A stretch of 64,000 nucleotides of DNA from Candidatus Cloacimonadales bacterium (GCA_963665815.1 OY762463.1:1408001-1472000); one strand, 5' to 3'; counted from the stretch's first letter, positions 1 to 64,000 are shown. Numbers and translations: made by a program. Notes: generated by a model not told the origin, from the sequence alone.

Positions 1-2
1 TT

Positions 3-986
3 TTTGTACTCCTCAATCCTTACTTTAACATTGTGCTGTAGATTCCTGTAGAAAAACATATAGTCATATATATGGAATTCACCATCCTTAAAAATGCCGA
101 GTTTTGCGGGATACTCTTTTGGATCAACATCAGGCACTTTCAGCGTACCTCTTTCAGAGTCTATGTATGTACCGGTAAAATGAGGAATTTCTCTCAATAT
201 CTCACCTGAATAATCAGTGAAACACGCTCCAAGGTTTTTATCTGCATCCACCATATCTGAACTTGTGGACCAGTTCAGAGGATTAATTGAATAGGTAAAC
301 TCAGGGACAATCAGAGACTTCTTTATATTTACAGACTCTGTACTATAACAAATTATACAACCTGTGTCTTTTTCTGATTTTGCAGGTTTTAATAACGGAT
401 TGACTTCAATATCTTCCGGTGTCAGTCTCCAACCAATACAATAGGCTGCGATAAGTCGCTTGTTTAACCCCCTGTCAGTGAACTTCTCTTTCAACAGACG
501 AATTATCATTTCACTTCCCTGACTAAATCCTGCCAGAATAAACGGATCATCGCTTGTTGATAAATAATATCCAAATGCATCCTCTACATCTTCATATGCT
601 TTCATGAAGGCATCATTTACTTTAACATCCTGTGAAATATCATTATATCCTCTGGCTACAAAACAACTGAGACCAACCTGCCTGTAGAATGGTGCATAGA
701 AATCCGAATTACCATCATCATAAATACCTTTCTCCATGTTTATTGCCCCTCTAAACCTTTTTCTCAGTTCCTCGTTATTCAGAGGCATATTATATAAAGA
801 ATCATTCCCAAAAAATACTGTAGGAGCAACAAAAAAAATATCAAAACGGTCAGTTGGCTTACCCGGAAAGAATGCCCAGTTATTTTTTTGTGAATAGTCT
901 GTCTCAGCAAAAAGTCCATTAAAGATACCAATAAATGTAACAAATAATGTTAATAACCTGATTGTGGAAAATTTCTTAATTATCAT
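3..986 (-). CDS. DUF3089-family alpha/beta-hydrolase-like protein, secreted; 3' end runs off the window
   Basis: Manual translation from ATG at 986: signal-like N-terminus, DIFFVAPT, FYAPFYRQ, PFILAGFSQG, ending ...YDYMFFYRNLQHNVKVRIEEYK at the window edge. Absent from the ORF track because there is no stop in the window. Confidence 0.8.
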   Translation of the reverse strand, partial: MIIKKFSTIRLLTLFVTFIGIFNGLFAETDYSQKNNWAFFPGKPTDRFDIFFVAPTVFFGNDSLYNMPLNNEELRKRFRGAINMEKGIYDDGNSDFYAPFYRQVGLSCFVARGYNDISQDVKVNDAFMKAYEDVEDAFGYYLSTSDDPFILAGFSQGSEMIIRLLKEKFTDRGLNKRLIAAYCIGWRLTPEDIEVNPLLKPAKSEKDTGCIICYSTESVNIKKSLIVPEFTYSINPLNWSTSSDMVDADKNLGACFTDYSGEILREIPHFTGTYIDSERGTLKVPDVDPKEYPAKLGIFKDGEFHIYDYMFFYRNLQHNVKVRIEEYK

Positions 987-1031
987 TTTTGCCGTTCCCT
1001 TAATGTATTTTAGTATATTGTGACAATAATT

Positions 1032-1892
1032 TTACATGTCAGTTGCTGTTAAAGCAAGTTCTTTCTGTAGAGCTTCTTGAAATATCTGAGTAATATCACT
1101 CATGAATGCAAATTCATAACGGATATCAAGCACATAAGCCTTTATACGCAGTTTTATCTTAGGTTTACCCATGTGTATTTCCTGTTTGAATACGATTGAA
1201 ACAGGCTTCTTAAGATAAGCATAGCGTGATACAACTGCTGACTGATAAGCAATCTTTTTGATACGCTGAAAATCAATATCTGTGTCAAGATAGAATTCTG
1301 CAACAACCTGACAGTTTGTTTCCCCCGAATTACTATTGGAAACAGACTGATTGACTATTTCACTATTGGGAATAGACACAACAGAATCATCCGGGGTTAC
1401 AATTCTGACACTACGCAATCCGATTGTCAGCACTTCCCCATAGAACGAACCTACTTGAATCTTGTCTCCCACCTGGAAAGGTCTGTCAAAGAGAATCATC
1501 ACTCCACCGAATATATTCTTCAGGATATCCTGAGATGCAAAACCGATAGCAATACCTGCGGAGGCAGTCACAGCAACAATTGTCTGGAAAGGCGGTCTGA
1601 GAACACCAACTATAATAATGTATACACTAATTGTCCATCCGATAATTCTTACAATGGGAATAATCCTCTTTATACCGAGACGAAACCTTGTCCAGCGTTC
1701 AGCTATCTTTTCAAATGCACGAGTAAGATATTTCAGCACGAGAGTTGCAATGATAAATATCATTACCGAAACCAGTATCTTCATAATGGAGATATTCCAG
1801 TTGTTTTCTGTATTCACTACTTCCGAAATTGGATTATCTACAGCAGATAGTGTTGATGCAAAACCGAGTATAACAAAAATCAATGATCTCAT
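1032..1892 (-). CDS. mscS: Small-conductance mechanosensitive channel (MscS family)
   Basis: TM helices followed by GFASQDILKNIFGG...DRPFQVGDKI...IGLRSVRI...IPNS. Confidence 0.9.
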   Translation of the reverse strand: MRSLIFVILGFASTLSAVDNPISEVVNTENNWNISIMKILVSVMIFIIATLVLKYLTRAFEKIAERWTRFRLGIKRIIPIVRIIGWTISVYIIIVGVLRPPFQTIVAVTASAGIAIGFASQDILKNIFGGVMILFDRPFQVGDKIQVGSFYGEVLTIGLRSVRIVTPDDSVVSIPNSEIVNQSVSNSNSGETNCQVVAEFYLDTDIDFQRIKKIAYQSAVVSRYAYLKKPVSIVFKQEIHMGKPKIKLRIKAYVLDIRYEFAFMSDITQIFQEALQKELALTATDM

Positions 1893-1900
1893 AATATCTC

Positions 1901-4783
1901 CTAATACAATAGATTCTGCTTATTGAGTGACGAAATTATAGGTCTGTACAAGAATGGATGAATCTGAAATCCTGAGTTGTTTTCTATAATAACACCCTTC
2001 TGTAACAGACTCTTAAGTAGTATTTCTGCAATCTGTTCTTTCATCGTAAGTATATCAGCTAAATCATGAGCATTAAGGTTTTCGTGCTGGAGCAATGCTG
2101 TCAGAGCAAACAGCTCAACAGCCTCCAGATCATGCAGAAAAGACTCCTCAAACCCAATGAGAGGCTTGATAATAACCTTCTCTTTCGTTACTTCTGATAT
2201 TGAGCGCATCCATAACAACAGAGAAACCATAATGTTTCCTCCGCTGATTGTACAGATGTTATCAAAATACAATTTCTGGAGAAAATCCTGTTTTGCCTGC
2301 TCATCGGATAATTTTTTCAACTTCTTATCTACTTGAAGAATCTCTGGTTTACTATAATATAACATATAACCACTTGCACGGTGACGCTTCATTATTATCT
2401 CGAAGATCTCTGTTGGATTCATTCCCGGAAGCTTAACAATAAACCTGAAATGCTTTTCAATATGTATAGCCCGTTGTAAATACAGCCATCCAAAATGATT
2501 TGCAGTCACAATCCAGAAGTAATCCTTCTGGGATAAGTGCATAAGATGAATGAACTTCTCAAGCAAATCAAAACCATCTACTTTCCTGACAAACAACTGG
2601 TGAATGTTCTCACATACAATGATTTTCTTCTGATTGAAATCCAGTTTTTCAATCAAAACATCCAGACTGTCAGTAACCTCAGCCAGAAGTTTTTCAGACA
2701 ATATTTTGGACAGAACTTCTTCGGACTGAATTGTGTCATCAAAGTTTATTACAATAACTTCATGAACACTGTCAATATTATGGAGTGCATTCCGTAACAG
2801 TGAAGTTTTACCTGCCCCCTTCTCACCTATTATCGCTGTCAGACTTGGTTGTGAATTTGCCCAATTGTTATAACTCCTGATCAGATTCTGCAATTCAGAT
2901 TCTCTCGACGAAAAGAATCTTTCATTTTCGAGTGGTTCAACCTTGAACAATCTCTGATAAACAAAAGGCAGGGCATCAATTCTGTTCTTTGTCTCGATCA
3001 GGTATTTTCTTATTCTATCCTGTTTATCTTCATCTGCAGAGGTCAATCCGGCAATACGTCTTAATTCGTTATACTGGTCCTGAATTTTCTCAGATGACTT
3101 GTTAACTAGCTGAGAAAAGAAAGGTAATTGCCTCAAGAAAAACTTTCCGACATTTATTGTACTTCTAATAATCTTTTTCTGTGTCTTTTTTGCTGAAATT
3201 TTCCTGTGTATTTTCCTCAGTTCCGTAAGATCAGTAAGCTTCTCTATGCCTGAAACAGTATTTGTAACCAGGCTGTTGCAATTCTCCATTACATTCTTAA
3301 CAAGGTTATTAGCGTCATTCTGTATTTGCTCTGACTGATTTTTTGCTCTGAGAAATCCTTCTTTAAGAACAGAGACTGCGAATTCCAGGTCATTCTCCTT
3401 GAGGAACTTCTCTTCAGCAGCTTCAGAATTGTAGTTTATCACCTCATCAATTTCTACGAGTGAACGCAGCATTCTTTCTTTGAGATTAATATTGTCATTA
3501 AGACTCTGATTGAAAGTATTCTTAATCTTATCGAAAATCAAAAGAGATACAAGATCTTTCATGAAGAAGGTAAATTTATTTTTTTTCTTTTTTCTTAAAA
3601 CAGGAAATTCCTGAAAAATCTCAATAGATTCAGGAAAGGTATTTATTTCTGACTCTATTTCATCAACAACATTCTTCCATAATTTATTCAAGTCTATTCT
3701 GTTGATTGCATCGAGAATCTTTGGCTGAATAGTTTCTCTCAATTCCCTGATAAGCGGGAAGACCTGTTCTTTCAGGAAGTTGTGAAACTCAGATTCTGTA
3801 ATATCATTCAGTTTTGTTTCTGCTGATTCAATTTTATCAAGCATTATCTGCATTTTCGGTAGAATATCTTTCTCTAATCGAGCATTCAGCTCAACACTTT
3901 TCCTCTCAAGCACGCTCCGATTCAGGAGATTGTTCCTGCAGCCCAGTACGCTTTTCTCAAACAGATTCAGACAAAGCATCGTATGCTCTGTCATCTCTCG
4001 GCTTTCGGATTTAAACTTCTTTTCCAGTTGTTTATAATGCTTTTTCAGCTTAAATGCCGAATAACTCCTGTAAGAATTAAAAACTGTATCCGCCCACTTA
4101 TAATTCTCTGATAAGAAACCTGCTTTCAAAGAAATATACTCGCTCCATCGCGTTGGTGCCTGAGAAATCCATAACTTAAACTCATCAAACTTCTGCCTAA
4201 GCTCAGATGATTCCTTACTGCTCTCATCAGACAGTTCTAAAAAATCTATAAGAACAGCCTCAATCAATAAGTCTTCTCTCTTCAGGAGCTCTTTGTATTC
4301 AAAGAAAATAAACTCCATTGATATCGGTACAAGAAATTTATCTAAAAACTTATGGATATTAGTAACTCGCAGAGTTGGAGAAAACTCGTTTTCTGATTTT
4401 GAAGATTTCTTTTTCAGGTTAAAGAAAAATCTATTCATTCCCTGTTTGCTCTTATGTTGCAGATTCCATAATTTGCGAAAAAAACTATTATCAATTTCAG
4501 TAGGATATTCTCTGACGTGTTTTTCATCCAACCCTGATTTCCATGAATCAACCTGTTTAATGTAATCAGACACTAATTCTATTGAATCAGCGACACTATC
4601 CTTGTTTTTCAGTTTTTTAAGTAACTTCAGCAATTTGTTATAGACTACAACAGAATTCTGTTCGTCTGTCTGCTCCACAAGACTGATCACTTCCTCAACA
4701 GTATCAATTTCTGAAAATGATACACCTGTATTAATTTTTTTACAGTAATCTTCAATAATCTTTCCGATAAACTCGTTATCCAT
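1901..4783 (-). CDS. Large P-loop NTPase (AAA/STAND-like) with long helical N-terminus, co-oriented with mscS
   Basis: Walker A GEKGAGKT, Walker-B-like IIVCENIH, SGGNI motif and possible C-terminal winged helix; 8 bp upstream of mscS. Confidence 0.7.
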   Translation of the reverse strand: MDNEFIGKIIEDYCKKINTGVSFSEIDTVEEVISLVEQTDEQNSVVVYNKLLKLLKKLKNKDSVADSIELVSDYIKQVDSWKSGLDEKHVREYPTEIDNSFFRKLWNLQHKSKQGMNRFFFNLKKKSSKSENEFSPTLRVTNIHKFLDKFLVPISMEFIFFEYKELLKREDLLIEAVLIDFLELSDESSKESSELRQKFDEFKLWISQAPTRWSEYISLKAGFLSENYKWADTVFNSYRSYSAFKLKKHYKQLEKKFKSESREMTEHTMLCLNLFEKSVLGCRNNLLNRSVLERKSVELNARLEKDILPKMQIMLDKIESAETKLNDITESEFHNFLKEQVFPLIRELRETIQPKILDAINRIDLNKLWKNVVDEIESEINTFPESIEIFQEFPVLRKKKKNKFTFFMKDLVSLLIFDKIKNTFNQSLNDNINLKERMLRSLVEIDEVINYNSEAAEEKFLKENDLEFAVSVLKEGFLRAKNQSEQIQNDANNLVKNVMENCNSLVTNTVSGIEKLTDLTELRKIHRKISAKKTQKKIIRSTINVGKFFLRQLPFFSQLVNKSSEKIQDQYNELRRIAGLTSADEDKQDRIRKYLIETKNRIDALPFVYQRLFKVEPLENERFFSSRESELQNLIRSYNNWANSQPSLTAIIGEKGAGKTSLLRNALHNIDSVHEVIVINFDDTIQSEEVLSKILSEKLLAEVTDSLDVLIEKLDFNQKKIIVCENIHQLFVRKVDGFDLLEKFIHLMHLSQKDYFWIVTANHFGWLYLQRAIHIEKHFRFIVKLPGMNPTEIFEIIMKRHRASGYMLYYSKPEILQVDKKLKKLSDEQAKQDFLQKLYFDNICTISGGNIMVSLLLWMRSISEVTKEKVIIKPLIGFEESFLHDLEAVELFALTALLQHENLNAHDLADILTMKEQIAEILLKSLLQKGVIIENNSGFQIHPFLYRPIISSLNKQNLLY

Positions 4784-5030
4784 TTATCCTCCAGTCCGAA
4801 TAGAATAAATAAAATGGGATTAAAAGCAAAATTAATAATAGCAAATAGTGAGTTGTTTTCAGTATATTGTCAATAAAATTGCATAGATTAAACCTGGTTT
4901 CCATGTAACACAAGTTACATCACTAAAAAAAACTTATTGCCATTCTTGACTCAAAAGCAAAGCTTTGTTTTATTGATTAAATATAGTATTATGGGTAGTT
5001 ATATTTAAAACTACTTAATCAGGAGATAAA

Positions 5031-5234
5031 ATGAATTGTGAAAACTCAGCTCGTAATAAGCAGAACTGCAATTGCTCTTACCCTTGCAGTAAGAAAGGTG
5101 TCTGCTGTGAATGCATCAGCTATCACCGTTCAATGAAACAGCTTCCGGCATGCTATTTCCCGGATGATGCTGAAAAAACTTATGACAGAAGTATAAAACA
5201 TTTTGTTGAATTATATAAACAGGGAAGGATTTAG
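5031..5234 (+). CDS. Small Cys-rich protein (DUF6485-like)
   Basis: [28 protein letters not shown]...LPACYF...EKTYDRS pattern. Confidence 0.75.
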
Positions 5235-5245
5235 GATACCCCAAA

Positions 5246-6454
5246 ATGGAAAAACATTTTTGCACAGTAGAACAGGCAATAGAAGATATTAAAAACGGTA
5301 AATTCGTAATAGTTGTTGATGATGAAAACAGAGAAAATGAAGGTGATTTAATCTGTTCAGGAGAACTTATAACTCCTCAGATGGTTAACTTCATGATTTC
5401 TAAAGCAAGAGGTCTGGTTTGCGTACCGGTCAGCAAAGAAATTGCTGAAAGGCTCAACATTCCGCTCATGACAGATGAAATAACTGAAAAACATGGCACT
5501 AAGTTCACTATATCAATTGATGCGAAAAAGAATACTACAACAGGTATTTCCGCTTCAGACAGATATGAGACTATCAAACAAATGACTGATGAATCTACCG
5601 AGGAAAATGATTTTGTAAGACCGGGCCATATTTTCCCACTTATTGCAGAACCGGGTGGAGTTCTTAAAAGAACCGGTCATACGGAAGCAGCTGTAGACCT
5701 TATGCAGTTTGCCGGACTTAAAAAAGTTGGAGTTATCTGCGAAATTATAAAAGATGATGGTGAAATGGCAAGAATGCCTGATTTAGTCAAATATTCTGTT
5801 GAACATGGAATAAACATTCTGACAATCCAGGAGCTGATTCAATACCGTCGTAAAACAGAAAAGCTCATCAAGAAAAGCTCTGAAGCCGAACTTCCGACAA
5901 AATTCGGAACATTCCGTATTGCTACTTATGAAAGTCTTGTCTCGAACGAATACCACATCGCACTTGTAAAAGGTGATGTACAGGGAAAAGAAAACATTCT
6001 TGTGAGAGTGCACTCGGAATGTCTGACAGGTGATGCACTTTTTTCGAATAGATGTGACTGTGGAGAGCAATTAGAATGGGCTTTCAAACGAATTGAAAAA
6101 GAAGGTAAAGGCGTTATATTATACATGAAACAGGAAGGAAGGGGAATCGGACTTCTTGCTAAAATACAGGCATATCATCTTCAGGATCACGGAAGAGATA
6201 CTGTCGAAGCTAATCTGGAACTTGGATACGAATCTGACATGAGAGATTATGGAATTGGAGCACAGATCCTTAAGGATCTCGGGCTTCATAAAATTCGTCT
6301 CATAACAAATAATCCAAAGAAACTCGTTGGACTAAGCGGATATGATCTTGAAATATCCGAAAGAGTCCCAGTAGAAATAGAGCCTAACAAAGATAACAAA
6401 AAGTATCTGACAACAAAGAAAGAAAAAATGGGTCATATGCTTAAACATCTCTGA
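5246..6454 (+). CDS. ribBA: Bifunctional 3,4-dihydroxy-2-butanone-4-phosphate synthase / GTP cyclohydrolase II
   Basis: DDENRENEGD, RPGHIFPL, GHTEA, VRVHSECLTGD, RCDCGEQL, QEGRGIGL, TNNPKK. Confidence 0.97.
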   Translation: MEKHFCTVEQAIEDIKNGKFVIVVDDENRENEGDLICSGELITPQMVNFMISKARGLVCVPVSKEIAERLNIPLMTDEITEKHGTKFTISIDAKKNTTTGISASDRYETIKQMTDESTEENDFVRPGHIFPLIAEPGGVLKRTGHTEAAVDLMQFAGLKKVGVICEIIKDDGEMARMPDLVKYSVEHGINILTIQELIQYRRKTEKLIKKSSEAELPTKFGTFRIATYESLVSNEYHIALVKGDVQGKENILVRVHSECLTGDALFSNRCDCGEQLEWAFKRIEKEGKGVILYMKQEGRGIGLLAKIQAYHLQDHGRDTVEANLELGYESDMRDYGIGAQILKDLGLHKIRLITNNPKKLVGLSGYDLEISERVPVEIEPNKDNKKYLTTKKEKMGHMLKHL

Positions 6455-6466
6455 TATGGAGGATAA

Positions 6467-7048
6467 ATGGTTTTTCTCAAAGCATTATGTCTTTTAATTC
6501 TGAACACCGGTCTCGGCTGGCTGTTTGTATTTGCAATTAAAACATTCTTTTTCTATCCGCGAAAACCGTTATATCTTGGTAAGAAAAGAATACCCTTTAC
6601 TCCCGGATTTCTCCATAGAAAACATGAGCTTTACATGAGTAAATTGCATAAGTGGATTGAGGAGTTCTGGTCTGCTATTAACGATGAAAACAATGCAGAT
6701 ACATACATTTACAAATGGGAACAGAAAGCATATGATATTGTCTGGGAAAAACTGAATGCCCTTAACAGGATAAAGTATCTGCCCGGTGTAATTGTCTTCA
6801 ATATCAGAAAATTCGTTGCACTGCTAATTTTCGAAATAGTGAAACAGTTTTTCAGGAACTTCGTTCCATATCTGGCAGAGAAGTACGAAATACAGCTGAA
6901 AATAGATGAAATCTGTGCAAAAATTGATGTTGATACTGCACTTTATTTCTTTAACAAATATGTATACAGGTATTTATGGTTCTTCTTCGTCGGTTTTGCT
7001 ACTCTGGTAGGATTTTATAACTTTGTTCTCTTTTTAATCCTGCATTAA
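6467..7048 (+). CDS. Membrane protein, DUF445-like N-terminus
   Basis: GGAGG RBS; AIKTFFFYPRKP...IPFTPG pattern; terminal TM helices. Confidence 0.55.
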   Translation: MVFLKALCLLILNTGLGWLFVFAIKTFFFYPRKPLYLGKKRIPFTPGFLHRKHELYMSKLHKWIEEFWSAINDENNADTYIYKWEQKAYDIVWEKLNALNRIKYLPGVIVFNIRKFVALLIFEIVKQFFRNFVPYLAEKYEIQLKIDEICAKIDVDTALYFFNKYVYRYLWFFFVGFATLVGFYNFVLFLILH

Positions 7049-7136
7049 ACGCAGATTTTCCGGTCTTGAACAGTATTATACTCTGAGACCGTGATATATT
7101 TTTTATGGTTGAAATTTAATTAAAGAGGTTTTTATA

Positions 7137-8465
7137 ATGAAAAAAACATCCGTTATTACAATAGTACTAATGTTGATTATTGGGATTTGTTCCGCAGAGA
7201 CATACGATCTTGATCAGGTAATCAGAACCGGTCTGGAAAACGTTTTGGACTATAAACTTGAACTGCTGAACTCTAAGTACAGTGAACAGCAGATGACACA
7301 GAGCATTATTGACCTGTTTCCAAGCTTATCTGCATCTTATAGCTATGATTTTTCGGGAGAAAAGAGCTTCTTTGACATGCCCCGTAAAACTACATCCATG
7401 ACAACAGAATCTGTTGATTCTGTCTGGGTCAGCAGACGTTCAGGAACTATTGATGCTGCCAGTTTTGGATATTCCATTTCAAAGAGTATTTCCCTGAATG
7501 ATCAGGCTATCTTTGGATATCTAACATCAAAAAATGATCTTAAACAGTCAAAAATCAGTGAAGTTCAGAAGAAGAAAGATGTCGTTTATACAATACTGTC
7601 AAAATACCTGAATGTTGTTGAAGGTCAGAATGCTCTGAGAATCAGACAGGAAAACCTCAATCTTGAGGAAAAAGTTTTTCAGGAAACAAAAATGCTTTTT
7701 GAAACTGACAGAAAAACATCTCTTGATTTGAAACAGGCTGAAATTTCACTGATTAATGCAAAAATAAGTCTTACCGATCAGTTTAATTCATATAGAAAAT
7801 TGAGAGAAGATCTTCTTCATTATGTCGGTTTACCGGTAGATTCTGTGTATTTCAGTGACCCACAGGTAGAAATAAAGACATCTGCTCCCGAATATAACTT
7901 ATCTAACAGTATGAAGATATCTGAGCTTGAACTGAAAAACAGAAAACTCACAACATTGCAGAACAGTTTATCAATTATACCGTCACTCTCATTAAGCTAT
8001 CACTTCAGTGAATCGGAAGATTACGAGCAGATCAATGATTTTCTCGGACTAAACATGAAAGATGGAGGATTCAGTGTAGGATTAAGCCTTTCATACAACT
8101 TTACAGATTCATATAGAGATATTACAAACAACATATACACAAAAAATATTTTGAAGCATGCGGAAAAGCAGTTTAAGTATGACAGAGAACAGGAACGTAT
8201 TGAGTATGAGCAGCTCCTGAAAGACTGGAAAAACCTGAAGCATACATATGAACTTTCTACTGAAAGACTCAAACTTGCTGAAGAGAATTTTAACATGTCA
8301 CAGGAAAAATACAATCTTGGGATGCTCAGTATGATTGATCTTGATAATGCCAAAATTACTCTGCTGAATGCTAAGCTTTCTCATAACTCCACATATTACT
8401 CACTTATAAAGAAATATGAAGAGCTGAACCTGCATGTTTCCGGATTATTACTTGGAAAATACTAA
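7137..8465 (+). CDS. TolC-family outer-membrane efflux protein
   Basis: Signal peptide, two OEP-like repeats (FPSLSASYS / IPSLSLSY; AEENFNMSQEKYNLGMLSMIDL). Confidence 0.85.
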   Translation: MKKTSVITIVLMLIIGICSAETYDLDQVIRTGLENVLDYKLELLNSKYSEQQMTQSIIDLFPSLSASYSYDFSGEKSFFDMPRKTTSMTTESVDSVWVSRRSGTIDAASFGYSISKSISLNDQAIFGYLTSKNDLKQSKISEVQKKKDVVYTILSKYLNVVEGQNALRIRQENLNLEEKVFQETKMLFETDRKTSLDLKQAEISLINAKISLTDQFNSYRKLREDLLHYVGLPVDSVYFSDPQVEIKTSAPEYNLSNSMKISELELKNRKLTTLQNSLSIIPSLSLSYHFSESEDYEQINDFLGLNMKDGGFSVGLSLSYNFTDSYRDITNNIYTKNILKHAEKQFKYDREQERIEYEQLLKDWKNLKHTYELSTERLKLAEENFNMSQEKYNLGMLSMIDLDNAKITLLNAKLSHNSTYYSLIKKYEELNLHVSGLLLGKY

Positions 8466-8477
8466 CAGGAGATATAA

Positions 8478-9602
8478 ATGAAGAAATTTGTCGTATTCTT
8501 AATTGTTGCAGCTGTACTGGGAGCAGGATATTTTTTCATCCTCAAACCACAGCTTGGCAAAAAGAAAATGAATGAAGTTAACGCAAAAATGTTTGGGATG
8601 AAGAAACGTGATGTAACCGTAAAGAAAGGTGAAATCACCGTTAAAATCGAGGAAACAGGAACAATCCAACCAATTCGTGAGATTAATATTACTTCTCAGG
8701 TTGGTGGTAAACTTGTTCGTTTCTATGTTGATGAAGGTGATTTCGTAAATAAAGGTGACCTTATCGCTGATATAGAACCTGACTACGAACAGTCTGCATC
8801 AATATCCAATAAGAAGAGTTCATATAATCGAGCAAAAATTTCTCAGAAAAATGCAAAAGAAGATTATGAGAACAACTTAAGTCTTTTTAAAGATAATTAT
8901 ATTTCTAAGAAAGATCTTGATGATTCCAAGGATGAACTTGATCAGGCAATCATTAATTTTGAGATTGCAGAACAGCAATACAACCTTGTAAAAGAAATAG
9001 AGATCGAAAATAATATTTCCAAAGTCTATGCAACAGCATCTGGAACTATCATTAAAAGACAGGTTGAAGAAGGTGAAATGGTAAGATCAAACATTGGATC
9101 TTATTCAGAAGGAACTGTACTGATCGTTCTTGCTGACCTTCAGCAAATGATTGTAAAATCATCCATAAATGAGATTGATATTGCTAAAATCAGCAAAAAT
9201 CAACAAGTACAGATTCAGGTCGATGCTTTCCCTTATGAGAAGTTTAGTGGAGAAATAAATAAAGTCTCAGCTATGGCTGTTTCAGAAAATAATGTTAAGG
9301 TATTCCCGATTGAAATTCAGATTTCTAATTCTGATTCAAGACTGAGACCGGGCATGAGTGCTAATGTTACAATAATTGGTGAAACAAGAAAAGATATTCT
9401 CGTTATACCAATAAGAGCAATCTTTTCAGACGGAGAAGGTAATGACATCGTATACCAGATAAAAAGCGATTCATTAACTACTCAAACTGTTGTAAAAACA
9501 GGATTAAACGATCTGCTTAAGGTTGAAATTGTATCTGGGTTACAGGAAGGAGATAAGCTTTCATTATCAAAACCTGTAAGGAGACCTTCTAAAAAAATGT
9601 AA
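8478..9602 (+). CDS. Periplasmic adaptor (MFP, MacA/RND type)
   Basis: N-terminal TM, lipoyl halves (VDEGDFVNKGDLIA; ATASGTII...VEEGEMV), LRPGMSANV. Confidence 0.9.
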   Translation: MKKFVVFLIVAAVLGAGYFFILKPQLGKKKMNEVNAKMFGMKKRDVTVKKGEITVKIEETGTIQPIREINITSQVGGKLVRFYVDEGDFVNKGDLIADIEPDYEQSASISNKKSSYNRAKISQKNAKEDYENNLSLFKDNYISKKDLDDSKDELDQAIINFEIAEQQYNLVKEIEIENNISKVYATASGTIIKRQVEEGEMVRSNIGSYSEGTVLIVLADLQQMIVKSSINEIDIAKISKNQQVQIQVDAFPYEKFSGEINKVSAMAVSENNVKVFPIEIQISNSDSRLRPGMSANVTIIGETRKDILVIPIRAIFSDGEGNDIVYQIKSDSLTTQTVVKTGLNDLLKVEIVSGLQEGDKLSLSKPVRRPSKKM

Positions 9603-9617
9603 GAGAAAAGGAGACAC

Positions 9618-10553
9618 TTGATGATTCAACTTCAAGATCTTGTAAAGGATTATGGAGATGTACGGGCAGTAGACCGTATCAATTTTGAAATCAGAAAAGG
9701 GGAAATCCTGGGATTTCTCGGACCAAATGGTGCCGGAAAGTCCACAACCCTTAAAACTTTAACATGTTACCTGAATCCGACATCAGGTAATATATTCGTC
9801 GGTGATTATAACATTAACGAACATTCTCAGCAAATCAGAAAAATGATAGGTTATTTACCTGAAAATAACCCATTGTATACTGATATGACAGTATATGATT
9901 TTCTAATTTTTGTTTCTGAAGCAAGAGAAATTCCATCTTCGGAGATTAAACAGAACTTGAAAAAAGTTGTTCTGAAAACAGGTTTATCCAGTGTAATCTC
10001 CAAACCTATTCATGCCCTTTCAAAGGGTTATCGCCAGAGAGTAGGACTTGCTCAGGCAATTCTGCATAATCCACAGATTCTTGTTCTCGATGAGCCTACA
10101 ACGGGACTTGATCCGAATCAGATTGTCGAGATAAGAGAACTGATTAAAGAACTGGGTAAGGACAAGACTCTGATTATTTCAAGCCACATTCTTCAGGAAG
10201 TTCAGGCTGTCTGCGATAGAATTGTTATTATTGATAAAGGTAAAATCGTTGCTGACGGTTCAACTGAACAGCTTAAATCAGGGCATCAGGAAAAAACAAC
10301 AATCAAACTGGAACTTACCGGAGATCTCGAAGGTATAAGAAATACTTTCACTCAACTACCCGGTATTGAAGTTGAAGTTCTTTCAAGTTCAGATATATCA
10401 CACATGTTGAATCTGCACTATGCAGATAAAGCTGACAGAAGAACTGAAATATATAATGTCATTAAATCTCAGCCATGGCAATTACTTGAAATGCAGAGAG
10501 AGAAAGTTTCTCTTGAAGACGTATTCAGATCACTTACAGGCAGGAGGGATTAA
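9618..10553 (+). CDS. ABC transporter ATP-binding protein (GldA-like)
   Basis: GPNGAGKST, LSKGYRQRVGLAQA, LVLDEPTTGLDPNQ, SSHIL. Confidence 0.92.
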   Translation: MMIQLQDLVKDYGDVRAVDRINFEIRKGEILGFLGPNGAGKSTTLKTLTCYLNPTSGNIFVGDYNINEHSQQIRKMIGYLPENNPLYTDMTVYDFLIFVSEAREIPSSEIKQNLKKVVLKTGLSSVISKPIHALSKGYRQRVGLAQAILHNPQILVLDEPTTGLDPNQIVEIRELIKELGKDKTLIISSHILQEVQAVCDRIVIIDKGKIVADGSTEQLKSGHQEKTTIKLELTGDLEGIRNTFTQLPGIEVEVLSSSDISHMLNLHYADKADRRTEIYNVIKSQPWQLLEMQREKVSLEDVFRSLTGRRD

Positions 10554-11266
10554 TGTCTTACACAAAATTACTTTCCAAAAAAGAATTCAGAGGATATTTC
10601 CAAAGTCCTGCTGCATATATAGTTTTAATTGTATTTCTGGTATATTCCGGATGGTTTTTTACATCAAGACTTTTTATAATCAATCAGGCTGAATTAAGAA
10701 CACTCTTTGAATATGTTCCAATGATATTTTTGTTCTTCATTCCGGCAATTACAATGGGAACACTTGCCAGGGAAAAAAACTCAGGAACAATTGAGCTTCT
10801 TTCCACACTTCCTTTGAAAGAAAGCCATATTGTTCTTGGTAAATTCTTTGGAGCACTGGGACTTGTTTCAGTAGGTCTCCTGTTCACATTGATACATTTT
10901 TTCACAATTGTCCTTCTTGGTCATAATATTGATTATGGGGCAATCTTTACTGGTTATCTGGGGCTGTTCCTTCTCGGAGCATCGTTCTCAGCTATCGGAG
11001 TATTTGCTTCCTGTCTGACCAAGAATCAGATTATTGCATTCATCATAAGCTTTATGATTGTTTTCTTCTTCTTTTCTATCGAAGGGATGCTGATATTCAT
11101 GCCAGCAGGTCTGACATCTTTCTTCCAGTATCTCAGTATAACATATCACCTGCGTAATGTATCTCATGGAGTAATCGATACCCGAAACATTGTGTATTTT
11201 GTTTCACTGACATTCTTATTCCTGAGACTGGCATTTTTCACCTTAGAAAGCAGAAAATGGAAGTAG
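10553..11266 (+). CDS. ABC-2 permease (GldF-like)
   Basis: KEFRGYFQSP, EKNSGTIELL, IVLGKF, GVIDTRN; about 6 TM helices. Confidence 0.88.
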   Translation: MSYTKLLSKKEFRGYFQSPAAYIVLIVFLVYSGWFFTSRLFIINQAELRTLFEYVPMIFLFFIPAITMGTLAREKNSGTIELLSTLPLKESHIVLGKFFGALGLVSVGLLFTLIHFFTIVLLGHNIDYGAIFTGYLGLFLLGASFSAIGVFASCLTKNQIIAFIISFMIVFFFFSIEGMLIFMPAGLTSFFQYLSITYHLRNVSHGVIDTRNIVYFVSLTFLFLRLAFFTLESRKWK

Positions 11267-11269
11267 GAG

Positions 11270-12877
11270 ATGAGTATGAACGTGAAAAGTAAGCAATCTT
11301 TAATAGTTAACATTATTATACTTGCAGCAATTCTGGTTTTTGTAAACCTTATATCGCTGTCATTTTTCTACAGACTTGATTTATCCAAAGGAAAAGTATA
11401 TTCACTTTCCAAAGCAAGTAAAAAGATAGTTGGTAAACTCGACGACAAGCTTCTTGTAAAAGCTTATTTCACTGAGAATCTTCCTGCTGAGTATGCAGAT
11501 GCATCTCGATATGTAAGAGACTTACTCGGCGAATATCAGGCTTATTCAAAAGGTAAATTCAAATTTGAATTTATCGATCCAAGCAGTGAAGAAGACCTTA
11601 AAATGGAAGCCAGAAAGAATATGATTTCCCCTGTACAGATGCGAGTGATTGAAGACGACCAGTTTGTTGTTCGCGAAGTATACATGGGACTTCAGTTTAA
11701 CTACAGAAACAAGTCCGAATCAATACCATTCATTCAAAATACAACAGGTATTGAGTATGAAATATCCAGTATGATCAAAAGAGTTACAGCAATTGGTCTT
11801 AAAAAAGTGGCATTCTTTGCTCCGGAAGATGAAGATTTTCAGCCTGTCAGACGACAAAATCAACAGACAGTATCTGAACCATTTGAATCAATAAAGACAA
11901 TGATAGCTAAAGATCATGAGCTTCAGGATACAGATCTTACTCAACCTATCTCTCCAGATGTCTCAGCATTGTTTATTACAGGTGTCGAAGACTCATTAAC
12001 GAATCAACAGTTGTTTAATCTTGATCAATTCATGATGAATAATGGAAATCTGGTAATATTGCAGGATAGAATGATTGGAGATGTAAAAAACGGAAGAGCT
12101 ACAGAAATTAATTCCAACATATTTGATCTTCTTCAGAATTATGGAGTGACAATCAAGAAAAACATTGTTGCAGATGCACAATGCGGTAAGATTACACTTA
12201 CCCAGAAACAGGGGATCTTCGTTAGAAATACACCTGTAAACTATCCGCCATTCCCTATTATTCTTCAGCAGGATTCGGATAATGTTATTGTTAAGAATCT
12301 GGATGGTATCCAACTGATCTATGTTTCGGAAATTGATACTGTGATGACTAATAAGGAACTTAAATTTGAACCTCTCCTTACAACTTCTCCGTATTCAGGA
12401 ACAGTTATTGGTCCAAATTATGATATTAGTTATTCCAAATATCTTCAGCAAAACCTCAAGCTTATGCTGAATGAAGGTCCTAAAGTAGTTGCCGGTATTT
12501 ACACCGGTACAATTAAAAGCATTTACGGAAATGGTGATGAACTTACTACAGGTACTCATATATCTGAAAATAAGAATGCCAGAATACTGCTTCTTGCTGA
12601 CGGAGACTTCGTAAAAGAAACAGGTGGAGCAGGTATTAAGAACAATATTAATCTGGTACTTAACTCTGTAGATTATATGGTATCCGATGATGATCTCATT
12701 AACATCAGATCCAGGGAAATTGAATTTAAACCTTTGAAAGAAATTTCAACAAGCTTTAAAAGAACACTGAAAATTATAAACATTGCAGCTCCGTCTCTGT
12801 TATTACTGATAATCGGACTGATAATTTATAGAAAAGAAAGACAAAAAAGAAAAATGATAAGGGAGATGTATGAATAA
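11270..12877 (+). CDS. ABC transporter auxiliary component (GldG-like)
   Basis: RLDLSKGKVYSLS, FEFIDP, EYEISSMI, LDQFMM, DLINIRSR, C-terminal TM. Confidence 0.88.
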   Translation: MSMNVKSKQSLIVNIIILAAILVFVNLISLSFFYRLDLSKGKVYSLSKASKKIVGKLDDKLLVKAYFTENLPAEYADASRYVRDLLGEYQAYSKGKFKFEFIDPSSEEDLKMEARKNMISPVQMRVIEDDQFVVREVYMGLQFNYRNKSESIPFIQNTTGIEYEISSMIKRVTAIGLKKVAFFAPEDEDFQPVRRQNQQTVSEPFESIKTMIAKDHELQDTDLTQPISPDVSALFITGVEDSLTNQQLFNLDQFMMNNGNLVILQDRMIGDVKNGRATEINSNIFDLLQNYGVTIKKNIVADAQCGKITLTQKQGIFVRNTPVNYPPFPIILQQDSDNVIVKNLDGIQLIYVSEIDTVMTNKELKFEPLLTTSPYSGTVIGPNYDISYSKYLQQNLKLMLNEGPKVVAGIYTGTIKSIYGNGDELTTGTHISENKNARILLLADGDFVKETGGAGIKNNINLVLNSVDYMVSDDDLINIRSREIEFKPLKEISTSFKRTLKIINIAAPSLLLLIIGLIIYRKERQKRKMIREMYE

Positions 12878-13799
12878 GAAGAACTTAATTTACATTGGAG
12901 TACTTGCAGTTCTGGTACTGATATATTTCCTGTCAAAGGGACTGGTAAACTATACAGAGAAACAGATTGATTTCTTCAAGGCTGATTCTGTCAGTATTAA
13001 CCGAATTACACTATCATCACCTGAAGGTGAAGTTGAACTTGTGAAGAAAGATGGAGAATGGTTACTCACCAAACCTGTTGAGTATCCCGCAGAAAAGAAC
13101 AGTATTTCTCGATTCTTTGAGAAAGTTCTTCATGTTAAAGCAAGTTCTTCCCCATTAGCAGAAAGTAAAGAATCTCTGAAATTCTTTGGAATGGAAGATA
13201 GTGTTGCTATTAATTTGAAAATCTATGGAACCGGTAGTAATCTTCTTGAAGATGTCTACATCGCCAAAGCTAATAATTATAACTATTCTCTGGGGCGATA
13301 CGCCAACAGTACGGAAATCCTGCAGTTGAATACTCAGGTATTCTCTCTTCTGAATCCAAAGGCCGATTACTGGAGAAAACGTGCTGTTCTTGATGTAAAA
13401 AAAGAAGATATAGCATCAATAGATGTTAAATATACTCGAAATGAATATTCTCTGACTGCTACAGATTCATTATGGATATATAAGGACAGTGAAGAAGAAT
13501 TCGGTGTAGCAAAGATTAATCCCCAGATCCAGAAAGTTTTTGGGGGGATTCTTTTTGCATCCACCAGTGAATTTCTTGATTTTGGTTATGATGAATATGC
13601 TGAAAGATTCAAGAAGCCAACTTTAATTGTTCAGGTTAATCTTAAGAACGGTGAAAAAGTTAATCTTACATCAATCCATCTGAAAGAAGACAATAACAGA
13701 TTCCTTGTTATGAAAGACGGAAATACGGATCACCTGTTCTACCTTCCAAAAACCTGGTCAGAAAGATTCACAAAATCATATAATCATTTCAAGAAATAG
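12870..13799 (+). CDS. DUF4340-domain protein
   Basis: N-terminal TM, two ELVKKDGEW-like repeats, WRKRAVL; usual position after GldG-like genes. Confidence 0.75.
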   Translation: MNKKNLIYIGVLAVLVLIYFLSKGLVNYTEKQIDFFKADSVSINRITLSSPEGEVELVKKDGEWLLTKPVEYPAEKNSISRFFEKVLHVKASSSPLAESKESLKFFGMEDSVAINLKIYGTGSNLLEDVYIAKANNYNYSLGRYANSTEILQLNTQVFSLLNPKADYWRKRAVLDVKKEDIASIDVKYTRNEYSLTATDSLWIYKDSEEEFGVAKINPQIQKVFGGILFASTSEFLDFGYDEYAERFKKPTLIVQVNLKNGEKVNLTSIHLKEDNNRFLVMKDGNTDHLFYLPKTWSERFTKSYNHFKK

Positions 13800-13833
13800 A
13801 TAATCAGTAACTAATTGAAAACTAATAGAATCG

Positions 13834-13862
13834 AAGGTCAGCTGTAAAGTTGACCTTTTTTT
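13834..13862 (+). terminator. Intrinsic terminator of the transporter operon
   Basis: AAGGTCAGC-tgtaaa-GTTGACCTT followed by a T run. Confidence 0.8.
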
Positions 13863-13944
13863 AATTGTAAATGTGCGAAAATTTATCAAAATAAAGTCTT
13901 GACAGAGAAATCAAGAAATAATTGTTTGCTACTGTATTTAATGT

Positions 13945-14019
13945 TCCTGAGTAGCTCAGTGGTAGAGCAGTTGGCTGTTAACCAATTTGTCGGGGGTTCA
14001 AATCCCTCCTCAGGAGCCA
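13945..14019 (+). tRNA. tRNA-Asn (GTT)
   Basis: Cloverleaf TCCTGAG...CTCAGGA-G-CCA, D arm AGCTCAGTGGTAGAGC, anticodon arm TTGG-CT-GTT-AA-CCAA, GGTTCAAATCC. Confidence 0.97.
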
Positions 14020-14038
14020 TTTAAATTACACCTTACGT

Positions 14039-14113
14039 TCCTGAGTAGCTCAGTGGTAGAGCAGTTGGCTGTTAACCAATTTGTCGGGGGTTCAAATCCC
14101 TCCTCAGGAGCCA
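14039..14113 (+). tRNA. tRNA-Asn (GTT), identical tandem copy
   Basis: Same 75-nt sequence as 13945-14019, 19-bp spacer. Confidence 0.97.
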
Positions 14114-14409
14114 TTTTTTTTGCCCAGTCGAAAACCTGAATACAATTCATTTTAGTTGATATATATTATAGAACAAACTTTTTCATCCAATAGATAAAAC
14201 ACTTCTGAATTAATTACCAAAATTTGTACTTTGAAATCACAGTATGTTACTCAAATCACTTATTTCCATTTTTCTTTTTTCTTGACTCATAGTTTATAAT
14301 TATTTTTGATCGCAATATTCTATGGTAAATAAATAGAATAGTGTTAAGAAGTGTAAGATTTTTTTCCAGAAGAATGAAGATGAATGTCTATTGAAGAAAA
14401 TATGGAAAT

Positions 14410-14508
14410 AAAACCACTTAGATTTATACGCATGTTACAAACGTAGCAAAAAGCAAAATTATAGGGTCTTTGGATAATCTGAATTTGGCCGAAAACAATG
14501 AGAAGTAA
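14410..14508 (+). pseudogene. C-terminal remnant of a tyrosine recombinase/integrase
   Basis: Manual translation KTT*IYTHVTNVAKSKIIGSLDNLNLAENNEK*, matching the 'KTTEIYTHV...SPLD' catalytic-Tyr tail, with TAG at the Glu position. Confidence 0.65.
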
Positions 14509-14597
14509 AGCAAATCTAAATGTAATATACATGACATTGGGCGTATACAACCCCTAAATGGAAGGTGTTCACGACAAAATTATCGTGAGCAGATACA

Positions 14598-15445
14598 TTA
14601 TAAGCAAATACAGGAGAACTATTGGGTAAACTATACTTATTAGGTGACTTAGCAAGTAACTTTGTTGAAGTGATAAAACCTTTCATTGTAGATTCTGGAG
14701 GAGAGAATGCAAAAATTGCATTTTTGATTGCAGGTGGAAATGGATGGGAAAGTCATATTAAAAATTACATAAATCCTCTTAAGGAAAATGGTATAAATAA
14801 CATCTCAGTTATTGTTCCAAATGAAAACAGTTTTACAATTTCAGATGAAGATTATCATAAAATAAAAGATGCAACAGGAATTTTTGTAGGTGGAGGAAAT
14901 ACAGCAAACTATCAAAAAATATACTGTAATCATAAAACATCTAAAATTTTGATTGAAAAGTATAACAAAGGAATTCCATATGCAGGTTTATCTGCCGGTG
15001 CAATGATTCTTGCTGAAAGTTTCTTAAATGATGAATCAAATAATAATGTTTTAAATGGATTAGGAATTTTAAGCAACTTTTTTATAATTCCTCATTTTAT
15101 AGAACAAAATGGTTTCAAGTCAGTAATTGATAATTTTGAAAAAACTAATAATAATTTTGGACTTGGATTGAACAATTCTAGTTGTCTGGAAATTTTTAAC
15201 GAAAATAGTTATAAAGTGCTAGGTAGTTCACCTTGTTTCGTTTTCAAAAGAAAAGTAGAAAATTATGAATTTCAGATTTATCATTCTGATAGTAGTTTCA
15301 AAATAGAAGTATAGAATTTGCTTATAACAATCACATCCACATTTCATCTGGTCAGTCGGAGGTCGTTGAATCTTTCGATTCAACATCAAGTTGGATTTGA
15401 AAATATTAACCCGCAATGGCTCGTGGCATAGCCTGTCCATTATAC
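14598..15445 (+). mobile_element. Putative integron-like gene cassette (peptidase gene plus degenerate attC-like site)
   Basis: TTATAAGCAAAT (14598-14609) before the RBS is the exact reverse complement of ATTTGCTTATAA(C) (15316-15328) right after the stop; the downstream segment has an internal hairpin and ends at ATTATAC (15439-15445). Confidence 0.5.
14622..15314 (+). CDS. Peptidase S51 family (cyanophycinase / peptidase E-like)
   Basis: GIFVGGGNT, YAGLSAGAM nucleophile elbow, GLG...IIPHF; CAGGAG RBS with TTG start. Confidence 0.85.
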   Translation: MGKLYLLGDLASNFVEVIKPFIVDSGGENAKIAFLIAGGNGWESHIKNYINPLKENGINNISVIVPNENSFTISDEDYHKIKDATGIFVGGGNTANYQKIYCNHKTSKILIEKYNKGIPYAGLSAGAMILAESFLNDESNNNVLNGLGILSNFFIIPHFIEQNGFKSVIDNFEKTNNNFGLGLNNSSCLEIFNENSYKVLGSSPCFVFKRKVENYEFQIYHSDSSFKIEV

Positions 15446-15556
15446 CCATATTAAATGTAAATTATTCCGAAATTGATGATTCCGAATTTAAAGTTTCTGA
15501 TGAAGATAAACATTTAAATTCTAAGTTTTATAAAGACTAACAAAACTGGATATGAA

Positions 15557-15860
15557 ATGAAGGAAATAGCAGAAGGAAAAGGTGATATTTTATTTTATAC
15601 AACTTCCGACGGTTCTGTAAAAATGGAAGTAATGTTTGAAAATGAAACTGTTTGGATGACGCAAAAGATGATTGCAGAATTGTTTGAAGTTAAACCGCAA
15701 AACATCACAATGCATCTCAAAAATATATATAAAGATGAGGAACTCATCAAAAAATCAACTTGTAAGGATTTCTTACAAGTTCAAAAAGAAGGCTCAAGAA
15801 ATGTTCGTAGAAATAGGAATTTTACAACTTAGATGCTATTATTGCAGTAGGAATACAGTA
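15557..15860 (+). pseudogene. Truncated, frameshifted RhuM-like (virulence RhuM/Fic-associated) DNA-binding protein
   Basis: ETVWMTQKMIAELFEV...NITMHLKNIYKDEEL...QKEGSR; the expected continuation FYNLDAIIAVG lies in another frame near 15821-15853, then stops. Confidence 0.75.
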
Positions 15861-15986
15861 AATTTCATCCATTATACACGGCATTAGTAACAGACAAAAC
15901 ATTTTTGAAATAATTACAAAAAAGTATTTGCATCTTTTGCTATACCGGTTAACTTATCCTCAAAAATATATGATGACGGAGGAAAC

Positions 15987-16490
15987 ATGTCACAGATTAC
16001 TTTTAAATCAAACCCTATGACTTTAAATAACGAACTGATAAAAGTTGGAGATAAAGCTCCTGAGTTTCAAGTAGTAGACGGAACTTTAGCACCTAAAAAA
16101 CTTTCTGATTATGATGGTAAGATCAAAGTTATAGCAACTTTCCCATCAATAGATACACCTGTTTGTCAGATGCAGGTTAGAGAATTCAACAAACGAGCTG
16201 CAGAATTTTCAGATGATGTAGTAGTACTTGGCATCAGCAAGGACCTTCCTTTCGCTCAGGCACGTTTTTGCGGAGCAGAAGGTATTGATGGCGTTCATAC
16301 GCTGTCAGACTATCAGAATGCTTCATTCTCACTTAACTACGGTCTTCACATCAACGAACTGGCATTAACTGCAAGATCTGTTCTGATTGTTGATAAAGAT
16401 AATATTGTCAGATATTTTGACCTGGTAAAAGAGCAGACTGACGAACCTGATTACAATGCGGCTGTCAACGCACTCAAAGAAATAGTTTAA
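15987..16490 (+). CDS. tpx: Thiol peroxidase (atypical 2-Cys peroxiredoxin)
   Basis: PSIDTPVC, ISKDLPFAQARFCGAEGI, EPDY. Confidence 0.95.
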   Translation: MSQITFKSNPMTLNNELIKVGDKAPEFQVVDGTLAPKKLSDYDGKIKVIATFPSIDTPVCQMQVREFNKRAAEFSDDVVVLGISKDLPFAQARFCGAEGIDGVHTLSDYQNASFSLNYGLHINELALTARSVLIVDKDNIVRYFDLVKEQTDEPDYNAAVNALKEIV

Positions 16491-16515
16491 GCAAAGCATA
16501 CATAGTATCTTCCCG

Positions 16516-16544
16516 GGACTGCTGATTTCAGCAGTCCTTTTTTT
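16516..16544 (+). terminator. Intrinsic terminator after tpx
   Basis: GGACTGCTG-attt-CAGCAGTCC followed by T7. Confidence 0.85.
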
Positions 16545-16579
16545 CTGGACATTATTCAACCCACTCAATTTCTCAGTTC

Positions 16580-17449
16580 ATGAATAAGAAAACAGGTTTT
16601 ATCACAGGAATCTCAGCTTATGTATTCTGGGGAGTTGCACCCATCTTCTGGAAAGCTATTACAGGAGTTGATGCTCTTTATATGCTCAACAGTCGTATTC
16701 TCTGGTCTTTCCTGTTTCTCATTGTATATTTCTTGTTCACGGGTAAATTAAAAACCATTAAAACCAGATTAACCAAGCATAATCTCCTTACAACTCTGCT
16801 ATCAGGTGTACTTATATCTGTAAACTGGGGAATATTTATTTATGCAATTTTTATCAATAGAGTTACCGAAGCCAGTCTGGGCTACTTCATCAACCCCTTA
16901 TTCTTTGTGTTTCTCGGGCTTATCTTTCTCAAGGAGAAAGTAAATACCTTTCAGAAAGCTGCCATCGTCACAGCCGGAATTGGTGTATTGTATCTGATAT
17001 TCATATATGGGAAAATTCCCTGGATTGCTCTTTGCCTGATATCTACATTCAGCGTTTATGGTTTGATCAAGAAGCAGTCGCAGCTAAAATCAATAGAAAG
17101 TCTGTTTCTGGAAACTGCCTGGCTGGTAATTCCGGCAGCAGCATTTATCATTTACTTTGAGTTAACAGGTAAAGGTGTGTTCTTTGACTCAGGCTTAAAA
17201 AACATGATTCTGGTTCCCCTTTCAGGTCCGGTCACAGCATTTCCTTTACTCTTGTTTGCAGCATCAGCAAAAAGAATTACACTAATAAACGTTGGATTCC
17301 TGCAATATATTGCGCCAGTATTACAGTTTCTACTTGGAGTATTGATTTATAAGGAAGAGTTTCCAATGGTTAAGGCTGTTGGTTATTCAATAATCTGGGC
17401 AGCAATATTGATATATCTCGTTAGTCTTAGAAAAATAAAAAAATTGTAA
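16580..17449 (+). CDS. rarD: EamA-family transporter RarD
   Basis: AYVFWG, NWGIFIYA, EASLGYFINPL, YGLIKK, GFLQYIAP. Confidence 0.92.
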   Translation: MNKKTGFITGISAYVFWGVAPIFWKAITGVDALYMLNSRILWSFLFLIVYFLFTGKLKTIKTRLTKHNLLTTLLSGVLISVNWGIFIYAIFINRVTEASLGYFINPLFFVFLGLIFLKEKVNTFQKAAIVTAGIGVLYLIFIYGKIPWIALCLISTFSVYGLIKKQSQLKSIESLFLETAWLVIPAAAFIIYFELTGKGVFFDSGLKNMILVPLSGPVTAFPLLLFAASAKRITLINVGFLQYIAPVLQFLLGVLIYKEEFPMVKAVGYSIIWAAILIYLVSLRKIKKL

Positions 17450-17452
17450 CTC

Positions 17453-18556
17453 TTACTTACTAGCAACAAGTGTTTTATATAATTCAAGATTCTTTTGGTA
17501 TGTATAGTCTCTTGAGAATTTCTCAACTGTTTTCATCCCCTCTTCCCCATATTGTTTCCTCAGTTCGGGAGAATCAATAAGTTTTATCAGTCCATCAGCC
17601 AATGCCTGACTGTTCTGCCTTTCTACCAGAACTCCATTTATACCATTCTGAACAGCTTCAGGTATACCACCTGTGTTCGTTCCTACAACAGGCAAACCTT
17701 GTGCCTGTGCGTCAAGAATGGAGGTACCAAGACCTTCTAATTTTGAAGCCATAACAAAAATATCGAAAAACTTAAGGAAATTTCCCACATCTTTCCTGAA
17801 TCCGGTAAATATAAAGTATTTCTGTAAGTTTTTAGAATTGATGAGTGCTTCCATTTGCTCCTTCAGAGCTCCATCTCCAACAGCTATGAAAGAGACATTT
17901 TTCCTTTCTCTGATTACATATTCAGCCGCTTCAATCAAATTAGGATAGTCTTTATGTCCGACAAAAGCAGCAATTGTACCTACAATAACATTATCAGCAG
18001 GAATGTTCAATGACTCCCTGAAATCTGCAGGAACAACAACTTCATCAAATTTATGCAAATCAACACCGCTATGAATAGTTACCAATTTGTTTTCATCAAC
18101 TCCATCCTGCAAAAGTACATTTCTGATACCTTTAGAGATACAGACAATTTTATTCATCTTTTCGGAAAAATATTTTCTTCTGCTGAAATAATTGCTGCGA
18201 ATATGAAAGTCAACTCTTCTTACACCTATCAAAATCACTGAAGGCATGAAAAATTTTGCAATAAGTCCCAATCCCATTGCATGGGCTGTATGAAGATGCA
18301 ATACATTAAAATTATGTTTTCGACAAATTCTGGAAATTCTATATCCTGCCGGTATATCCAACTCGCCCCTGACTCTGATTGCAAAATGAGGAAGCCCTTT
18401 CTTGTAGCAATATTCCTCGAGTTCGTAACCTTTTTTACATAGCATGGCAGTATCATAACCATTTTCAGACATTTTTTCAAACAGATAGACAGCTTGCTGC
18501 TGTCCTCCCCGCCAGCCTTTCTCTGTATCAATATGGAGAACCTTAAAACTACTCAT
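17453..18556 (-). CDS. Glycosyltransferase family 4
   Basis: WRGGQQQ, HKDY, GFRKDV, SKLEGLGTSILDA, PVVGTNTGGIPE; start placed at ATG 18556 (MSSFK), overlapping the stop of the upstream gene. Confidence 0.9.
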   Translation of the reverse strand: MSSFKVLHIDTEKGWRGGQQQAVYLFEKMSENGYDTAMLCKKGYELEEYCYKKGLPHFAIRVRGELDIPAGYRISRICRKHNFNVLHLHTAHAMGLGLIAKFFMPSVILIGVRRVDFHIRSNYFSRRKYFSEKMNKIVCISKGIRNVLLQDGVDENKLVTIHSGVDLHKFDEVVVPADFRESLNIPADNVIVGTIAAFVGHKDYPNLIEAAEYVIRERKNVSFIAVGDGALKEQMEALINSKNLQKYFIFTGFRKDVGNFLKFFDIFVMASKLEGLGTSILDAQAQGLPVVGTNTGGIPEAVQNGINGVLVERQNSQALADGLIKLIDSPELRKQYGEEGMKTVEKFSRDYTYQKNLELYKTLVASK

Positions 18557-18944
18557 TAGTCCTTTTTCTTTTATCCATAAACAAGTCAAGCGATAAGAAT
18601 ACAAGAATTATAACAAAAATTATAATCTGAGGGATCGAACTCCTAATCACTTGAGGATGTAGAAGAAGACCAAGAATCAAATATGTAGAAAAGTTCGCAA
18701 TAATGTATCCGATAGGTATATAACTTACAAAGCCTTTTACTTTGATTTTTTTAAGTCCTTTCAAGACTTGCATGGCTCCAACAAGTATCAGGAGTACTCC
18801 CCCCTGATAAATCATAATTCGTGTTGATCCAATTGTTATCATATCGGAAATACTCTCAGACAAGGCTTTCAGCTGTACAATTTCACCATAGATCAAGTGC
18901 ACAACTCCAACCAGAATAATCAATATACCGGAAATAAGTGCCAT
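18549..18944 (-). CDS. Hypothetical 4-TM membrane protein
   Basis: GAGG RBS, four hydrophobic segments. Confidence 0.7.
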   Translation of the reverse strand: MALISGILIILVGVVHLIYGEIVQLKALSESISDMITIGSTRIMIYQGGVLLILVGAMQVLKGLKKIKVKGFVSYIPIGYIIANFSTYLILGLLLHPQVIRSSIPQIIIFVIILVFLSLDLFMDKRKRTNE

Positions 18945-18958
18945 ATTACCTCTCTTTG

Positions 18959-19795
18959 CTATTTAAGCTCATTTAAGCCCGTTAACCTACTGAAAACCTC
19001 TTTCCCCTTTGAAAAATATTGTTGTTTGAAATGTAGATCATCTCTATAATATTCATCAGGTAAAAATGAAATTTTATCGAAATAATTATCCATTAAATCC
19101 GACATTGTTCCCTCTATTAGGTATTTGCTCTTAAATTGTTTGATATCATTTATTTTAGATTCCCTGAGTGGAGGAGAAAGTACTTCAAATTCGATTCCAT
19201 GTTCTCTTGTCAGTTCTACAAATTTCTGCAAATACTCCCGAGTGATTTCTGAGATAAAAACGTCAGGTTCTTCAACTTCAAAATCCGGAGCAAAATAATT
19301 AATTGCAACAGGAGGAAATCTGGCGAGAAAATAAAGCGGATAACTCCTGATCTGCTTATATACATTGTCAGTAAAATACTTCTTATATTCTTTCTTGTAG
19401 AAAGGTTTTAGGAAATGATTATATGAGTATATATGATCTATGTTGTTGGAAAATGAGAATGGATTATAAAAGAAAAAGACCTTTTTTACTTCTGAGTTTT
19501 TTTCAAGAAAATTTCTGAGCAAAAAATAATGACCAATAACATCTATTGCCTGATTGCAGGCTAAGTTAACAATTCCGTTTTCTCCTGATTTTATATATTC
19601 ATATGTACTCCCGGCAACACTATCCCCCATTAGAAGGATTTGCGCTCCATAAATCTCTTTCTTTGATAATTCAATTTTGCTGTAAACTCTCCTATTAGGT
19701 AACAATTTTGTATATATTCCACTCAACTCAATAACCCAGCAGATGCTGATGAAAAGCAAAGAAAATGTAATTGATTTTAATATAAATTTTCTCAT
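18959..19795 (-). CDS. Membrane-anchored SGNH-like protein, likely partner of the MBOAT
   Basis: N-terminal TM, LMGDS (block I Ser), YRDDLH (DxxH); start moved to ATG 19795 after AGGTGG. Confidence 0.65.
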   Translation of the reverse strand: MRKFILKSITFSLLFISICWVIELSGIYTKLLPNRRVYSKIELSKKEIYGAQILLMGDSVAGSTYEYIKSGENGIVNLACNQAIDVIGHYFLLRNFLEKNSEVKKVFFFYNPFSFSNNIDHIYSYNHFLKPFYKKEYKKYFTDNVYKQIRSYPLYFLARFPPVAINYFAPDFEVEEPDVFISEITREYLQKFVELTREHGIEFEVLSPPLRESKINDIKQFKSKYLIEGTMSDLMDNYFDKISFLPDEYYRDDLHFKQQYFSKGKEVFSRLTGLNELK

Positions 19796-19803
19796 GGGAC
19801 CAC

Positions 19804-21240
19804 CTAAAACTGGAAATATATGAATTTTTGCTTTATTCCACCCATCCACATGATACTGAATATTAGAAGGCAATAAATAATCCACCTGATAAATCTGTAT
19901 GGAATTTCCTTTTGAATATCCAATGCATGTGTTTTCTTTCGCTGAATCCATTCTATGAATACAAAAACAGCAACAACCAGCAATTTTCTGTGAGGCATTA
20001 CATCTGGATAAGTAAATAAAGATCGGTCAAAAATTCCTTCGAGATAGAGCAATGCATCTTTCACTGTTTCTGCCCTGAAGAATATCCAGGCAATAACTGT
20101 CATGATAAATGTCGTAAGAATTTGAAAAGACTCTTTGAAATTTGGTAAGAAACTATTTTCTGCAGCAATATCTGTGTTTTGCCTATTTCGTTTTGACAAT
20201 AAAAGGGGAAGAAAGTATAAAGCGTTTAGCATACCCCATGCGATAAATGTCCAATTCGCTCCATGCCAGAAACCGCTGACAATAAATATAATAAAAGTAT
20301 TTCGCACTTTCTTGAGCATTGTACCTCGGGATCCACCAAGGGGAATATAAAGGTAATCTCTGAACCATGTAGATAAAGAGATATGCCATCTTCTCCAGAA
20401 CTCTGCAATATCTCTTGAAAAATAGGGGTATGCGAAATTTCGCATTAACTCGAAACCAAACAACTTTGCCGTACCAATCGCAATATCTGAATAAGCAGAG
20501 AAATCTCCATAGATTTGGAATGAAAAGCAGATTGCTCCAACAACAAGAACGGAACCTGAATGATCTGCATAATTATTGAATATTGTATTTGCATAATATG
20601 CCATTGAATCTGCTATAACAATTTTCTTGAAAAGACCCCATAATATCTGCCTCATACCATCATTAGCTTTATTGTAATCGAATTTTCTCTGCTTATAAAA
20701 CTGAGGTAAGAGGTGAGTTGCTCTTTCGATAGGTCCGGCAACCAATTGAGGGAAAAAGCTGACGAAAGCAAAGAAGGAAAAAATATCATTCGTAGGAGTC
20801 AGTTTCTTTTTATAGACATCAATTGAATAACTCAAAGTCTGAAATGTATAAAAACTAATACCAACAGGAAGTACTACTCTCAATCGGTATGGGTCAAAGT
20901 GAGATCCAAACAATGTAAATGCATTTGCAAAGCTTTCAGCAAAAAAGTTATAATATTTAAAAAAGCCAAGAAATCCGAGGTTGATTATTAAACTCATTAA
21001 AAGAAATACTTTTCGTTTAGCATTTGATTCCGTTTTACTCATTAGTAACGCAACATAATAATCAACAAAAGAGCTGAAGGCAATTAAGAAAAGAAATCTC
21101 CAATCCCACCAACCATAAAAAACATAGCTGGCAACAACAAGAAATATATTTTGATACTTCACATCTTTGTTATCTAACAACCAGTAAATCAGAAACACTA
21201 AAGGTAAAAAAACAGCAAATTCTATTGAATTAAACAACAT
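19804..21240 (-). CDS. MBOAT O-acyltransferase (AlgI/DltB family)
   Basis: MLFNS, LPVGISFYTFQ, FFPQLVAGPIER, QIYGDFSAYSD, EFWRRWHISLS, SGFWHGA. Confidence 0.95.
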   Translation of the reverse strand: MLFNSIEFAVFLPLVFLIYWLLDNKDVKYQNIFLVVASYVFYGWWDWRFLFLIAFSSFVDYYVALLMSKTESNAKRKVFLLMSLIINLGFLGFFKYYNFFAESFANAFTLFGSHFDPYRLRVVLPVGISFYTFQTLSYSIDVYKKKLTPTNDIFSFFAFVSFFPQLVAGPIERATHLLPQFYKQRKFDYNKANDGMRQILWGLFKKIVIADSMAYYANTIFNNYADHSGSVLVVGAICFSFQIYGDFSAYSDIAIGTAKLFGFELMRNFAYPYFSRDIAEFWRRWHISLSTWFRDYLYIPLGGSRGTMLKKVRNTFIIFIVSGFWHGANWTFIAWGMLNALYFLPLLLSKRNRQNTDIAAENSFLPNFKESFQILTTFIMTVIAWIFFRAETVKDALLYLEGIFDRSLFTYPDVMPHRKLLVVAVFVFIEWIQRKKTHALDIQKEIPYRFIRWIIYCLLIFSIMWMGGIKQKFIYFQF

Positions 21241-21330
21241 ATAGAATCATCCTCAGGCAAATATAGTTAATCAACAGCATATAAAAACAAATGATAATTG
21301 TCAACAAATATTTGGCATTGTTAATACTTA

Positions 21331-24300
21331 TTAGTTATTTAACAATTTTGTAAGAATTGCACTCAGCTCATGTGTCTGATAAGGTTTTTTTATGAATCCT
21401 TCCAACCCTCTTCTATTGAGTTCTTCAAGATTACTCACTGTTGTATAACCTGTTGAAAGTATTATCGGTACATCATTTCTTATTTCCTTAATTTTCAGGA
21501 ATGCTTCTGTACCGTTCATTTTAGGCATTATCATATCAAGAATCACAAGATCTATTTCATCTTTCTTTTCTGAAAACAATTCCACACCTTCAGTTCCATC
21601 TTCCGCGAGAATAACTCTGTATCCCAGTTCTTCGAGAATAAATCTGCCTGTTACCCTGATGCTATATTCGTCGTCAACAAGGAGAATCGTTCCTTTTCCG
21701 CGTGGAATTTCTTGAGATACTACGCTTTCCCTGACTTTGTTGATGGAACAGGGAAGTAATATTGTTACACATGTCCCCTTTCCAACCTCACTCTCTATTG
21801 ATATCGTACCTCTATGTTCAACAACTGTAGAATATACAATTGATAACCCTAATCCTGTCCCCTCATCTTTACCCTTTGTTGTAAAAAAAGGTTCGAATAT
21901 CCTTGCAACATTCTGAGGACTCACTCCTTTACCATTATCTTCTACTTTAATTTCCACAAACAATCCGGGATCAATCTCAAATGGACTTTTATAACAAAAT
22001 TCCTGATCCAAAACCTTGTTTTGCGTAGAGATCTTTATAAATCCTGACTCATTCAAAGCATGAGTTGAGTTAATACAGAGATTCATCAATGCATTCTGAA
22101 TAGCTGAACTATGACCGCTTATAATATCATCTTCAGCTTCGGGTAATATATCAATATCAATCATCTTAATATTCGTATTCTTGAGAATAGAGACTGTATC
22201 AACAATAATCTGGTGAATATTCAAAGATTGTGACTGGCTCTCTTCATCTCTGGAGAAGGCCAGCAACTTAGAAGTTAGATCAGCTGCTCTGACAGTCAAT
22301 TGCTGTATCATTGCCAACAGTTTCTTAGCCTTATCATCCAGGTTTCTTTTAGGAGACTTCAATAGCTGAACAGAACCCATAATCCCACTGAGCATATTAT
22401 TAAAATCATGTGCCACTCCCCCTGCCAATTGTCCTAATGCCTCCATCTTTGTATGATGATTTAACTGCTGTGTCAAATTAGCCCTCATACACTCATCTTC
22501 TTTAAGTTTTGTAATGTCTTCCGCTACATTCATATAATTCGTTATATTCCAGTTCTCATCAAACACAGGTGAGACATTGGATAGCGTCCAGAACAAATCT
22601 CCATTCTTTTTCTTTGTCTGCATCTCTCCCTGCCAGACTCGTCCTTTCAGAATAATTTTGTGCATCTCATCATAGATTTTACTATTTTCATTATCTGGTC
22701 TCAGCATATCAGGAGTTTGTCCTTTTATGTCGTCAAGCTTGAAACCTGTAACTTCTGTAAACTTTGGATTCACGTAATCAATCTTTCCACGATCATCAGT
22801 AATCAGAATCAATGAAGGACTCTGTGTAACTGCAGTAGAAAGTTTTCTAAGCATTTCCAAAGCTTCAACTTTTTTAGAAACATCTCTTGCAGCAATCACC
22901 GCTCCGGAAATCTCTTTATTTTCATTGTAGTAAGGAGAAATTGTAAACTCAAACACCTTTCTATCCGGATTAGCTATTTCTGCTTTAAACTCTGTAATTT
23001 CTCCGGAAAGGCAGGTTGATAAATTTGATTTCAGGATTTCAGTAAACTCATTGTCTGCATGTGCATTATAAATACTCATGCCTTGAAAATCCTCTATTCC
23101 CGGAATAAATGTTATTGCATAGTTTCTGTTTACAACAAGATATTCCATATTTTTACTTATCAATGCCAGCATATTTGTTGAATTAGACACTATAGTTTCA
23201 TAATGTTTTAAAAGATTTTTTGCATCCTTGAGATGAGATATCATTCTAGCCTGCTGAATATTCTGATATGCTTTCTGAGACAGTTGATTTGCAAGTGTAA
23301 ACATTAATTGAGCTATATCATTGAATTTTTTATATCCTGTTATTGGCAGTTCGTTATATGCAGTTCTAAACTCATTAACTCCTATTTTATTTTCTGCTGC
23401 CAATCTTGTCAGATCCTTTTCCTGCAAATCTGTATCTTTTACCTGTCCAATTAACCAGGTTGCAATATGCTTGTCATGAATCATTATTTTAGTACCCGCA
23501 TCCAGAAGACCGGTTACCGGGCACCTCTTGATTAAAGGCTTATTACCGGAGGAGTTGCCTATTCCTTTTACAAATTTTACACAATTTTCTTCGCATAATT
23601 CCTTATTACCAATTATCATTTGGCAAATATTCTGAACATTACTCGGAATAGTTATTGTTTTTCCTGAGGGTTTCATTATCACAGAAGCTATTCCATATGC
23701 CCGGGCAAAGTCATCCTGTAACTTCTGTATTTCCTGCACATTAAATAATGATTCAAATGTAATGTTACCAGTACTTGTTATCGGTTCTGTCAAGGCTATT
23801 ATTCTTTTCTCAATTGCTTTTTCTACACGCTTCTTAACTGAGATATCCCTGAAAACGCAGTATGTCTGTTTAAAGCTGCCATCCTGCTTTGTACCTATCA
23901 TCCCATCAAATGCAATATCCAGGTAATGACCTTTCTTATGCCTGATCTTAAATTCTACACCATTGATAAATCCTCTCTTTTTGAAAGCTGGAAAGTTCTT
24001 ATCAAAATGTTGTTTCCAGTCTTCGTGAAGCAAATCTGCAAAGCTTTGCCCAATTACATCTGAGTCATCATAACCAAGCGTTTTCTGCCAGGCAGGATTA
24101 ACATCAATCAGGTTCCCATTTTCATCGAGTGATTGATAAGCCAGAGGTGCATTATCATATAATGCTCTGAATTTTTTTTCGCTCTGAATAAGTGAGTTTT
24201 CTGTCTCTACTCTTTCTGTCACATCCCGCATTATACCCAACATAACTTTTTCACCTGACTCATGTCTTTTAATGATAAAACCCATATCCTCAATATGCCC

Positions 24301-25689
24301 ATAAGTTCCATCTTCTTTAAGGAATCTGTATACACTCTCAAATGTTGACTCCTCTCTTATCGCTTTGTCCAGTGTTTCTATGGTTCTGACTTTGTCATCA
24401 GGGTGAAGCTTTGATGTCCAGTCATCAAAAGAATAACTGCTGAATGCTTCAACTGAATACCCCGTCACACCCTCAATATCTCCAGTCCAACTAATTCTAC
24501 CAGTACAGGGGTGATAGTTATATGTTATCTGTCCAGGAAGCTGAGTTATCAATCTGAATTCTTCGGTCTTATCTGATAACTCTTTAGATATCCTCTTGTT
24601 TTCACTGCTTTGAGCTTTGAGAGTATAAATAATATTATCATATACTGACAACATGGCATTTGATCTGATTAAGTCTTCCAGATTAAACTTTTCCTCATTA
24701 TTGTTACTAATTGCGAGTTTAGCATTAGCTTCCACAAACTCAATATATTGACTAAGTGGAAAGATTTGTAATAAGAACCAATTCAAACTTTTGATGTAAC
24801 CACTATATACAATCAGATCCTCTCCCGAATTATCCTTCAGAATGTCACTGAAACTTTCGTTTTCAGCAATGTCATCCAATATCTTAATCCCAAATCCTTT
24901 CCCTAAGGAATCGATTTTTCTAAAGATAATTTTCCCTTTTTCTTCAATTGGAATATCTGAAACCGAAGAATCTGATAAAATTTCTCCTCTTTTGTTAGTA
25001 AGTAGATATCTGTGATGTTTCACGAAGGATTCGAAAATGTCTTCTGAGAAAAAAGATTTTACAGGGGTATCTATGCTCCATAATCCAACAAATTCATTCT
25101 TAACATAAACAGGAATAGATGCTGAGATTATCAATCCTTCTCCGGCATAATCAATCGTCGGCTTTGTCCATCTTATTTCTCTATCAGGATTAATGTCCGG
25201 TTCTACAGTCTTAAATGTATGATATTCAAGCCAGTTGAAATCAGGAGTAATTGCAGTTTTCATATCTATATATGGATACTGAATAGATACATTCTCTATA
25301 TCCTGATAATAAATCCAGGCAGCTCCATCGAGGCTTTTTCGTATTTTCTTAAGAGTTTCCCCAAAATTTCTCAAAGCATAGATACGTTTTCTGATTTCTA
25401 TATCATCATTCTTGTCAGGTTGCCAGAAATAGCTCATCCCGGTATCTGAGAGTTTATTATTCCTGAAATCCCTCAAATCCTGCAATGGTTGAAAGAAACC
25501 ATCCTCATCCACTCCAAATTTACTGTCAATCCAATGATTAACATTAGTAGAATCAGGGTTTGCTTCGGAAAATATCATCTCTGTCAGAGTTTTCAATTGA
25601 TCAAGAGCAAAAAAGTAATTAGATAATCTGCATTCTATGGTATTCATACAAGATTTAAAATGGAGAAAAAAAACATCTTTATTGAACAT
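21331..25689 (-). CDS. Hybrid sensor histidine kinase (Cache-like, PAS x4, PocR-like, HisKA, HATPase, REC)
   Basis: WTKPTIDYAG Cache motif, LHPDD PAS, PocR-like CPVTGLLD...WLIGQV, AHDFNNML H-box, FEPFFTTK...GTGLGL, LDMIMPKMNG. Confidence 0.92.
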   Translation of the reverse strand: MFNKDVFFLHFKSCMNTIECRLSNYFFALDQLKTLTEMIFSEANPDSTNVNHWIDSKFGVDEDGFFQPLQDLRDFRNNKLSDTGMSYFWQPDKNDDIEIRKRIYALRNFGETLKKIRKSLDGAAWIYYQDIENVSIQYPYIDMKTAITPDFNWLEYHTFKTVEPDINPDREIRWTKPTIDYAGEGLIISASIPVYVKNEFVGLWSIDTPVKSFFSEDIFESFVKHHRYLLTNKRGEILSDSSVSDIPIEEKGKIIFRKIDSLGKGFGIKILDDIAENESFSDILKDNSGEDLIVYSGYIKSLNWFLLQIFPLSQYIEFVEANAKLAISNNNEEKFNLEDLIRSNAMLSVYDNIIYTLKAQSSENKRISKELSDKTEEFRLITQLPGQITYNYHPCTGRISWTGDIEGVTGYSVEAFSSYSFDDWTSKLHPDDKVRTIETLDKAIREESTFESVYRFLKEDGTYGHIEDMGFIIKRHESGEKVMLGIMRDVTERVETENSLIQSEKKFRALYDNAPLAYQSLDENGNLIDVNPAWQKTLGYDDSDVIGQSFADLLHEDWKQHFDKNFPAFKKRGFINGVEFKIRHKKGHYLDIAFDGMIGTKQDGSFKQTYCVFRDISVKKRVEKAIEKRIIALTEPITSTGNITFESLFNVQEIQKLQDDFARAYGIASVIMKPSGKTITIPSNVQNICQMIIGNKELCEENCVKFVKGIGNSSGNKPLIKRCPVTGLLDAGTKIMIHDKHIATWLIGQVKDTDLQEKDLTRLAAENKIGVNEFRTAYNELPITGYKKFNDIAQLMFTLANQLSQKAYQNIQQARMISHLKDAKNLLKHYETIVSNSTNMLALISKNMEYLVVNRNYAITFIPGIEDFQGMSIYNAHADNEFTEILKSNLSTCLSGEITEFKAEIANPDRKVFEFTISPYYNENKEISGAVIAARDVSKKVEALEMLRKLSTAVTQSPSLILITDDRGKIDYVNPKFTEVTGFKLDDIKGQTPDMLRPDNENSKIYDEMHKIILKGRVWQGEMQTKKKNGDLFWTLSNVSPVFDENWNITNYMNVAEDITKLKEDECMRANLTQQLNHHTKMEALGQLAGGVAHDFNNMLSGIMGSVQLLKSPKRNLDDKAKKLLAMIQQLTVRAADLTSKLLAFSRDEESQSQSLNIHQIIVDTVSILKNTNIKMIDIDILPEAEDDIISGHSSAIQNALMNLCINSTHALNESGFIKISTQNKVLDQEFCYKSPFEIDPGLFVEIKVEDNGKGVSPQNVARIFEPFFTTKGKDEGTGLGLSIVYSTVVEHRGTISIESEVGKGTCVTILLPCSINKVRESVVSQEIPRGKGTILLVDDEYSIRVTGRFILEELGYRVILAEDGTEGVELFSEKKDEIDLVILDMIMPKMNGTEAFLKIKEIRNDVPIILSTGYTTVSNLEELNRRGLEGFIKKPYQTHELSAILTKLLNN

Positions 25690-25827
25690 ACTACCTCTTG
25701 AATGTAATTAATGTTTATTATTCATAACATAGACAATGATCTCTATTTTGTCAATGTTTATGATATTCAACAACTTTAGTGAAAATTTTTTGTTGTAATT
25801 GTTTCAGATATCCAGTATTTTGTATTA

Positions 25828-26982
25828 ATGGATATTATTAAGTTTAACATTGTAAAAAGAAAACTTTTCGAAGTCATTATTATACTTGCAGCAACAATAC
25901 TGCTATCTGAGCTTGTGTTCAGACTTCACCTGAGCATAGAAAGAAACAAAGAGCAACAGAATCTGTTCTTGATAAACTCTTATGTTGCTCAGGAGATTCA
26001 GAGAAACCTCTCAGAAGGTATATCCTCCCTCAATGCTATGGAATACATTCTTAAACTAAACAATTTTAGTACAGAATCATTTGATAGCTGGAAAACGACA
26101 CTTTTTGATCAGTACAATAAAATCTCTGCAATACAGTTAGCTCCAAACGGAGTTGTAAGGAAAATCTACCCTATTGAGAACAACGAAAAAGCAATCGGAC
26201 ATGATCTTCTGAAGGATAAACGAAGGAAAAAGGGGGCATTGAGAGCAATCAATGCTAAAGAAATAACTGTTATAGGTCCTTTAACACTGATTCAGAATGG
26301 TCGCAAAGCAATAATAGCGAGAAAGCCTGTATTCAAAGAGAATGAGTTCTGGGGGTTTGTTATTGTTTTAATTGATTTAAAGGACAAGCTGCTGAAGGAA
26401 ATGTCCGACATCGACCAGAAAAATCTATATTACCAGCTGGAGGGGAATAATCCGGATGATGATGATAACCCCATTATTGCACAAAATACTGATTCCTCAT
26501 CAGGCTGGATGTCTGAGTTTCCGATAATCCTTCCAAACAGCAAATGGGTTCTGAAGCTTAAGTACAAACATTTGGTTTATGCCGAGAGACATGAGCATAT
26601 ACTGATATTAACAGTATTCTTGTTTACGGCTGTTCTGTTCTCACTGCTTAGAATAAGAATGCTTAATAAAGCAGAAAAGCTTAAGGAACTTGAAGAAAGA
26701 AATACAATACTTGCTGCAGGAATAACCGCCAATCATGAGATTAAACAGCCCCTTTCTGTTATTCAAATGTATGTTGATATGATATATGCTATCTGCCAGA
26801 AGCATAATGTAACAGAATTTCAGAGATTTTATCCAAAAGTTATTGACTCAATAGAGCGAATCACAAAGATTCTCGACAGATTCAACAACATTGATTCATA
26901 TCACATTGATGACTATGTTAAAGGAATAAAAATGGTCGTTTTTGACGATAAAAAGGATAATGAAAATGAAAAAAATGATTAG
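25828..26982 (+). CDS. CHASE-domain membrane sensor with HisKA-like helix and no ATPase domain
   Basis: IQLAPNGVV..IYP..GHDLL..GPLTLIQ CHASE motifs between two TMs; ANHEIKQPL H-box; ends about 80 aa later. Confidence 0.75.
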   Translation: MDIIKFNIVKRKLFEVIIILAATILLSELVFRLHLSIERNKEQQNLFLINSYVAQEIQRNLSEGISSLNAMEYILKLNNFSTESFDSWKTTLFDQYNKISAIQLAPNGVVRKIYPIENNEKAIGHDLLKDKRRKKGALRAINAKEITVIGPLTLIQNGRKAIIARKPVFKENEFWGFVIVLIDLKDKLLKEMSDIDQKNLYYQLEGNNPDDDDNPIIAQNTDSSSGWMSEFPIILPNSKWVLKLKYKHLVYAERHEHILILTVFLFTAVLFSLLRIRMLNKAEKLKELEERNTILAAGITANHEIKQPLSVIQMYVDMIYAICQKHNVTEFQRFYPKVIDSIERITKILDRFNNIDSYHIDDYVKGIKMVVFDDKKDNENEKND

Positions 26983-27910
26983 AATAGTTCTTTCTGTATT
27001 CACACTCATGATTCTCTTTTTACTTAACGCGTGTAATACAGTCCACGTTAAATACTATCCCGTAAAGCAAGTACAAGCAGATACACTATCTCTGAAACCT
27101 TATGCAAAGTTTGACTCTGAAATGATCAACGAATCATCTGCACTGGTGAAAAGCAGACAATACGATGACGTATACTGGACACTGAATGATTCCGGTGATG
27201 AAAGCAGAATTTTTGCAGTAACACACGATGGTAACCTGATAAAACCAAAATGGGCAAGAAACTATTCCGGTATTCATATCCCTGATGCAGTGAATGTAGA
27301 CTGGGAAGATATTACTACCGATAACAATGGCAACTTGATAATCGGTGCCTGTGGGAACAACTCCAATGTGAGAAAAGACCTTGCAGTATACATTGTTAAA
27401 GAGCCACATCCTCTTGCAACATTCTCTACACGGTATTATAAGAAAATAGATTTTTACTATCCGGATCAAACATCATTTCCACCGGACACAACTAACTTCA
27501 ATTTTGACTGCGAAGCTATTTTCACATGCAGCAACACATTGTATTTCCTGTCAAAACACAGATCGGACACAAATACAAGATTATACAGACTTGATTCCTA
27601 TTTCACAGATATGCCTAATCCTCTGACAAAACTTGCTGAGTTTGAGATAAACGGTAGTGTAACTGCAGCTGATTGTTCAAAAGACGGTAAAAAACTGGCG
27701 GTTCTGACCTATAACAATATCTGGCTCTTCGAAGACTATGAAGATGATAATTTCTTCGATGGCAGAATGAGATTTATGCCGATAAAAGCTAAACAATGCG
27801 AAGCTATTGCCTTTGACGGAGATAAGCTGATAATTACCAATGAACAGATGGAATTGATTGAAGTTCCAATGGATAAATTCACTGACGTTTCTTTGGTTAC
27901 ACCTGAATAG
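26966..27910 (+). CDS. Putative lipoprotein, beta-propeller (SdiA-regulated/phytase-like)
   Basis: Lipobox LNAC; ESSAL, WTLNDSG, DWEDI, FDCEA, QCEAIAF; start uncertain (26960/26966/26975). Confidence 0.7.
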   Translation: MKKMIRIVLSVFTLMILFLLNACNTVHVKYYPVKQVQADTLSLKPYAKFDSEMINESSALVKSRQYDDVYWTLNDSGDESRIFAVTHDGNLIKPKWARNYSGIHIPDAVNVDWEDITTDNNGNLIIGACGNNSNVRKDLAVYIVKEPHPLATFSTRYYKKIDFYYPDQTSFPPDTTNFNFDCEAIFTCSNTLYFLSKHRSDTNTRLYRLDSYFTDMPNPLTKLAEFEINGSVTAADCSKDGKKLAVLTYNNIWLFEDYEDDNFFDGRMRFMPIKAKQCEAIAFDGDKLIITNEQMELIEVPMDKFTDVSLVTPE

Positions 27911-27933
27911 TATTTAGATAAATTTTTCGAGAC

Positions 27934-27959
27934 AGGAGATGCACTGATGTGCGTCTCCT
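27934..27959. terminator. Hairpin between convergent genes (bidirectional terminator or REP-like)
   Basis: AGGAGATGCAC-tgat-GTGCGTCTCCT. Confidence 0.6.
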
Positions 27960-28000
27960 TATTTTCTATATGTCATGACATTGCTGAAATGTGAGAAGTA

Positions 28001-30355
28001 TTATTTCAACATTATCATTTTGTTTATTAACGATGATTTTTCTGTTTTGACTTTATAGAAATATACTCCGGAACCTACACTTTTGTTGTTTTCGTCTGTC
28101 CCGTTCCATTCTATTGTGTGATGTCCGCTTTCCTTGTGCTCATTTACCAACTGCTTAACTTTCTGTCCTTTTATGTTATACACTTCAATGCAAGCATTTC
28201 CTTCTTCAGGAAGACTGTATGATATGGTTGTGGTTGGGTTAAACGGGTTAGGGTAGTTATAAGCAATTACCTTTGTGTCTTTAAAAGCTAAATCCTGATT
28301 GAAATTACCCACAGGCTGCCATTCATAACAGCCCATATCTACAGTACTGCCGTATGTTCTGGTGTTTCCTGCCAGATCAAGCAGTGGGAAATTACTGCCT
28401 GCTACTGCTCCGGCATCCACGCAGGGACTTGTTTCCTGCAATTTGTAATAGTCTGTGCTTGTGCTGTCTCCTCCGACAAACTCAGGCAAAACATCAATAT
28501 TGGTGTCTTCGTAAGTAAGTAGATGCTCGTTTTCTTTGGGTATTACCATAACTGATTGCTCTCCACCTAAAATCAGATTATTACTAATCGTGGAGGAGTT
28601 CTGGTGATCTACAGTACATATTGCTATTTCTCTGGAATCGTACATAGAATATGGATTGTAGAAAATATTATTATATACGTAAGAATTATTACCCACAATT
28701 TCAAACTTAACAAGCTGATCCTGAAAACTGATATAATTGTTGGCAAATGTATTATTCCTGACATATGTGTCACCATAAATAGAACCAATATACCCCACAG
28801 CCTGTGCGTTGTATGATATATTGTTTACTACAAGGTTGTTATCAAATACAACAAGACTGTCTCCAAACAGAACAAAAGCATTTTCATTGAGGGGGGCATA
28901 GCTTGTATTTCCATTGAATATACTGTTGGACACATAAACAGAGTCTGCTGTTACCCTTACTGCATTATCACAACATTCTATATGATACTCTGTTACCTGA
29001 TTACCGGTGAATTCGCAGCTATCTATGATTGCTTTACCAATACCATACATGTATAGTCCTGATTTGCTGTCTGTTGCCCTGCAATTCAGAATTTTCACAT
29101 TCCTTAGCTCAACATAATCGCAATCTTCAATCATTAAGCCAGTAATACTCCTGTCATAACAATTTTTTATGACAACATCCTTTAGTCTCACAGACTTACC
29201 ATTATCCCCCCGAAAAGTCAATCCTTCCCCGACAGGATTTTCTATTGTCAATCCGGATATTTCAATATCCTTGTATTCATACATTGCATACATAATACGT
29301 CTTTCCAATAAATAACCGCCAAGATAAGTGACATCTGAGCCTGCTCCGGCTAATCTGCAATGACTCTTTAATACAGGAGTATTAAATCTATCCAGAAACT
29401 GGAGCGAATAATCTCCGGCTGCAATATGTATAGTTTTAGGATTAAGACTGTCTGCTGCTATAAGTCTGCATGCATCTACTATTGAATACTTGGGATCATT
29501 GGATGTTAAACCGTTGTTATTGTCATCGCCATCCATGGATACATACAAATCTGCATTTACCGGTGTTATGTGCCCTCTGAGAATATCAAACTGCATGGGA
29601 TTTCCTGGGTTTGAAGAATAAAAGCTACTGTAGTTTGCATAATATCGGGATGGAACAGCTTCACTGAATTTATCAAGATAAATCATAGTTACAGTGTTGT
29701 AATCTCGCGGTATGGCATAATAATTAATATCCATACCTCCATACGCATAATTATTGTAAATACTGCATCTGTTGACTGAAGAAAAAATTATTTCTGAATT
29801 CATCTCAGGTTCATACTCCACCCCCCCCCCCTTCCATGCAAAGTTATCGTGAATATCAAGCCCGGATAACTCAATATCAATTTCTCCGGAGATAAATATT
29901 CCACCTCCGGCAAGCTCAACTCGGTTATCATATATTTCGCAATTGGTAATCTTCATATCACCATCGGCATTAATACTGATGCCACCACCCACAACACGAT
30001 CTTCTCCATAACCATTGGTAATTGTAAAACCTCTTATTTCTGCATTGTTTACCTGCTGTCCCCAGATTTCTATTACCTTGCCGACACCACAACCATTTAG
30101 TATGGTTTCTGCAATATAATGATCTTCTCCGGTTAGTGCTTCCATTGAATAAAGTTTTATTGATCTACCGTTAAAATTAAGATTTACTGCATAAAATCCA
30201 GGATATACAAGTACAATATCACCATCGGATGAGCTGTCTATTGCCTGCTGTATATCAGTAAAATCTCCGCTTCCATCGAGGTTTACAGTGTGGGTAGCAC
30301 TTATCAGAAGTATTGGTATCAATGTAACTATCAGTATTGCAAGCTGCTTTTTCAT
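28001..30355 (-). CDS. Secreted right-handed beta-helix protein with C-terminal FlgD-Ig/sorting-like domain (paralog 1)
   Basis: Signal peptide, DFTDIQQAID, GGGI repeats, SPCVDAG...DMGCYE, NYPNPFNP tail. Confidence 0.85.
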   Translation of the reverse strand: MKKQLAILIVTLIPILLISATHTVNLDGSGDFTDIQQAIDSSSDGDIVLVYPGFYAVNLNFNGRSIKLYSMEALTGEDHYIAETILNGCGVGKVIEIWGQQVNNAEIRGFTITNGYGEDRVVGGGISINADGDMKITNCEIYDNRVELAGGGIFISGEIDIELSGLDIHDNFAWKGGGVEYEPEMNSEIIFSSVNRCSIYNNYAYGGMDINYYAIPRDYNTVTMIYLDKFSEAVPSRYYANYSSFYSSNPGNPMQFDILRGHITPVNADLYVSMDGDDNNNGLTSNDPKYSIVDACRLIAADSLNPKTIHIAAGDYSLQFLDRFNTPVLKSHCRLAGAGSDVTYLGGYLLERRIMYAMYEYKDIEISGLTIENPVGEGLTFRGDNGKSVRLKDVVIKNCYDRSITGLMIEDCDYVELRNVKILNCRATDSKSGLYMYGIGKAIIDSCEFTGNQVTEYHIECCDNAVRVTADSVYVSNSIFNGNTSYAPLNENAFVLFGDSLVVFDNNLVVNNISYNAQAVGYIGSIYGDTYVRNNTFANNYISFQDQLVKFEIVGNNSYVYNNIFYNPYSMYDSREIAICTVDHQNSSTISNNLILGGEQSVMVIPKENEHLLTYEDTNIDVLPEFVGGDSTSTDYYKLQETSPCVDAGAVAGSNFPLLDLAGNTRTYGSTVDMGCYEWQPVGNFNQDLAFKDTKVIAYNYPNPFNPTTTISYSLPEEGNACIEVYNIKGQKVKQLVNEHKESGHHTIEWNGTDENNKSVGSGVYFYKVKTEKSSLINKMIMLK
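29821..29831 (-). repeat. G11 homopolymer in the coding strand of paralog 1
   Basis: Eleven consecutive C on the + strand, encoding K-G-G-G-V. Confidence 0.9.
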
Positions 30356-30645
30356 AGGTTTCCTTTAATATCTCACTCCATTCGCAAGGTCTTAAGACCA
30401 TTGCGAAGGTGTGAGATATATTTATTTATTGAAAAACACTCCATAGCGATTCGCAGAATGGGCATAGCATTTTCCAATTGGTTTTACACACCCTAAATCG
30501 AATAAGTTCGATAGGGTACGATATTTTCCAACCATTGCGGAGGTCTTAAGACCATTCGCAAGGGGAAAATACTATTTCAACATTATCATTTTGTTTATCA
30601 GCGATGATTTTTTGGTTTTGATTTTATAGAAATATACTCCGGAAC
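30273..30645. repeat. 373-bp junction repeat, copy 1 (gene 3' end + spacer with two REP-like hairpins + next gene 5' end)
   Basis: Identical by eye to 32844-33216; hairpins at 30368-30419 and 30522-30571 centred on GGTCTTAAGACC. Confidence 0.9.
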
Positions 30646-32926
30646 CTACGTTCTTGTTATTTTCATCTGTTCCGTTCCATTTTATTGTATGATGTCCGCT
30701 TTCCTTGTGCTCATTAATGAGCTGTTTAACTTTTTGACCCTTAATATTATACACTTCAATACAGACATTGCCTTCTTCCGGTAAACTATATGAAATTGTT
30801 GTGGTTGGGTTGAACGGGTTGGGGTAGTTATAAGCAATTACCTTGGTATCTCTAAAATCTAAATCCTGATTGAAATTACCTACTGGCTGCCACTCATAAC
30901 AACCCATGTCTACAGTACTGCCGTATGTTCTGGTGTTTCCTGCCAGATCAAGCAGTGGGAAATTACTGCCTGTTACAGATCCGGCATCTACACAGGGACT
31001 TGTTTCCGTAAGATAGTAATACTCTGCAGAAGTTGAATCTCCTCCGACAAACTCCGGCAAAACATCAATATTTGTGTCTTCAAAGACTATTAAGTCTGCG
31101 AAATCTTCTTGTATACAGACTACAGAGCTCTCCCCACCTCTGATAAGGTTATTATATAGCACAGCAGCATCGTTTGGGTTTGATAGATACACAATCAGTT
31201 CACTGGAGTCATACATTGAGTATGGATTATAGAAGATATTATTATATATTTGGGCATCTCCACCACGTACTGCAAATTGTACAAGTTGATCCTGAAAACT
31301 GATATAATTGTTGACAAATGTATTATTACGTACTATGGAAGTACCTTTTGCCGATCTTACATAACCAATGGGCTGAGCATTATAAGACATGTTATTAATT
31401 ACCAGATTATTCTCAAATATTGCCAGACTATCTCCCACAAAATTGTAAGCATTGACATTACCCGGAGCATAACTTGTATTACCATTGAAAATACTGTTTG
31501 ATACAATAACAGAGTCTGCCATTACTCTTACTGCATTGTCATAACATTCAACATGATTTTCTGTTACCTGATTACCGGTGAACTCGCAACTATCAATTAT
31601 TGCCAGTCCAACATCGTTCATGTAAATACCTGAACTCCTATGTGTTGCTGTACAACTTAAGATTTTCATATTTCTTAATTCTACTCTCTTACAATGAATC
31701 AAATATAGTGCTGAGAAATCATCAGCGTTGCAATTTTTGATTACAACATCATTGAACTTTATTTTTTTTCCACTGAATCCATGAAATGATATGCCTTTAC
31801 CTACAGGATTTTCTATTGTCAAACCGGATATTTCGATGTATTGATACTCATACATCGCATAGATTATCCGAGCATTTTCAAGGTACCCTCCAAGATAAGT
31901 GACATCTGAGCCTGCTCCGGCTAATCTACAGTGACTCTTTAATACCGGAGTATTAAATCTGTCCAGAAACTGGAGCGAATAATCTCCGGCTGCAATATGG
32001 ACAGTTTTTGGATTAAGACTGTCTGCTGCTATAAGCCTGCAGGCATCTACTATTGAATACTTTGGATCATCGGGTGAAAGTCCTGAGTTTGCATCATCTC
32101 CATCCATGGATATATACAAATCAGAATTTACAGGAGTTATGTGTCCTCTGAGAATATCAAACTGCATGGGATTACCCGTGTTTGAAGAGTAAAAACTCCA
32201 GTAATTTGCATAATATCGGGATGCTACTGCTTCACTGAATTTATCAAGATAAATCATAGTTACAGTGTTGTAATCTCGTGGTATGGCATAACAATTGATA
32301 TCCATACCACTGTAAGCAAGATTATTGTAAATACTGCATCTGTTGACTGAAGAGAAGATTATTTCTGAATTTATCTCAGGTTCGTACTCTACCCCCCCAC
32401 CCTTCCAGGCAAAGTTATCGTGAATATCAAGTCCGGCTAACTCAATATCTACTTCACCGGATATAAATATTCCCCCCCCGGCAAGAACAACTCGGTTATC
32501 ATAAATTTCGCAATTAGTAATCTTCATATCACCATAAGCCTTAATGCTGATACCCCCACCCACAACACGGTCTTCTCCGTAACCATTGGTAATTGTAAAA
32601 CCCCTTATTTCTGCATTGTTAACCTGCTGGTCCCAGATTTCTATTACCTTGCCGACACCACAGCCATTTAGTATGGTTTCTGCAATATAATGATCTTCTC
32701 CGGTTAGTGCTTCCATAGAGTAAAGCTTTATTGATCTACCGTTAAAATTGAGGTTTACAGCATAAAATCCCGGATATACAAGTACTATATCACCATCGGA
32801 TGAGCTGTCTATCGCCTGCTGTATATCGGTAAAATCTCCGCTGCCATCGAGGTTTACAGTGTGGGTAGCACTTATCAGAAGTATTGGTATCAATGTAACT
32901 ATCAGTATTGCAAGCTGCTTTTTCAT
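30572..32926 (-). CDS. Secreted beta-helix protein with FlgD-Ig/sorting-like tail (paralog 2)
   Basis: Same length (784 aa) and collinear with 28001-30355; offset 2571 bp. Confidence 0.85.
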   Translation of the reverse strand: MKKQLAILIVTLIPILLISATHTVNLDGSGDFTDIQQAIDSSSDGDIVLVYPGFYAVNLNFNGRSIKLYSMEALTGEDHYIAETILNGCGVGKVIEIWDQQVNNAEIRGFTITNGYGEDRVVGGGISIKAYGDMKITNCEIYDNRVVLAGGGIFISGEVDIELAGLDIHDNFAWKGGGVEYEPEINSEIIFSSVNRCSIYNNLAYSGMDINCYAIPRDYNTVTMIYLDKFSEAVASRYYANYWSFYSSNTGNPMQFDILRGHITPVNSDLYISMDGDDANSGLSPDDPKYSIVDACRLIAADSLNPKTVHIAAGDYSLQFLDRFNTPVLKSHCRLAGAGSDVTYLGGYLENARIIYAMYEYQYIEISGLTIENPVGKGISFHGFSGKKIKFNDVVIKNCNADDFSALYLIHCKRVELRNMKILSCTATHRSSGIYMNDVGLAIIDSCEFTGNQVTENHVECYDNAVRVMADSVIVSNSIFNGNTSYAPGNVNAYNFVGDSLAIFENNLVINNMSYNAQPIGYVRSAKGTSIVRNNTFVNNYISFQDQLVQFAVRGGDAQIYNNIFYNPYSMYDSSELIVYLSNPNDAAVLYNNLIRGGESSVVCIQEDFADLIVFEDTNIDVLPEFVGGDSTSAEYYYLTETSPCVDAGSVTGSNFPLLDLAGNTRTYGSTVDMGCYEWQPVGNFNQDLDFRDTKVIAYNYPNPFNPTTTISYSLPEEGNVCIEVYNIKGQKVKQLINEHKESGHHTIKWNGTDENNKNVGSGVYFYKIKTKKSSLINKMIMLK

Positions 32927-33216
32927 AGGTTTCCTTTAATATCTCACTCCATTCGCAAGGTCTTAAGACCATTGCGAAGGTGTGAGATATATTTATTTAT
33001 TGAAAAACACTCCATAGCGATTCGCAGAATGGGCATAGCATTTTCCAATTGGTTTTACACACCCTAAATCGAATAAGTTCGATAGGGTACGATATTTTCC
33101 AACCATTGCGGAGGTCTTAAGACCATTCGCAAGGGGAAAATACTATTTCAACATTATCATTTTGTTTATCAGCGATGATTTTTTGGTTTTGATTTTATAG
33201 AAATATACTCCGGAAC
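32844..33216. repeat. 373-bp junction repeat, copy 2
   Basis: Identical by eye to 30273-30645. Confidence 0.9.
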
Positions 33217-35683
33217 TAACGCTCTTGTTGTTTTCGTCTGTTCCGTTCCATTTTATTGTATGATGTCCGCTTTCTTTATGTTCATTTACAAGCTGTTTAA
33301 CTTTTTGACCTTTTATGTTGTACACTTCGATACAAACATTGCTTTCTTCAGGAAGACTGTATGATATGGTTGTGGTTGGGTTAAACGGGTTAGGGTAGTT
33401 CTTACAGGCAAAAGAATAAGCTTCCGGAGCTTCTTCTTCCTTATAATCATGCTCAACATAAGAAATTCTGACTCTCTGATGTTCAGGACTCAGTCTGATA
33501 TCCTTTTCCATATACTTTTTCTGTTCCGCATCATAAACTTGCAGATTCTCTGAGAAAACCTCTTCACGTTCTCCATACCATTTTACAATATCAATATTGG
33601 CATCATAAAGGTCATCTGTAACATATGCGAATACTGCAGCATCCTGACCATGAACAACAGAAGCACCAATACATTCACCATTGGCATATACAGCAATTTC
33701 CTGAGGAATATCATCCGGAGCGAACTCAAATACAAATGTATTATAATCAGCTTGTTCAGTATAGTCAAAGTAATTTAGATCCGTATCTGCCTCAATATTA
33801 TTGAAAACAGTAGTAACAACACTTCCACCACCTGTGGACACAAATCCTTCATCCCAGATGAATGACGCAGGATTTTCAGTTTCAACAACTATCATGTCAC
33901 CGTATTGCACACCATCATAATAATCCATATTTGCCACGCCTTCCCAGGTGATAATCATCTGAGAAAACAGACTGTCTCCTATAATTTCTACGTGTTTTTC
34001 GTAAGACCAATATTGACCATGAATACTCTTTAGCTGGTTGCCTAAAGTACCTCCAAAAGCTGCCGTTGGTGACGTAGATGATTCCGAACCATAATAGCAA
34101 ACCCAGGTTTCTACTTTACCAAATGGTATACTTACCGGTTCATCATTTCTTATGCATACCCCATGATAATTATTGATCGCTGCCCCGTTATCTATCTGTA
34201 CTTTATATCCTTTATATTGTTTCAGTATCTCGGAGTTATCGCTCCAATTTCCTTCATCATTTTCTGATGTTGCAATAGTCATATCCTCATCAGCATAATC
34301 TGGTGTCTGATAACTGAATTGATGAACAGTAAATGGATCGTCATCCTCCATAAAATCAGCAAAGAAACCATCTAACTGGTCATGGTTACCAATTGGGTCA
34401 ATAACAGGGAAACCTACCCAGAACCAGTTCTCGGTTTTAGGGTCATCCGTATCAAACTGGTAGTTAAGGCGTTTGTCTTCAAATTGTATTGCACCGATAT
34501 CTGTTGTAGTTCCGTCCTGCTGGATTTCAACTCCAATCAATGGAGATTTTCCTTCATCATCCCAGATCAGGGAATAATCATCATTATCAGGGTCTGCAAA
34601 CATCGGATTAGTTTCTACTGAAAGATTCGGGAACATTACTGATGAATAATATGGATCAAAGAAGTCACTTTCTATTGCTTCACAGACAGTATTACTAAAT
34701 ACAGTATTAGTTTGTACTCCGGTTGGATAATCAATATAGCAATTAGAAATGTTTGCTGTAAAGTTCCATGGATCTGTTGTATACCCCAGATATGCACCAT
34801 GATACTGATTATCAAAATAATGACCGTCAAGAATAGTACATTTATTCAGATTTAAAAAGCGTGTTTCTATTTCCGGACTAAACTCATTATAGTTATCATA
34901 CATCAAGACATTTTCCATAGTTACTGAGTTGGCTTTAATTGTACTGCATATATACCCTGTTAGATTCAAATCCTCAGCACTGTTGTTGTAAATGAAAGAG
35001 TTTCTTATTGTTACTCCTCCTGAGACATTCAGTACAGCAGAACCATACTGATAATCACCATCAGTGATTGACATGTTTTCCAATGTTATATTTGAACCTG
35101 TAACTTGTATTACCGGATTAGTCCCTACTCCTTTCAATATTGTTTTATCTGGTCCAGCACCTCGTAGTGTAACATTATTATTATATATATAGACAAATCC
35201 ATGAAATGTACCTTCAGGGACGTTAACTACACTGTTTGCGGGAGCATTAGCTATCATTGTCTGAACAGGACTGATAGAACCGATTCCTTCCTGATAAAAC
35301 TGAACAAGACATGGATCACCATAAAAATCGTTGTTCTGGTAGATTTGAAGGTAACAGCCTCCATTCCTTGAAACCGGATCTGAATTAGCCGATATATTAA
35401 ATGTAAAAGTGAAATACTGGACATTATTATAAGAGTGATAACTATAACTTCCAAGTGAAATCCAGGAAGGAAATGCAGCTCCACTGTTATGAATACCAAT
35501 AAATTGATTTGCAGTTAAATTTCCCCCGGTTACATATACATCGATATCAATTGATGTTGCTCCGAAACTTACATAATGTGGTCCGGGAACTTCTTGTTGA
35601 AATCCAGAATCAGCAAAATTGGTTGTCGAGAATAATCCACAAATTAGCAGATTAGCTAAAACTAAGAGAATATTTCTTTTCAT
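33143..35683 (-). CDS. Secreted protein: BACON-like N-domain, pectin-lyase-like beta-helix, FlgD-Ig/sorting-like tail
   Basis: Start moved to ATG 35683 after GAAGGAG; signal peptide; TLRGAGPDKTIL; NPMFADPDNDDY; NYPNPFNP tail nearly identical to the two paralogs. Confidence 0.8.
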   Translation of the reverse strand: MKRNILLVLANLLICGLFSTTNFADSGFQQEVPGPHYVSFGATSIDIDVYVTGGNLTANQFIGIHNSGAAFPSWISLGSYSYHSYNNVQYFTFTFNISANSDPVSRNGGCYLQIYQNNDFYGDPCLVQFYQEGIGSISPVQTMIANAPANSVVNVPEGTFHGFVYIYNNNVTLRGAGPDKTILKGVGTNPVIQVTGSNITLENMSITDGDYQYGSAVLNVSGGVTIRNSFIYNNSAEDLNLTGYICSTIKANSVTMENVLMYDNYNEFSPEIETRFLNLNKCTILDGHYFDNQYHGAYLGYTTDPWNFTANISNCYIDYPTGVQTNTVFSNTVCEAIESDFFDPYYSSVMFPNLSVETNPMFADPDNDDYSLIWDDEGKSPLIGVEIQQDGTTTDIGAIQFEDKRLNYQFDTDDPKTENWFWVGFPVIDPIGNHDQLDGFFADFMEDDDPFTVHQFSYQTPDYADEDMTIATSENDEGNWSDNSEILKQYKGYKVQIDNGAAINNYHGVCIRNDEPVSIPFGKVETWVCYYGSESSTSPTAAFGGTLGNQLKSIHGQYWSYEKHVEIIGDSLFSQMIITWEGVANMDYYDGVQYGDMIVVETENPASFIWDEGFVSTGGGSVVTTVFNNIEADTDLNYFDYTEQADYNTFVFEFAPDDIPQEIAVYANGECIGASVVHGQDAAVFAYVTDDLYDANIDIVKWYGEREEVFSENLQVYDAEQKKYMEKDIRLSPEHQRVRISYVEHDYKEEEAPEAYSFACKNYPNPFNPTTTISYSLPEESNVCIEVYNIKGQKVKQLVNEHKESGHHTIKWNGTDENNKSVSSGVYFYKIKTKKSSLINKMIMLK

Positions 35684-36094
35684 TCTTTCTCCTTCTGTGG
35701 AAATGAGAAAAAACTTGCACACAAATCATAATCCTGCAATAATGTATTCAGGAAATGGGTTTGTTGCGGTCTTCTTGCCGGAAGCTATTGTTTGCATTCT
35801 CATTTCCGTTTTTTTGATACTATAATATTGTCATTTTGAAATTGAGTATTTTGGAAACCAGATTACTACATTAAGAGAACCTTACACAGGGAAAAATACA
35901 TACTTATAAAGAAACACAACTACATATCTGCAAGAATTCAAAATATTGTCTAAGAGCTTTTATCTGTTGAAACTGTAGATGAATTTCATCGAAGCTCTTT
36001 AAATTCTACACCGATATAAAACTTTCCATTTGATCAATTGAGAACAAATCTGGGGGAGGCATGTCAAGGTATTTTTGCGTATTTTGGAATCCCC

Positions 36095-36347
36095 CCGTTT
36101 TTTCTTGAAAATCTGACTTCAAGAAAATTGGAAGGATTTTTAGCAGACATTTCTTAGAAAAATGCACTATTCATTTTCTTTGGTGCCAAAGAAAACGAAA
36201 CAAAAGAAAATTGAGAAGTTGATGAAATTGTAAATTTCATCGAAAAGCACTCTTTTTAAAATGTATTTCCAGTAAACTGGAACCATGAATTTTCCCTAAA
36301 ATCCTTCCAAGGCTTCAGGATTTCTTAACGGTTAAATTTATTATACA
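36095..36347. repeat. MITE/REP-like dispersed element
   Basis: TTCATTTTCTTTG..CCAAAG.AAACGAA.CAAAAGAAA plus a 40-bp block (36292-36331) identical to 44051-44090; imperfect inverted copy of that block at about 36095-36143. Confidence 0.6.
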
Positions 36348-36805
36348 GTAAAAAAAGAGAAAATACTATCTTCAATGCAAAACAATCATACTTAGTTCAA
36401 AGCTATTACATTGATTCATATTTTCCACTGATTTAATGTTTCAAAACTTTTATTTATAATAAGTTATACATACATTGTATTTGGGTTTCGGGGGGATGCA
36501 TGATTTTTTTCAATAATGAGGATACTTTGACATTTATTGATTAGTTATTCATTCACCCACTAATTATGAATCCTCCTCCCCCACAATTTTCTCTGCTTTC
36601 ACACAATTAATTTCTACTCTCTTAACAAACTCTGATATATCTTTTATGTAGGAAGTTCTGTAATTATGACCAAAAGTTTTCTTTAATTCAATATTTTAAG
36701 AACGAATACACATAATGGAGAAAAGTAAAAAATTGTCTTGACGTAATTTAAGGGTTTCAAGTCCTATCCTCCATCTTGAAGACACTAAGAAAAAAGGAAT
36801 TTAGC

Positions 36806-38872
36806 GTGAATATTGAGAAACTCAGAAATATAGGCATCAGTGCTCATATAGACTCAGGTAAGACTACTCTTACCGAAAGAATTTTGTATTATTGTAATAA
36901 AATACACAGAATAGGCGAAGTACGCGGGAAAGACGGTGTTGGAGCCACAATGGACTCCATGGAACTGGAAAAAGAACGCGGCATTACAATCTCCTCCGCT
37001 GCGACCAACGTAGAGTGGAAAGACCACCCTATTAACATTATTGATACCCCCGGACACGTTGACTTTACCGTAGAAGTTGAACAGGCCCTGCGTGTTCTGG
37101 ACGGAGCAGTACTCGTGCTGTGCTCAGTTGGTGGCGTGCAGTCACAATCTTACGTCGTAGACAGACAGATGAAACGTTACAACGTTCCAAGACTGGCATT
37201 CATTAATAAATGCGACAGAGTTGGAGCTAATCCGGAAAAGGTAACGGAACAGCTCTGTGAAAAACTCGATCACCATGCAGTAATGATGCAGATTCCTATT
37301 GGACTCGGTAACGAGTTTGAAGGAATTATCGATCTTGTAAAAATGGAAGCTCATTTTTATGAAGGAGCAAACAACGAGCAGGTACTTATTAAAGAAATAC
37401 CTGAAGAATATATGGAAGAAGCAAAACATAAGAGAGAAGAAATGATCGACCAGATTACTCTCTACTGTGATGATCTTGCAGAAGCATTCCTCGAAGGCGA
37501 AGAAACCGAAGAAATGATTTACGAAGCTGTTAGAAAAGGTACGATTTCTCTGGCACTTACACCTGTATTTGTTGGTTCTGCTTTCAAAAACAAAGGTGTT
37601 CGTATGCTTCTTGATGCGGTGCTGCAATACCTGCCTTCTCCAAAAGATATCGAGAACCATGCTCAGGATATGGATAATGATGGTGAAGATGTTCTGCTTG
37701 AATGTACTCCGGACAAACCATTTGTCGGTCTTGCCTTCAAACTTGAAGCTCAGCAGTATGGACAACTCACGTACATCAGAGTTTATCAGGGAAGCCTCAA
37801 TAAAGGCGACAACCTTGTAAACAGACGTACAAGGAAAAGAATAAAGGTTGGACGTCTTGTAAGAATGCACGCAAGCAGTATGGAAGACATTACATACGCC
37901 AGAGCAGGAAACATTGTAGCTCTGTTTGGTGTTGACTGTGCTCTTGGTGATACGTTTACGGGCGAGGATATCAATTACTCACTGAGAGAAACTTTTGCTC
38001 CTGAACCAATTATTTCGCTGGCTCTCATTGTGAAAGACACTAAGTCAAATGATCAGCTTTCCAAAGCCCTTAACCGTTTCACCAAGGAAGATCCTACTTT
38101 TAAAGCTTATATTGATGAAGAAACATCAGAAACTATTATCTCCGGTATGGGAGAACTTCACCTTAACGTATACGTGGAAAGAATAAGACGTGAATACGGT
38201 GTTAATGTTGATGTTGGAGCACCTAAAGTTTCTTACAGAGAAACATTCAAGAAACACGTAACATTCGATTATACACATAAAAAACAATCCGGTGGTCGCG
38301 GACAGTACGCAAGAGTCCAGGGAACGTTCTCACCATCAGGTTCAGATGAGAACATTTTTGAAGATAATATCAAAGGTGGAGTTATTCCATCCAACTATAT
38401 CCCGGGCTGTGAAAAAGGCTTTTTCAATTGTATGGATAAAGGTCAGATCACAGGATTTCCTCTTGTAGGTGTCAAAATGACGCTTGACGATGGTAATTTT
38501 CACCCGGTAGACTCATCTATGCTTGCATTTGAAGTTGCTACGAGAGATGCTTTCAGAGAGCATTACGGACAAAGCAGTATTAAAATCCTTGAACCGGTTA
38601 TGAATGTTTCCATTGATACACCATCCGAGTTCAGATCTAATGTACTTGCTGTTGTGAATCAGAGACGCGGTTTAATTACAGATACAGTCGTAGAAGATCA
38701 CTTTACCAAGATTGAAGCCGAGATTCCTTTAAGCGAAACTTTTGGTATGGCAACAGTAATCAGATCATCCACTCAGGGAAAAGCCGAGTTCACAATGATG
38801 TTCAGTTCCTACAAGCCTGTTCCTGCTCAGATAGAAGAAGAGCTTATTCAGGAAATGAGGAACAAAAAGTAA
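36806..38872 (+). CDS. fusA: Elongation factor G, stand-alone copy
   Basis: [50 protein letters not shown] start after AAGGA. Confidence 0.96.
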
Positions 38873-38913
38873 CCCCAACAAACTCATATAGATCAAGAGT
38901 ACTTTGCTTGATA

Positions 38914-39070
38914 AGAGCTTTGCATAATATCACAACCAAATAGCTTTGGTGAAAAGTTTCGATGAGATTTTTGAATTCATCAAGAAAGTTTCTTTAAGAA
39001 GCATATTCTGGTGCAGAATTTGATGAATCATAAAATCGAATCAACTATTCAGGTTAGGCAAAGATTTCTT
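38914..39070. repeat. Dispersed hairpin-forming repeat, copy A
   Basis: GAGATTTTTGAATTCA.CAAGAAA...CAGAATTTGATGAAT..TAAAAT aligns with 62492-62650. Confidence 0.65.
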
Positions 39071-39165
39071 ATCGAATACCAACCTTGCTGCAATGAACTC
39101 GAGAGTAACAGAACATTTGACCTTGGTTTTATAACTAAGGTCTCACAAGATTCCTTCTCAAAACA

Positions 39166-39196
39166 AAACAGTCACCCGTCAGTGACTGTTTTTTTT
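39166..39196. terminator. Bidirectional terminator-like hairpin
   Basis: AAACAGTCAC-ccgtca-GTGACTGTTT with T/A runs on both sides. Confidence 0.75.
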
Positions 39197-39220
39197 ATTG
39201 TGAAAATACCAGTGTTTCAT
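39179..39220 (-). CDS. Micro-ORF MKHWYFHNKKNSH (truncated-element variant of MKHWYFP)
   Basis: GAGGAG-6nt-ATG AAA CAC TGG TAT TTT, then homology ends and the frame runs into the terminator hairpin. Confidence 0.35.
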   Translation of the reverse strand: MKHWYFHNKKNSH

Positions 39221-39592
39221 ACTGTACTCCTCACTTTTAGGTGGTTATAAATTGCCTTTCTTGTTTTTGAAGTTGAACTCCCTTCATTTTCTTTAAATGA
39301 CTGTAAAAAGATACTTTCTCATTAACGGACTAGTTGATGAAATTAGGAAATTTCATCGAATCCGATTAGAACAAGGTATCCGGTTTTTGAAATTCACACA
39401 CAAATGCTGTTAAGCGTTACCAATTATACATTATCGGGTATTTTCCACCCACACAACAAAATAACAGTGCAATTGTTAATAGAGTTTCAGGAATTTGTCA
39501 ATAAATAAGTTTGTGGATTATGGGACTTTTGTCAGAATTGTCAAAGTGTGTTGTTATAAGTGGTAAATAAAATTTGTCACAATTCTGATTTG
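39203..39592 (-). repeat. Long intergenic element, copy 1 (truncated, no downstream cargo)
   Basis: Blocks shared with 41003-41589 and 43655-44288. Confidence 0.9.
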
Positions 39593-39594
39593 GA

Positions 39595-40028
39595 TCTAGT
39601 ATGTGCCTTATACCATAACTATGAAGAAACTAATGCATCGACACTTGATACAGGTATTGCATCAGAACCTGTATAATTTTGGTCTGTACTGATATCCCAA
39701 GTTTTGTTGTTTATATATTCATCAGTAGCATTAACAAATATTGTGTTCCCATTTGCATTACCTGTTGATGCGTTTATAATTAATTGGCTACACATTGAAG
39801 CAGTAAAATAATTAAACGTCCCAGTCCAAAAATATGAGTCATTTATAACTTTGATTTGAGTATGCCCATTCACATTTAGATCAAAGATTGGTACCTGCAA
39901 ATTAATCATGAAATTCATTGTAACTAGCCAACCTAGATTCCACAGTGCTTCTTCAAAAAGATCAGTGATTACACTTTCAAAGATAACTGGTAGATCAATA
40001 GCATTATTACAGAAATTATTGATCGCAT
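39595..40028 (-). pseudogene. Decayed secreted zinc metalloprotease (metzincin/matrixin-like)
   Basis: GGAGG-ATG at 40028 gives signal-like MRSIISVIMLLIYQLSLKV*; the body is in another frame; 39603-39638 reads MH*FLHSYGIRH, i.e. HExxHxxGxxH with TAG at the Glu position. Confidence 0.65.
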
Positions 40029-40999
40029 AGTACCTCCCTTTCAAGATCACGCAACAATTCCCTCATTTTTTCAAACATTTCTTCGTAATTATTATATTTT
40101 GTAACATATTCATCCAGTGCTTCTCCCATAGTTGCATAAATAACTCCTTCGGGATAAATTGGAGGATAGATTTTCGGTTTCCCTCCCGAGATATCATATA
40201 TTGCTGTGCTATTGGAAATATAGGAATCATTAATGAAAACTTCAGAGTTTTCGTTTGGTGATACATCAGTTGTTTTGACGAAGCGATAATCGTAGTTAAT
40301 AAGATATATTTCACCTATCTCAAATTTTCTCAAATCGTTTTGCATAACTATATCAATTTCAACTTCATGGTTTTCTAACAAATTAAATGGTGTTTCCAGT
40401 ACTTTAAACTTATTATGAAGTGTTCTTCCATACTTATCACTTTCAGTGTAATTTTCAAGCTGAACTAAAGCCCAATAATCATATCGTTGTAGAACAGACA
40501 ACATAATGTAATTATTATTGCTTTTAATGAATCTCCTCCATAATTTTCCTCTTATGCTTGAAATCTTGGGCAGATTTCTAAGAATATTTCTTCCACGTTG
40601 TTGCATTTCAATTATTGTGTTTGGGTTCAACATCAATGATCTAAGCTCATCAGCACTATATAAATTTGGTCGAAGTGCTCCTTCATAGTTTGAGTTAATG
40701 TAATTCATTTCTGCCCAGAATTTTTTATGATAGATCTTAATCTTTATATCATAATAAACAATTTTCATTAGGGTTCTGTCATCAAAATTATCTAAGTATT
40801 TTTCAGTTATGCTATTTAGATTTTTCCCCGGTTCCCACTGCTTGTGTATCTCCGTCATAGCTTTTCTGAAGAATTCCATATACTCTCTGACCATTGGGAC
40901 ATCTTCCCCGGTAACGCTGGAGTATTTAAGTTTTATTTCATCGGCACACATACTTGCTGTAACAAGTGTAATTAATGCCAGTATTATTAGTTTTTTCAT
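40016..40999 (-). CDS. Secreted hypothetical protein
   Basis: Signal peptide MKKLIILALITLVTASMCA; AAGGA RBS; TTGACA-16-TAAAAT upstream. Confidence 0.8.
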   Translation of the reverse strand: MKKLIILALITLVTASMCADEIKLKYSSVTGEDVPMVREYMEFFRKAMTEIHKQWEPGKNLNSITEKYLDNFDDRTLMKIVYYDIKIKIYHKKFWAEMNYINSNYEGALRPNLYSADELRSLMLNPNTIIEMQQRGRNILRNLPKISSIRGKLWRRFIKSNNNYIMLSVLQRYDYWALVQLENYTESDKYGRTLHNKFKVLETPFNLLENHEVEIDIVMQNDLRKFEIGEIYLINYDYRFVKTTDVSPNENSEVFINDSYISNSTAIYDISGGKPKIYPPIYPEGVIYATMGEALDEYVTKYNNYEEMFEKMRELLRDLEREVLCDQ

Positions 41000-41017
41000 A
41001 CTTTTCCTTTTTTCTTG

Positions 41018-41045
41018 ATTTTAGTTATTTCGTTTTACTTGTCAA
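41018..41045 (-). promoter_or_regulatory. Sigma70-type promoter for the cargo gene
   Basis: TTGACA-16-TAAAAT; equivalent site in copy 3 is TTGACA-16-TATAAT. Confidence 0.6.
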
Positions 41046-41091
41046 ATTTTACAGTTTTGTTGTTAACTAATTCTTTGTACTATCTGCCTGC

Positions 41092-41115
41092 CTACGGAAA
41101 ATACCAGTGTTTCAT
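41092..41115 (-). CDS. Micro-ORF MKHWYFP
   Basis: GAGGAG-CACAGT-ATG AAA CAC TGG TAT TTT CCG TAG. Confidence 0.5.
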   Translation of the reverse strand: MKHWYFP

Positions 41116-41489
41116 ACTGTGCTCCTCACTTTTGGGTGTTATAAATCGCCTTTCTTGTTTTTAAAATTGAACTACCTTTTCGACTCTGCATACAATGTGC
41201 AAAACAGGTTTTTGTCGTCTTCTTTGTACAAAGAATATTCCCTTTCCCGACTTTATCGGGACTCAGGGAGCTTTTATATTGATATTTACCAATAAGTTAA
41301 GTTGATTGAGCCCCGAAGAATCGGAAAAATTTACTATACAATGATAAAGAAACATTATGCAGAAATTTCTTAATTAGAAGGGCATTTTAATAAGGTATCC
41401 GGTTTTGAAATTCACACACAAATGCTGTTAAGCTTTACCAATTCTAGATTATCGTGTATTTTCCACCCACACAACAAAATAACAATTTA

Positions 41490-41518
41490 ATTTTAAAGAG
41501 GTTTCAGGAATTTGTCAA
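41490..41518 (-). promoter_or_regulatory. Sigma70-type promoter at the head of the repeated element
   Basis: TTGACA-17-TAAAAT; TTGACA is kept in all three copies, the -10 is weaker in the other two. Confidence 0.5.
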
Positions 41519-41622
41519 TAAATAAGTTTGTGGATTATGGGACTTTTGTCAGAATTGTCAAAGTATGTTGTTATAAGTGGTAAATAAAAATCGTAAAAAG
41601 AATTTTGAAGATCCGAGAAGCT

Positions 41623-42522
41623 CTATGCTATCACCCTGTCTCCATCCGAAAGCCTGTAGAAGTACACTCCGGATGCAACAGATTTGTTATTCTCGTCCTC
41701 TCCGTTCCAGATAACTTTGTTTTCTCCTTCTTCTGCTTCCAGCTCAAAGGTCTTAACTTTTTGCCCCTTTATGTTGTATATACAGATTTCCGGATCAGAA
41801 ATATCTTTTGTGAGGCTGTATGATATGGACGTTGTTGGATTAAAAGGATTGGGGTAGTTGGAAAGTATGTGATTTCCTTTCAGCATTACTCTGAAATCAT
41901 TATCAATATCCATACATATAGTATCAAAAAAAGTATACTGATGACCACTTCCTCCTCTTTGAACTTTCGGAGAAAGCTCTACATCTGGTTGATTTGCCCC
42001 AAGATTATTGTGTTCATTGACAAAACTTGGACTAGATATATCATAATGGCTAATATCTTGATTCATTGCCCATACAGGAATCCCATAGTATTCGTAGCAA
42101 TATTCTACAATTCCATCACATCTTATATCTGTAACTTCGTCAGGTTGTATATAGTAGAAATTTGGGTTTGAATCATCGTAATTCAATGCATCTCCTGCAG
42201 TATAGGAGATATCAGTGAAATCCAAAAGGTCTTCAGCAAAAAGGCATATTGAAGCCCTATGAGAGATGTCCATATTTGAATTATTGCAGTGACATATGTA
42301 ATCTTGCCCATCTAAAAACCCACTCCAATCAACTATTTCTACTTCACAAAAATATCCCCCAATATGCACAATTTCTGTAAGCCCTACATAAATTCCAGCA
42401 TGATCCAAATTATTTAGAAAGCCACCTTCTCTATATACTGCATCAGCAATAGTTTCATTATCAGTTTGGCAATAAACAATAGTAAATTGTATCAGTATAA
42501 GTAATATCATCAATATTCTCAT
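41623..42522 (-). CDS. Secreted permuted papain-like (NlpC/P60 YaeF/YiiX-like) enzyme with a C-terminally clipped FlgD-Ig/sorting-like tail
   Basis: Signal peptide; DHAGIY (His) before RCDGIVEYCY (Cys); NYPNPFNP tail that ends at RVIA* without the KM-x-x-LK end seen in the other three tails. Confidence 0.7.
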   Translation of the reverse strand: MRILMILLILIQFTIVYCQTDNETIADAVYREGGFLNNLDHAGIYVGLTEIVHIGGYFCEVEIVDWSGFLDGQDYICHCNNSNMDISHRASICLFAEDLLDFTDISYTAGDALNYDDSNPNFYYIQPDEVTDIRCDGIVEYCYEYYGIPVWAMNQDISHYDISSPSFVNEHNNLGANQPDVELSPKVQRGGSGHQYTFFDTICMDIDNDFRVMLKGNHILSNYPNPFNPTTSISYSLTKDISDPEICIYNIKGQKVKTFELEAEEGENKVIWNGEDENNKSVASGVYFYRLSDGDRVIA

Positions 42523-43652
42523 TTCACACCTCTTACTTTGTAACCTCTGTGCTTAGTTAATATTTTCTTCATTGAAGCTAAGTATGATTCGTTTTCCTCT
42601 AAAAATCTCAGAACATTTTTCCCCATTTTCTGCAATTCTTCATTGTTTGTACTATTAATCAACTTTAATATTTTTTCTTTATCATAAGGGAGTTTACCCT
42701 TCATCAAAGCAATTAACCCTTGTATTTGATAATATTCATTACTTTTGCATTCAATCATAGCCTCAATTGTATTAATTGAGTTAAATAGATTGTATGGAAA
42801 GCTTTCTCTTGCCATTCTTGGAAACTTGTCTGCATTTTTAAAAGCTTTCTCATATACTCCTAAGCATGCAATAACAGCTTCAGGATGATTCATATCTACA
42901 AGCTTATGTCTGATTGCTGATAAAATTTTCTGATTTTCTGTGTTTTCACTTATCTCCATTAGTTTTCCAATGTACTTAATATCAAAATTTGGAACAAGAC
43001 ACATAATAGCAGATTGCAGAATTTTCTCATCATATTCATTTGGATTGTTTAATACAGGTGCAACATAATTTTCCAAATCAGGATGTTTTGCTCTTCTGAG
43101 TTTATGAAGTAAAGATGCTGATATTTTTTTTTTGTTATTAGATTTAAGCAAATTTATAATCTCTTCAAGATTATCATTAACATTACTGTCTAACTTAGAA
43201 ACAGCATATTTCCTTAGTCTCTTATCAACTTCAACATCTTTAGCAATACTTAGAATAATATCTTGATAATCTACATATAGCCGACTGTCTTTTTTTATGA
43301 ATTTCTTTGCTGTATCAATTAAAAATGCCCTGTATTTGGGTACATATGACTTATTCTTAAGAAGCTCAAGAATAAGTTCTTTATTCTTATCATCATCCAG
43401 CTTATCATTCAACTGAACCAATACCAGCATTACTCCTGATTCAAAATTCTTCTCATCATATAATACAAGCTCGTAGGCAAATTCAAATAGTTCCTCAGCA
43501 TTGAGAAAGCTCACGTATCCTTCATTATCCTTGTAATGATTAATGTGTTCCATCTTTTTGATTTTTTCCAGATCAAGGCTATATTCATTTTCTATAGAAT
43601 AAATGCCTGTTATTGCAAATGTTATAATCAACATTATCATAATTTTTTTCAT
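42519..43652 (-). CDS. Secreted helical (HEAT-like) hypothetical protein
   Basis: Signal peptide; repeated amphipathic helices (LRKYAVSKL, ILQSAIMCL); ATGA overlap with the next gene. Confidence 0.75.
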   Translation of the reverse strand: MKKIMIMLIITFAITGIYSIENEYSLDLEKIKKMEHINHYKDNEGYVSFLNAEELFEFAYELVLYDEKNFESGVMLVLVQLNDKLDDDKNKELILELLKNKSYVPKYRAFLIDTAKKFIKKDSRLYVDYQDIILSIAKDVEVDKRLRKYAVSKLDSNVNDNLEEIINLLKSNNKKKISASLLHKLRRAKHPDLENYVAPVLNNPNEYDEKILQSAIMCLVPNFDIKYIGKLMEISENTENQKILSAIRHKLVDMNHPEAVIACLGVYEKAFKNADKFPRMARESFPYNLFNSINTIEAMIECKSNEYYQIQGLIALMKGKLPYDKEKILKLINSTNNEELQKMGKNVLRFLEENESYLASMKKILTKHRGYKVRGVK

Positions 43653-43671
43653 TCTTTTTCCTTTTTTCTTA

Positions 43672-43699
43672 ATTATAGTTAATTCGTTTTGCTTGTCAA
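43672..43699 (-). promoter_or_regulatory. Consensus sigma70 promoter for the cargo gene
   Basis: TTGACA-16-TATAAT, 19 bp upstream of the ATG. Confidence 0.7.
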
Positions 43700-43745
43700 A
43701 TTTTACAGTTATGTTGTTAATAAATTCTTTGTTCTATCTGCCTGC

Positions 43746-43769
43746 TTATGGAAAATACCAGTGTTTCAT
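43746..43769 (-). CDS. Micro-ORF MKHWYFP
   Basis: GAGGAG-TACAGT-ATG AAA CAC TGG TAT TTT CCA TAA. Confidence 0.5.
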   Translation of the reverse strand: MKHWYFP

Positions 43770-44285
43770 ACTGTACTCCTCACTTTTATGGGGTTATAAA
43801 TTGCCTTTCTTGTTTTTGAAGTTGAGCTACCTTCATTTTCTTTAAGTGACTATAAAAAGATACTTTCTCATAAACTGACTAGTTGATGAAATTAGGAAAT
43901 TTCATCGAATCCGATTAGAATAAAGCAGTATCAATCTATTAGCAAATACATTAAATATCCCTTCATTTTCTTTGAATATCCAAAGTAAACGAAGCAAAAG
44001 AAATGACATCTTTATCAAAAAGTATTTACAGCAAGCTGTAACCGTAAATCTTCCCTAAAATCCTTCCAAGGCTTCAGGATTTCTTAACGGAAAAATTTAC
44101 TATACAATGATAAAGAAACATGATGCAGAAATTTCTTGATTAGAGGGCATTTTAATAAGGTATCCGGTTTTTGAAATTCACACACAAATGCTGTTAAGCG
44201 TTACCAATTCTACATTATCGGGTATTTTCCACCCACACATCAAAATAACAATGCAATTGTTAATAGGGTTTCAGGAATTTGTCAA

Positions 44286-44316
44286 TAAAAAAACGCCCAT
44301 CGCAATGACAGGCGTC
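44286..44316 (-). terminator. Intrinsic terminator of the transporter operon
   Basis: Minus strand GACGCCTGT-cattgcg-ATGGGCGTT followed by a T run. Confidence 0.7.
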
Positions 44317-44392
44317 TTTATAATGATTGGCAAAATCTTGGACCGTCGTCCAATGTTATATCGTTGGATTCCGGTTTTGCTTTAGATAAAAA

Positions 44393-46261
44393 TTATTTTC
44401 GTTTTTCTCGGGAACGCTTGGATAATAACAGGAAAGTTCTTAGCGACTCGGCATCTTTCAATGCCATCCATTTTTTCAGAAAATCCTGTCTCTGTACAAT
44501 CTGAGCAATGGCCATCAGTGATTTGAGATGGAAATCCCTCTGATCCATACTTCCGGCAAGAACAAAGACTGCATTAACAGGTGAATTACCTTCTGTCCAG
44601 TTGATCCCGGCTTTGTTCCTGACAACGGCAATCCCGAACTGCTCTGTTCCCTCAAGTATAATATGAGGTATTGCAATATGATCTGTAATATTTGTATTAG
44701 ACATCTTTTCCCGCTCACAAAAGTCCTTGTGCAGTTTTTCAACAGGCAAACTAAACTCTGTACTCAATTCTTCCGATATCAGTTCGAAGAACTCACTCAG
44801 TTCATTTGCTTCCGGTAGATCAATAATCTTTGCATGCTTCAGTAAGCCGTCAAACCTGTCTTCTATTATCTCATCCCTGTCTTTCAGTATATCCAGCAGT
44901 TCGGATTCGAGAGCTTCATAGTTTGATGTATTTACCAATGTCTTGTTCATTACCATTTTTACCAGCTTAACCAGAGCAGATTTATTTCTGTCTGTTTTAA
45001 CAGCATAAATCCTATACCAGAAATAACAGAAGAATATAAATCCCAAAGTAACAGTTAATGGCACAAATCCCATCTGGAAGATCAATATTGAATAGGTAAA
45101 GATTGCAAATATCTGAATCCATGGAAACATTGGAGACTTAAAAGTAGGTTTGTAATTACGTATCTTGGAGTAACGTACAACAATTACGGAAAAATTGACC
45201 ATAATAAACAGGAGTATCATGAATGTAGAAGCTACTTTTGCCAGAACTTCAACCTTAAGGAACAATATAACGATAACCATGAATGCACTGGTAAAGAATA
45301 TGGATATTGTCGGGGTTTTATGTTTTTTACTTACAAATCCGAACATCCCCGGCAACAGCTTGTCTCTGCTCATTGCCATGGGTACTCTTGAAGCCGCCAG
45401 AATACCTGCATTGGCAGTTGTCACGAATGCAAGAATTGCACCCACTGAAAGAACAATCTTTCCGGCTTTGCCAAGGAACATTCCTGCGGCATCTGAAATT
45501 GGTGTCAAAGTATTGGTAATCTGCTCGGGTTTAAGCACTCCGAAGGTAATCCCAACAACCAGTATATACAAAACACTGACAATGAGATAAGCCATCATCA
45601 TGGCTTTAGGTATTGACTTACCGGCATTTTTGCTTTCTTCGGCAATACTGGCTATTTTTGTCAGACCGCCATAAGAGATAAAGACTAAACCTGTTGCTTC
45701 CAGAATAGAGTTCATTGAACCTGATTTAATAGTACTGAATACGTGAAAATCTGTCACCCTATAGCCAAATATTACATAAACTCCCAGAATTGCCAGTAAA
45801 AACATAACCAGAATCACCTGAAATGAACCGGAACTCTTCACGCTGACCAGATTCACAATTGTGAAGAATATACAAGCTCCTGCTGCAATCAACTTTATGT
45901 GATTGTATGTAAGCTCGGGGAAAATAAGAGTCGCAAAAGCACCTATACCAATCAATGCAAACGAGCTTTTCAATGCTATGGAAAACCAGTTGGCAAATCC
46001 TGCCAGAATCCCTGCAGGTGTTCCCAGAATACGCTCTGCATAGAAGTAGGTACCTCCACTGCGTGTCATTGCTGTTGAAAGTTCAGCTTTTGAGTAGACA
46101 CTTGGCAACATCAGAACAGCAGCAAGAATATAAGAGATAATCGCTCCGGTTTTTGCTTCTGCGTAGGCAATGGCAGGAAGCACAAACAATCCTGAAGAAA
46201 TCATTGATCCTGCTGCAAAGCTGAATAAAGAGAAAACTCCGAGATTTTTGTGTAGTTTCAT
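44393..46261 (-). CDS. APC-family amino acid permease fused to a PTS EIIA-like domain
   Basis: GSMISSGLF, AELSTAM..SGGTY, VFISYGG, ASRVPMAMSRD; C-terminal REKMSNT...IAIPH. Confidence 0.88.
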   Translation of the reverse strand: MKLHKNLGVFSLFSFAAGSMISSGLFVLPAIAYAEAKTGAIISYILAAVLMLPSVYSKAELSTAMTRSGGTYFYAERILGTPAGILAGFANWFSIALKSSFALIGIGAFATLIFPELTYNHIKLIAAGACIFFTIVNLVSVKSSGSFQVILVMFLLAILGVYVIFGYRVTDFHVFSTIKSGSMNSILEATGLVFISYGGLTKIASIAEESKNAGKSIPKAMMMAYLIVSVLYILVVGITFGVLKPEQITNTLTPISDAAGMFLGKAGKIVLSVGAILAFVTTANAGILAASRVPMAMSRDKLLPGMFGFVSKKHKTPTISIFFTSAFMVIVILFLKVEVLAKVASTFMILLFIMVNFSVIVVRYSKIRNYKPTFKSPMFPWIQIFAIFTYSILIFQMGFVPLTVTLGFIFFCYFWYRIYAVKTDRNKSALVKLVKMVMNKTLVNTSNYEALESELLDILKDRDEIIEDRFDGLLKHAKIIDLPEANELSEFFELISEELSTEFSLPVEKLHKDFCEREKMSNTNITDHIAIPHIILEGTEQFGIAVVRNKAGINWTEGNSPVNAVFVLAGSMDQRDFHLKSLMAIAQIVQRQDFLKKWMALKDAESLRTFLLLSKRSREKRK

Positions 46262-47998
46262 TTAATCCTCGAAAAAGTGGTTAAGCTTATCAACTTCTTC
46301 ACGCTGAAGAATTTCGAATATCTCTTCAGGAGAATCCGCATGAACTATCATTTCTTTAATATGAGAATGGTGTCCAAAAATCTTCGCAATTGTCGCTAAT
46401 GCCTGAAGGTGTAATTTATACTGTGATTTTGGTGTAGCTATCAAAATAATTATGTTTACAGGTTTGTTATCAAGAGCTTCGAAATCAATTCCATCTTTAA
46501 TTGTTGCAATGACTCCTCGAATATTGGGACCTCCCTCAATAACAGCATGTGGAATAGCAATTCCATTCCCTATACCTGTAGATATTTCATTTTCTCTCTG
46601 TTTCACACTGCTTACCAGATCTTCCTGAGATATTTCCTGAATATTATGTGTCACATGCATAAAGTGAGATAACTCTTCCAGAGCACTCCATTTGTCTTTT
46701 GCCTGAAGATCAATCTTAATAAACTCTTCCTGAAGAAAATCCAGAAGCCTGAGACGATCTTTGTTAACCTCTCCGGATCGTTTTATTGCCTGTCCCGTAA
46801 AAATAGGACCAATTAATTCATAGATAACCACTGCACTTAATACGATAGCAGTCACCGAAGAAGAAATTCCTTTAAATGCAACCGAGTTTTCCACAAAAAG
46901 GGTCAAACCAATAGCCAGACCTGCAAGCGGATAAAGTGCAATACCAATATTCTGTGTGATTGTCTTGGTTGAATTTGCGAATACTGCGCCAAGTACAGGA
47001 GCAGTAGATTTACCGATAAATCTGGCAACAATCATCACGATTCCGGCAACACCGGAAATAAGCAAGGCATGAAAATCAAAGTGTGTTCCTGCAAGCACGA
47101 AGAAAAGTGCATAAATAGCGTCTTCCAGATCGTGGAATGCAGAGAAGAAATCTTCTTTATATTTAGAAAAGTTTGTAATAATCATACCAAGAATAAGACT
47201 TGATAATAACCCTGAGAATCTGAATGATTCTGATATACCAACTGTGATAATCAGAGCAAGCAGCACCATTGTAGGGAATGATGCATGTATCTTTTTCTTG
47301 CGCTCAGTGAAAAGGATAAGTGCAAGCCCAATACCGCCACCATCAAGTAAAGATTCAAACAGATATATAAACGGTTGAAGAATCATCTTCCCGACATTGA
47401 ACTCTGCATGCAGATTTCTCTGTAACAGGAAGTAGTACACTGAGTAAAACAGGAGAATGACGATAACATTGTTCAGAGCTACAACAGCAAGAAGAGTCTT
47501 TGTAAAAATACCTTTTGCCCTTTTTTCTTTAACAACATGCAAAATAGAACCCGGAGCTGTTGCGGATGCTATGATACTGACGAAAAGAGCTACTTCGGTG
47601 GATACACCAAGCACATAGTACAATCCTGTAAACACAAGTGGTATAACACATAAAATATCTATCAAAGTTATCCAGATAATTCTTTTACCTGAATTATGGA
47701 GCTTCCTGAAATCCAGGTGAGATCCAATAGACAAGCCAATAAGCCCAAGGACAAAATTGGTTATTGGAGTAAATCCTTCATAAGCTGATTCCGGAAATAT
47801 ATTCAGAACATAATGCCCGATAACAATTCCGCCAATAATTTTTCCTGTTACCGATGGTAATTTAATTTTTGCTGAGAGCTTAGTAAAGACAAAACCGGTC
47901 AATACGAGAATTGACAGAATCAATAATGTATTCCCATTTTCAAGTAATGCAGTTTCCCGGTGTACCCAGGCTGATAAGTGATTAATTACCGAGTTCAA
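46262..47998 (-). CDS. Cation:proton antiporter (CPA2-like) fused to a PTS EIIA-like domain
   Basis: KLPSVTG, ASATAP, FFVLAG, YELIGP; C-terminal RENEISTGIGNGIAIPHA. Confidence 0.88.
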   Translation of the reverse strand: MNSVINHLSAWVHRETALLENGNTLLILSILVLTGFVFTKLSAKIKLPSVTGKIIGGIVIGHYVLNIFPESAYEGFTPITNFVLGLIGLSIGSHLDFRKLHNSGKRIIWITLIDILCVIPLVFTGLYYVLGVSTEVALFVSIIASATAPGSILHVVKEKRAKGIFTKTLLAVVALNNVIVILLFYSVYYFLLQRNLHAEFNVGKMILQPFIYLFESLLDGGGIGLALILFTERKKKIHASFPTMVLLALIITVGISESFRFSGLLSSLILGMIITNFSKYKEDFFSAFHDLEDAIYALFFVLAGTHFDFHALLISGVAGIVMIVARFIGKSTAPVLGAVFANSTKTITQNIGIALYPLAGLAIGLTLFVENSVAFKGISSSVTAIVLSAVVIYELIGPIFTGQAIKRSGEVNKDRLRLLDFLQEEFIKIDLQAKDKWSALEELSHFMHVTHNIQEISQEDLVSSVKQRENEISTGIGNGIAIPHAVIEGGPNIRGVIATIKDGIDFEALDNKPVNIIILIATPKSQYKLHLQALATIAKIFGHHSHIKEMIVHADSPEEIFEILQREEVDKLNHFFED

Positions 47999-49317
47999 TC
48001 AATCTCCTCTATTAATTCTCCCTTTAAAGTCCATCCGGTCGCTTCTGTGATTTTTACTTTCACAAACTTGCCTATCAGACTCTTGTCTGCTTTAAACACT
48101 GTAATCTTGAAATCTCGACTTTTTCCTGCCAGTTCTTCAGGATTCTTTTTACTTACCTGTTCGACATAAATTTCTTTTATCTTTCCGATTTGCTCTTTAT
48201 ATTTCTTGTTCGTTATTTCATTCTGCATGTCTATCAGACGGGAAAGCCTCTCAAGTCTGACTTTTTCATCAACCTGATCTTCATATTCTGCTGCAGCTGT
48301 TCCTTCTCTCGGTGAATACTTAAACATGAATGCAAAGTCAAACTCAATTTCCTTCATCATATTATATGTATCCATGAACTGTTCTTCTGTTTCACCCGGG
48401 AAACCGACTATAACATCAGTTGTTATGCTTATATCAGGCATGGCAGCTTTTAACTTCTTGATCAATCCCATGTAATGCTCGCTGGTATAACCTCTGTTCA
48501 TCCTTGTGAGTATATCTGTGTTACCAGACTGCATTGGCAGATGAATATGTTCACATACTTTATCAAGTTTCGCCATGTACTTAACAAGACTGTCAGACAG
48601 ATCTTTTGGGTGAGAAGTAACAAAGCGAACTCTCTTTATGGTCTCCAGAGAATCTACCTGTTCCAACAGTTGAGGGAAATCAAGTTCTTTCCAATTATAT
48701 GAGTTAACATTCTGTCCCAGCAGAGTAACATCTTTGAAACCATCATTTCCTGCTTCTTCCACTTCTTTAAGAATCTCGTCCAATGGACGGCTTCGTTCTC
48801 TGCCCCTTACGTGTGGAACAATGCAATATGTACAAAAGTTGTCACAACCACGCATAATGGTTACAAAAGCATTCAGATCACCCTGTCTTACAGGCATCAT
48901 ATTGTGATACACTTCTGAATTGTTTACGTCTGTAGCAACATTAACCCCGTAGAAATCAAGCAGATTTATAATTCGAGGAAGGTGCTTATACTGATCAACT
49001 CCCACTACGAAATCTATTTTCTTGTTAATCTTTTTCAGTTCTCCACTAAGACGCTGTGCAACACACCCGATTACACCTATTTTCAGTCCAGGTTTCTTTG
49101 CCTTGCGTGAAATCTCATTTGATATTCTTCCTATTACCCTGTCTTCAGCATGCTGTCTTACGGAACAAGTATTAAATATTATTATATCAGCATCATCAAG
49201 TGATTCAGCCTGTTCATATCCTGCCTGCTTCAGAATTCCGCTTACAAGTTCGGAATCTGCAACATTCATCTGACATCCGTATGTTTCTATATAGTATCGA
49301 ATTTTATTCATATCCAT
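47995..49317 (-). CDS. miaB: tRNA-2-methylthio-N6-dimethylallyladenosine synthase
   Basis: TYGCQMN..DSE, NTCSVR, GCDNFCTYCIVP..RGRERSR, FVTSHPKD, TRAM tail. Confidence 0.96.
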   Translation of the reverse strand: MDMNKIRYYIETYGCQMNVADSELVSGILKQAGYEQAESLDDADIIIFNTCSVRQHAEDRVIGRISNEISRKAKKPGLKIGVIGCVAQRLSGELKKINKKIDFVVGVDQYKHLPRIINLLDFYGVNVATDVNNSEVYHNMMPVRQGDLNAFVTIMRGCDNFCTYCIVPHVRGRERSRPLDEILKEVEEAGNDGFKDVTLLGQNVNSYNWKELDFPQLLEQVDSLETIKRVRFVTSHPKDLSDSLVKYMAKLDKVCEHIHLPMQSGNTDILTRMNRGYTSEHYMGLIKKLKAAMPDISITTDVIVGFPGETEEQFMDTYNMMKEIEFDFAFMFKYSPREGTAAAEYEDQVDEKVRLERLSRLIDMQNEITNKKYKEQIGKIKEIYVEQVSKKNPEELAGKSRDFKITVFKADKSLIGKFVKVKITEATGWTLKGELIEEID

Positions 49318-49357
49318 CTCTTATTAATTTAGTCTAATCTCTGTTAATCTACAAAAT

Positions 49358-49831
49358 TTATTTTTTCAGTAGAAGACATACTGCCGTTGCAGTAATTCCT
49401 TCTTCGGATCCTGAGATCCCCATTTTTTCCTCAGTAGTTGCTTTAACCGATACATTACTGACATCAGTTTCAAGATCAGCAGCAATGTTTTCTCTCATTG
49501 AATCAATAAACGGTCTCATCTTTGGTCTCTGTGCACAAATCGTAGAATCAATATTTCCTATTTTATATCCTTTCTCATTAACAATCCGATTCGCTTCTCT
49601 CAGTAAAATTCTGCTGTCAATATCCTTGAAGTCAGCATCAGAATCCGGAAAAAAAGAACCAATATCTCCCAATGCAAGAGCTCCAAACAGCGCATCAACA
49701 ATTGCATGAATCAAAACATCTGCATCAGAATGCCCTTTTAGACCTTTTTCAAAAGGAATCTGAACACCTCCGAGAATTAGAGCACGTCCCTCAACTAATT
49801 GATGTACATCGTATCCATATCCTATTCGCAT
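49358..49831 (-). CDS. ispF: 2-C-methyl-D-erythritol 2,4-cyclodiphosphate synthase
   Basis: [32 protein letters not shown]. Confidence 0.97.
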
Positions 49832-52599
49832 CAGTCCACCGTTATTGATTTGGAAACATTCTTTGGAACATCAGGATGCACACCATGATCTTCAACAGAA
49901 AGCTTATCAAGATATTCCATCTTTCTTATACTCATTCGAAGTGCCAGACGCTGGAGTACAACCGTTGAAGAAAAAGATGTTAACAGTGAATCCCCTGTTT
50001 TAGGAAGAGGAATATATCCCCATCCATAGTACTTTGAAGAATCCGGATTCAAGCTGGCATTTTCCATCAGCTTGTCATTTTCTTCGGCTATGACATATGT
50101 ATCAGCACCTCTGATTTTGTGTGTATTTATCTGTGAAATCGTAAGATTGACATCTCTGTCTTCCGGTCCGGTGACATAAAGCAAAGGATAATTCCTGTAA
50201 AGAGGATTGAAGAAATCGTATCTTCTGATAATATCCTTGAATACTCTCGTTGCAGCAGGAGAAAGATTAAACGGAAATGTTCTGGTGAAAATATAGGAAC
50301 TTAAAACCTTGATAATCTCCTGTGTATCTTCCTGAGATAAATCATACAAGTCTGCATTTCTCTCTAGAGTATCAATAGTCTTGTTAAAATATTTCAGCAT
50401 AGATTTAATACTCAGTAGACCAAAAACCGTATTTTTACCAAGAATTGTGTTAGGACCATGCTTGAATTCGGAGGCTTCTCCACCCTCGGTATGATTCAGT
50501 ACTGTCTCTCGAATCTTCAGAGCCCCTTCTTTGGCTACACCACTGAGTTTTGTTGCCAGAATATGCATGGAAGGTTCCATATATATCTTGTTTGCAATCT
50601 CATCAATCTTATCTTTTGTTGTTTCAATTGTCTCTTTTATGAGAAGAGGAATCTGAAGAAGTTTCTTATATCTTCTGTCTATATCCCTGGCAAATGCATT
50701 GATCATTTCTTCTGACTTGCCATTCTTCTTCATGTGATCCATTTTCATTTCAGCAGCTTTTATTGCCAGATAATAGAACAATGTCAGCTGATTAACGAAA
50801 CTTTTTGTCGCCGGAACTGCAATCTCAGGTCCACAGAGTATCGGAATGGACACATCTGATTTCTCCTGACCAAGCGTTGAGTTCATGTTATTAACAAGCA
50901 CAATCTTCTTTATGTTCTTACCGAGATTATCAATATCGTTAAAAATATCTATCAGATCTTTTGTTTCACCACTTTGTGACACACCAATTATTACATCATT
51001 GTTTCTCAATGAGTTTGAATACTGCCCTCTGAAATCTCCTGGAAGTATTGGAATTATTTTGATTCCGGCTATTTCATTGAAGAATACGGCTGCGACTTTC
51101 GTTGCGTTAAAAGAAGTTCCACATGCAATAGTGTATATATTTCTCTCATTATCATTGGTGTTACTCAACAATTCCATGAAGTTTTCAATTTTCGTGTCGA
51201 ATTCAGTTACATCCAGTTTTTCAGTAATTGAATCAAGTGCTTTTGCTGTCAGAAATCTCTTTTTATCAAAATGCGATCCTATCAGCTCAATGTATGTATT
51301 CATTTCACTGGAAAAGAAGTATTTCTTTTCAAAATCCTCATACACAACCACGTCGTAAATAGTCTTATAATCTTCCTGAATACTTTTATAGAATACTGAA
51401 CTCTCTTCAGAGTTAATAAACTCGTTAAAATGTTGGAGCTGTTCATCAAATGTTTCGGACTGCTTGATTTTTTTATCAAGATCTTTCATGTACTCCATCA
51501 AGTTAATTTTATCGATAAGATTGAGCATTCTACGCCCGGTATTTGACCCCCCAAGGAATATCTTCACAAGCTTACCTGTGGATTCTGTTTCGTTATCAAT
51601 CTCCTGATCCATGAAATAATTGTATTTTGGCAGCAGTTCAGTATCTTCTGCCCTGAGTTTTGATCTTACTGCATCACGGAAAATCTTCTGTCCTTTTTTG
51701 TATATGATATCCTTCTGATTCAGTCTTTTTATTCTGGCATCTTTATAAGCATATATTTTGTAGAAATCAGCAGTATACTCTACAAATTCTCCCTCTCTTA
51801 AGTTTACAAGATATTTCGTAAATCTCAGCACGGCTGTTAAATCAGAAGAAGCCAGAGAAAACTTGTTTCCGTCTATTTCGCCCACACCAAAATAAAGACT
51901 GCTTCCGGCTTTTATAGCATATTGATATTCTGTTACAGGATCTGTTATTACTGCGGCAAATGATCCGGTTGTTTTATTTATTGCTTTAGTAATAGCTTTT
52001 TTCATGCATTCTGACCTGATAGCAAAATCTGAGCTTTGTTTTGAAGAATAATTCCTTAACTCAATCTCAAAATAATGTTCTACGGTATGAACAAGCATTT
52101 CACCATCGTTATCCGAAAGCACATCGTGACCTTCTGATATCAAAAATGTCTTTAATTCTCTTGTATTGGTAATATTACCATTATGCGCCCCGTAAATATG
52201 AGTCTTACATTTTACTTCATGCGGCTGCGAATTCTTTTTGTCTACAGCTCCAAATGTAGCCCATCTGACCTGGCCACAAAAAATCTTTCCAGCTTTTTCT
52301 TTTATACCGAGAGTTTCAACTAAAGTACTTGGAGCTCCTACATCTTTGAGAAGAGTAGTATTCTTCTTATCATCCTGAAAAATTGCACCGGTGGAATCAT
52401 ATCCCCGATACTCCAATGCTTTCAACAGCTTTGAAGCGTATTTTCCCAGATGAATACTGTGTTCTGCCAAAGTCATTCCCAGTACACCGCATCCAACGCC
52501 AATTATCGGTATCTTAAATTTAATTTCCTTATCTGAATATTTAGCACATATCTTCTCAGCAATATTTCCTGCTTTTTTAATAAGATTTTTATTTATCAT
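49831..52599 (-). CDS. glmS: Long GlmS-like glutamine amidotransferase (GATase-2 plus two SIS domains, with insertions)
   Basis: [70 protein letters not shown]. Confidence 0.75.
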
Positions 52600-53284
52600 C
52601 CTGACCTTCTTTCAAAATGTATTCTGCAATCAGCAGATCTATTGGATTTGTAATTTTAATGTTTCTATCAGAGCATATTATATATTTCACCTTATAGCCA
52701 TAGTATTCAAGTATACTTGCGTCATCAGTAAACCTATTGATACAATCATGCCTCGCTGCCTCATGGCATTTCAGAATGAGTTCTTTGCTGAATACTTGAG
52801 GTGTATGCACCTGAATCAGTTTATCTCTATCAAGAGTTTCTGTAACAATATCACCTTCAACTCTTTTTACCGTATTCTTTACTCTTGTTGCAGGTATCAC
52901 ACCACCTGTAACTTCAGCAGTTCTTATCAGCAGACTTATTTCTTCCTTTTCAATAAACGGTCTTACACCATCATGGATCAGTACAATTCCATCAGTGTCG
53001 TCGATTGCATTAAGTCCATTATACACAGACTCCTGCCTCGAAGATGCTCCGGCTGTACATACTATCGGTTTTCCCGAAAACTCCTGAAGAATCTGCTTTT
53101 TGTAACTAACTAATTCACTATCAGGTAAGACAACAATTATCTCATCTATCAGGTCATGCTTCACAAATTTGTCAATAGTACAAAACAACAAAGGACGACC
53201 ATTCAATTTCATGAATTGCTTTTTTTCTGTTGAGGACATCCTTGTTCCTCTTCCACCTGCTGTAATTATAACACTGTTACTCAT
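52589..53284 (-). CDS. ispD: 2-C-methyl-D-erythritol 4-phosphate cytidylyltransferase
   Basis: AGGRGTRM, KQF, RQESV, LIHDGVRP, TPQVF, TDDAS, NIKIT. Confidence 0.96.
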   Translation of the reverse strand: MSNSVIITAGGRGTRMSSTEKKQFMKLNGRPLLFCTIDKFVKHDLIDEIIVVLPDSELVSYKKQILQEFSGKPIVCTAGASSRQESVYNGLNAIDDTDGIVLIHDGVRPFIEKEEISLLIRTAEVTGGVIPATRVKNTVKRVEGDIVTETLDRDKLIQVHTPQVFSKELILKCHEAARHDCINRFTDDASILEYYGYKVKYIICSDRNIKITNPIDLLIAEYILKEGQDDK

Positions 53285-53381
53285 ATTTATTTACCTGCAA
53301 TTATATATCTTGAAAACAAAAAGAATAAAATTTGTGTCAAGATAATATCGAAATGCAGATTTAAAATACTGCTAAAATGTG

Positions 53382-54716
53382 CTAAATACTGGAGTAAAGA
53401 AGGTATTCAATTCTGAAGTTGTTTACAATTGTATTTACTTTTTCGTAACCGTATTCAGATAAAAGTCTGCTATATAAATCAAGGTTATTTTTCCAGGTAA
53501 TTCTTTCCTGAAGACAGAAATCCGAATCAATACTCTGAAGGGTACCTGAAACAGAATGTCTGCACATATTTTTTACCCAGCACTTGTAACAGTTCTCAAT
53601 CTTTGCAGCTGCAAATTCATTCTGGGTTTTCAGTAGTTTTGCATGATCAATACCTGATTTAAAATTACCTACATTATGAAGAACATTACAAGGTGATTTC
53701 AAATAGAATTTTCCATCTCCGTTTATATGAATATTGTGAGACATATTTTCTGCGAATAAGTTATCATTTCCTTTCTCATCTCTATTGTTAACAAAATGAA
53801 TCCTTGTAAGACCTTTCAGTGCAATAAATGCATTATAAGAGATTCGTCTTTTTTGTCGCTGTCTAAGGTTTTCATTTTTCTTTGTAATGAACATCTTTCT
53901 ATTAGATAAGCATTTACCAGTTCTTTCGGACTTTACCATTAATGCTATAAGTTCTTTGATATTCAGCAGTAGTTTTATGTCTTCATCCACACATGAATTA
54001 GCTTTAAACATCCTGCTTAGTTGAGTATATTTCAGCAAGGATGCAGAAAGTCTGATATTGTTCGAGAAAAAAACATAATCATATTCACTGATAAAACTTA
54101 AGTTATCCTCCAGAAGATTGATCTCATTCTGATCCGGATTATCTAAATGCCTGCTTTTAACATTGATGTAGAAATTATGAAACACGAGAAAAGGAACAAT
54201 ATTCTTAGTAAGAGTATTACCGGAAGTATGCAGAATAAACTGGAATTTACAGGGTAATGAGGAACAGAATTCAATAATATTATAGAGCACAGAACTTTTA
54301 CAATCTGGCAACTCTCCGTATATCTCAATTGTAATCAGTTTTGAGGGGGACAAATTATCAGAATAATACAAGATACTTTTCTTAACAGAATTTATATCTG
54401 TAATGTCTCCAATATTGTTAATACATAATGATTCAGGTGTAAATAAAATGTGCTGATTTTTCACAGAATCAATAAATGAGTCCTTAATATTTTCGTATGG
54501 TGTTGAATAGATGTCGGAAAGAATCTCAGATTTATACAGGTTTTCTACATGAGGAACTAAGTCTCCGGACATGAACTCTTTATTCAGAATAGCTGAAACA
54601 TTTTCATACAGTTCTGAATTAACTTTCAGGACTTTCCCTTTATTTCCGTTAAAAAGGAAAAAATCCTTACCAGTGCTGATTTTTTTCAAAAGAAATTTAT
54701 CTGTATTCATATCCAT
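53382..54716 (-). CDS. Degenerate radical SAM/SPASM-like protein lacking CxxxCxxC
   Basis: Residual motifs IEIYGELP (FYGGEP), LHTSGNTLT (TTNGTLL), INGDGKFY..C..VGN...CYKCWVKNMC; start moved to ATG 54716 after CAGGAGG. Confidence 0.6.
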   Translation of the reverse strand: MDMNTDKFLLKKISTGKDFFLFNGNKGKVLKVNSELYENVSAILNKEFMSGDLVPHVENLYKSEILSDIYSTPYENIKDSFIDSVKNQHILFTPESLCINNIGDITDINSVKKSILYYSDNLSPSKLITIEIYGELPDCKSSVLYNIIEFCSSLPCKFQFILHTSGNTLTKNIVPFLVFHNFYINVKSRHLDNPDQNEINLLEDNLSFISEYDYVFFSNNIRLSASLLKYTQLSRMFKANSCVDEDIKLLLNIKELIALMVKSERTGKCLSNRKMFITKKNENLRQRQKRRISYNAFIALKGLTRIHFVNNRDEKGNDNLFAENMSHNIHINGDGKFYLKSPCNVLHNVGNFKSGIDHAKLLKTQNEFAAAKIENCYKCWVKNMCRHSVSGTLQSIDSDFCLQERITWKNNLDLYSRLLSEYGYEKVNTIVNNFRIEYLLYSSI

Positions 54717-54855
54717 TAAAGAAAACCTCCTGCACACCATAATTTATAAATTTTAGTAAAGTTACATAGAAGGAGTAATGAATCTTTACTTCACAAACCT
54801 GACATTTTGATATGCAGGAGGCAGATTAGAGTTAACCCCACTCCGCAAAAGTTTA

Positions 54856-55074
54856 TTATTTTTTATGTTTAAATATATATGCTTTACCGTCTACAACAAT
54901 GATAGTAACGTCTTCTTCATTTGTAAGCTTTATAACATCAATATAATCATAGTCAATTTCTTCAATATTATCAACGCTGATAACAGGTAACTCATCTATA
55001 TTTGTAGCAAAATCAGTTGCAAAAACACAAGATATTACGAAAAAGATTTGACATAAAATAAAAAGTTTTTTCAT
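54856..55074 (-). CDS. Small secreted acidic protein (72 aa)
   Basis: GGAG RBS; signal peptide ending VFA; D/E/I/V-rich mature part. Confidence 0.75.
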   Translation of the reverse strand: MKKLFILCQIFFVISCVFATDFATNIDELPVISVDNIEEIDYDYIDVIKLTNEEDVTIIVVDGKAYIFKHKK

Positions 55075-55135
55075 TATTTACTCCAGTAAGTTTTCTTTAT
55101 TATTAAACCCAGTAAATTAAAACAGGGGACGAAAA

Positions 55136-56110
55136 ATGGCGCAACTAAAAGGTTATCAAGAAGTTATATCTCATTCATTTAAAGTATCGATGACATATTT
55201 AAAAAATATTCATGATTCCGAAGATATTTCTCAACAGGTTGCAATGCTTTTTTATTTATCGAAAGATAAAATATCTCCTGAATCTCAAAATTCCTGGATT
55301 CACGTAGTAACAAAGAATAAATGTCTGAAACAACTAGATTTACAGAAAAAAAATGTTAATTTTGATTGTGTTCAGGATTTTATCCCTGATGAATTTACTG
55401 AAATTGAAGAGAATATTGAAAACATTGAGCCAGATGGAAACATACTTCTTGAGTACATTGATGTCCTTAAACGACCGGACAAAAAATTGTTCATGGATTA
55501 TGTTAAAGCCGGTCAAAAAATTAAAGCTCTCTGTAAACAAAAGAAACTGAAATACGATTCTACAAAAAAGAAGATTTTCCGTATTAAAAAGGACCTAAAA
55601 GCCAGGTATTTCATGGAAAAGGGAATGATTGGCACAAAGAATATCCTCTCGTCCAAACTGCAGGAAAATATCCAGAACTTTATTAAAGTATTTCGGGAAT
55701 CAATCAGCAATAATTCTCTTCCTAAAATGAGAAAGTACTTTGGAAGAATTATCTCTGAAAATGAAATACCAAAATTTAATATTTCGGAAGTCATTGAATA
55801 CGATGTCAAATCTATAAGTAAAAATACATTTAGAATTTATGTTTACTTTTGGGATAATGAAAGAATGAAATCACTGTTTTTTGATATAAATGTAGATCAG
55901 AATCAGGTCAAAATCACAGAACTGCCCTGTTACTCAGAAAAAGTTAATGTATATGATGTTGAAAATACTTCAGATTTAGTATTAGATCAGTTTCAGGAAG
56001 ATAAAAGAACCGGAGTTATCAACCTCAATCAAAAACAAATAATCGAACTTCTACCTCATAGTGGTTTCATTGAAGAGTACTATATAGATGATTCGGAACC
56101 ATCTTCCTGA
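55136..56110 (+). CDS. ECF-like sigma-70 factor with long C-terminal extension
   Basis: Region-2-like HDSEDISQQV...WIHVVTKNKCL; region-4-like ...TKKKIFRIKKDLK; about 165 further residues. Confidence 0.6.
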   Translation: MAQLKGYQEVISHSFKVSMTYLKNIHDSEDISQQVAMLFYLSKDKISPESQNSWIHVVTKNKCLKQLDLQKKNVNFDCVQDFIPDEFTEIEENIENIEPDGNILLEYIDVLKRPDKKLFMDYVKAGQKIKALCKQKKLKYDSTKKKIFRIKKDLKARYFMEKGMIGTKNILSSKLQENIQNFIKVFRESISNNSLPKMRKYFGRIISENEIPKFNISEVIEYDVKSISKNTFRIYVYFWDNERMKSLFFDINVDQNQVKITELPCYSEKVNVYDVENTSDLVLDQFQEDKRTGVINLNQKQIIELLPHSGFIEEYYIDDSEPSS

Positions 56111-56472
56111 TCGTTTCCCAACATGAAATCAAGTACTGCTTTCAGCTTTCCCTTATGAATTGGTTTTAGCAAATAGAAATCCGCCCCACATTTCTTCATC
56201 TCATCTACATAATCCTCGTCTTGAGTTGAACTGATAACTACTATTTTTGATCTCAAGTGATTTTGCTTAATCTTTTTAGTTGCCTCCAAACCATTCATCA
56301 CAGGCATAGCATAGTCCATTGTAACAACATCAGGGAGTAATTTTTTATATTTTACTGTTGCAAGAAAACCATTTTCGGCTTCTCCAACCACTTCATGCCC
56401 CAGCTCTTCAAGCATCCTTCTGAGTAATTTTCTCATTGTCTGAGAATCATCTACAATCATTATTGTCGCCAT
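56080..56472 (-). CDS. CheY-like single-domain response regulator
   Basis: IVDDS, VGEAENG, PDVVTMDYAMPVMNG, KP. Confidence 0.92.
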   Translation of the reverse strand: MATIMIVDDSQTMRKLLRRMLEELGHEVVGEAENGFLATVKYKKLLPDVVTMDYAMPVMNGLEATKKIKQNHLRSKIVVISSTQDEDYVDEMKKCGADFYLLKPIHKGKLKAVLDFMLGNDQEDGSESSI

Positions 56473-56473
56473 A

Positions 56474-58309
56474 CTAATCCTTACTTTTCAAGCCGGCTTC
56501 AATCTTGTCATACTCACTATTTATCTTATTAATCTTTTCATTAAGACCCTTTACTGCAAAACTGTATTCATTAAGGATTTCTATTAACAGGCTATTTGCA
56601 TTTGCAGAAACATTCTGAATAGCCGAAAGCTTGTTTTCTATTTCTGTTGTTAAATCATTCAGGTTGCTGCCATCAACGGGGACATCATTTAGTAAAGAAT
56701 TCATTGAACTGAATCTCTCTTTGATTTTCTCGAAAGACGGAAGATAGATATTGCTTTCAAGATAAGAGCTTATATTATCAATTATCTGTGATACTTCATT
56801 AATAGAAGCATTCTGTTTAGATAATTTGTCTGATATTATTCTGGCTTTTGCTTTCATATCCATGTTAAGGGTATCCAGAGCCTTCAATTTTTCCACCAGC
56901 ATTTGCTCTGATGAGAATATTATCTGGTTGATATTTTCTGTTTTCTTTGTCAGAGCTTTATTGTTATTCTCGGATTGGATGTAGATTTCATTCATCCTTC
57001 CGGACAACTTTTTCAAATCTTCTGAAAGCTTTCTTATCTGTGTTGAATTATTCTGTGGTTCCCCGGTAACAGAAATATTTATCGCAATCATTAATAACTC
57101 TTCAGCAAAATCAGAAATTCTGCTGTGCAGTTTAATGTTATTGTTTAAGTCTGATTCTATAGCCTTGATAGTGGAACCGGTTTCCCTGATCTTTGCTGCT
57201 TCATCTCCAATGTCAGACAATATTGGTTTAATATCAATTAGATTAGTATCCTTCTCAAGTACTTCATTATTTCTTTTATTAGTATCCTTAAGATCAGCCA
57301 GAATAGTACAGATAAAAGATGTAATCCCCTTATCTCTATCAACAGCCTTGTTATACTCTTTTTTCATGAAATCATGATATTCAATGAATGAAGCCTTTAT
57401 CTCTGCAAACTTATCAACTAATTCGTCATTTGAGAACTCAAGGTTGAACTTTGTACCGGCATTTCTTAAATCAAAAATCAACTGCTTTAATTTTTCATTG
57501 ATTCTTTGATAATCATTAAGTTTATCATAATTAATCTGTAATTCCTGAATTGTTGCCTTGCCTGATTTGAAATGTTCAATAAGGTCATCTGCAGAAGAGC
57601 AGACATTGTTTTGCAATGACGACAGTATCTCATTAATATGTTCTGCAATAGTACCGAATTCAAAGTCATTTGCAATACTTATCGGATTCTCTGTTATCGC
57701 TTCCGAATCTTTCAGACGTTCCAGATTCTCTATAAGTTCATAAACTGGTGTAATAATACTATCAGAGTTGTGCTTCATTGTCAAATTACTGATTATTGAT
57801 ATTACAAGTGTAATACCAGCAAGCAACAGTAAACTGATGAAAAATCCGTTAACACCTTCCGATTTAACATCAGCAGTTTCACCGGAAAAAACATCTGATA
57901 CTATATAAGGCATTATTGATTCGTATTTATTCTTTATAACATCAATTTTTTGCGAGAATAGACTATCCTGCCTCAAAACCTGAATATCTGTGTTAATATT
58001 CTGTAGTATCTGATCAATTTTGTCGAAATTACCTGAGTTTTGAATTTCCGGTGTATTCTTCCATAGAAAAGGGAAAGACTTATAATCTCTGATCACATCA
58101 GGAATATTAACCGAGTGTGCTGATTGAATTTTCTCCAATGTTGAGAAATATTCTTCATAAACTTTTACACTTGCAGAGCTATCATTTGTTTCCCTTTGAT
58201 TGTTCACATTCAGAAGAACCACAAAAGCAGAAATCAACAAAAAGCAGCAGCTTATTATGTTTACATATCCGTAAAATCTTAGTTTTCTTTTCAAATCAGT
58301 ATTTTTCAT
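56474..58309 (-). CDS. Degenerate methyl-accepting-chemotaxis-like membrane protein
   Basis: Two TMs, HAMP-like (IITPVYEL...FEFGTIAEHINEI), coiled coil with ISDFAEELLMIAINISV...LSEDLKKLS. Confidence 0.55.
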   Translation of the reverse strand: MKNTDLKRKLRFYGYVNIISCCFLLISAFVVLLNVNNQRETNDSSASVKVYEEYFSTLEKIQSAHSVNIPDVIRDYKSFPFLWKNTPEIQNSGNFDKIDQILQNINTDIQVLRQDSLFSQKIDVIKNKYESIMPYIVSDVFSGETADVKSEGVNGFFISLLLLAGITLVISIISNLTMKHNSDSIITPVYELIENLERLKDSEAITENPISIANDFEFGTIAEHINEILSSLQNNVCSSADDLIEHFKSGKATIQELQINYDKLNDYQRINEKLKQLIFDLRNAGTKFNLEFSNDELVDKFAEIKASFIEYHDFMKKEYNKAVDRDKGITSFICTILADLKDTNKRNNEVLEKDTNLIDIKPILSDIGDEAAKIRETGSTIKAIESDLNNNIKLHSRISDFAEELLMIAINISVTGEPQNNSTQIRKLSEDLKKLSGRMNEIYIQSENNNKALTKKTENINQIIFSSEQMLVEKLKALDTLNMDMKAKARIISDKLSKQNASINEVSQIIDNISSYLESNIYLPSFEKIKERFSSMNSLLNDVPVDGSNLNDLTTEIENKLSAIQNVSANANSLLIEILNEYSFAVKGLNEKINKINSEYDKIEAGLKSKD

Positions 58310-58412
58310 ATTAACCTTCCGGCAAAAATATATAAGACAAGGAAGATAATTCTGGACAACTTGACAAGTATTTTCTAAATAGTGAATATAGAATAATAAA
58401 CTTTAAACAGGA

Positions 58413-58712
58413 GTGAGTATGGCTAAAAAAGATCCTGTAATCTATGTAACCGGAAATAAAACAATAGATGTTCTATCTTATATCTTATTGATAGCAGGTG
58501 TATTGTGCATGATTTTCTTTTTTGTTATTTACCCTTTTACTGATCTCAACAAATTGAGAAATGTTAATGAAATGGGTGAAGTACCTGAAGAAGATAATTT
58601 TGCTATTCTATGCGGGTCTTTGGGACTGATTATCGGTTTAGTTCTATATTTACTGCTACAGAGCGTTATTCAGATACGAGTAAAAAAACTGATTGAAACC
58701 CTGAACCAGTAG
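58413..58712 (+). CDS. Hypothetical 2-TM protein
   Basis: AGGAG RBS, two hydrophobic helices. Confidence 0.65.
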   Translation: MSMAKKDPVIYVTGNKTIDVLSYILLIAGVLCMIFFFVIYPFTDLNKLRNVNEMGEVPEEDNFAILCGSLGLIIGLVLYLLLQSVIQIRVKKLIETLNQ

Positions 58713-58718
58713 GTAAAT

Positions 58719-59015
58719 ATGAATGTTATATGTAATCTCGTTGTTGTGACTTATGATATTGGACCAAGTCTTTCACCATTTGTCGCAGAAGTTATAAAAG
58801 TTATTAAAGAAGACAGTAAAGTTAAGCATCAGCTTAATCCCATGGGATCTACACTTGAAGGAGATTTTGATGATGTGATGAAACTTGTTGGAAGAATATT
58901 CCACAAATTCTCGAAGGACTTTGAACGCCTTGGTATCACACTGCATATTGATTACAGGAAATCTAAAATTAACCGAATGCAGGGTAAAATTCAAGCAGTA
59001 GAAGAAAAACTGTGA
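58719..59015 (+). CDS. MTH1187-family thiamine-binding protein
   Basis: SLSPFVA, LNPMGSTLEG, IDYR, KIQAVEEKL. Confidence 0.85.
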   Translation: MNVICNLVVVTYDIGPSLSPFVAEVIKVIKEDSKVKHQLNPMGSTLEGDFDDVMKLVGRIFHKFSKDFERLGITLHIDYRKSKINRMQGKIQAVEEKL

Positions 59016-59263
59016 TAATCAGTTTGATATAATATTTTGTACGGTGTATTGCAATATTTCTTGCGAAACTCTTTTTTGCACTTAAATTATCATTACAAAA
59101 GCTTTGTATGATGCAAAATCAAACTATTTTGACATCCGGGTATCGAAATGATTTTCTAATCAATTAGAAAATTCTCCAATCCCTGTTTGTCTCTGTTGAA
59201 ATCTGACATGTTCTGAAGATTTATGACTTTTGCAAAGATTTGTAACGAATAAATGAGGTATAT

Positions 59264-59632
59264 ATGAAAAAAATACTGGTTATAGATGATGATCCCAGCA
59301 TGCTGAAAGTTCTCAGTATCCTTCTGGCTGGACAAGGATATGATGTAATAACAACGGTGGATAGCCAAGAAGGTATGGATAAACTGGAATCAGAAGATTT
59401 TGACATGCTGATTGCCGATATAATCATGCCAGAAAAAACCGGAACTGAAATCATTCAGGAAACCCATATCAGTTTTCCTGAGCTCCCAATAATTGCAATT
59501 TCGGGAGGAGGTTTCTGGGAAGCAGAAAATTACCTGAAAACAGCTAATGCGGCAGGTGCCTGTAAAACATTCAAAAAGCCTTTTGAACCTGATGAACTCG
59601 TTGAGACGGTTAACGAGATTCTAAATGATTGA
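59264..59632 (+). CDS. Single-domain response regulator
   Basis: ILVIDDD, DIIMPEKTG, IIAISGGG, KP. Confidence 0.92.
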   Translation: MKKILVIDDDPSMLKVLSILLAGQGYDVITTVDSQEGMDKLESEDFDMLIADIIMPEKTGTEIIQETHISFPELPIIAISGGGFWEAENYLKTANAAGACKTFKKPFEPDELVETVNEILND

Positions 59633-59699
59633 AAAAGGTTGTCACATTTAATTCAATAATTTATTTACAAAACTTATCGGAAAAATTATTCAGGAGATT

Positions 59700-62450
59700 A
59701 TGAAATTTAACATAATCTTCTTTTTTATTTTTATAGTCACAGGAATCTATTCTATAGAAAATACCGTTACTGAAAAGTATGATGCCGGAGCTAATGACAG
59801 TAGAATTACTGCTCAAGTCATGGCTGATGAACTTGTAAAAGAAAAAATCATTGAGACACTCAGCAAGAAATATAATATTTCTCCTGAAAAAGCTCCATTG
59901 CTGTCAGTTCTCATCTTCAGAAAGGAAATCCGGACTGACTGGGGTGGAGATTTTTTTACAACGACTAACAAATACTCTGAAATTGAATCTTTCAAAAGCA
60001 AACTGCATGAAGTAAGGACTGATTCAATTCTTGTTAATCACATTTTCAGATCACAGAGCAGAATTGATTCTGCTAAAAATGAAATTACAAAACTTCAGAA
60101 AATTCTTACCGGGAAAATGACTCTCCTTTCTCAAAAACAGTACTTTGATAATGTACTGAATATTGCATCAGAAAATCTGTTCCAGACAGCTATCTACCAC
60201 TATTTGAATGCATCTCCTGATTCTGCTCTTGTAAAACTTTCCGAAGCATCTGAACTGATTTCAGACAATGCTGCAATATATTTTTTTACCGGTATGACTT
60301 ATATGAAAAAACTTGATTATAAGAATACTATTGCAAACTTCGAGAAAGCATTATGGCTGAATGATAAATATACTTCTGTATACTTCTATTGTGCTCAGGC
60401 ATATCTTGCCTTGAACAATATTGAGAAAGCAATTGAGTATCTGGAAAAGTACTTGACAGTCGAAAAAAGAAACTTCATGGCATGGTACTATGCTGCAACC
60501 TATTACCAATCACAAAACAATCAAGAGAAGGCTCTGGAATACTATCTCGAATCCTATAACCTCAATAAAAGTTATATGCCTGTACTGGAATACCTGGCAG
60601 GATATTTTAAGAAAGAAAAAGATTATGAGAAAGTTATCGAGTTCTACGAAAAAATTGCTGACCTCGAGCCAGACAATGAAGATGCTTTTAAAACTCTCGG
60701 TTTAGCATATACTTATGTAGGAGAAATGGGAAAATCAATCAAAGCATTTGAAGCTGCAATAAAAATAGACTCTACTGATTCTGAGATCTATTATAATTTG
60801 GGACAAAGCTGTAAATTTGTGAAACAAAACAGAAAGGCAATTGATGCATTCAAGAAAGCCATGAGACTCGAACCGGAAAATATGGAATACATGACTAATC
60901 TTGCTCAAATGTATGACCTGGAAAATGAAAATGAAAACAGCATTGAAATTTACAATAGAATATTGGAGAAAACACCCGGTGATCACGCTGTATTGTTCAG
61001 GCTGAAAGATTTGTATAAAACGACCCGGAACGACACTAAATTGATAGAAACACTCAATAGTATTCTGGATTACTTCCCGGAAGAAACACATTTTTATACA
61101 CAGATTGGTGATGTTTATCAGAAAAACGGAGATTATCCGGCTGCGATAGCTTCCTTCAAAAAGAAAGTCAGTCTCGACAATGAAGATGCTGGTGTTTATT
61201 ACAAGTTAGCTTTATTGTATGAAGTAACTGACAGCACAGACAAGGTAATTGAGTTTCTCAAGAAAACAGTTGAGTTTGATTATAAAAATTCTGATGCACA
61301 TGAAAAACTGGGAGAACTGTATTACACTGACAACAATTTTCAGGCAGCAATAAACAGCATGGAAAACGCAATTACTACTGGAGATATCAGTTCCAGCAAT
61401 TACAATAATCTTGGACTGTCCTATGCCTTCATGGGTAAAAACGATAAAGCAGTGACAGCATATAAAAAGGCCTTAACAAAGAATCCAGCAGCGGCAATCA
61501 CACACAATAATCTTGGTTTATCCTATGCATATCTGCGCGATGATGACAAAGCTATCTCTTCATTCAAAAAAGCAGTTGAAAATGACCCGAAATTCTCATC
61601 TGCATACTATAATCTTGGACTGTTGTACAATATAAAAGGATATTACAAAGATGCCCTGAATGCATTCAACAATTCACTTGCAATAGAACCCGGGCAATCT
61701 GAAACACTGGCGATGACTGCAAGAATCCAGGTAGAATTGAACAATTTACCTGAAGCAGTTAAAGTACTGAAATCTGCTATTGAAATTAATCCGGACAAGA
61801 CTGAACTCTATAATTCTCTCGGAGAAATTTACTTCAAGCAGGGAAACTACAATCTTGCAATCTCAACTTATGAAAGATCCATAGCAGTAGATTCACTACA
61901 GTCTTTTGTATATAGTCAACTTGGTAACGCTTATGAGAAGAAAAATAACAAGACTCTTGCTGAGAAAGCTTACAGGAATGCTCTGAAAATAGATAAAAAC
62001 GATGCAATTGCGAACTATAATATGGGGCTCTCCTATTCTGCAAATGGAGATTATGACAAAGCTATATCTTCATACAGAAAATACATCAACCTTTTCCCAT
62101 ATGATGCATCATCATACAATAACATGGGTGAAGCCTACGCAGAAAAACAGAATTTTGAGGAAGCCCTTAATTATTACCAGAAAGCTGTAGATATCGACTC
62201 GAAGTACGTTGATGCTTTTTACAACATGGGAAAAGTCTACTTTAAGAAAAAATACTATTCACTGGCCATAAACTATTTTCTTAAGACCATTGAACTCAGT
62301 CCCGGTCACTCGGAAGCATATTACAACATTGGAGTTGCATATTCCAAAGTGAATGAACCTGACAGTATGATTAAATACATTAAGAAAGCAGCCAGACTTG
62401 GAAACACTGCTTCTCAGAACCTTTTAAGAACCATGAAAGTGAAATGGTAA
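59700..62450 (+). CDS. Secreted multi-TPR protein
   Basis: Signal peptide, then many 34-aa repeats (YNNLGLSY...A...YKKAL), ending KAARLG. Confidence 0.92.
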   Translation: MKFNIIFFFIFIVTGIYSIENTVTEKYDAGANDSRITAQVMADELVKEKIIETLSKKYNISPEKAPLLSVLIFRKEIRTDWGGDFFTTTNKYSEIESFKSKLHEVRTDSILVNHIFRSQSRIDSAKNEITKLQKILTGKMTLLSQKQYFDNVLNIASENLFQTAIYHYLNASPDSALVKLSEASELISDNAAIYFFTGMTYMKKLDYKNTIANFEKALWLNDKYTSVYFYCAQAYLALNNIEKAIEYLEKYLTVEKRNFMAWYYAATYYQSQNNQEKALEYYLESYNLNKSYMPVLEYLAGYFKKEKDYEKVIEFYEKIADLEPDNEDAFKTLGLAYTYVGEMGKSIKAFEAAIKIDSTDSEIYYNLGQSCKFVKQNRKAIDAFKKAMRLEPENMEYMTNLAQMYDLENENENSIEIYNRILEKTPGDHAVLFRLKDLYKTTRNDTKLIETLNSILDYFPEETHFYTQIGDVYQKNGDYPAAIASFKKKVSLDNEDAGVYYKLALLYEVTDSTDKVIEFLKKTVEFDYKNSDAHEKLGELYYTDNNFQAAINSMENAITTGDISSSNYNNLGLSYAFMGKNDKAVTAYKKALTKNPAAAITHNNLGLSYAYLRDDDKAISSFKKAVENDPKFSSAYYNLGLLYNIKGYYKDALNAFNNSLAIEPGQSETLAMTARIQVELNNLPEAVKVLKSAIEINPDKTELYNSLGEIYFKQGNYNLAISTYERSIAVDSLQSFVYSQLGNAYEKKNNKTLAEKAYRNALKIDKNDAIANYNMGLSYSANGDYDKAISSYRKYINLFPYDASSYNNMGEAYAEKQNFEEALNYYQKAVDIDSKYVDAFYNMGKVYFKKKYYSLAINYFLKTIELSPGHSEAYYNIGVAYSKVNEPDSMIKYIKKAARLGNTASQNLLRTMKVKW

Positions 62451-62491
62451 CTTTAATTGAAACGTTACGCAATATATGTTGTTATATTATG

Positions 62492-62650
62492 AGAGTTTTC
62501 ATAAAATCAAAATCAAGCAGTATTGGTTTAAAAAATATAGGGGAGATTTTTGAATTCAACAAGAAAACTTCTTATAGAAGCTTGTCTTAAGTCAGAATTT
62601 GATGAATTCTAAAATTGAGTCAGTGACTCCAAATATGCAGAGATCTCATT
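62492..62650. repeat. Dispersed hairpin-forming repeat, copy B
   Basis: Aligns with 38914-39070. Confidence 0.6.
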
Positions 62651-62767
62651 AACTACATCATAATATTATTGGAAGAGCTGCCAAAAAAAACTTGCCCTTT
62701 ATTATGGTATAAAAAAAGTTACTTATTGATAATAGATAATAAAAAAAAGATATAAATTGGAGGAATA

Positions 62768-63282
62768 ATGAAAAAAGGAATACTTGCAATAGTACTGATC
62801 CTTTTATGTGTATCCGTATTTGCAAATCCATTAAAAATTGCTTATGTTGATACTCGAAGAGTTGCTGATGAGTATAACAAAGCTGTTGAAGCTAAACAAA
62901 AACTAAAAGTTGCAGAAGATATCTGGATGAAGAACTTCAGGGTTACCTCAAGGATATGCAGGAAAAATATGATAGTTTTCAGATTAACGAATCTGTGTGG
63001 ACTGAAGATAAAAAGAAACAGGCTCAGCAAGAAATATACGGACTTCAGGAACGTTATGAATCAAGAAAACGTGAAGTTTATGGACAGAATGGACTTTATG
63101 ACAAAAAATACACTGAAATCATGAAACCTATTATTGAAGAAGCTCAGAAAGTTGTTTCTGAAATTGCAAAAAGAGAAAAATATACAATAGTGCTTGATTC
63201 TGTAACAGAGATTATTATCTATCTTGACGAAAGTATCGATATTACAGATACCGTCATTGCAGAATTAAATAAAAGACCATAG
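62768..63282 (+). pseudogene. skp: OmpH/Skp chaperone with a single frameshift near 62925 (real or sequencing error)
   Basis: Signal peptide and LKIAYVD in frame 1; DEELQGYLKDMQEK...IAKREKYTIVLD...DITDTVIAELN in frame 2; TGGATG would be TGG GAT with one more G. Confidence 0.8.
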
Positions 63283-63307
63283 ATTTTCATGATTAGCATA
63301 TTTTTAC

Positions 63308-63335
63308 AGCCTGTTGATTAATTCAGCAGGCTTTT
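63308..63335 (+). terminator. Intrinsic terminator after skp
   Basis: AGCCTGTTGA-ttaat-TCAGCAGGCT followed by T. Confidence 0.7.
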
Positions 63336-63340
63336 GTTAT

Positions 63341-64000
63341 ATGAAAGAAACAGACCTTTTCCCGCCTGTAAAAACCTACCTTGAAAAGCATGGATATAAT
63401 GTACATGCTGAAGTTGGTAATTGCGATATCGTTGCTGCAAAGGATAACGAAACAATTATTCTCGAAATGAAACTGCAATTGTCAGTTAAGCTGTTATGTC
63501 AGGCTGTTATCAGACAAAAACTTGAATCGGCAGTCTATATTGTTATACCTCAGAAAAGAATCAGTAAACGGCAGGATTTCAAGGAGATTAAGTACCTTCT
63601 GAGACGACTGGAGATTGGTTTGATTACTGTTGATACATCCAATACAATTTCCCCGGTGAATATTATTTTCCATCCACAACCATATCAAAAGCGCAGTAAC
63701 AAAAGAAAACAAGTATGGATAAGAGAAGAAGTAGAGGCCCGAGGAGAAAACCATAATATTGCCGGAAGCAGCAGAATAAAAATAGTGACAGCCTACAGAA
63801 AAGAAGTAATCTATATAGCAACAGTATTAAAGATATGCGGTCCTTTAAAGATAAAAATGTTAAAAGAACTTGGTGGATCAAAAAAAACAGGATCTATCCT
63901 CAATAGTGATTTCTATAAGTGGTTTCGCAGAGTTGGTCATGCAACATATGAACTGACACCTGCAGGACATACCGGATTGGAAAGATTCGAAGAAATAAGT
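63341..64000 (+). CDS. DUF2161-family putative PD-(D/E)XK protein, partial
   Basis: Manual translation MKETDLFPPVKTYLEKHGYNVHAEVGNCDIVA...TAYR...FYKWFRRV..ATYELTPAG; open at the window end. Confidence 0.85.
   Translation, partial: MKETDLFPPVKTYLEKHGYNVHAEVGNCDIVAAKDNETIILEMKLQLSVKLLCQAVIRQKLESAVYIVIPQKRISKRQDFKEIKYLLRRLEIGLITVDTSNTISPVNIIFHPQPYQKRSNKRKQVWIREEVEARGENHNIAGSSRIKIVTAYRKEVIYIATVLKICGPLKIKMLKELGGSKKTGSILNSDFYKWFRRVGHATYELTPAGHTGLERFEEIS

Follow-up and report, generated by a model that had tools for sequence, protein, structure and literature searches.

A partly decayed array of secreted-enzyme cassettes with putative inhibitor partners, probably exchanged by homologous recombination, in a Cloacimonadales genome

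The closest described counterpart of the locus presented here is found in Tannerella forsythia, whose KLIKK peptidases and potempins are reported as clustered bicistronic units in which the stop codon of an exported partner and the start codon region of a secreted peptidase gene overlap (PMC9890683, PMC4404884). In polymorphic toxin systems, the immunity folds listed include HEAT repeats, according to the parts of PMC3482391 and PMC9424270 considered here. We analyzed a window of 64,000 nucleotides from Candidatus Cloacimonadales bacterium (GCA_963665815.1 OY762463.1:1408001-1472000; genome G000), in which a first-pass annotation had noted a cassette-like array that it took to be undescribed. 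This must be qualified, as the KLIKK-peptidase/potempin units are a close functional analogue. The system itself was not found in the literature when searched by title and start of abstract. Indeed, no publication joining permuted NlpC, HEAT repeat, inhibitor, and secretion was found, nor one on Cloacimonetes secreted inhibitor cassettes with recombination, in searches covering main texts and few subscription papers; supplementary gene tables such as those of PMC3482391 may list the families.

All cargo of the array is encoded on the minus strand (Table 1). Each module consists of a leader, a gene for a signal-peptide protein (the partner), an overlapping gene for a secreted enzyme with a T9SS-type C-terminal domain (CTD), and a conserved tail, in this order. 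As first annotated, there are three related elements in the same orientation, the shared blocks of which are 89-96% identical over 83-206 nt, far above chance, and two cargos in which a signal-peptide protein gene overlaps a gene for a hydrolase-like secreted protein. The overlap is 4 nt between the 377-aa and 299-aa ORFs (42519-43652 and 41623-42522) and 13 nt between the 327-aa ORF and the metzincin-like remnant starting at 40028. ATGA overlaps are also found at a third G000 cargo and its homologue in the congener G001. The segments at 41522-41622 and 39509-39572 (~64-100 nt) are post-CTD tail rather than leader. Similarly, there is a last element without cargo next to a terminator, but, because everything reads on the minus strand, it is the one at 39202-39508, and the terminator (39165-39192) belongs to EF-G. 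The hairpin at the opposite boundary is absent from the terminator-scan output, and the same junction is present in G001. The GC content of the array units is 29-36%, versus 40-41% in core genes.

Table 1. Features of the array, listed in the direction of transcription of its cargo (positions are those of the window)
Feature	Position	Strand	Remarks
Hairpin resembling a terminator, belonging to the transporter operon upstream	44287-44319	-	T-run is the left array junction; read by eye
Leader E3, full-length type, 640 nt	43653-44292	-	95% identical to two G001 copies
377-aa signal-peptide protein, HEAT-like α-solenoid, predicted inhibitor/immunity-like partner of the 299-aa enzyme	42519-43652	-	
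299-aa enzyme: signal peptide, then catalytic domain (permuted NlpC/P60, putative papain-like fold)	41871-42522	-	His41, Tyr107, Cys135
T9SS type-A-like/FlgD-Ig CTD without last strand, ending DRVIA; right homology arm	41623-41870	-	
Conserved post-CTD tail; part of right arm	41522-41622	-	11/12 promoter-like site 41561-41534
Leader E2, middle swapped for a second dispersed repeat family	41000-41525	-	Promoter-like sites 41518, 41045
327-aa signal-peptide protein, unnamed family	40016-40999	-	
Metzincin-like pseudogene	39573-40028	-	Two frameshifts, stop in zinc motif, 3' deletion up to tail
Distal tail part	39509-39572	-	Promoter-like site 39544-39517
Leader E1, internal deletion, ends before proximal promoter and RBS, no cargo	39202-39508	-	
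Terminator of the convergent EF-G gene	39165-39192	+	Right array boundary

In run X1, short-read contigs are identical to the window over 39518-41264 and 41698-43780 (0 differences), which shows that the gene lesions described below are not assembly errors. Misassembly was rejected, the unique parts being identical in X1 and the same junction type being present in G001; the module order is supported, not proven, as no listed X1 piece spans a whole repeat. Runs X4 and X5, in which the arrangement is of the G001 type and from which G001 may derive, were not counted as independent.

Both enzyme genes had been annotated as cut short. This applies in full to the metzincin, with its deletion and frameshifts; in the 299-aa enzyme, the catalytic domain is intact and the loss is limited to the last ~8 CTD residues. 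The His, Tyr, and Cys of this enzyme (H22, Y88, and C116 of the 186-aa domain) are invariant in 9/9 aligned homologues, with His before Cys and the Tyr 28 residues ahead of Cys (27 in BcPPNE). His before Cys and a Tyr are common to the permuted NlpC/P60 proteins BcPPNE (3kw0), YiiX (2if6), PLAAT4 (7zot), and Tox-Act1, as far as these are covered in the parts of PMC3142127 and PMC12994826 considered. The enzyme model has a pLDDT of 59, and Foldseek gave no match at E<=0.001. The top three structural matches (VIA) are all permuted NlpC/P60 members, with Z scores of 7.4, 7.4, and 7.3, which are below the tool's Z 8 caution mark (rmsd 3.1-4.1, 97-131 residues aligned). Searched with the enzyme profile, PDB sequences gave only dockerin matches, originating from other domains of the alignment. 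The CTD matches PF13860, PF18962, and TIGR04183 above cut-off, and G000 encodes SprA and two PorV matches, which are T9SS translocon parts. The CTD is 86% identical over 210 nt to that of the third G000 cargo and 89% over 160 nt to a 150-aa G001 gene, other CTDs showing 67-72% over long stretches. Its stop position is identical in two G001 modules, and it is ~8 residues shorter than in the L083 homologue, whose last residues are TRKMALIK; typical CTDs in G000 end in a hydrophobic residue followed by Lys. Signal peptides and lipobox were judged by eye. In Porphyromonas, loss of the last CTD residues is reported to block T9SS export (PMC11285876, in the part considered). Since no enzyme of the array has a complete CTD, the enzyme side of the array may no longer be functional.

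The 377-aa partner has no Pfam or NCBIfam match. Its model is all-helical, with armadillo and alphaRep matches at E 1e-3 or weaker, and it scores 0.92 against the HEAT clusters of the atlas, with recognition under the tool's mark. After a six-frame check, a HEAT partner is present at 71 of 80 permuted NlpC/P60 enzyme loci, across phyla, and where an enzyme ORF could be called (75 loci), it is at 60 either upstream of the enzyme (42) or fused to it (18). The partner profile was iterated on these same neighbour genes, the first pass with Cloacimonadota seeds giving 20 at E<1e-5. As controls, it matches 1/34 downstream genes, and the 377-aa gene is the only strong scorer among the 3088 ORFs of G000. 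One match to the family in G022 (E 1e-4) is spurious, corresponding to an 850-aa ORF of another type. The 18 single-polypeptide loci would be equally compatible with an immunity protein and with a pro-domain or folding aid. Modelling supports the proposed pairing: co-folding of the 377-aa and 299-aa proteins gave a complex score of 0.89, versus 0.00 for the best of three controls, the former mark being attained by 116 of 157 solved pairs and 2 of 215 mismatched pairs. At least 84% of contacts recur between runs, with a partner pLDDT of at least 88 and 140-162 interface contacts, and the modelled interface takes in His41 and the loops around Tyr107 and beside Cys135. For this one pair, the HEAT partner is predicted to cover the catalytic face of the enzyme.

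Coupling is thinner for the 327- and 312-aa families than for the HEAT partner. In other Cloacimonadota, the 327-aa family partners metzincin-type peptidases: among 16 inspected copies, taken without three weak matches (L156-L158), 3 are followed by a HExxHxxGxxH gene (2 at locus ends), and the genes behind homologues in G030 and G016 match PF00413 at 8e-5 and 7e-4, below cut-off. In the window, a stop replaces the Glu of this motif (39603-39635), and the pseudogene is deleted from directly behind the motif through to the tail, identically in run X1. Its pieces have no Pfam match and a weak profile match (E 0.5-2.7); the metzincin assignment rests on the motif and the neighbours of 327-family genes. 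The 327-aa protein and a 320-aa G001 protein are identical over their first 41 aa and 34% identical overall, their genes having 121 of the first 123 nt in common before diverging, and the N terminus of P0008 is nearly the same. For the 312-aa family, one of eight matches precedes an NCHxYAW protein, and a protein search gave three matches, all without names; there was no relative among 596 metagenome candidates and no usable atlas match.

The leader neither occurs only at this locus nor stands ahead of random housekeeping genes, either of which, by the first-pass annotation, would have refuted the proposal; the two other refuting outcomes it named, fixed cargo in relatives and misassembly of one element, were not found either. 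There are five copies in G000 and three in G001, and in 8/8 a complete leader precedes partner and enzyme cargo or nothing, never housekeeping genes; one G000 leader (G000:C1:1756229) is empty and one is truncated. In leader E3, a fixed 5' block from a -35-like box at 44285 is followed by a middle of dispersed repeats, which occur genome-wide, also ahead of housekeeping genes, and by a 3' block with a 12/12 sigma70-like promoter match (43699-43672) and a ribosome-binding site. Three sigma70-like promoters are predicted in the leader. Five of the six best promoter matches (11-12 of 12) fall in repeats and are directed at cargo, promoter-like sites showing no overall enrichment (34 vs 29.0 +/- 5.6). 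A structured RNA or riboswitch was rejected (no Rfam match at E<=1; fold z -0.83), and, judging from its sequence, the long leader is a promoter mosaic rather than a structured 5' RNA. It is carried by 2/61 genomes, and its exact start is found in 2/232; 27 other genomes of the phylum have only matches to the start with 1-2 mismatches, of which the six checked do not extend as leader. The leader motif was not found in JGI metagenomes or viral contigs, and a phage origin was rejected on the basis of the latter.

Comparison with G001 shows that one locus carries different cargo and that one cargo sits at different loci, in agreement with the claim that cargo is interchangeable. Where G000 has the two window cargos next to EF-G, G001 has a leader, a 310-aa gene, and the 150-aa CTD gene, which is internally deleted; the 377+299 pair is found at another G001 locus. 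The core of this pair is 99.6% identical between the two genomes and the CTD/tail arm ~90%. Mismatches number seven in ~1780 nt of cargo, seven in the 3' block of the leader (170 nt), and 43 in the ~450 nt spanning CTD, tail, and next leader. Four neighbouring core genes are 79-93% identical. The higher identity of the cargo therefore points to a recent transfer between the two species, with crossovers in the conserved arms. Recombination between the repeats, as originally proposed, is thus retained for the crossovers and amended for the second arm, which is the enzyme CTD plus tail. Since only two genomes carry the leader, exchange rests on this one pairwise comparison. G001 independently has an enzyme-tail-leader-partner junction. 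A fourth site (G000:C1:2262207-2264995) is filled in G000 and empty in G001. A terminator present once in G001 is duplicated over ~34 nt around the filled site; the empty leader site at 1756229 is rearranged in G001 and thus offers no empty/filled pair. Overall, the partners behind this one leader belong to three unrelated families, and at least three of the enzymes are unrelated to one another.

We consider it probable that this is a partly decayed array of enzyme/inhibitor (immunity-like) cassettes, swapped by homologous recombination via constant arms. Each cassette would be a self-expressing two-gene unit, encoding a CTD-tagged secreted hydrolase and, directly upstream, a Sec-exported partner that would bind and most likely block the hydrolase, thereby protecting the cell's own envelope. 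An orphaned partner would protect against the same enzyme from neighbouring cells. The leader, sometimes with the first partner codons, would be the left arm, and the CTD and tail the right arm. Because constant DNA on both sides would provide homology arms, a relative's incoming DNA could replace one pair by another via ordinary RecA-type homologous recombination; with the secretion tag doubling as recombination arm, no integrase would be needed. Modules could also join head to tail. New sites would be rarer, the fixed left end of the leader being inserted into T-rich tracts, often terminator tails. Swapped between sites and two species without a dedicated recombinase, the cassettes look like an undescribed trading of attack and defence genes. 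A bolder version is possible, if doubtful: an interbacterial weapon/defence system that is coupled to T9SS, has its polarity inverted (with the exported immunity protein encoded upstream), and spreads as promoter-bearing cassettes, in which an as yet unnamed enzyme founds landing pads by inserting the fixed left end into terminator T-tracts, cargo is replaced via leader and secretion tag, immunity is kept, and the enzyme is dropped.

Lesions are unevenly distributed within modules. All six leader-linked partners are uninterrupted, and none of the six enzymes is full-length (five independent modules). Partners persist beside enzyme stubs or as tandem orphan runs in G004, G005, G006, G156, G044, and G038; orphan runs are found in G044, G038, G156, G184, and G002, with mixed families in other genomes. 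Partners decay too: they are truncated in G007 and G181, and one G001 copy that has no leader is interrupted by an early stop. One permuted NlpC/P60 enzyme is reported to be a phospholipase with proven antibacterial action in the periplasm, and it has an immunity protein (PMC12994826, in the part considered). We infer that the partners most likely block their enzymes, in an inhibitor- or immunity-like manner. The same cassettes and exchange could instead involve a partner that the enzyme needs, be it a pro-domain acting in trans, a chaperone for its folding, or a subunit presenting its substrate, as suggested by the linker in the 18 fused proteins, by an enzyme almost never found without its partner, and by a large modelled interface that fits a pro-domain too. 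We find this unlikely, because a pure chaperone would be useless without its client, which is hard to reconcile with intact partners beside dead enzymes and with orphan tandem runs of mixed families.

How cassettes reach new sites bears on a second alternative. The first-pass annotation suggested looking for a recombinase co-occurring with the element; none adjoins any leader copy in G000 or among the ORFs around the G001 copies. The four PF00589 tyrosine recombinase matches in G000 are in unrelated contexts, the nearest ~200 kb from any leader, and together with two Y1 transposases and one DDE fragment all lie at least 85 kb from leaders, with other flanks. All eight leader copies start with the same 20 nt behind a T-run and have variable right ends, their starts occupying four unrelated chromosomal sites and the tail junction. 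This, and the one site with a duplication, could mean that a transposase or recombinase acting in trans recognizes the left end and moves the leader as a non-autonomous element (one-ended, rolling-circle, or HUH type), which targets T-rich tracts and drags along cargo of variable length. We regard this as quite improbable: no inverted pair joins the module ends and terminal inverted repeats were not found, the flanking duplication occurs at 1/5 insertions inspected, the subterminal hairpin is not conserved, the candidate enzymes are distant, and T-run microhomology accounts for the junction without an enzyme. Slightly less probable again, in our view, is the absence of any selected exchange: duplication, MITE activity, and gene conversion would have spread the promoter region and CTD of one acquired foreign operon, and the remainder would be neutral debris in a repeat-rich genome. 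Damage to every enzyme, the empty and truncated leaders, the generic repeat DNA of the leader middle, many recombining CTD-gene paralogues in G000, and restriction of the leader to one genus all fit such debris; the diversity of partners and enzymes behind one leader, the recently moved cargo, and lesions that hit enzymes, not partners, do not, and neither does the G156 family, which has its own short shared 5' repeat ahead of unrelated partner genes. Finally, integrons have a tyrosine recombinase at the array head, promoterless cassettes, and short palindromic attC-like recombination sites, and mobile insertion cassettes have terminal inverted repeats, constant ends, and regular target duplication; the integron/rAID-1 and transposon/mobile insertion cassette readings were rejected, as the array has no such recombinase, its units carry their own promoter-like sites, and neither terminal inverted repeats nor regular target duplication are present.

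If the exchanged enzyme/inhibitor reading is true, the array would show how secreted enzyme-inhibitor arrays such as KLIKK/potempin can be built and refreshed. It also brings forward three uncharacterized partner families, of which the HEAT one is tied to an unannotated permuted NlpC/P60 family in many phyla; this pair occurs in culturable Tumebacillus and Paenibacillus. Should the enzymes attack competitors, T9SS-type export would be linked to interbacterial conflict in an uncultured phylum.

Similarities to known systems are partial. Like rAID-1 arrays (bioRxiv 10.1101/471110, in the part considered) and integrons, the array has co-oriented variable defence genes split by repeated intergenic DNA of low GC; unlike them, its repeats are 300-640 nt homology arms, and its units include enzyme genes. 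As in mobile insertion cassettes and MITE-borne passengers, transposase-less passenger genes are found at several sites, but without a constant right end. With polymorphic toxins and polyimmunity loci, as covered by the parts of PMC3482391 and PMC9424270 considered, it shares a constant trafficking module joined to a variable enzyme, an adjacent cognate partner, orphan partner arrays, and strain-level turnover by recombination. However, the polarity is inverted, with a C-terminal trafficking tag and an N-terminal variable enzyme, the partner is upstream, each unit has its own predicted promoter, and the enzymes are putative toxins. Closest are the KLIKK/potempin units, in which an exported partner ORF likewise overlaps the start of a CTD-bearing secreted enzyme, unrelated catalytic domains are joined to nearly identical T9SS CTDs, partners have very similar signal peptides and unrelated mature parts, and orphan partner ORFs occur. 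In the parts of PMC9890683 and PMC4404884 considered, potempins are 98-132-residue lipoprotein β-barrels and proven inhibitors, and neither a shared long leader nor cargo swap between loci or species is described; in the array, partners span 310-377 aa without matching any family, one of them being a HEAT-like solenoid, and CTDs end DRVIA or GRIIA, not KLIKK, with the last strand missing. Taken together, the best reading of these comparisons is that the array resembles the Tannerella KLIKK-peptidase/potempin arrays, but is mobile.

The genome carrying the window (G000) is a single contig of 3.96 Mb. The three related elements described in the first-pass annotation are present, with blocks that are 89-96% identical, and the cargo of the array lies entirely on the minus strand. 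In reading order, the array consists of a transporter terminator, leader copy E3, a 377-aa gene, a 299-aa gene, a conserved tail, leader copy E2, a 327-aa gene, a metzincin-like remnant (with a stop within its zinc motif and two frameshifts), a tail, a cut leader copy E1, and the EF-G terminator. We refer to a leader, a signal-peptide partner gene, an overlapping secreted enzyme gene with a CTD, and a tail as a module, the leader and the CTD plus tail being its arms. Comparison of array stretches with assembled contigs from a short-read run (X1), no single one of which crosses a repeat, revealed 0 differences.

Coordinates and loci of the features discussed
Feature	Genome	Position or locus	Strand
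Three-gene CTD array	G000	window 28001-36500	
Paralogous CTD array	G000	C1:2322233-2330588	
MITE-like repeat	G000	window 36085-36500	minus
Palindromic repeat replacing the middle of leader E2	G000	window 41170-41335	
GlmS-like ORF	G000	window 49831-52599	
Third cargo	G000	2262747	
Y1-transposase gene	G000	L164 (C1:2133689-2134177)	
Y1-transposase gene	G000	L165 (3509383-3510015)	
Partner arrays	G156	L041:3700-7928, L144, L159	
Double HEAT-partner gene	G004	L044:6356-8695	
Minimal Firmicutes form		L071, L073-L075, L089, L141	

At the EF-G locus, the congener G001 shares its flanks and leader with G000; behind the leader come a 310-aa gene and a 150-aa gene, the latter with an internal deletion but terminating in the same CTD and tail. 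This pair is homologous (65% aa) to the third G000 cargo, whose second gene has a frameshift and a stop in an NCHSYAW-like motif. The 377+299 pair of the window is found at another G001 locus, where tail, leader, a 320-aa gene, and a 142-aa remnant follow. Between the two genomes, the pair shows 7 mismatches in about 1780 nt, the leader block preceding it 7 in 170 nt, and the CTD, tail, and leader following it 43 in 450 nt; for comparison, identity in four core genes nearby is 79-93%. With the cargo nearly identical and the arms and core genes divergent, the pattern matches that expected from a recent transfer between species whose crossovers lay in the arms; the right crossover was placed near the CTD start. 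The 327-aa and 320-aa genes agree at 121 of the first 123 nt and diverge beyond that point, which marks a second breakpoint, here inside the partner gene. Cassette exchange, as initially proposed, is borne out by this one informative genome pair. The third G000 site, which has no insert in G001, is flanked by a terminator duplication of ∼34 nt, and the two junctions carry short matches; the remaining four insertions showed no such duplication.

Mobility genes in G000 comprise four tyrosine recombinases, two Y1 transposases, and one DDE fragment, and none of them lies near a leader or has leader-like flanks. No terminal inverted repeat joining the module ends was found in the window. Homologous recombination through the arms would therefore be the simplest exchange route, and new sites might be founded either by T-run microhomology or by a trans-acting enzyme. 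The two Y1-transposase genes, which we take to be RAYT-like, have repeated short palindromes on their flanks that do not resemble the leader.

In the leader, fixed blocks at the 5' and 3' ends, the latter reaching the partner ATG, enclose a variable middle. Its middle is made of repeats that are dispersed genome-wide upstream of genes of all kinds (64 clusters in G000). The leader is known from two genomes, with five complete copies in G000, the fifth without cargo behind it, and three in G001, the sole other genome of the genus; the exact leader start occurs in 2 of 232 phylum genomes, and a leader DNA match in 2 of 61 genomes. All eight leaders begin at the same point after a T-run but differ in their right ends, and the shorter copies probably arose by deletion between short direct repeats. 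An RNA family search and a fold test matched the leader to no known RNA and showed no unusual stability. Although promoter-like sites are not enriched overall across the region (34 versus 29.0 ± 5.6), five of the six best fall inside repeats and are oriented toward the cargo, one scoring 12/12 with its end 20 nt upstream of the 377-aa ATG. Because of this placement, we read the leader as a putative promoter scaffold.

Two repeat families touch the leader. The middle of leader E2 is replaced by a second dispersed palindromic family (70-160 nt, about 28 other G000 sites), and part of a MITE-like repeat forms the leader middle. The latter (∼375-450 nt, with short terminal inverted repeats) has 13 other full copies in G000 and is present in 2/8 family genomes; a search of G000 for a longer element sharing its ends gave none. 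In all 14 full copies, the end of the repeat lies 16-23 nt upstream of a TTGAC (-35-like) box, which occurs in 5.9% of random intergenic 31-nt windows, and 13 have direct repeats of 10-18 nt, so that the repeat looks promoter-targeted. Two paralogous three-gene CTD arrays (846/840, 784, and 784 aa) are present in G000. The window MITE shares its right flank, though not its left, with the copy in the other array, which suggests that the array was copied through the MITE. The corresponding G001 site holds different cargo, a 1280-aa gene (gingipain-like by eye) and a 527-aa CTD gene, which adds, across EF-G, a second instance of leader-mediated cargo change. The window also contains a 922-aa ORF, GlmS-like by eye, with long insertions, well above the usual GlmS length of ∼610 aa.

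The CTD of the 299-aa protein exceeds Pfam and TIGRFAM cut-offs and ends about 8 residues early. The profile of one CTD matches 177 of the 3088 called G000 ORFs, at least one of which is a true FlgD. Since G000 has a SprA match and two PorV matches, T9SS-type export is plausible. In Porphyromonas, losing the last CTD residues blocks export (PMC11285876), and because these residues are missing here the enzyme may remain periplasmic, bound to its partner. In its catalytic domain, His, Tyr, and Cys are invariant and occur in permuted order, with the spacing given for BcPPNE in PMC3142127. Using a modest structure model (pLDDT 59), a search of 48,161 chains ranked BcPPNE, YiiX, and PLAAT4 as the top three (Z 7.3-7.4, below the tool's caution line), and Foldseek returned no match at E≤0.001. 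Lipids or acyl-amides are the substrates of permuted NlpC/P60 enzymes, one of which is a phospholipase of proven antibacterial action that has an immunity protein (PMC12994826). An amidase, as in the original label of permuted papain-like amidase, is thus one option, and a lipid hydrolase is as likely.

The 377-aa protein is predicted to form a HEAT-like solenoid and has no family match. In GTDB, 88 loci have this enzyme. Among the best 80 of the 88, 75 have a callable enzyme ORF, with a HEAT partner directly upstream in 42 and fused N-terminally in 18. A six-frame check recovered the partner at 11 of the other 20, giving 71/80, a count that includes one 98% copy of the query and related loci that are not independent; the partner profile was iterated on the same neighbours, its first pass finding 20. 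Five of the nine loci without a partner lie within 900 nt of the locus end. As controls, the profile matches 1/34 downstream genes and, in G000, scores strongly for the 377-aa gene alone, two others being weak. A minimal form in Firmicutes, with culturable hosts, pairs an exported HEAT protein of ∼390 aa with a stand-alone enzyme of ∼205-235 aa that has no CTD. Co-folding of the 377/299 pair scored 0.89, against 0.00 for the best control; the mark is reached by 116/157 solved and 2/215 mismatched pairs, a calibration that is only rough for the alignments used. At least 84% of contacts agree between runs, with partner pLDDT of at least 88, and the modelled interface takes in the catalytic His and the loops around Tyr and just before Cys. 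Co-folding supports binding, inhibition being beyond what the model addresses.

In leader-linked modules (five of them independent), partners are uninterrupted in 6/6 and enzymes full-length in 0/6. Elsewhere in Cloacimonadota, what follows the 377-family gene varies: the full enzyme in G060, an enzyme stub of ∼75 codons in G005 and G006, and nothing of this enzyme in G004, G007, and G156; the two pieces in G002 lie at contig ends. Three of 16 inspected 327-family copies (10 genomes) precede an HExxHxxGxxH gene, and several stand in tandem orphan runs. Eight further 312-family matches include one before an NCHxYAW protein, one before another secreted gene, and six alone. The three families adjoin one another in G002, G030, and G184. 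The asymmetry between intact partners and damaged enzymes favours a protective role, although truncated partners also occur, in G007, in G181, and as one leaderless G001 copy. The reading of the partner as a pro-domain of the enzyme is kept alive by the 18 fusions, whereas intact partners beside damaged or missing enzymes argue against a pure chaperone. Arrays in G156 encode signal-peptide proteins from several families, the 377- and 327-aa ones included, and this genome has its own RBS-plus-signal-peptide repeat (70-90 nt, 81-93% identity across two contigs) 5' of unrelated partner genes. A 779-aa protein in G004, with two tandem HEAT-partner copies and no enzyme behind, may be likened to a poly-immunity protein.

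Functionally, the nearest analogue is the KLIKK-peptidase/potempin system, which, according to PMC4404884 and PMC9890683, has in common with the array an upstream exported partner (there an inhibitor), an overlapping secreted enzyme (there a peptidase), near-identical CTDs, and conserved partner signal peptides. We nevertheless reject membership, since partner size, partner fold, and terminal motif differ. Polymorphic toxin systems, as described in PMC3482391 and PMC9424270, likewise have adjacent partners and orphan arrays, but the polarity at the locus is opposite. The recombinase that defines rAID-1 in bioRxiv 10.1101/471110 is missing at the locus. Judging from sequence, the array would be of the enzyme-inhibitor or effector-immunity kind, apparently new in using a promoter leader and a secretion tag as recombination arms, together with three unnamed partner families.
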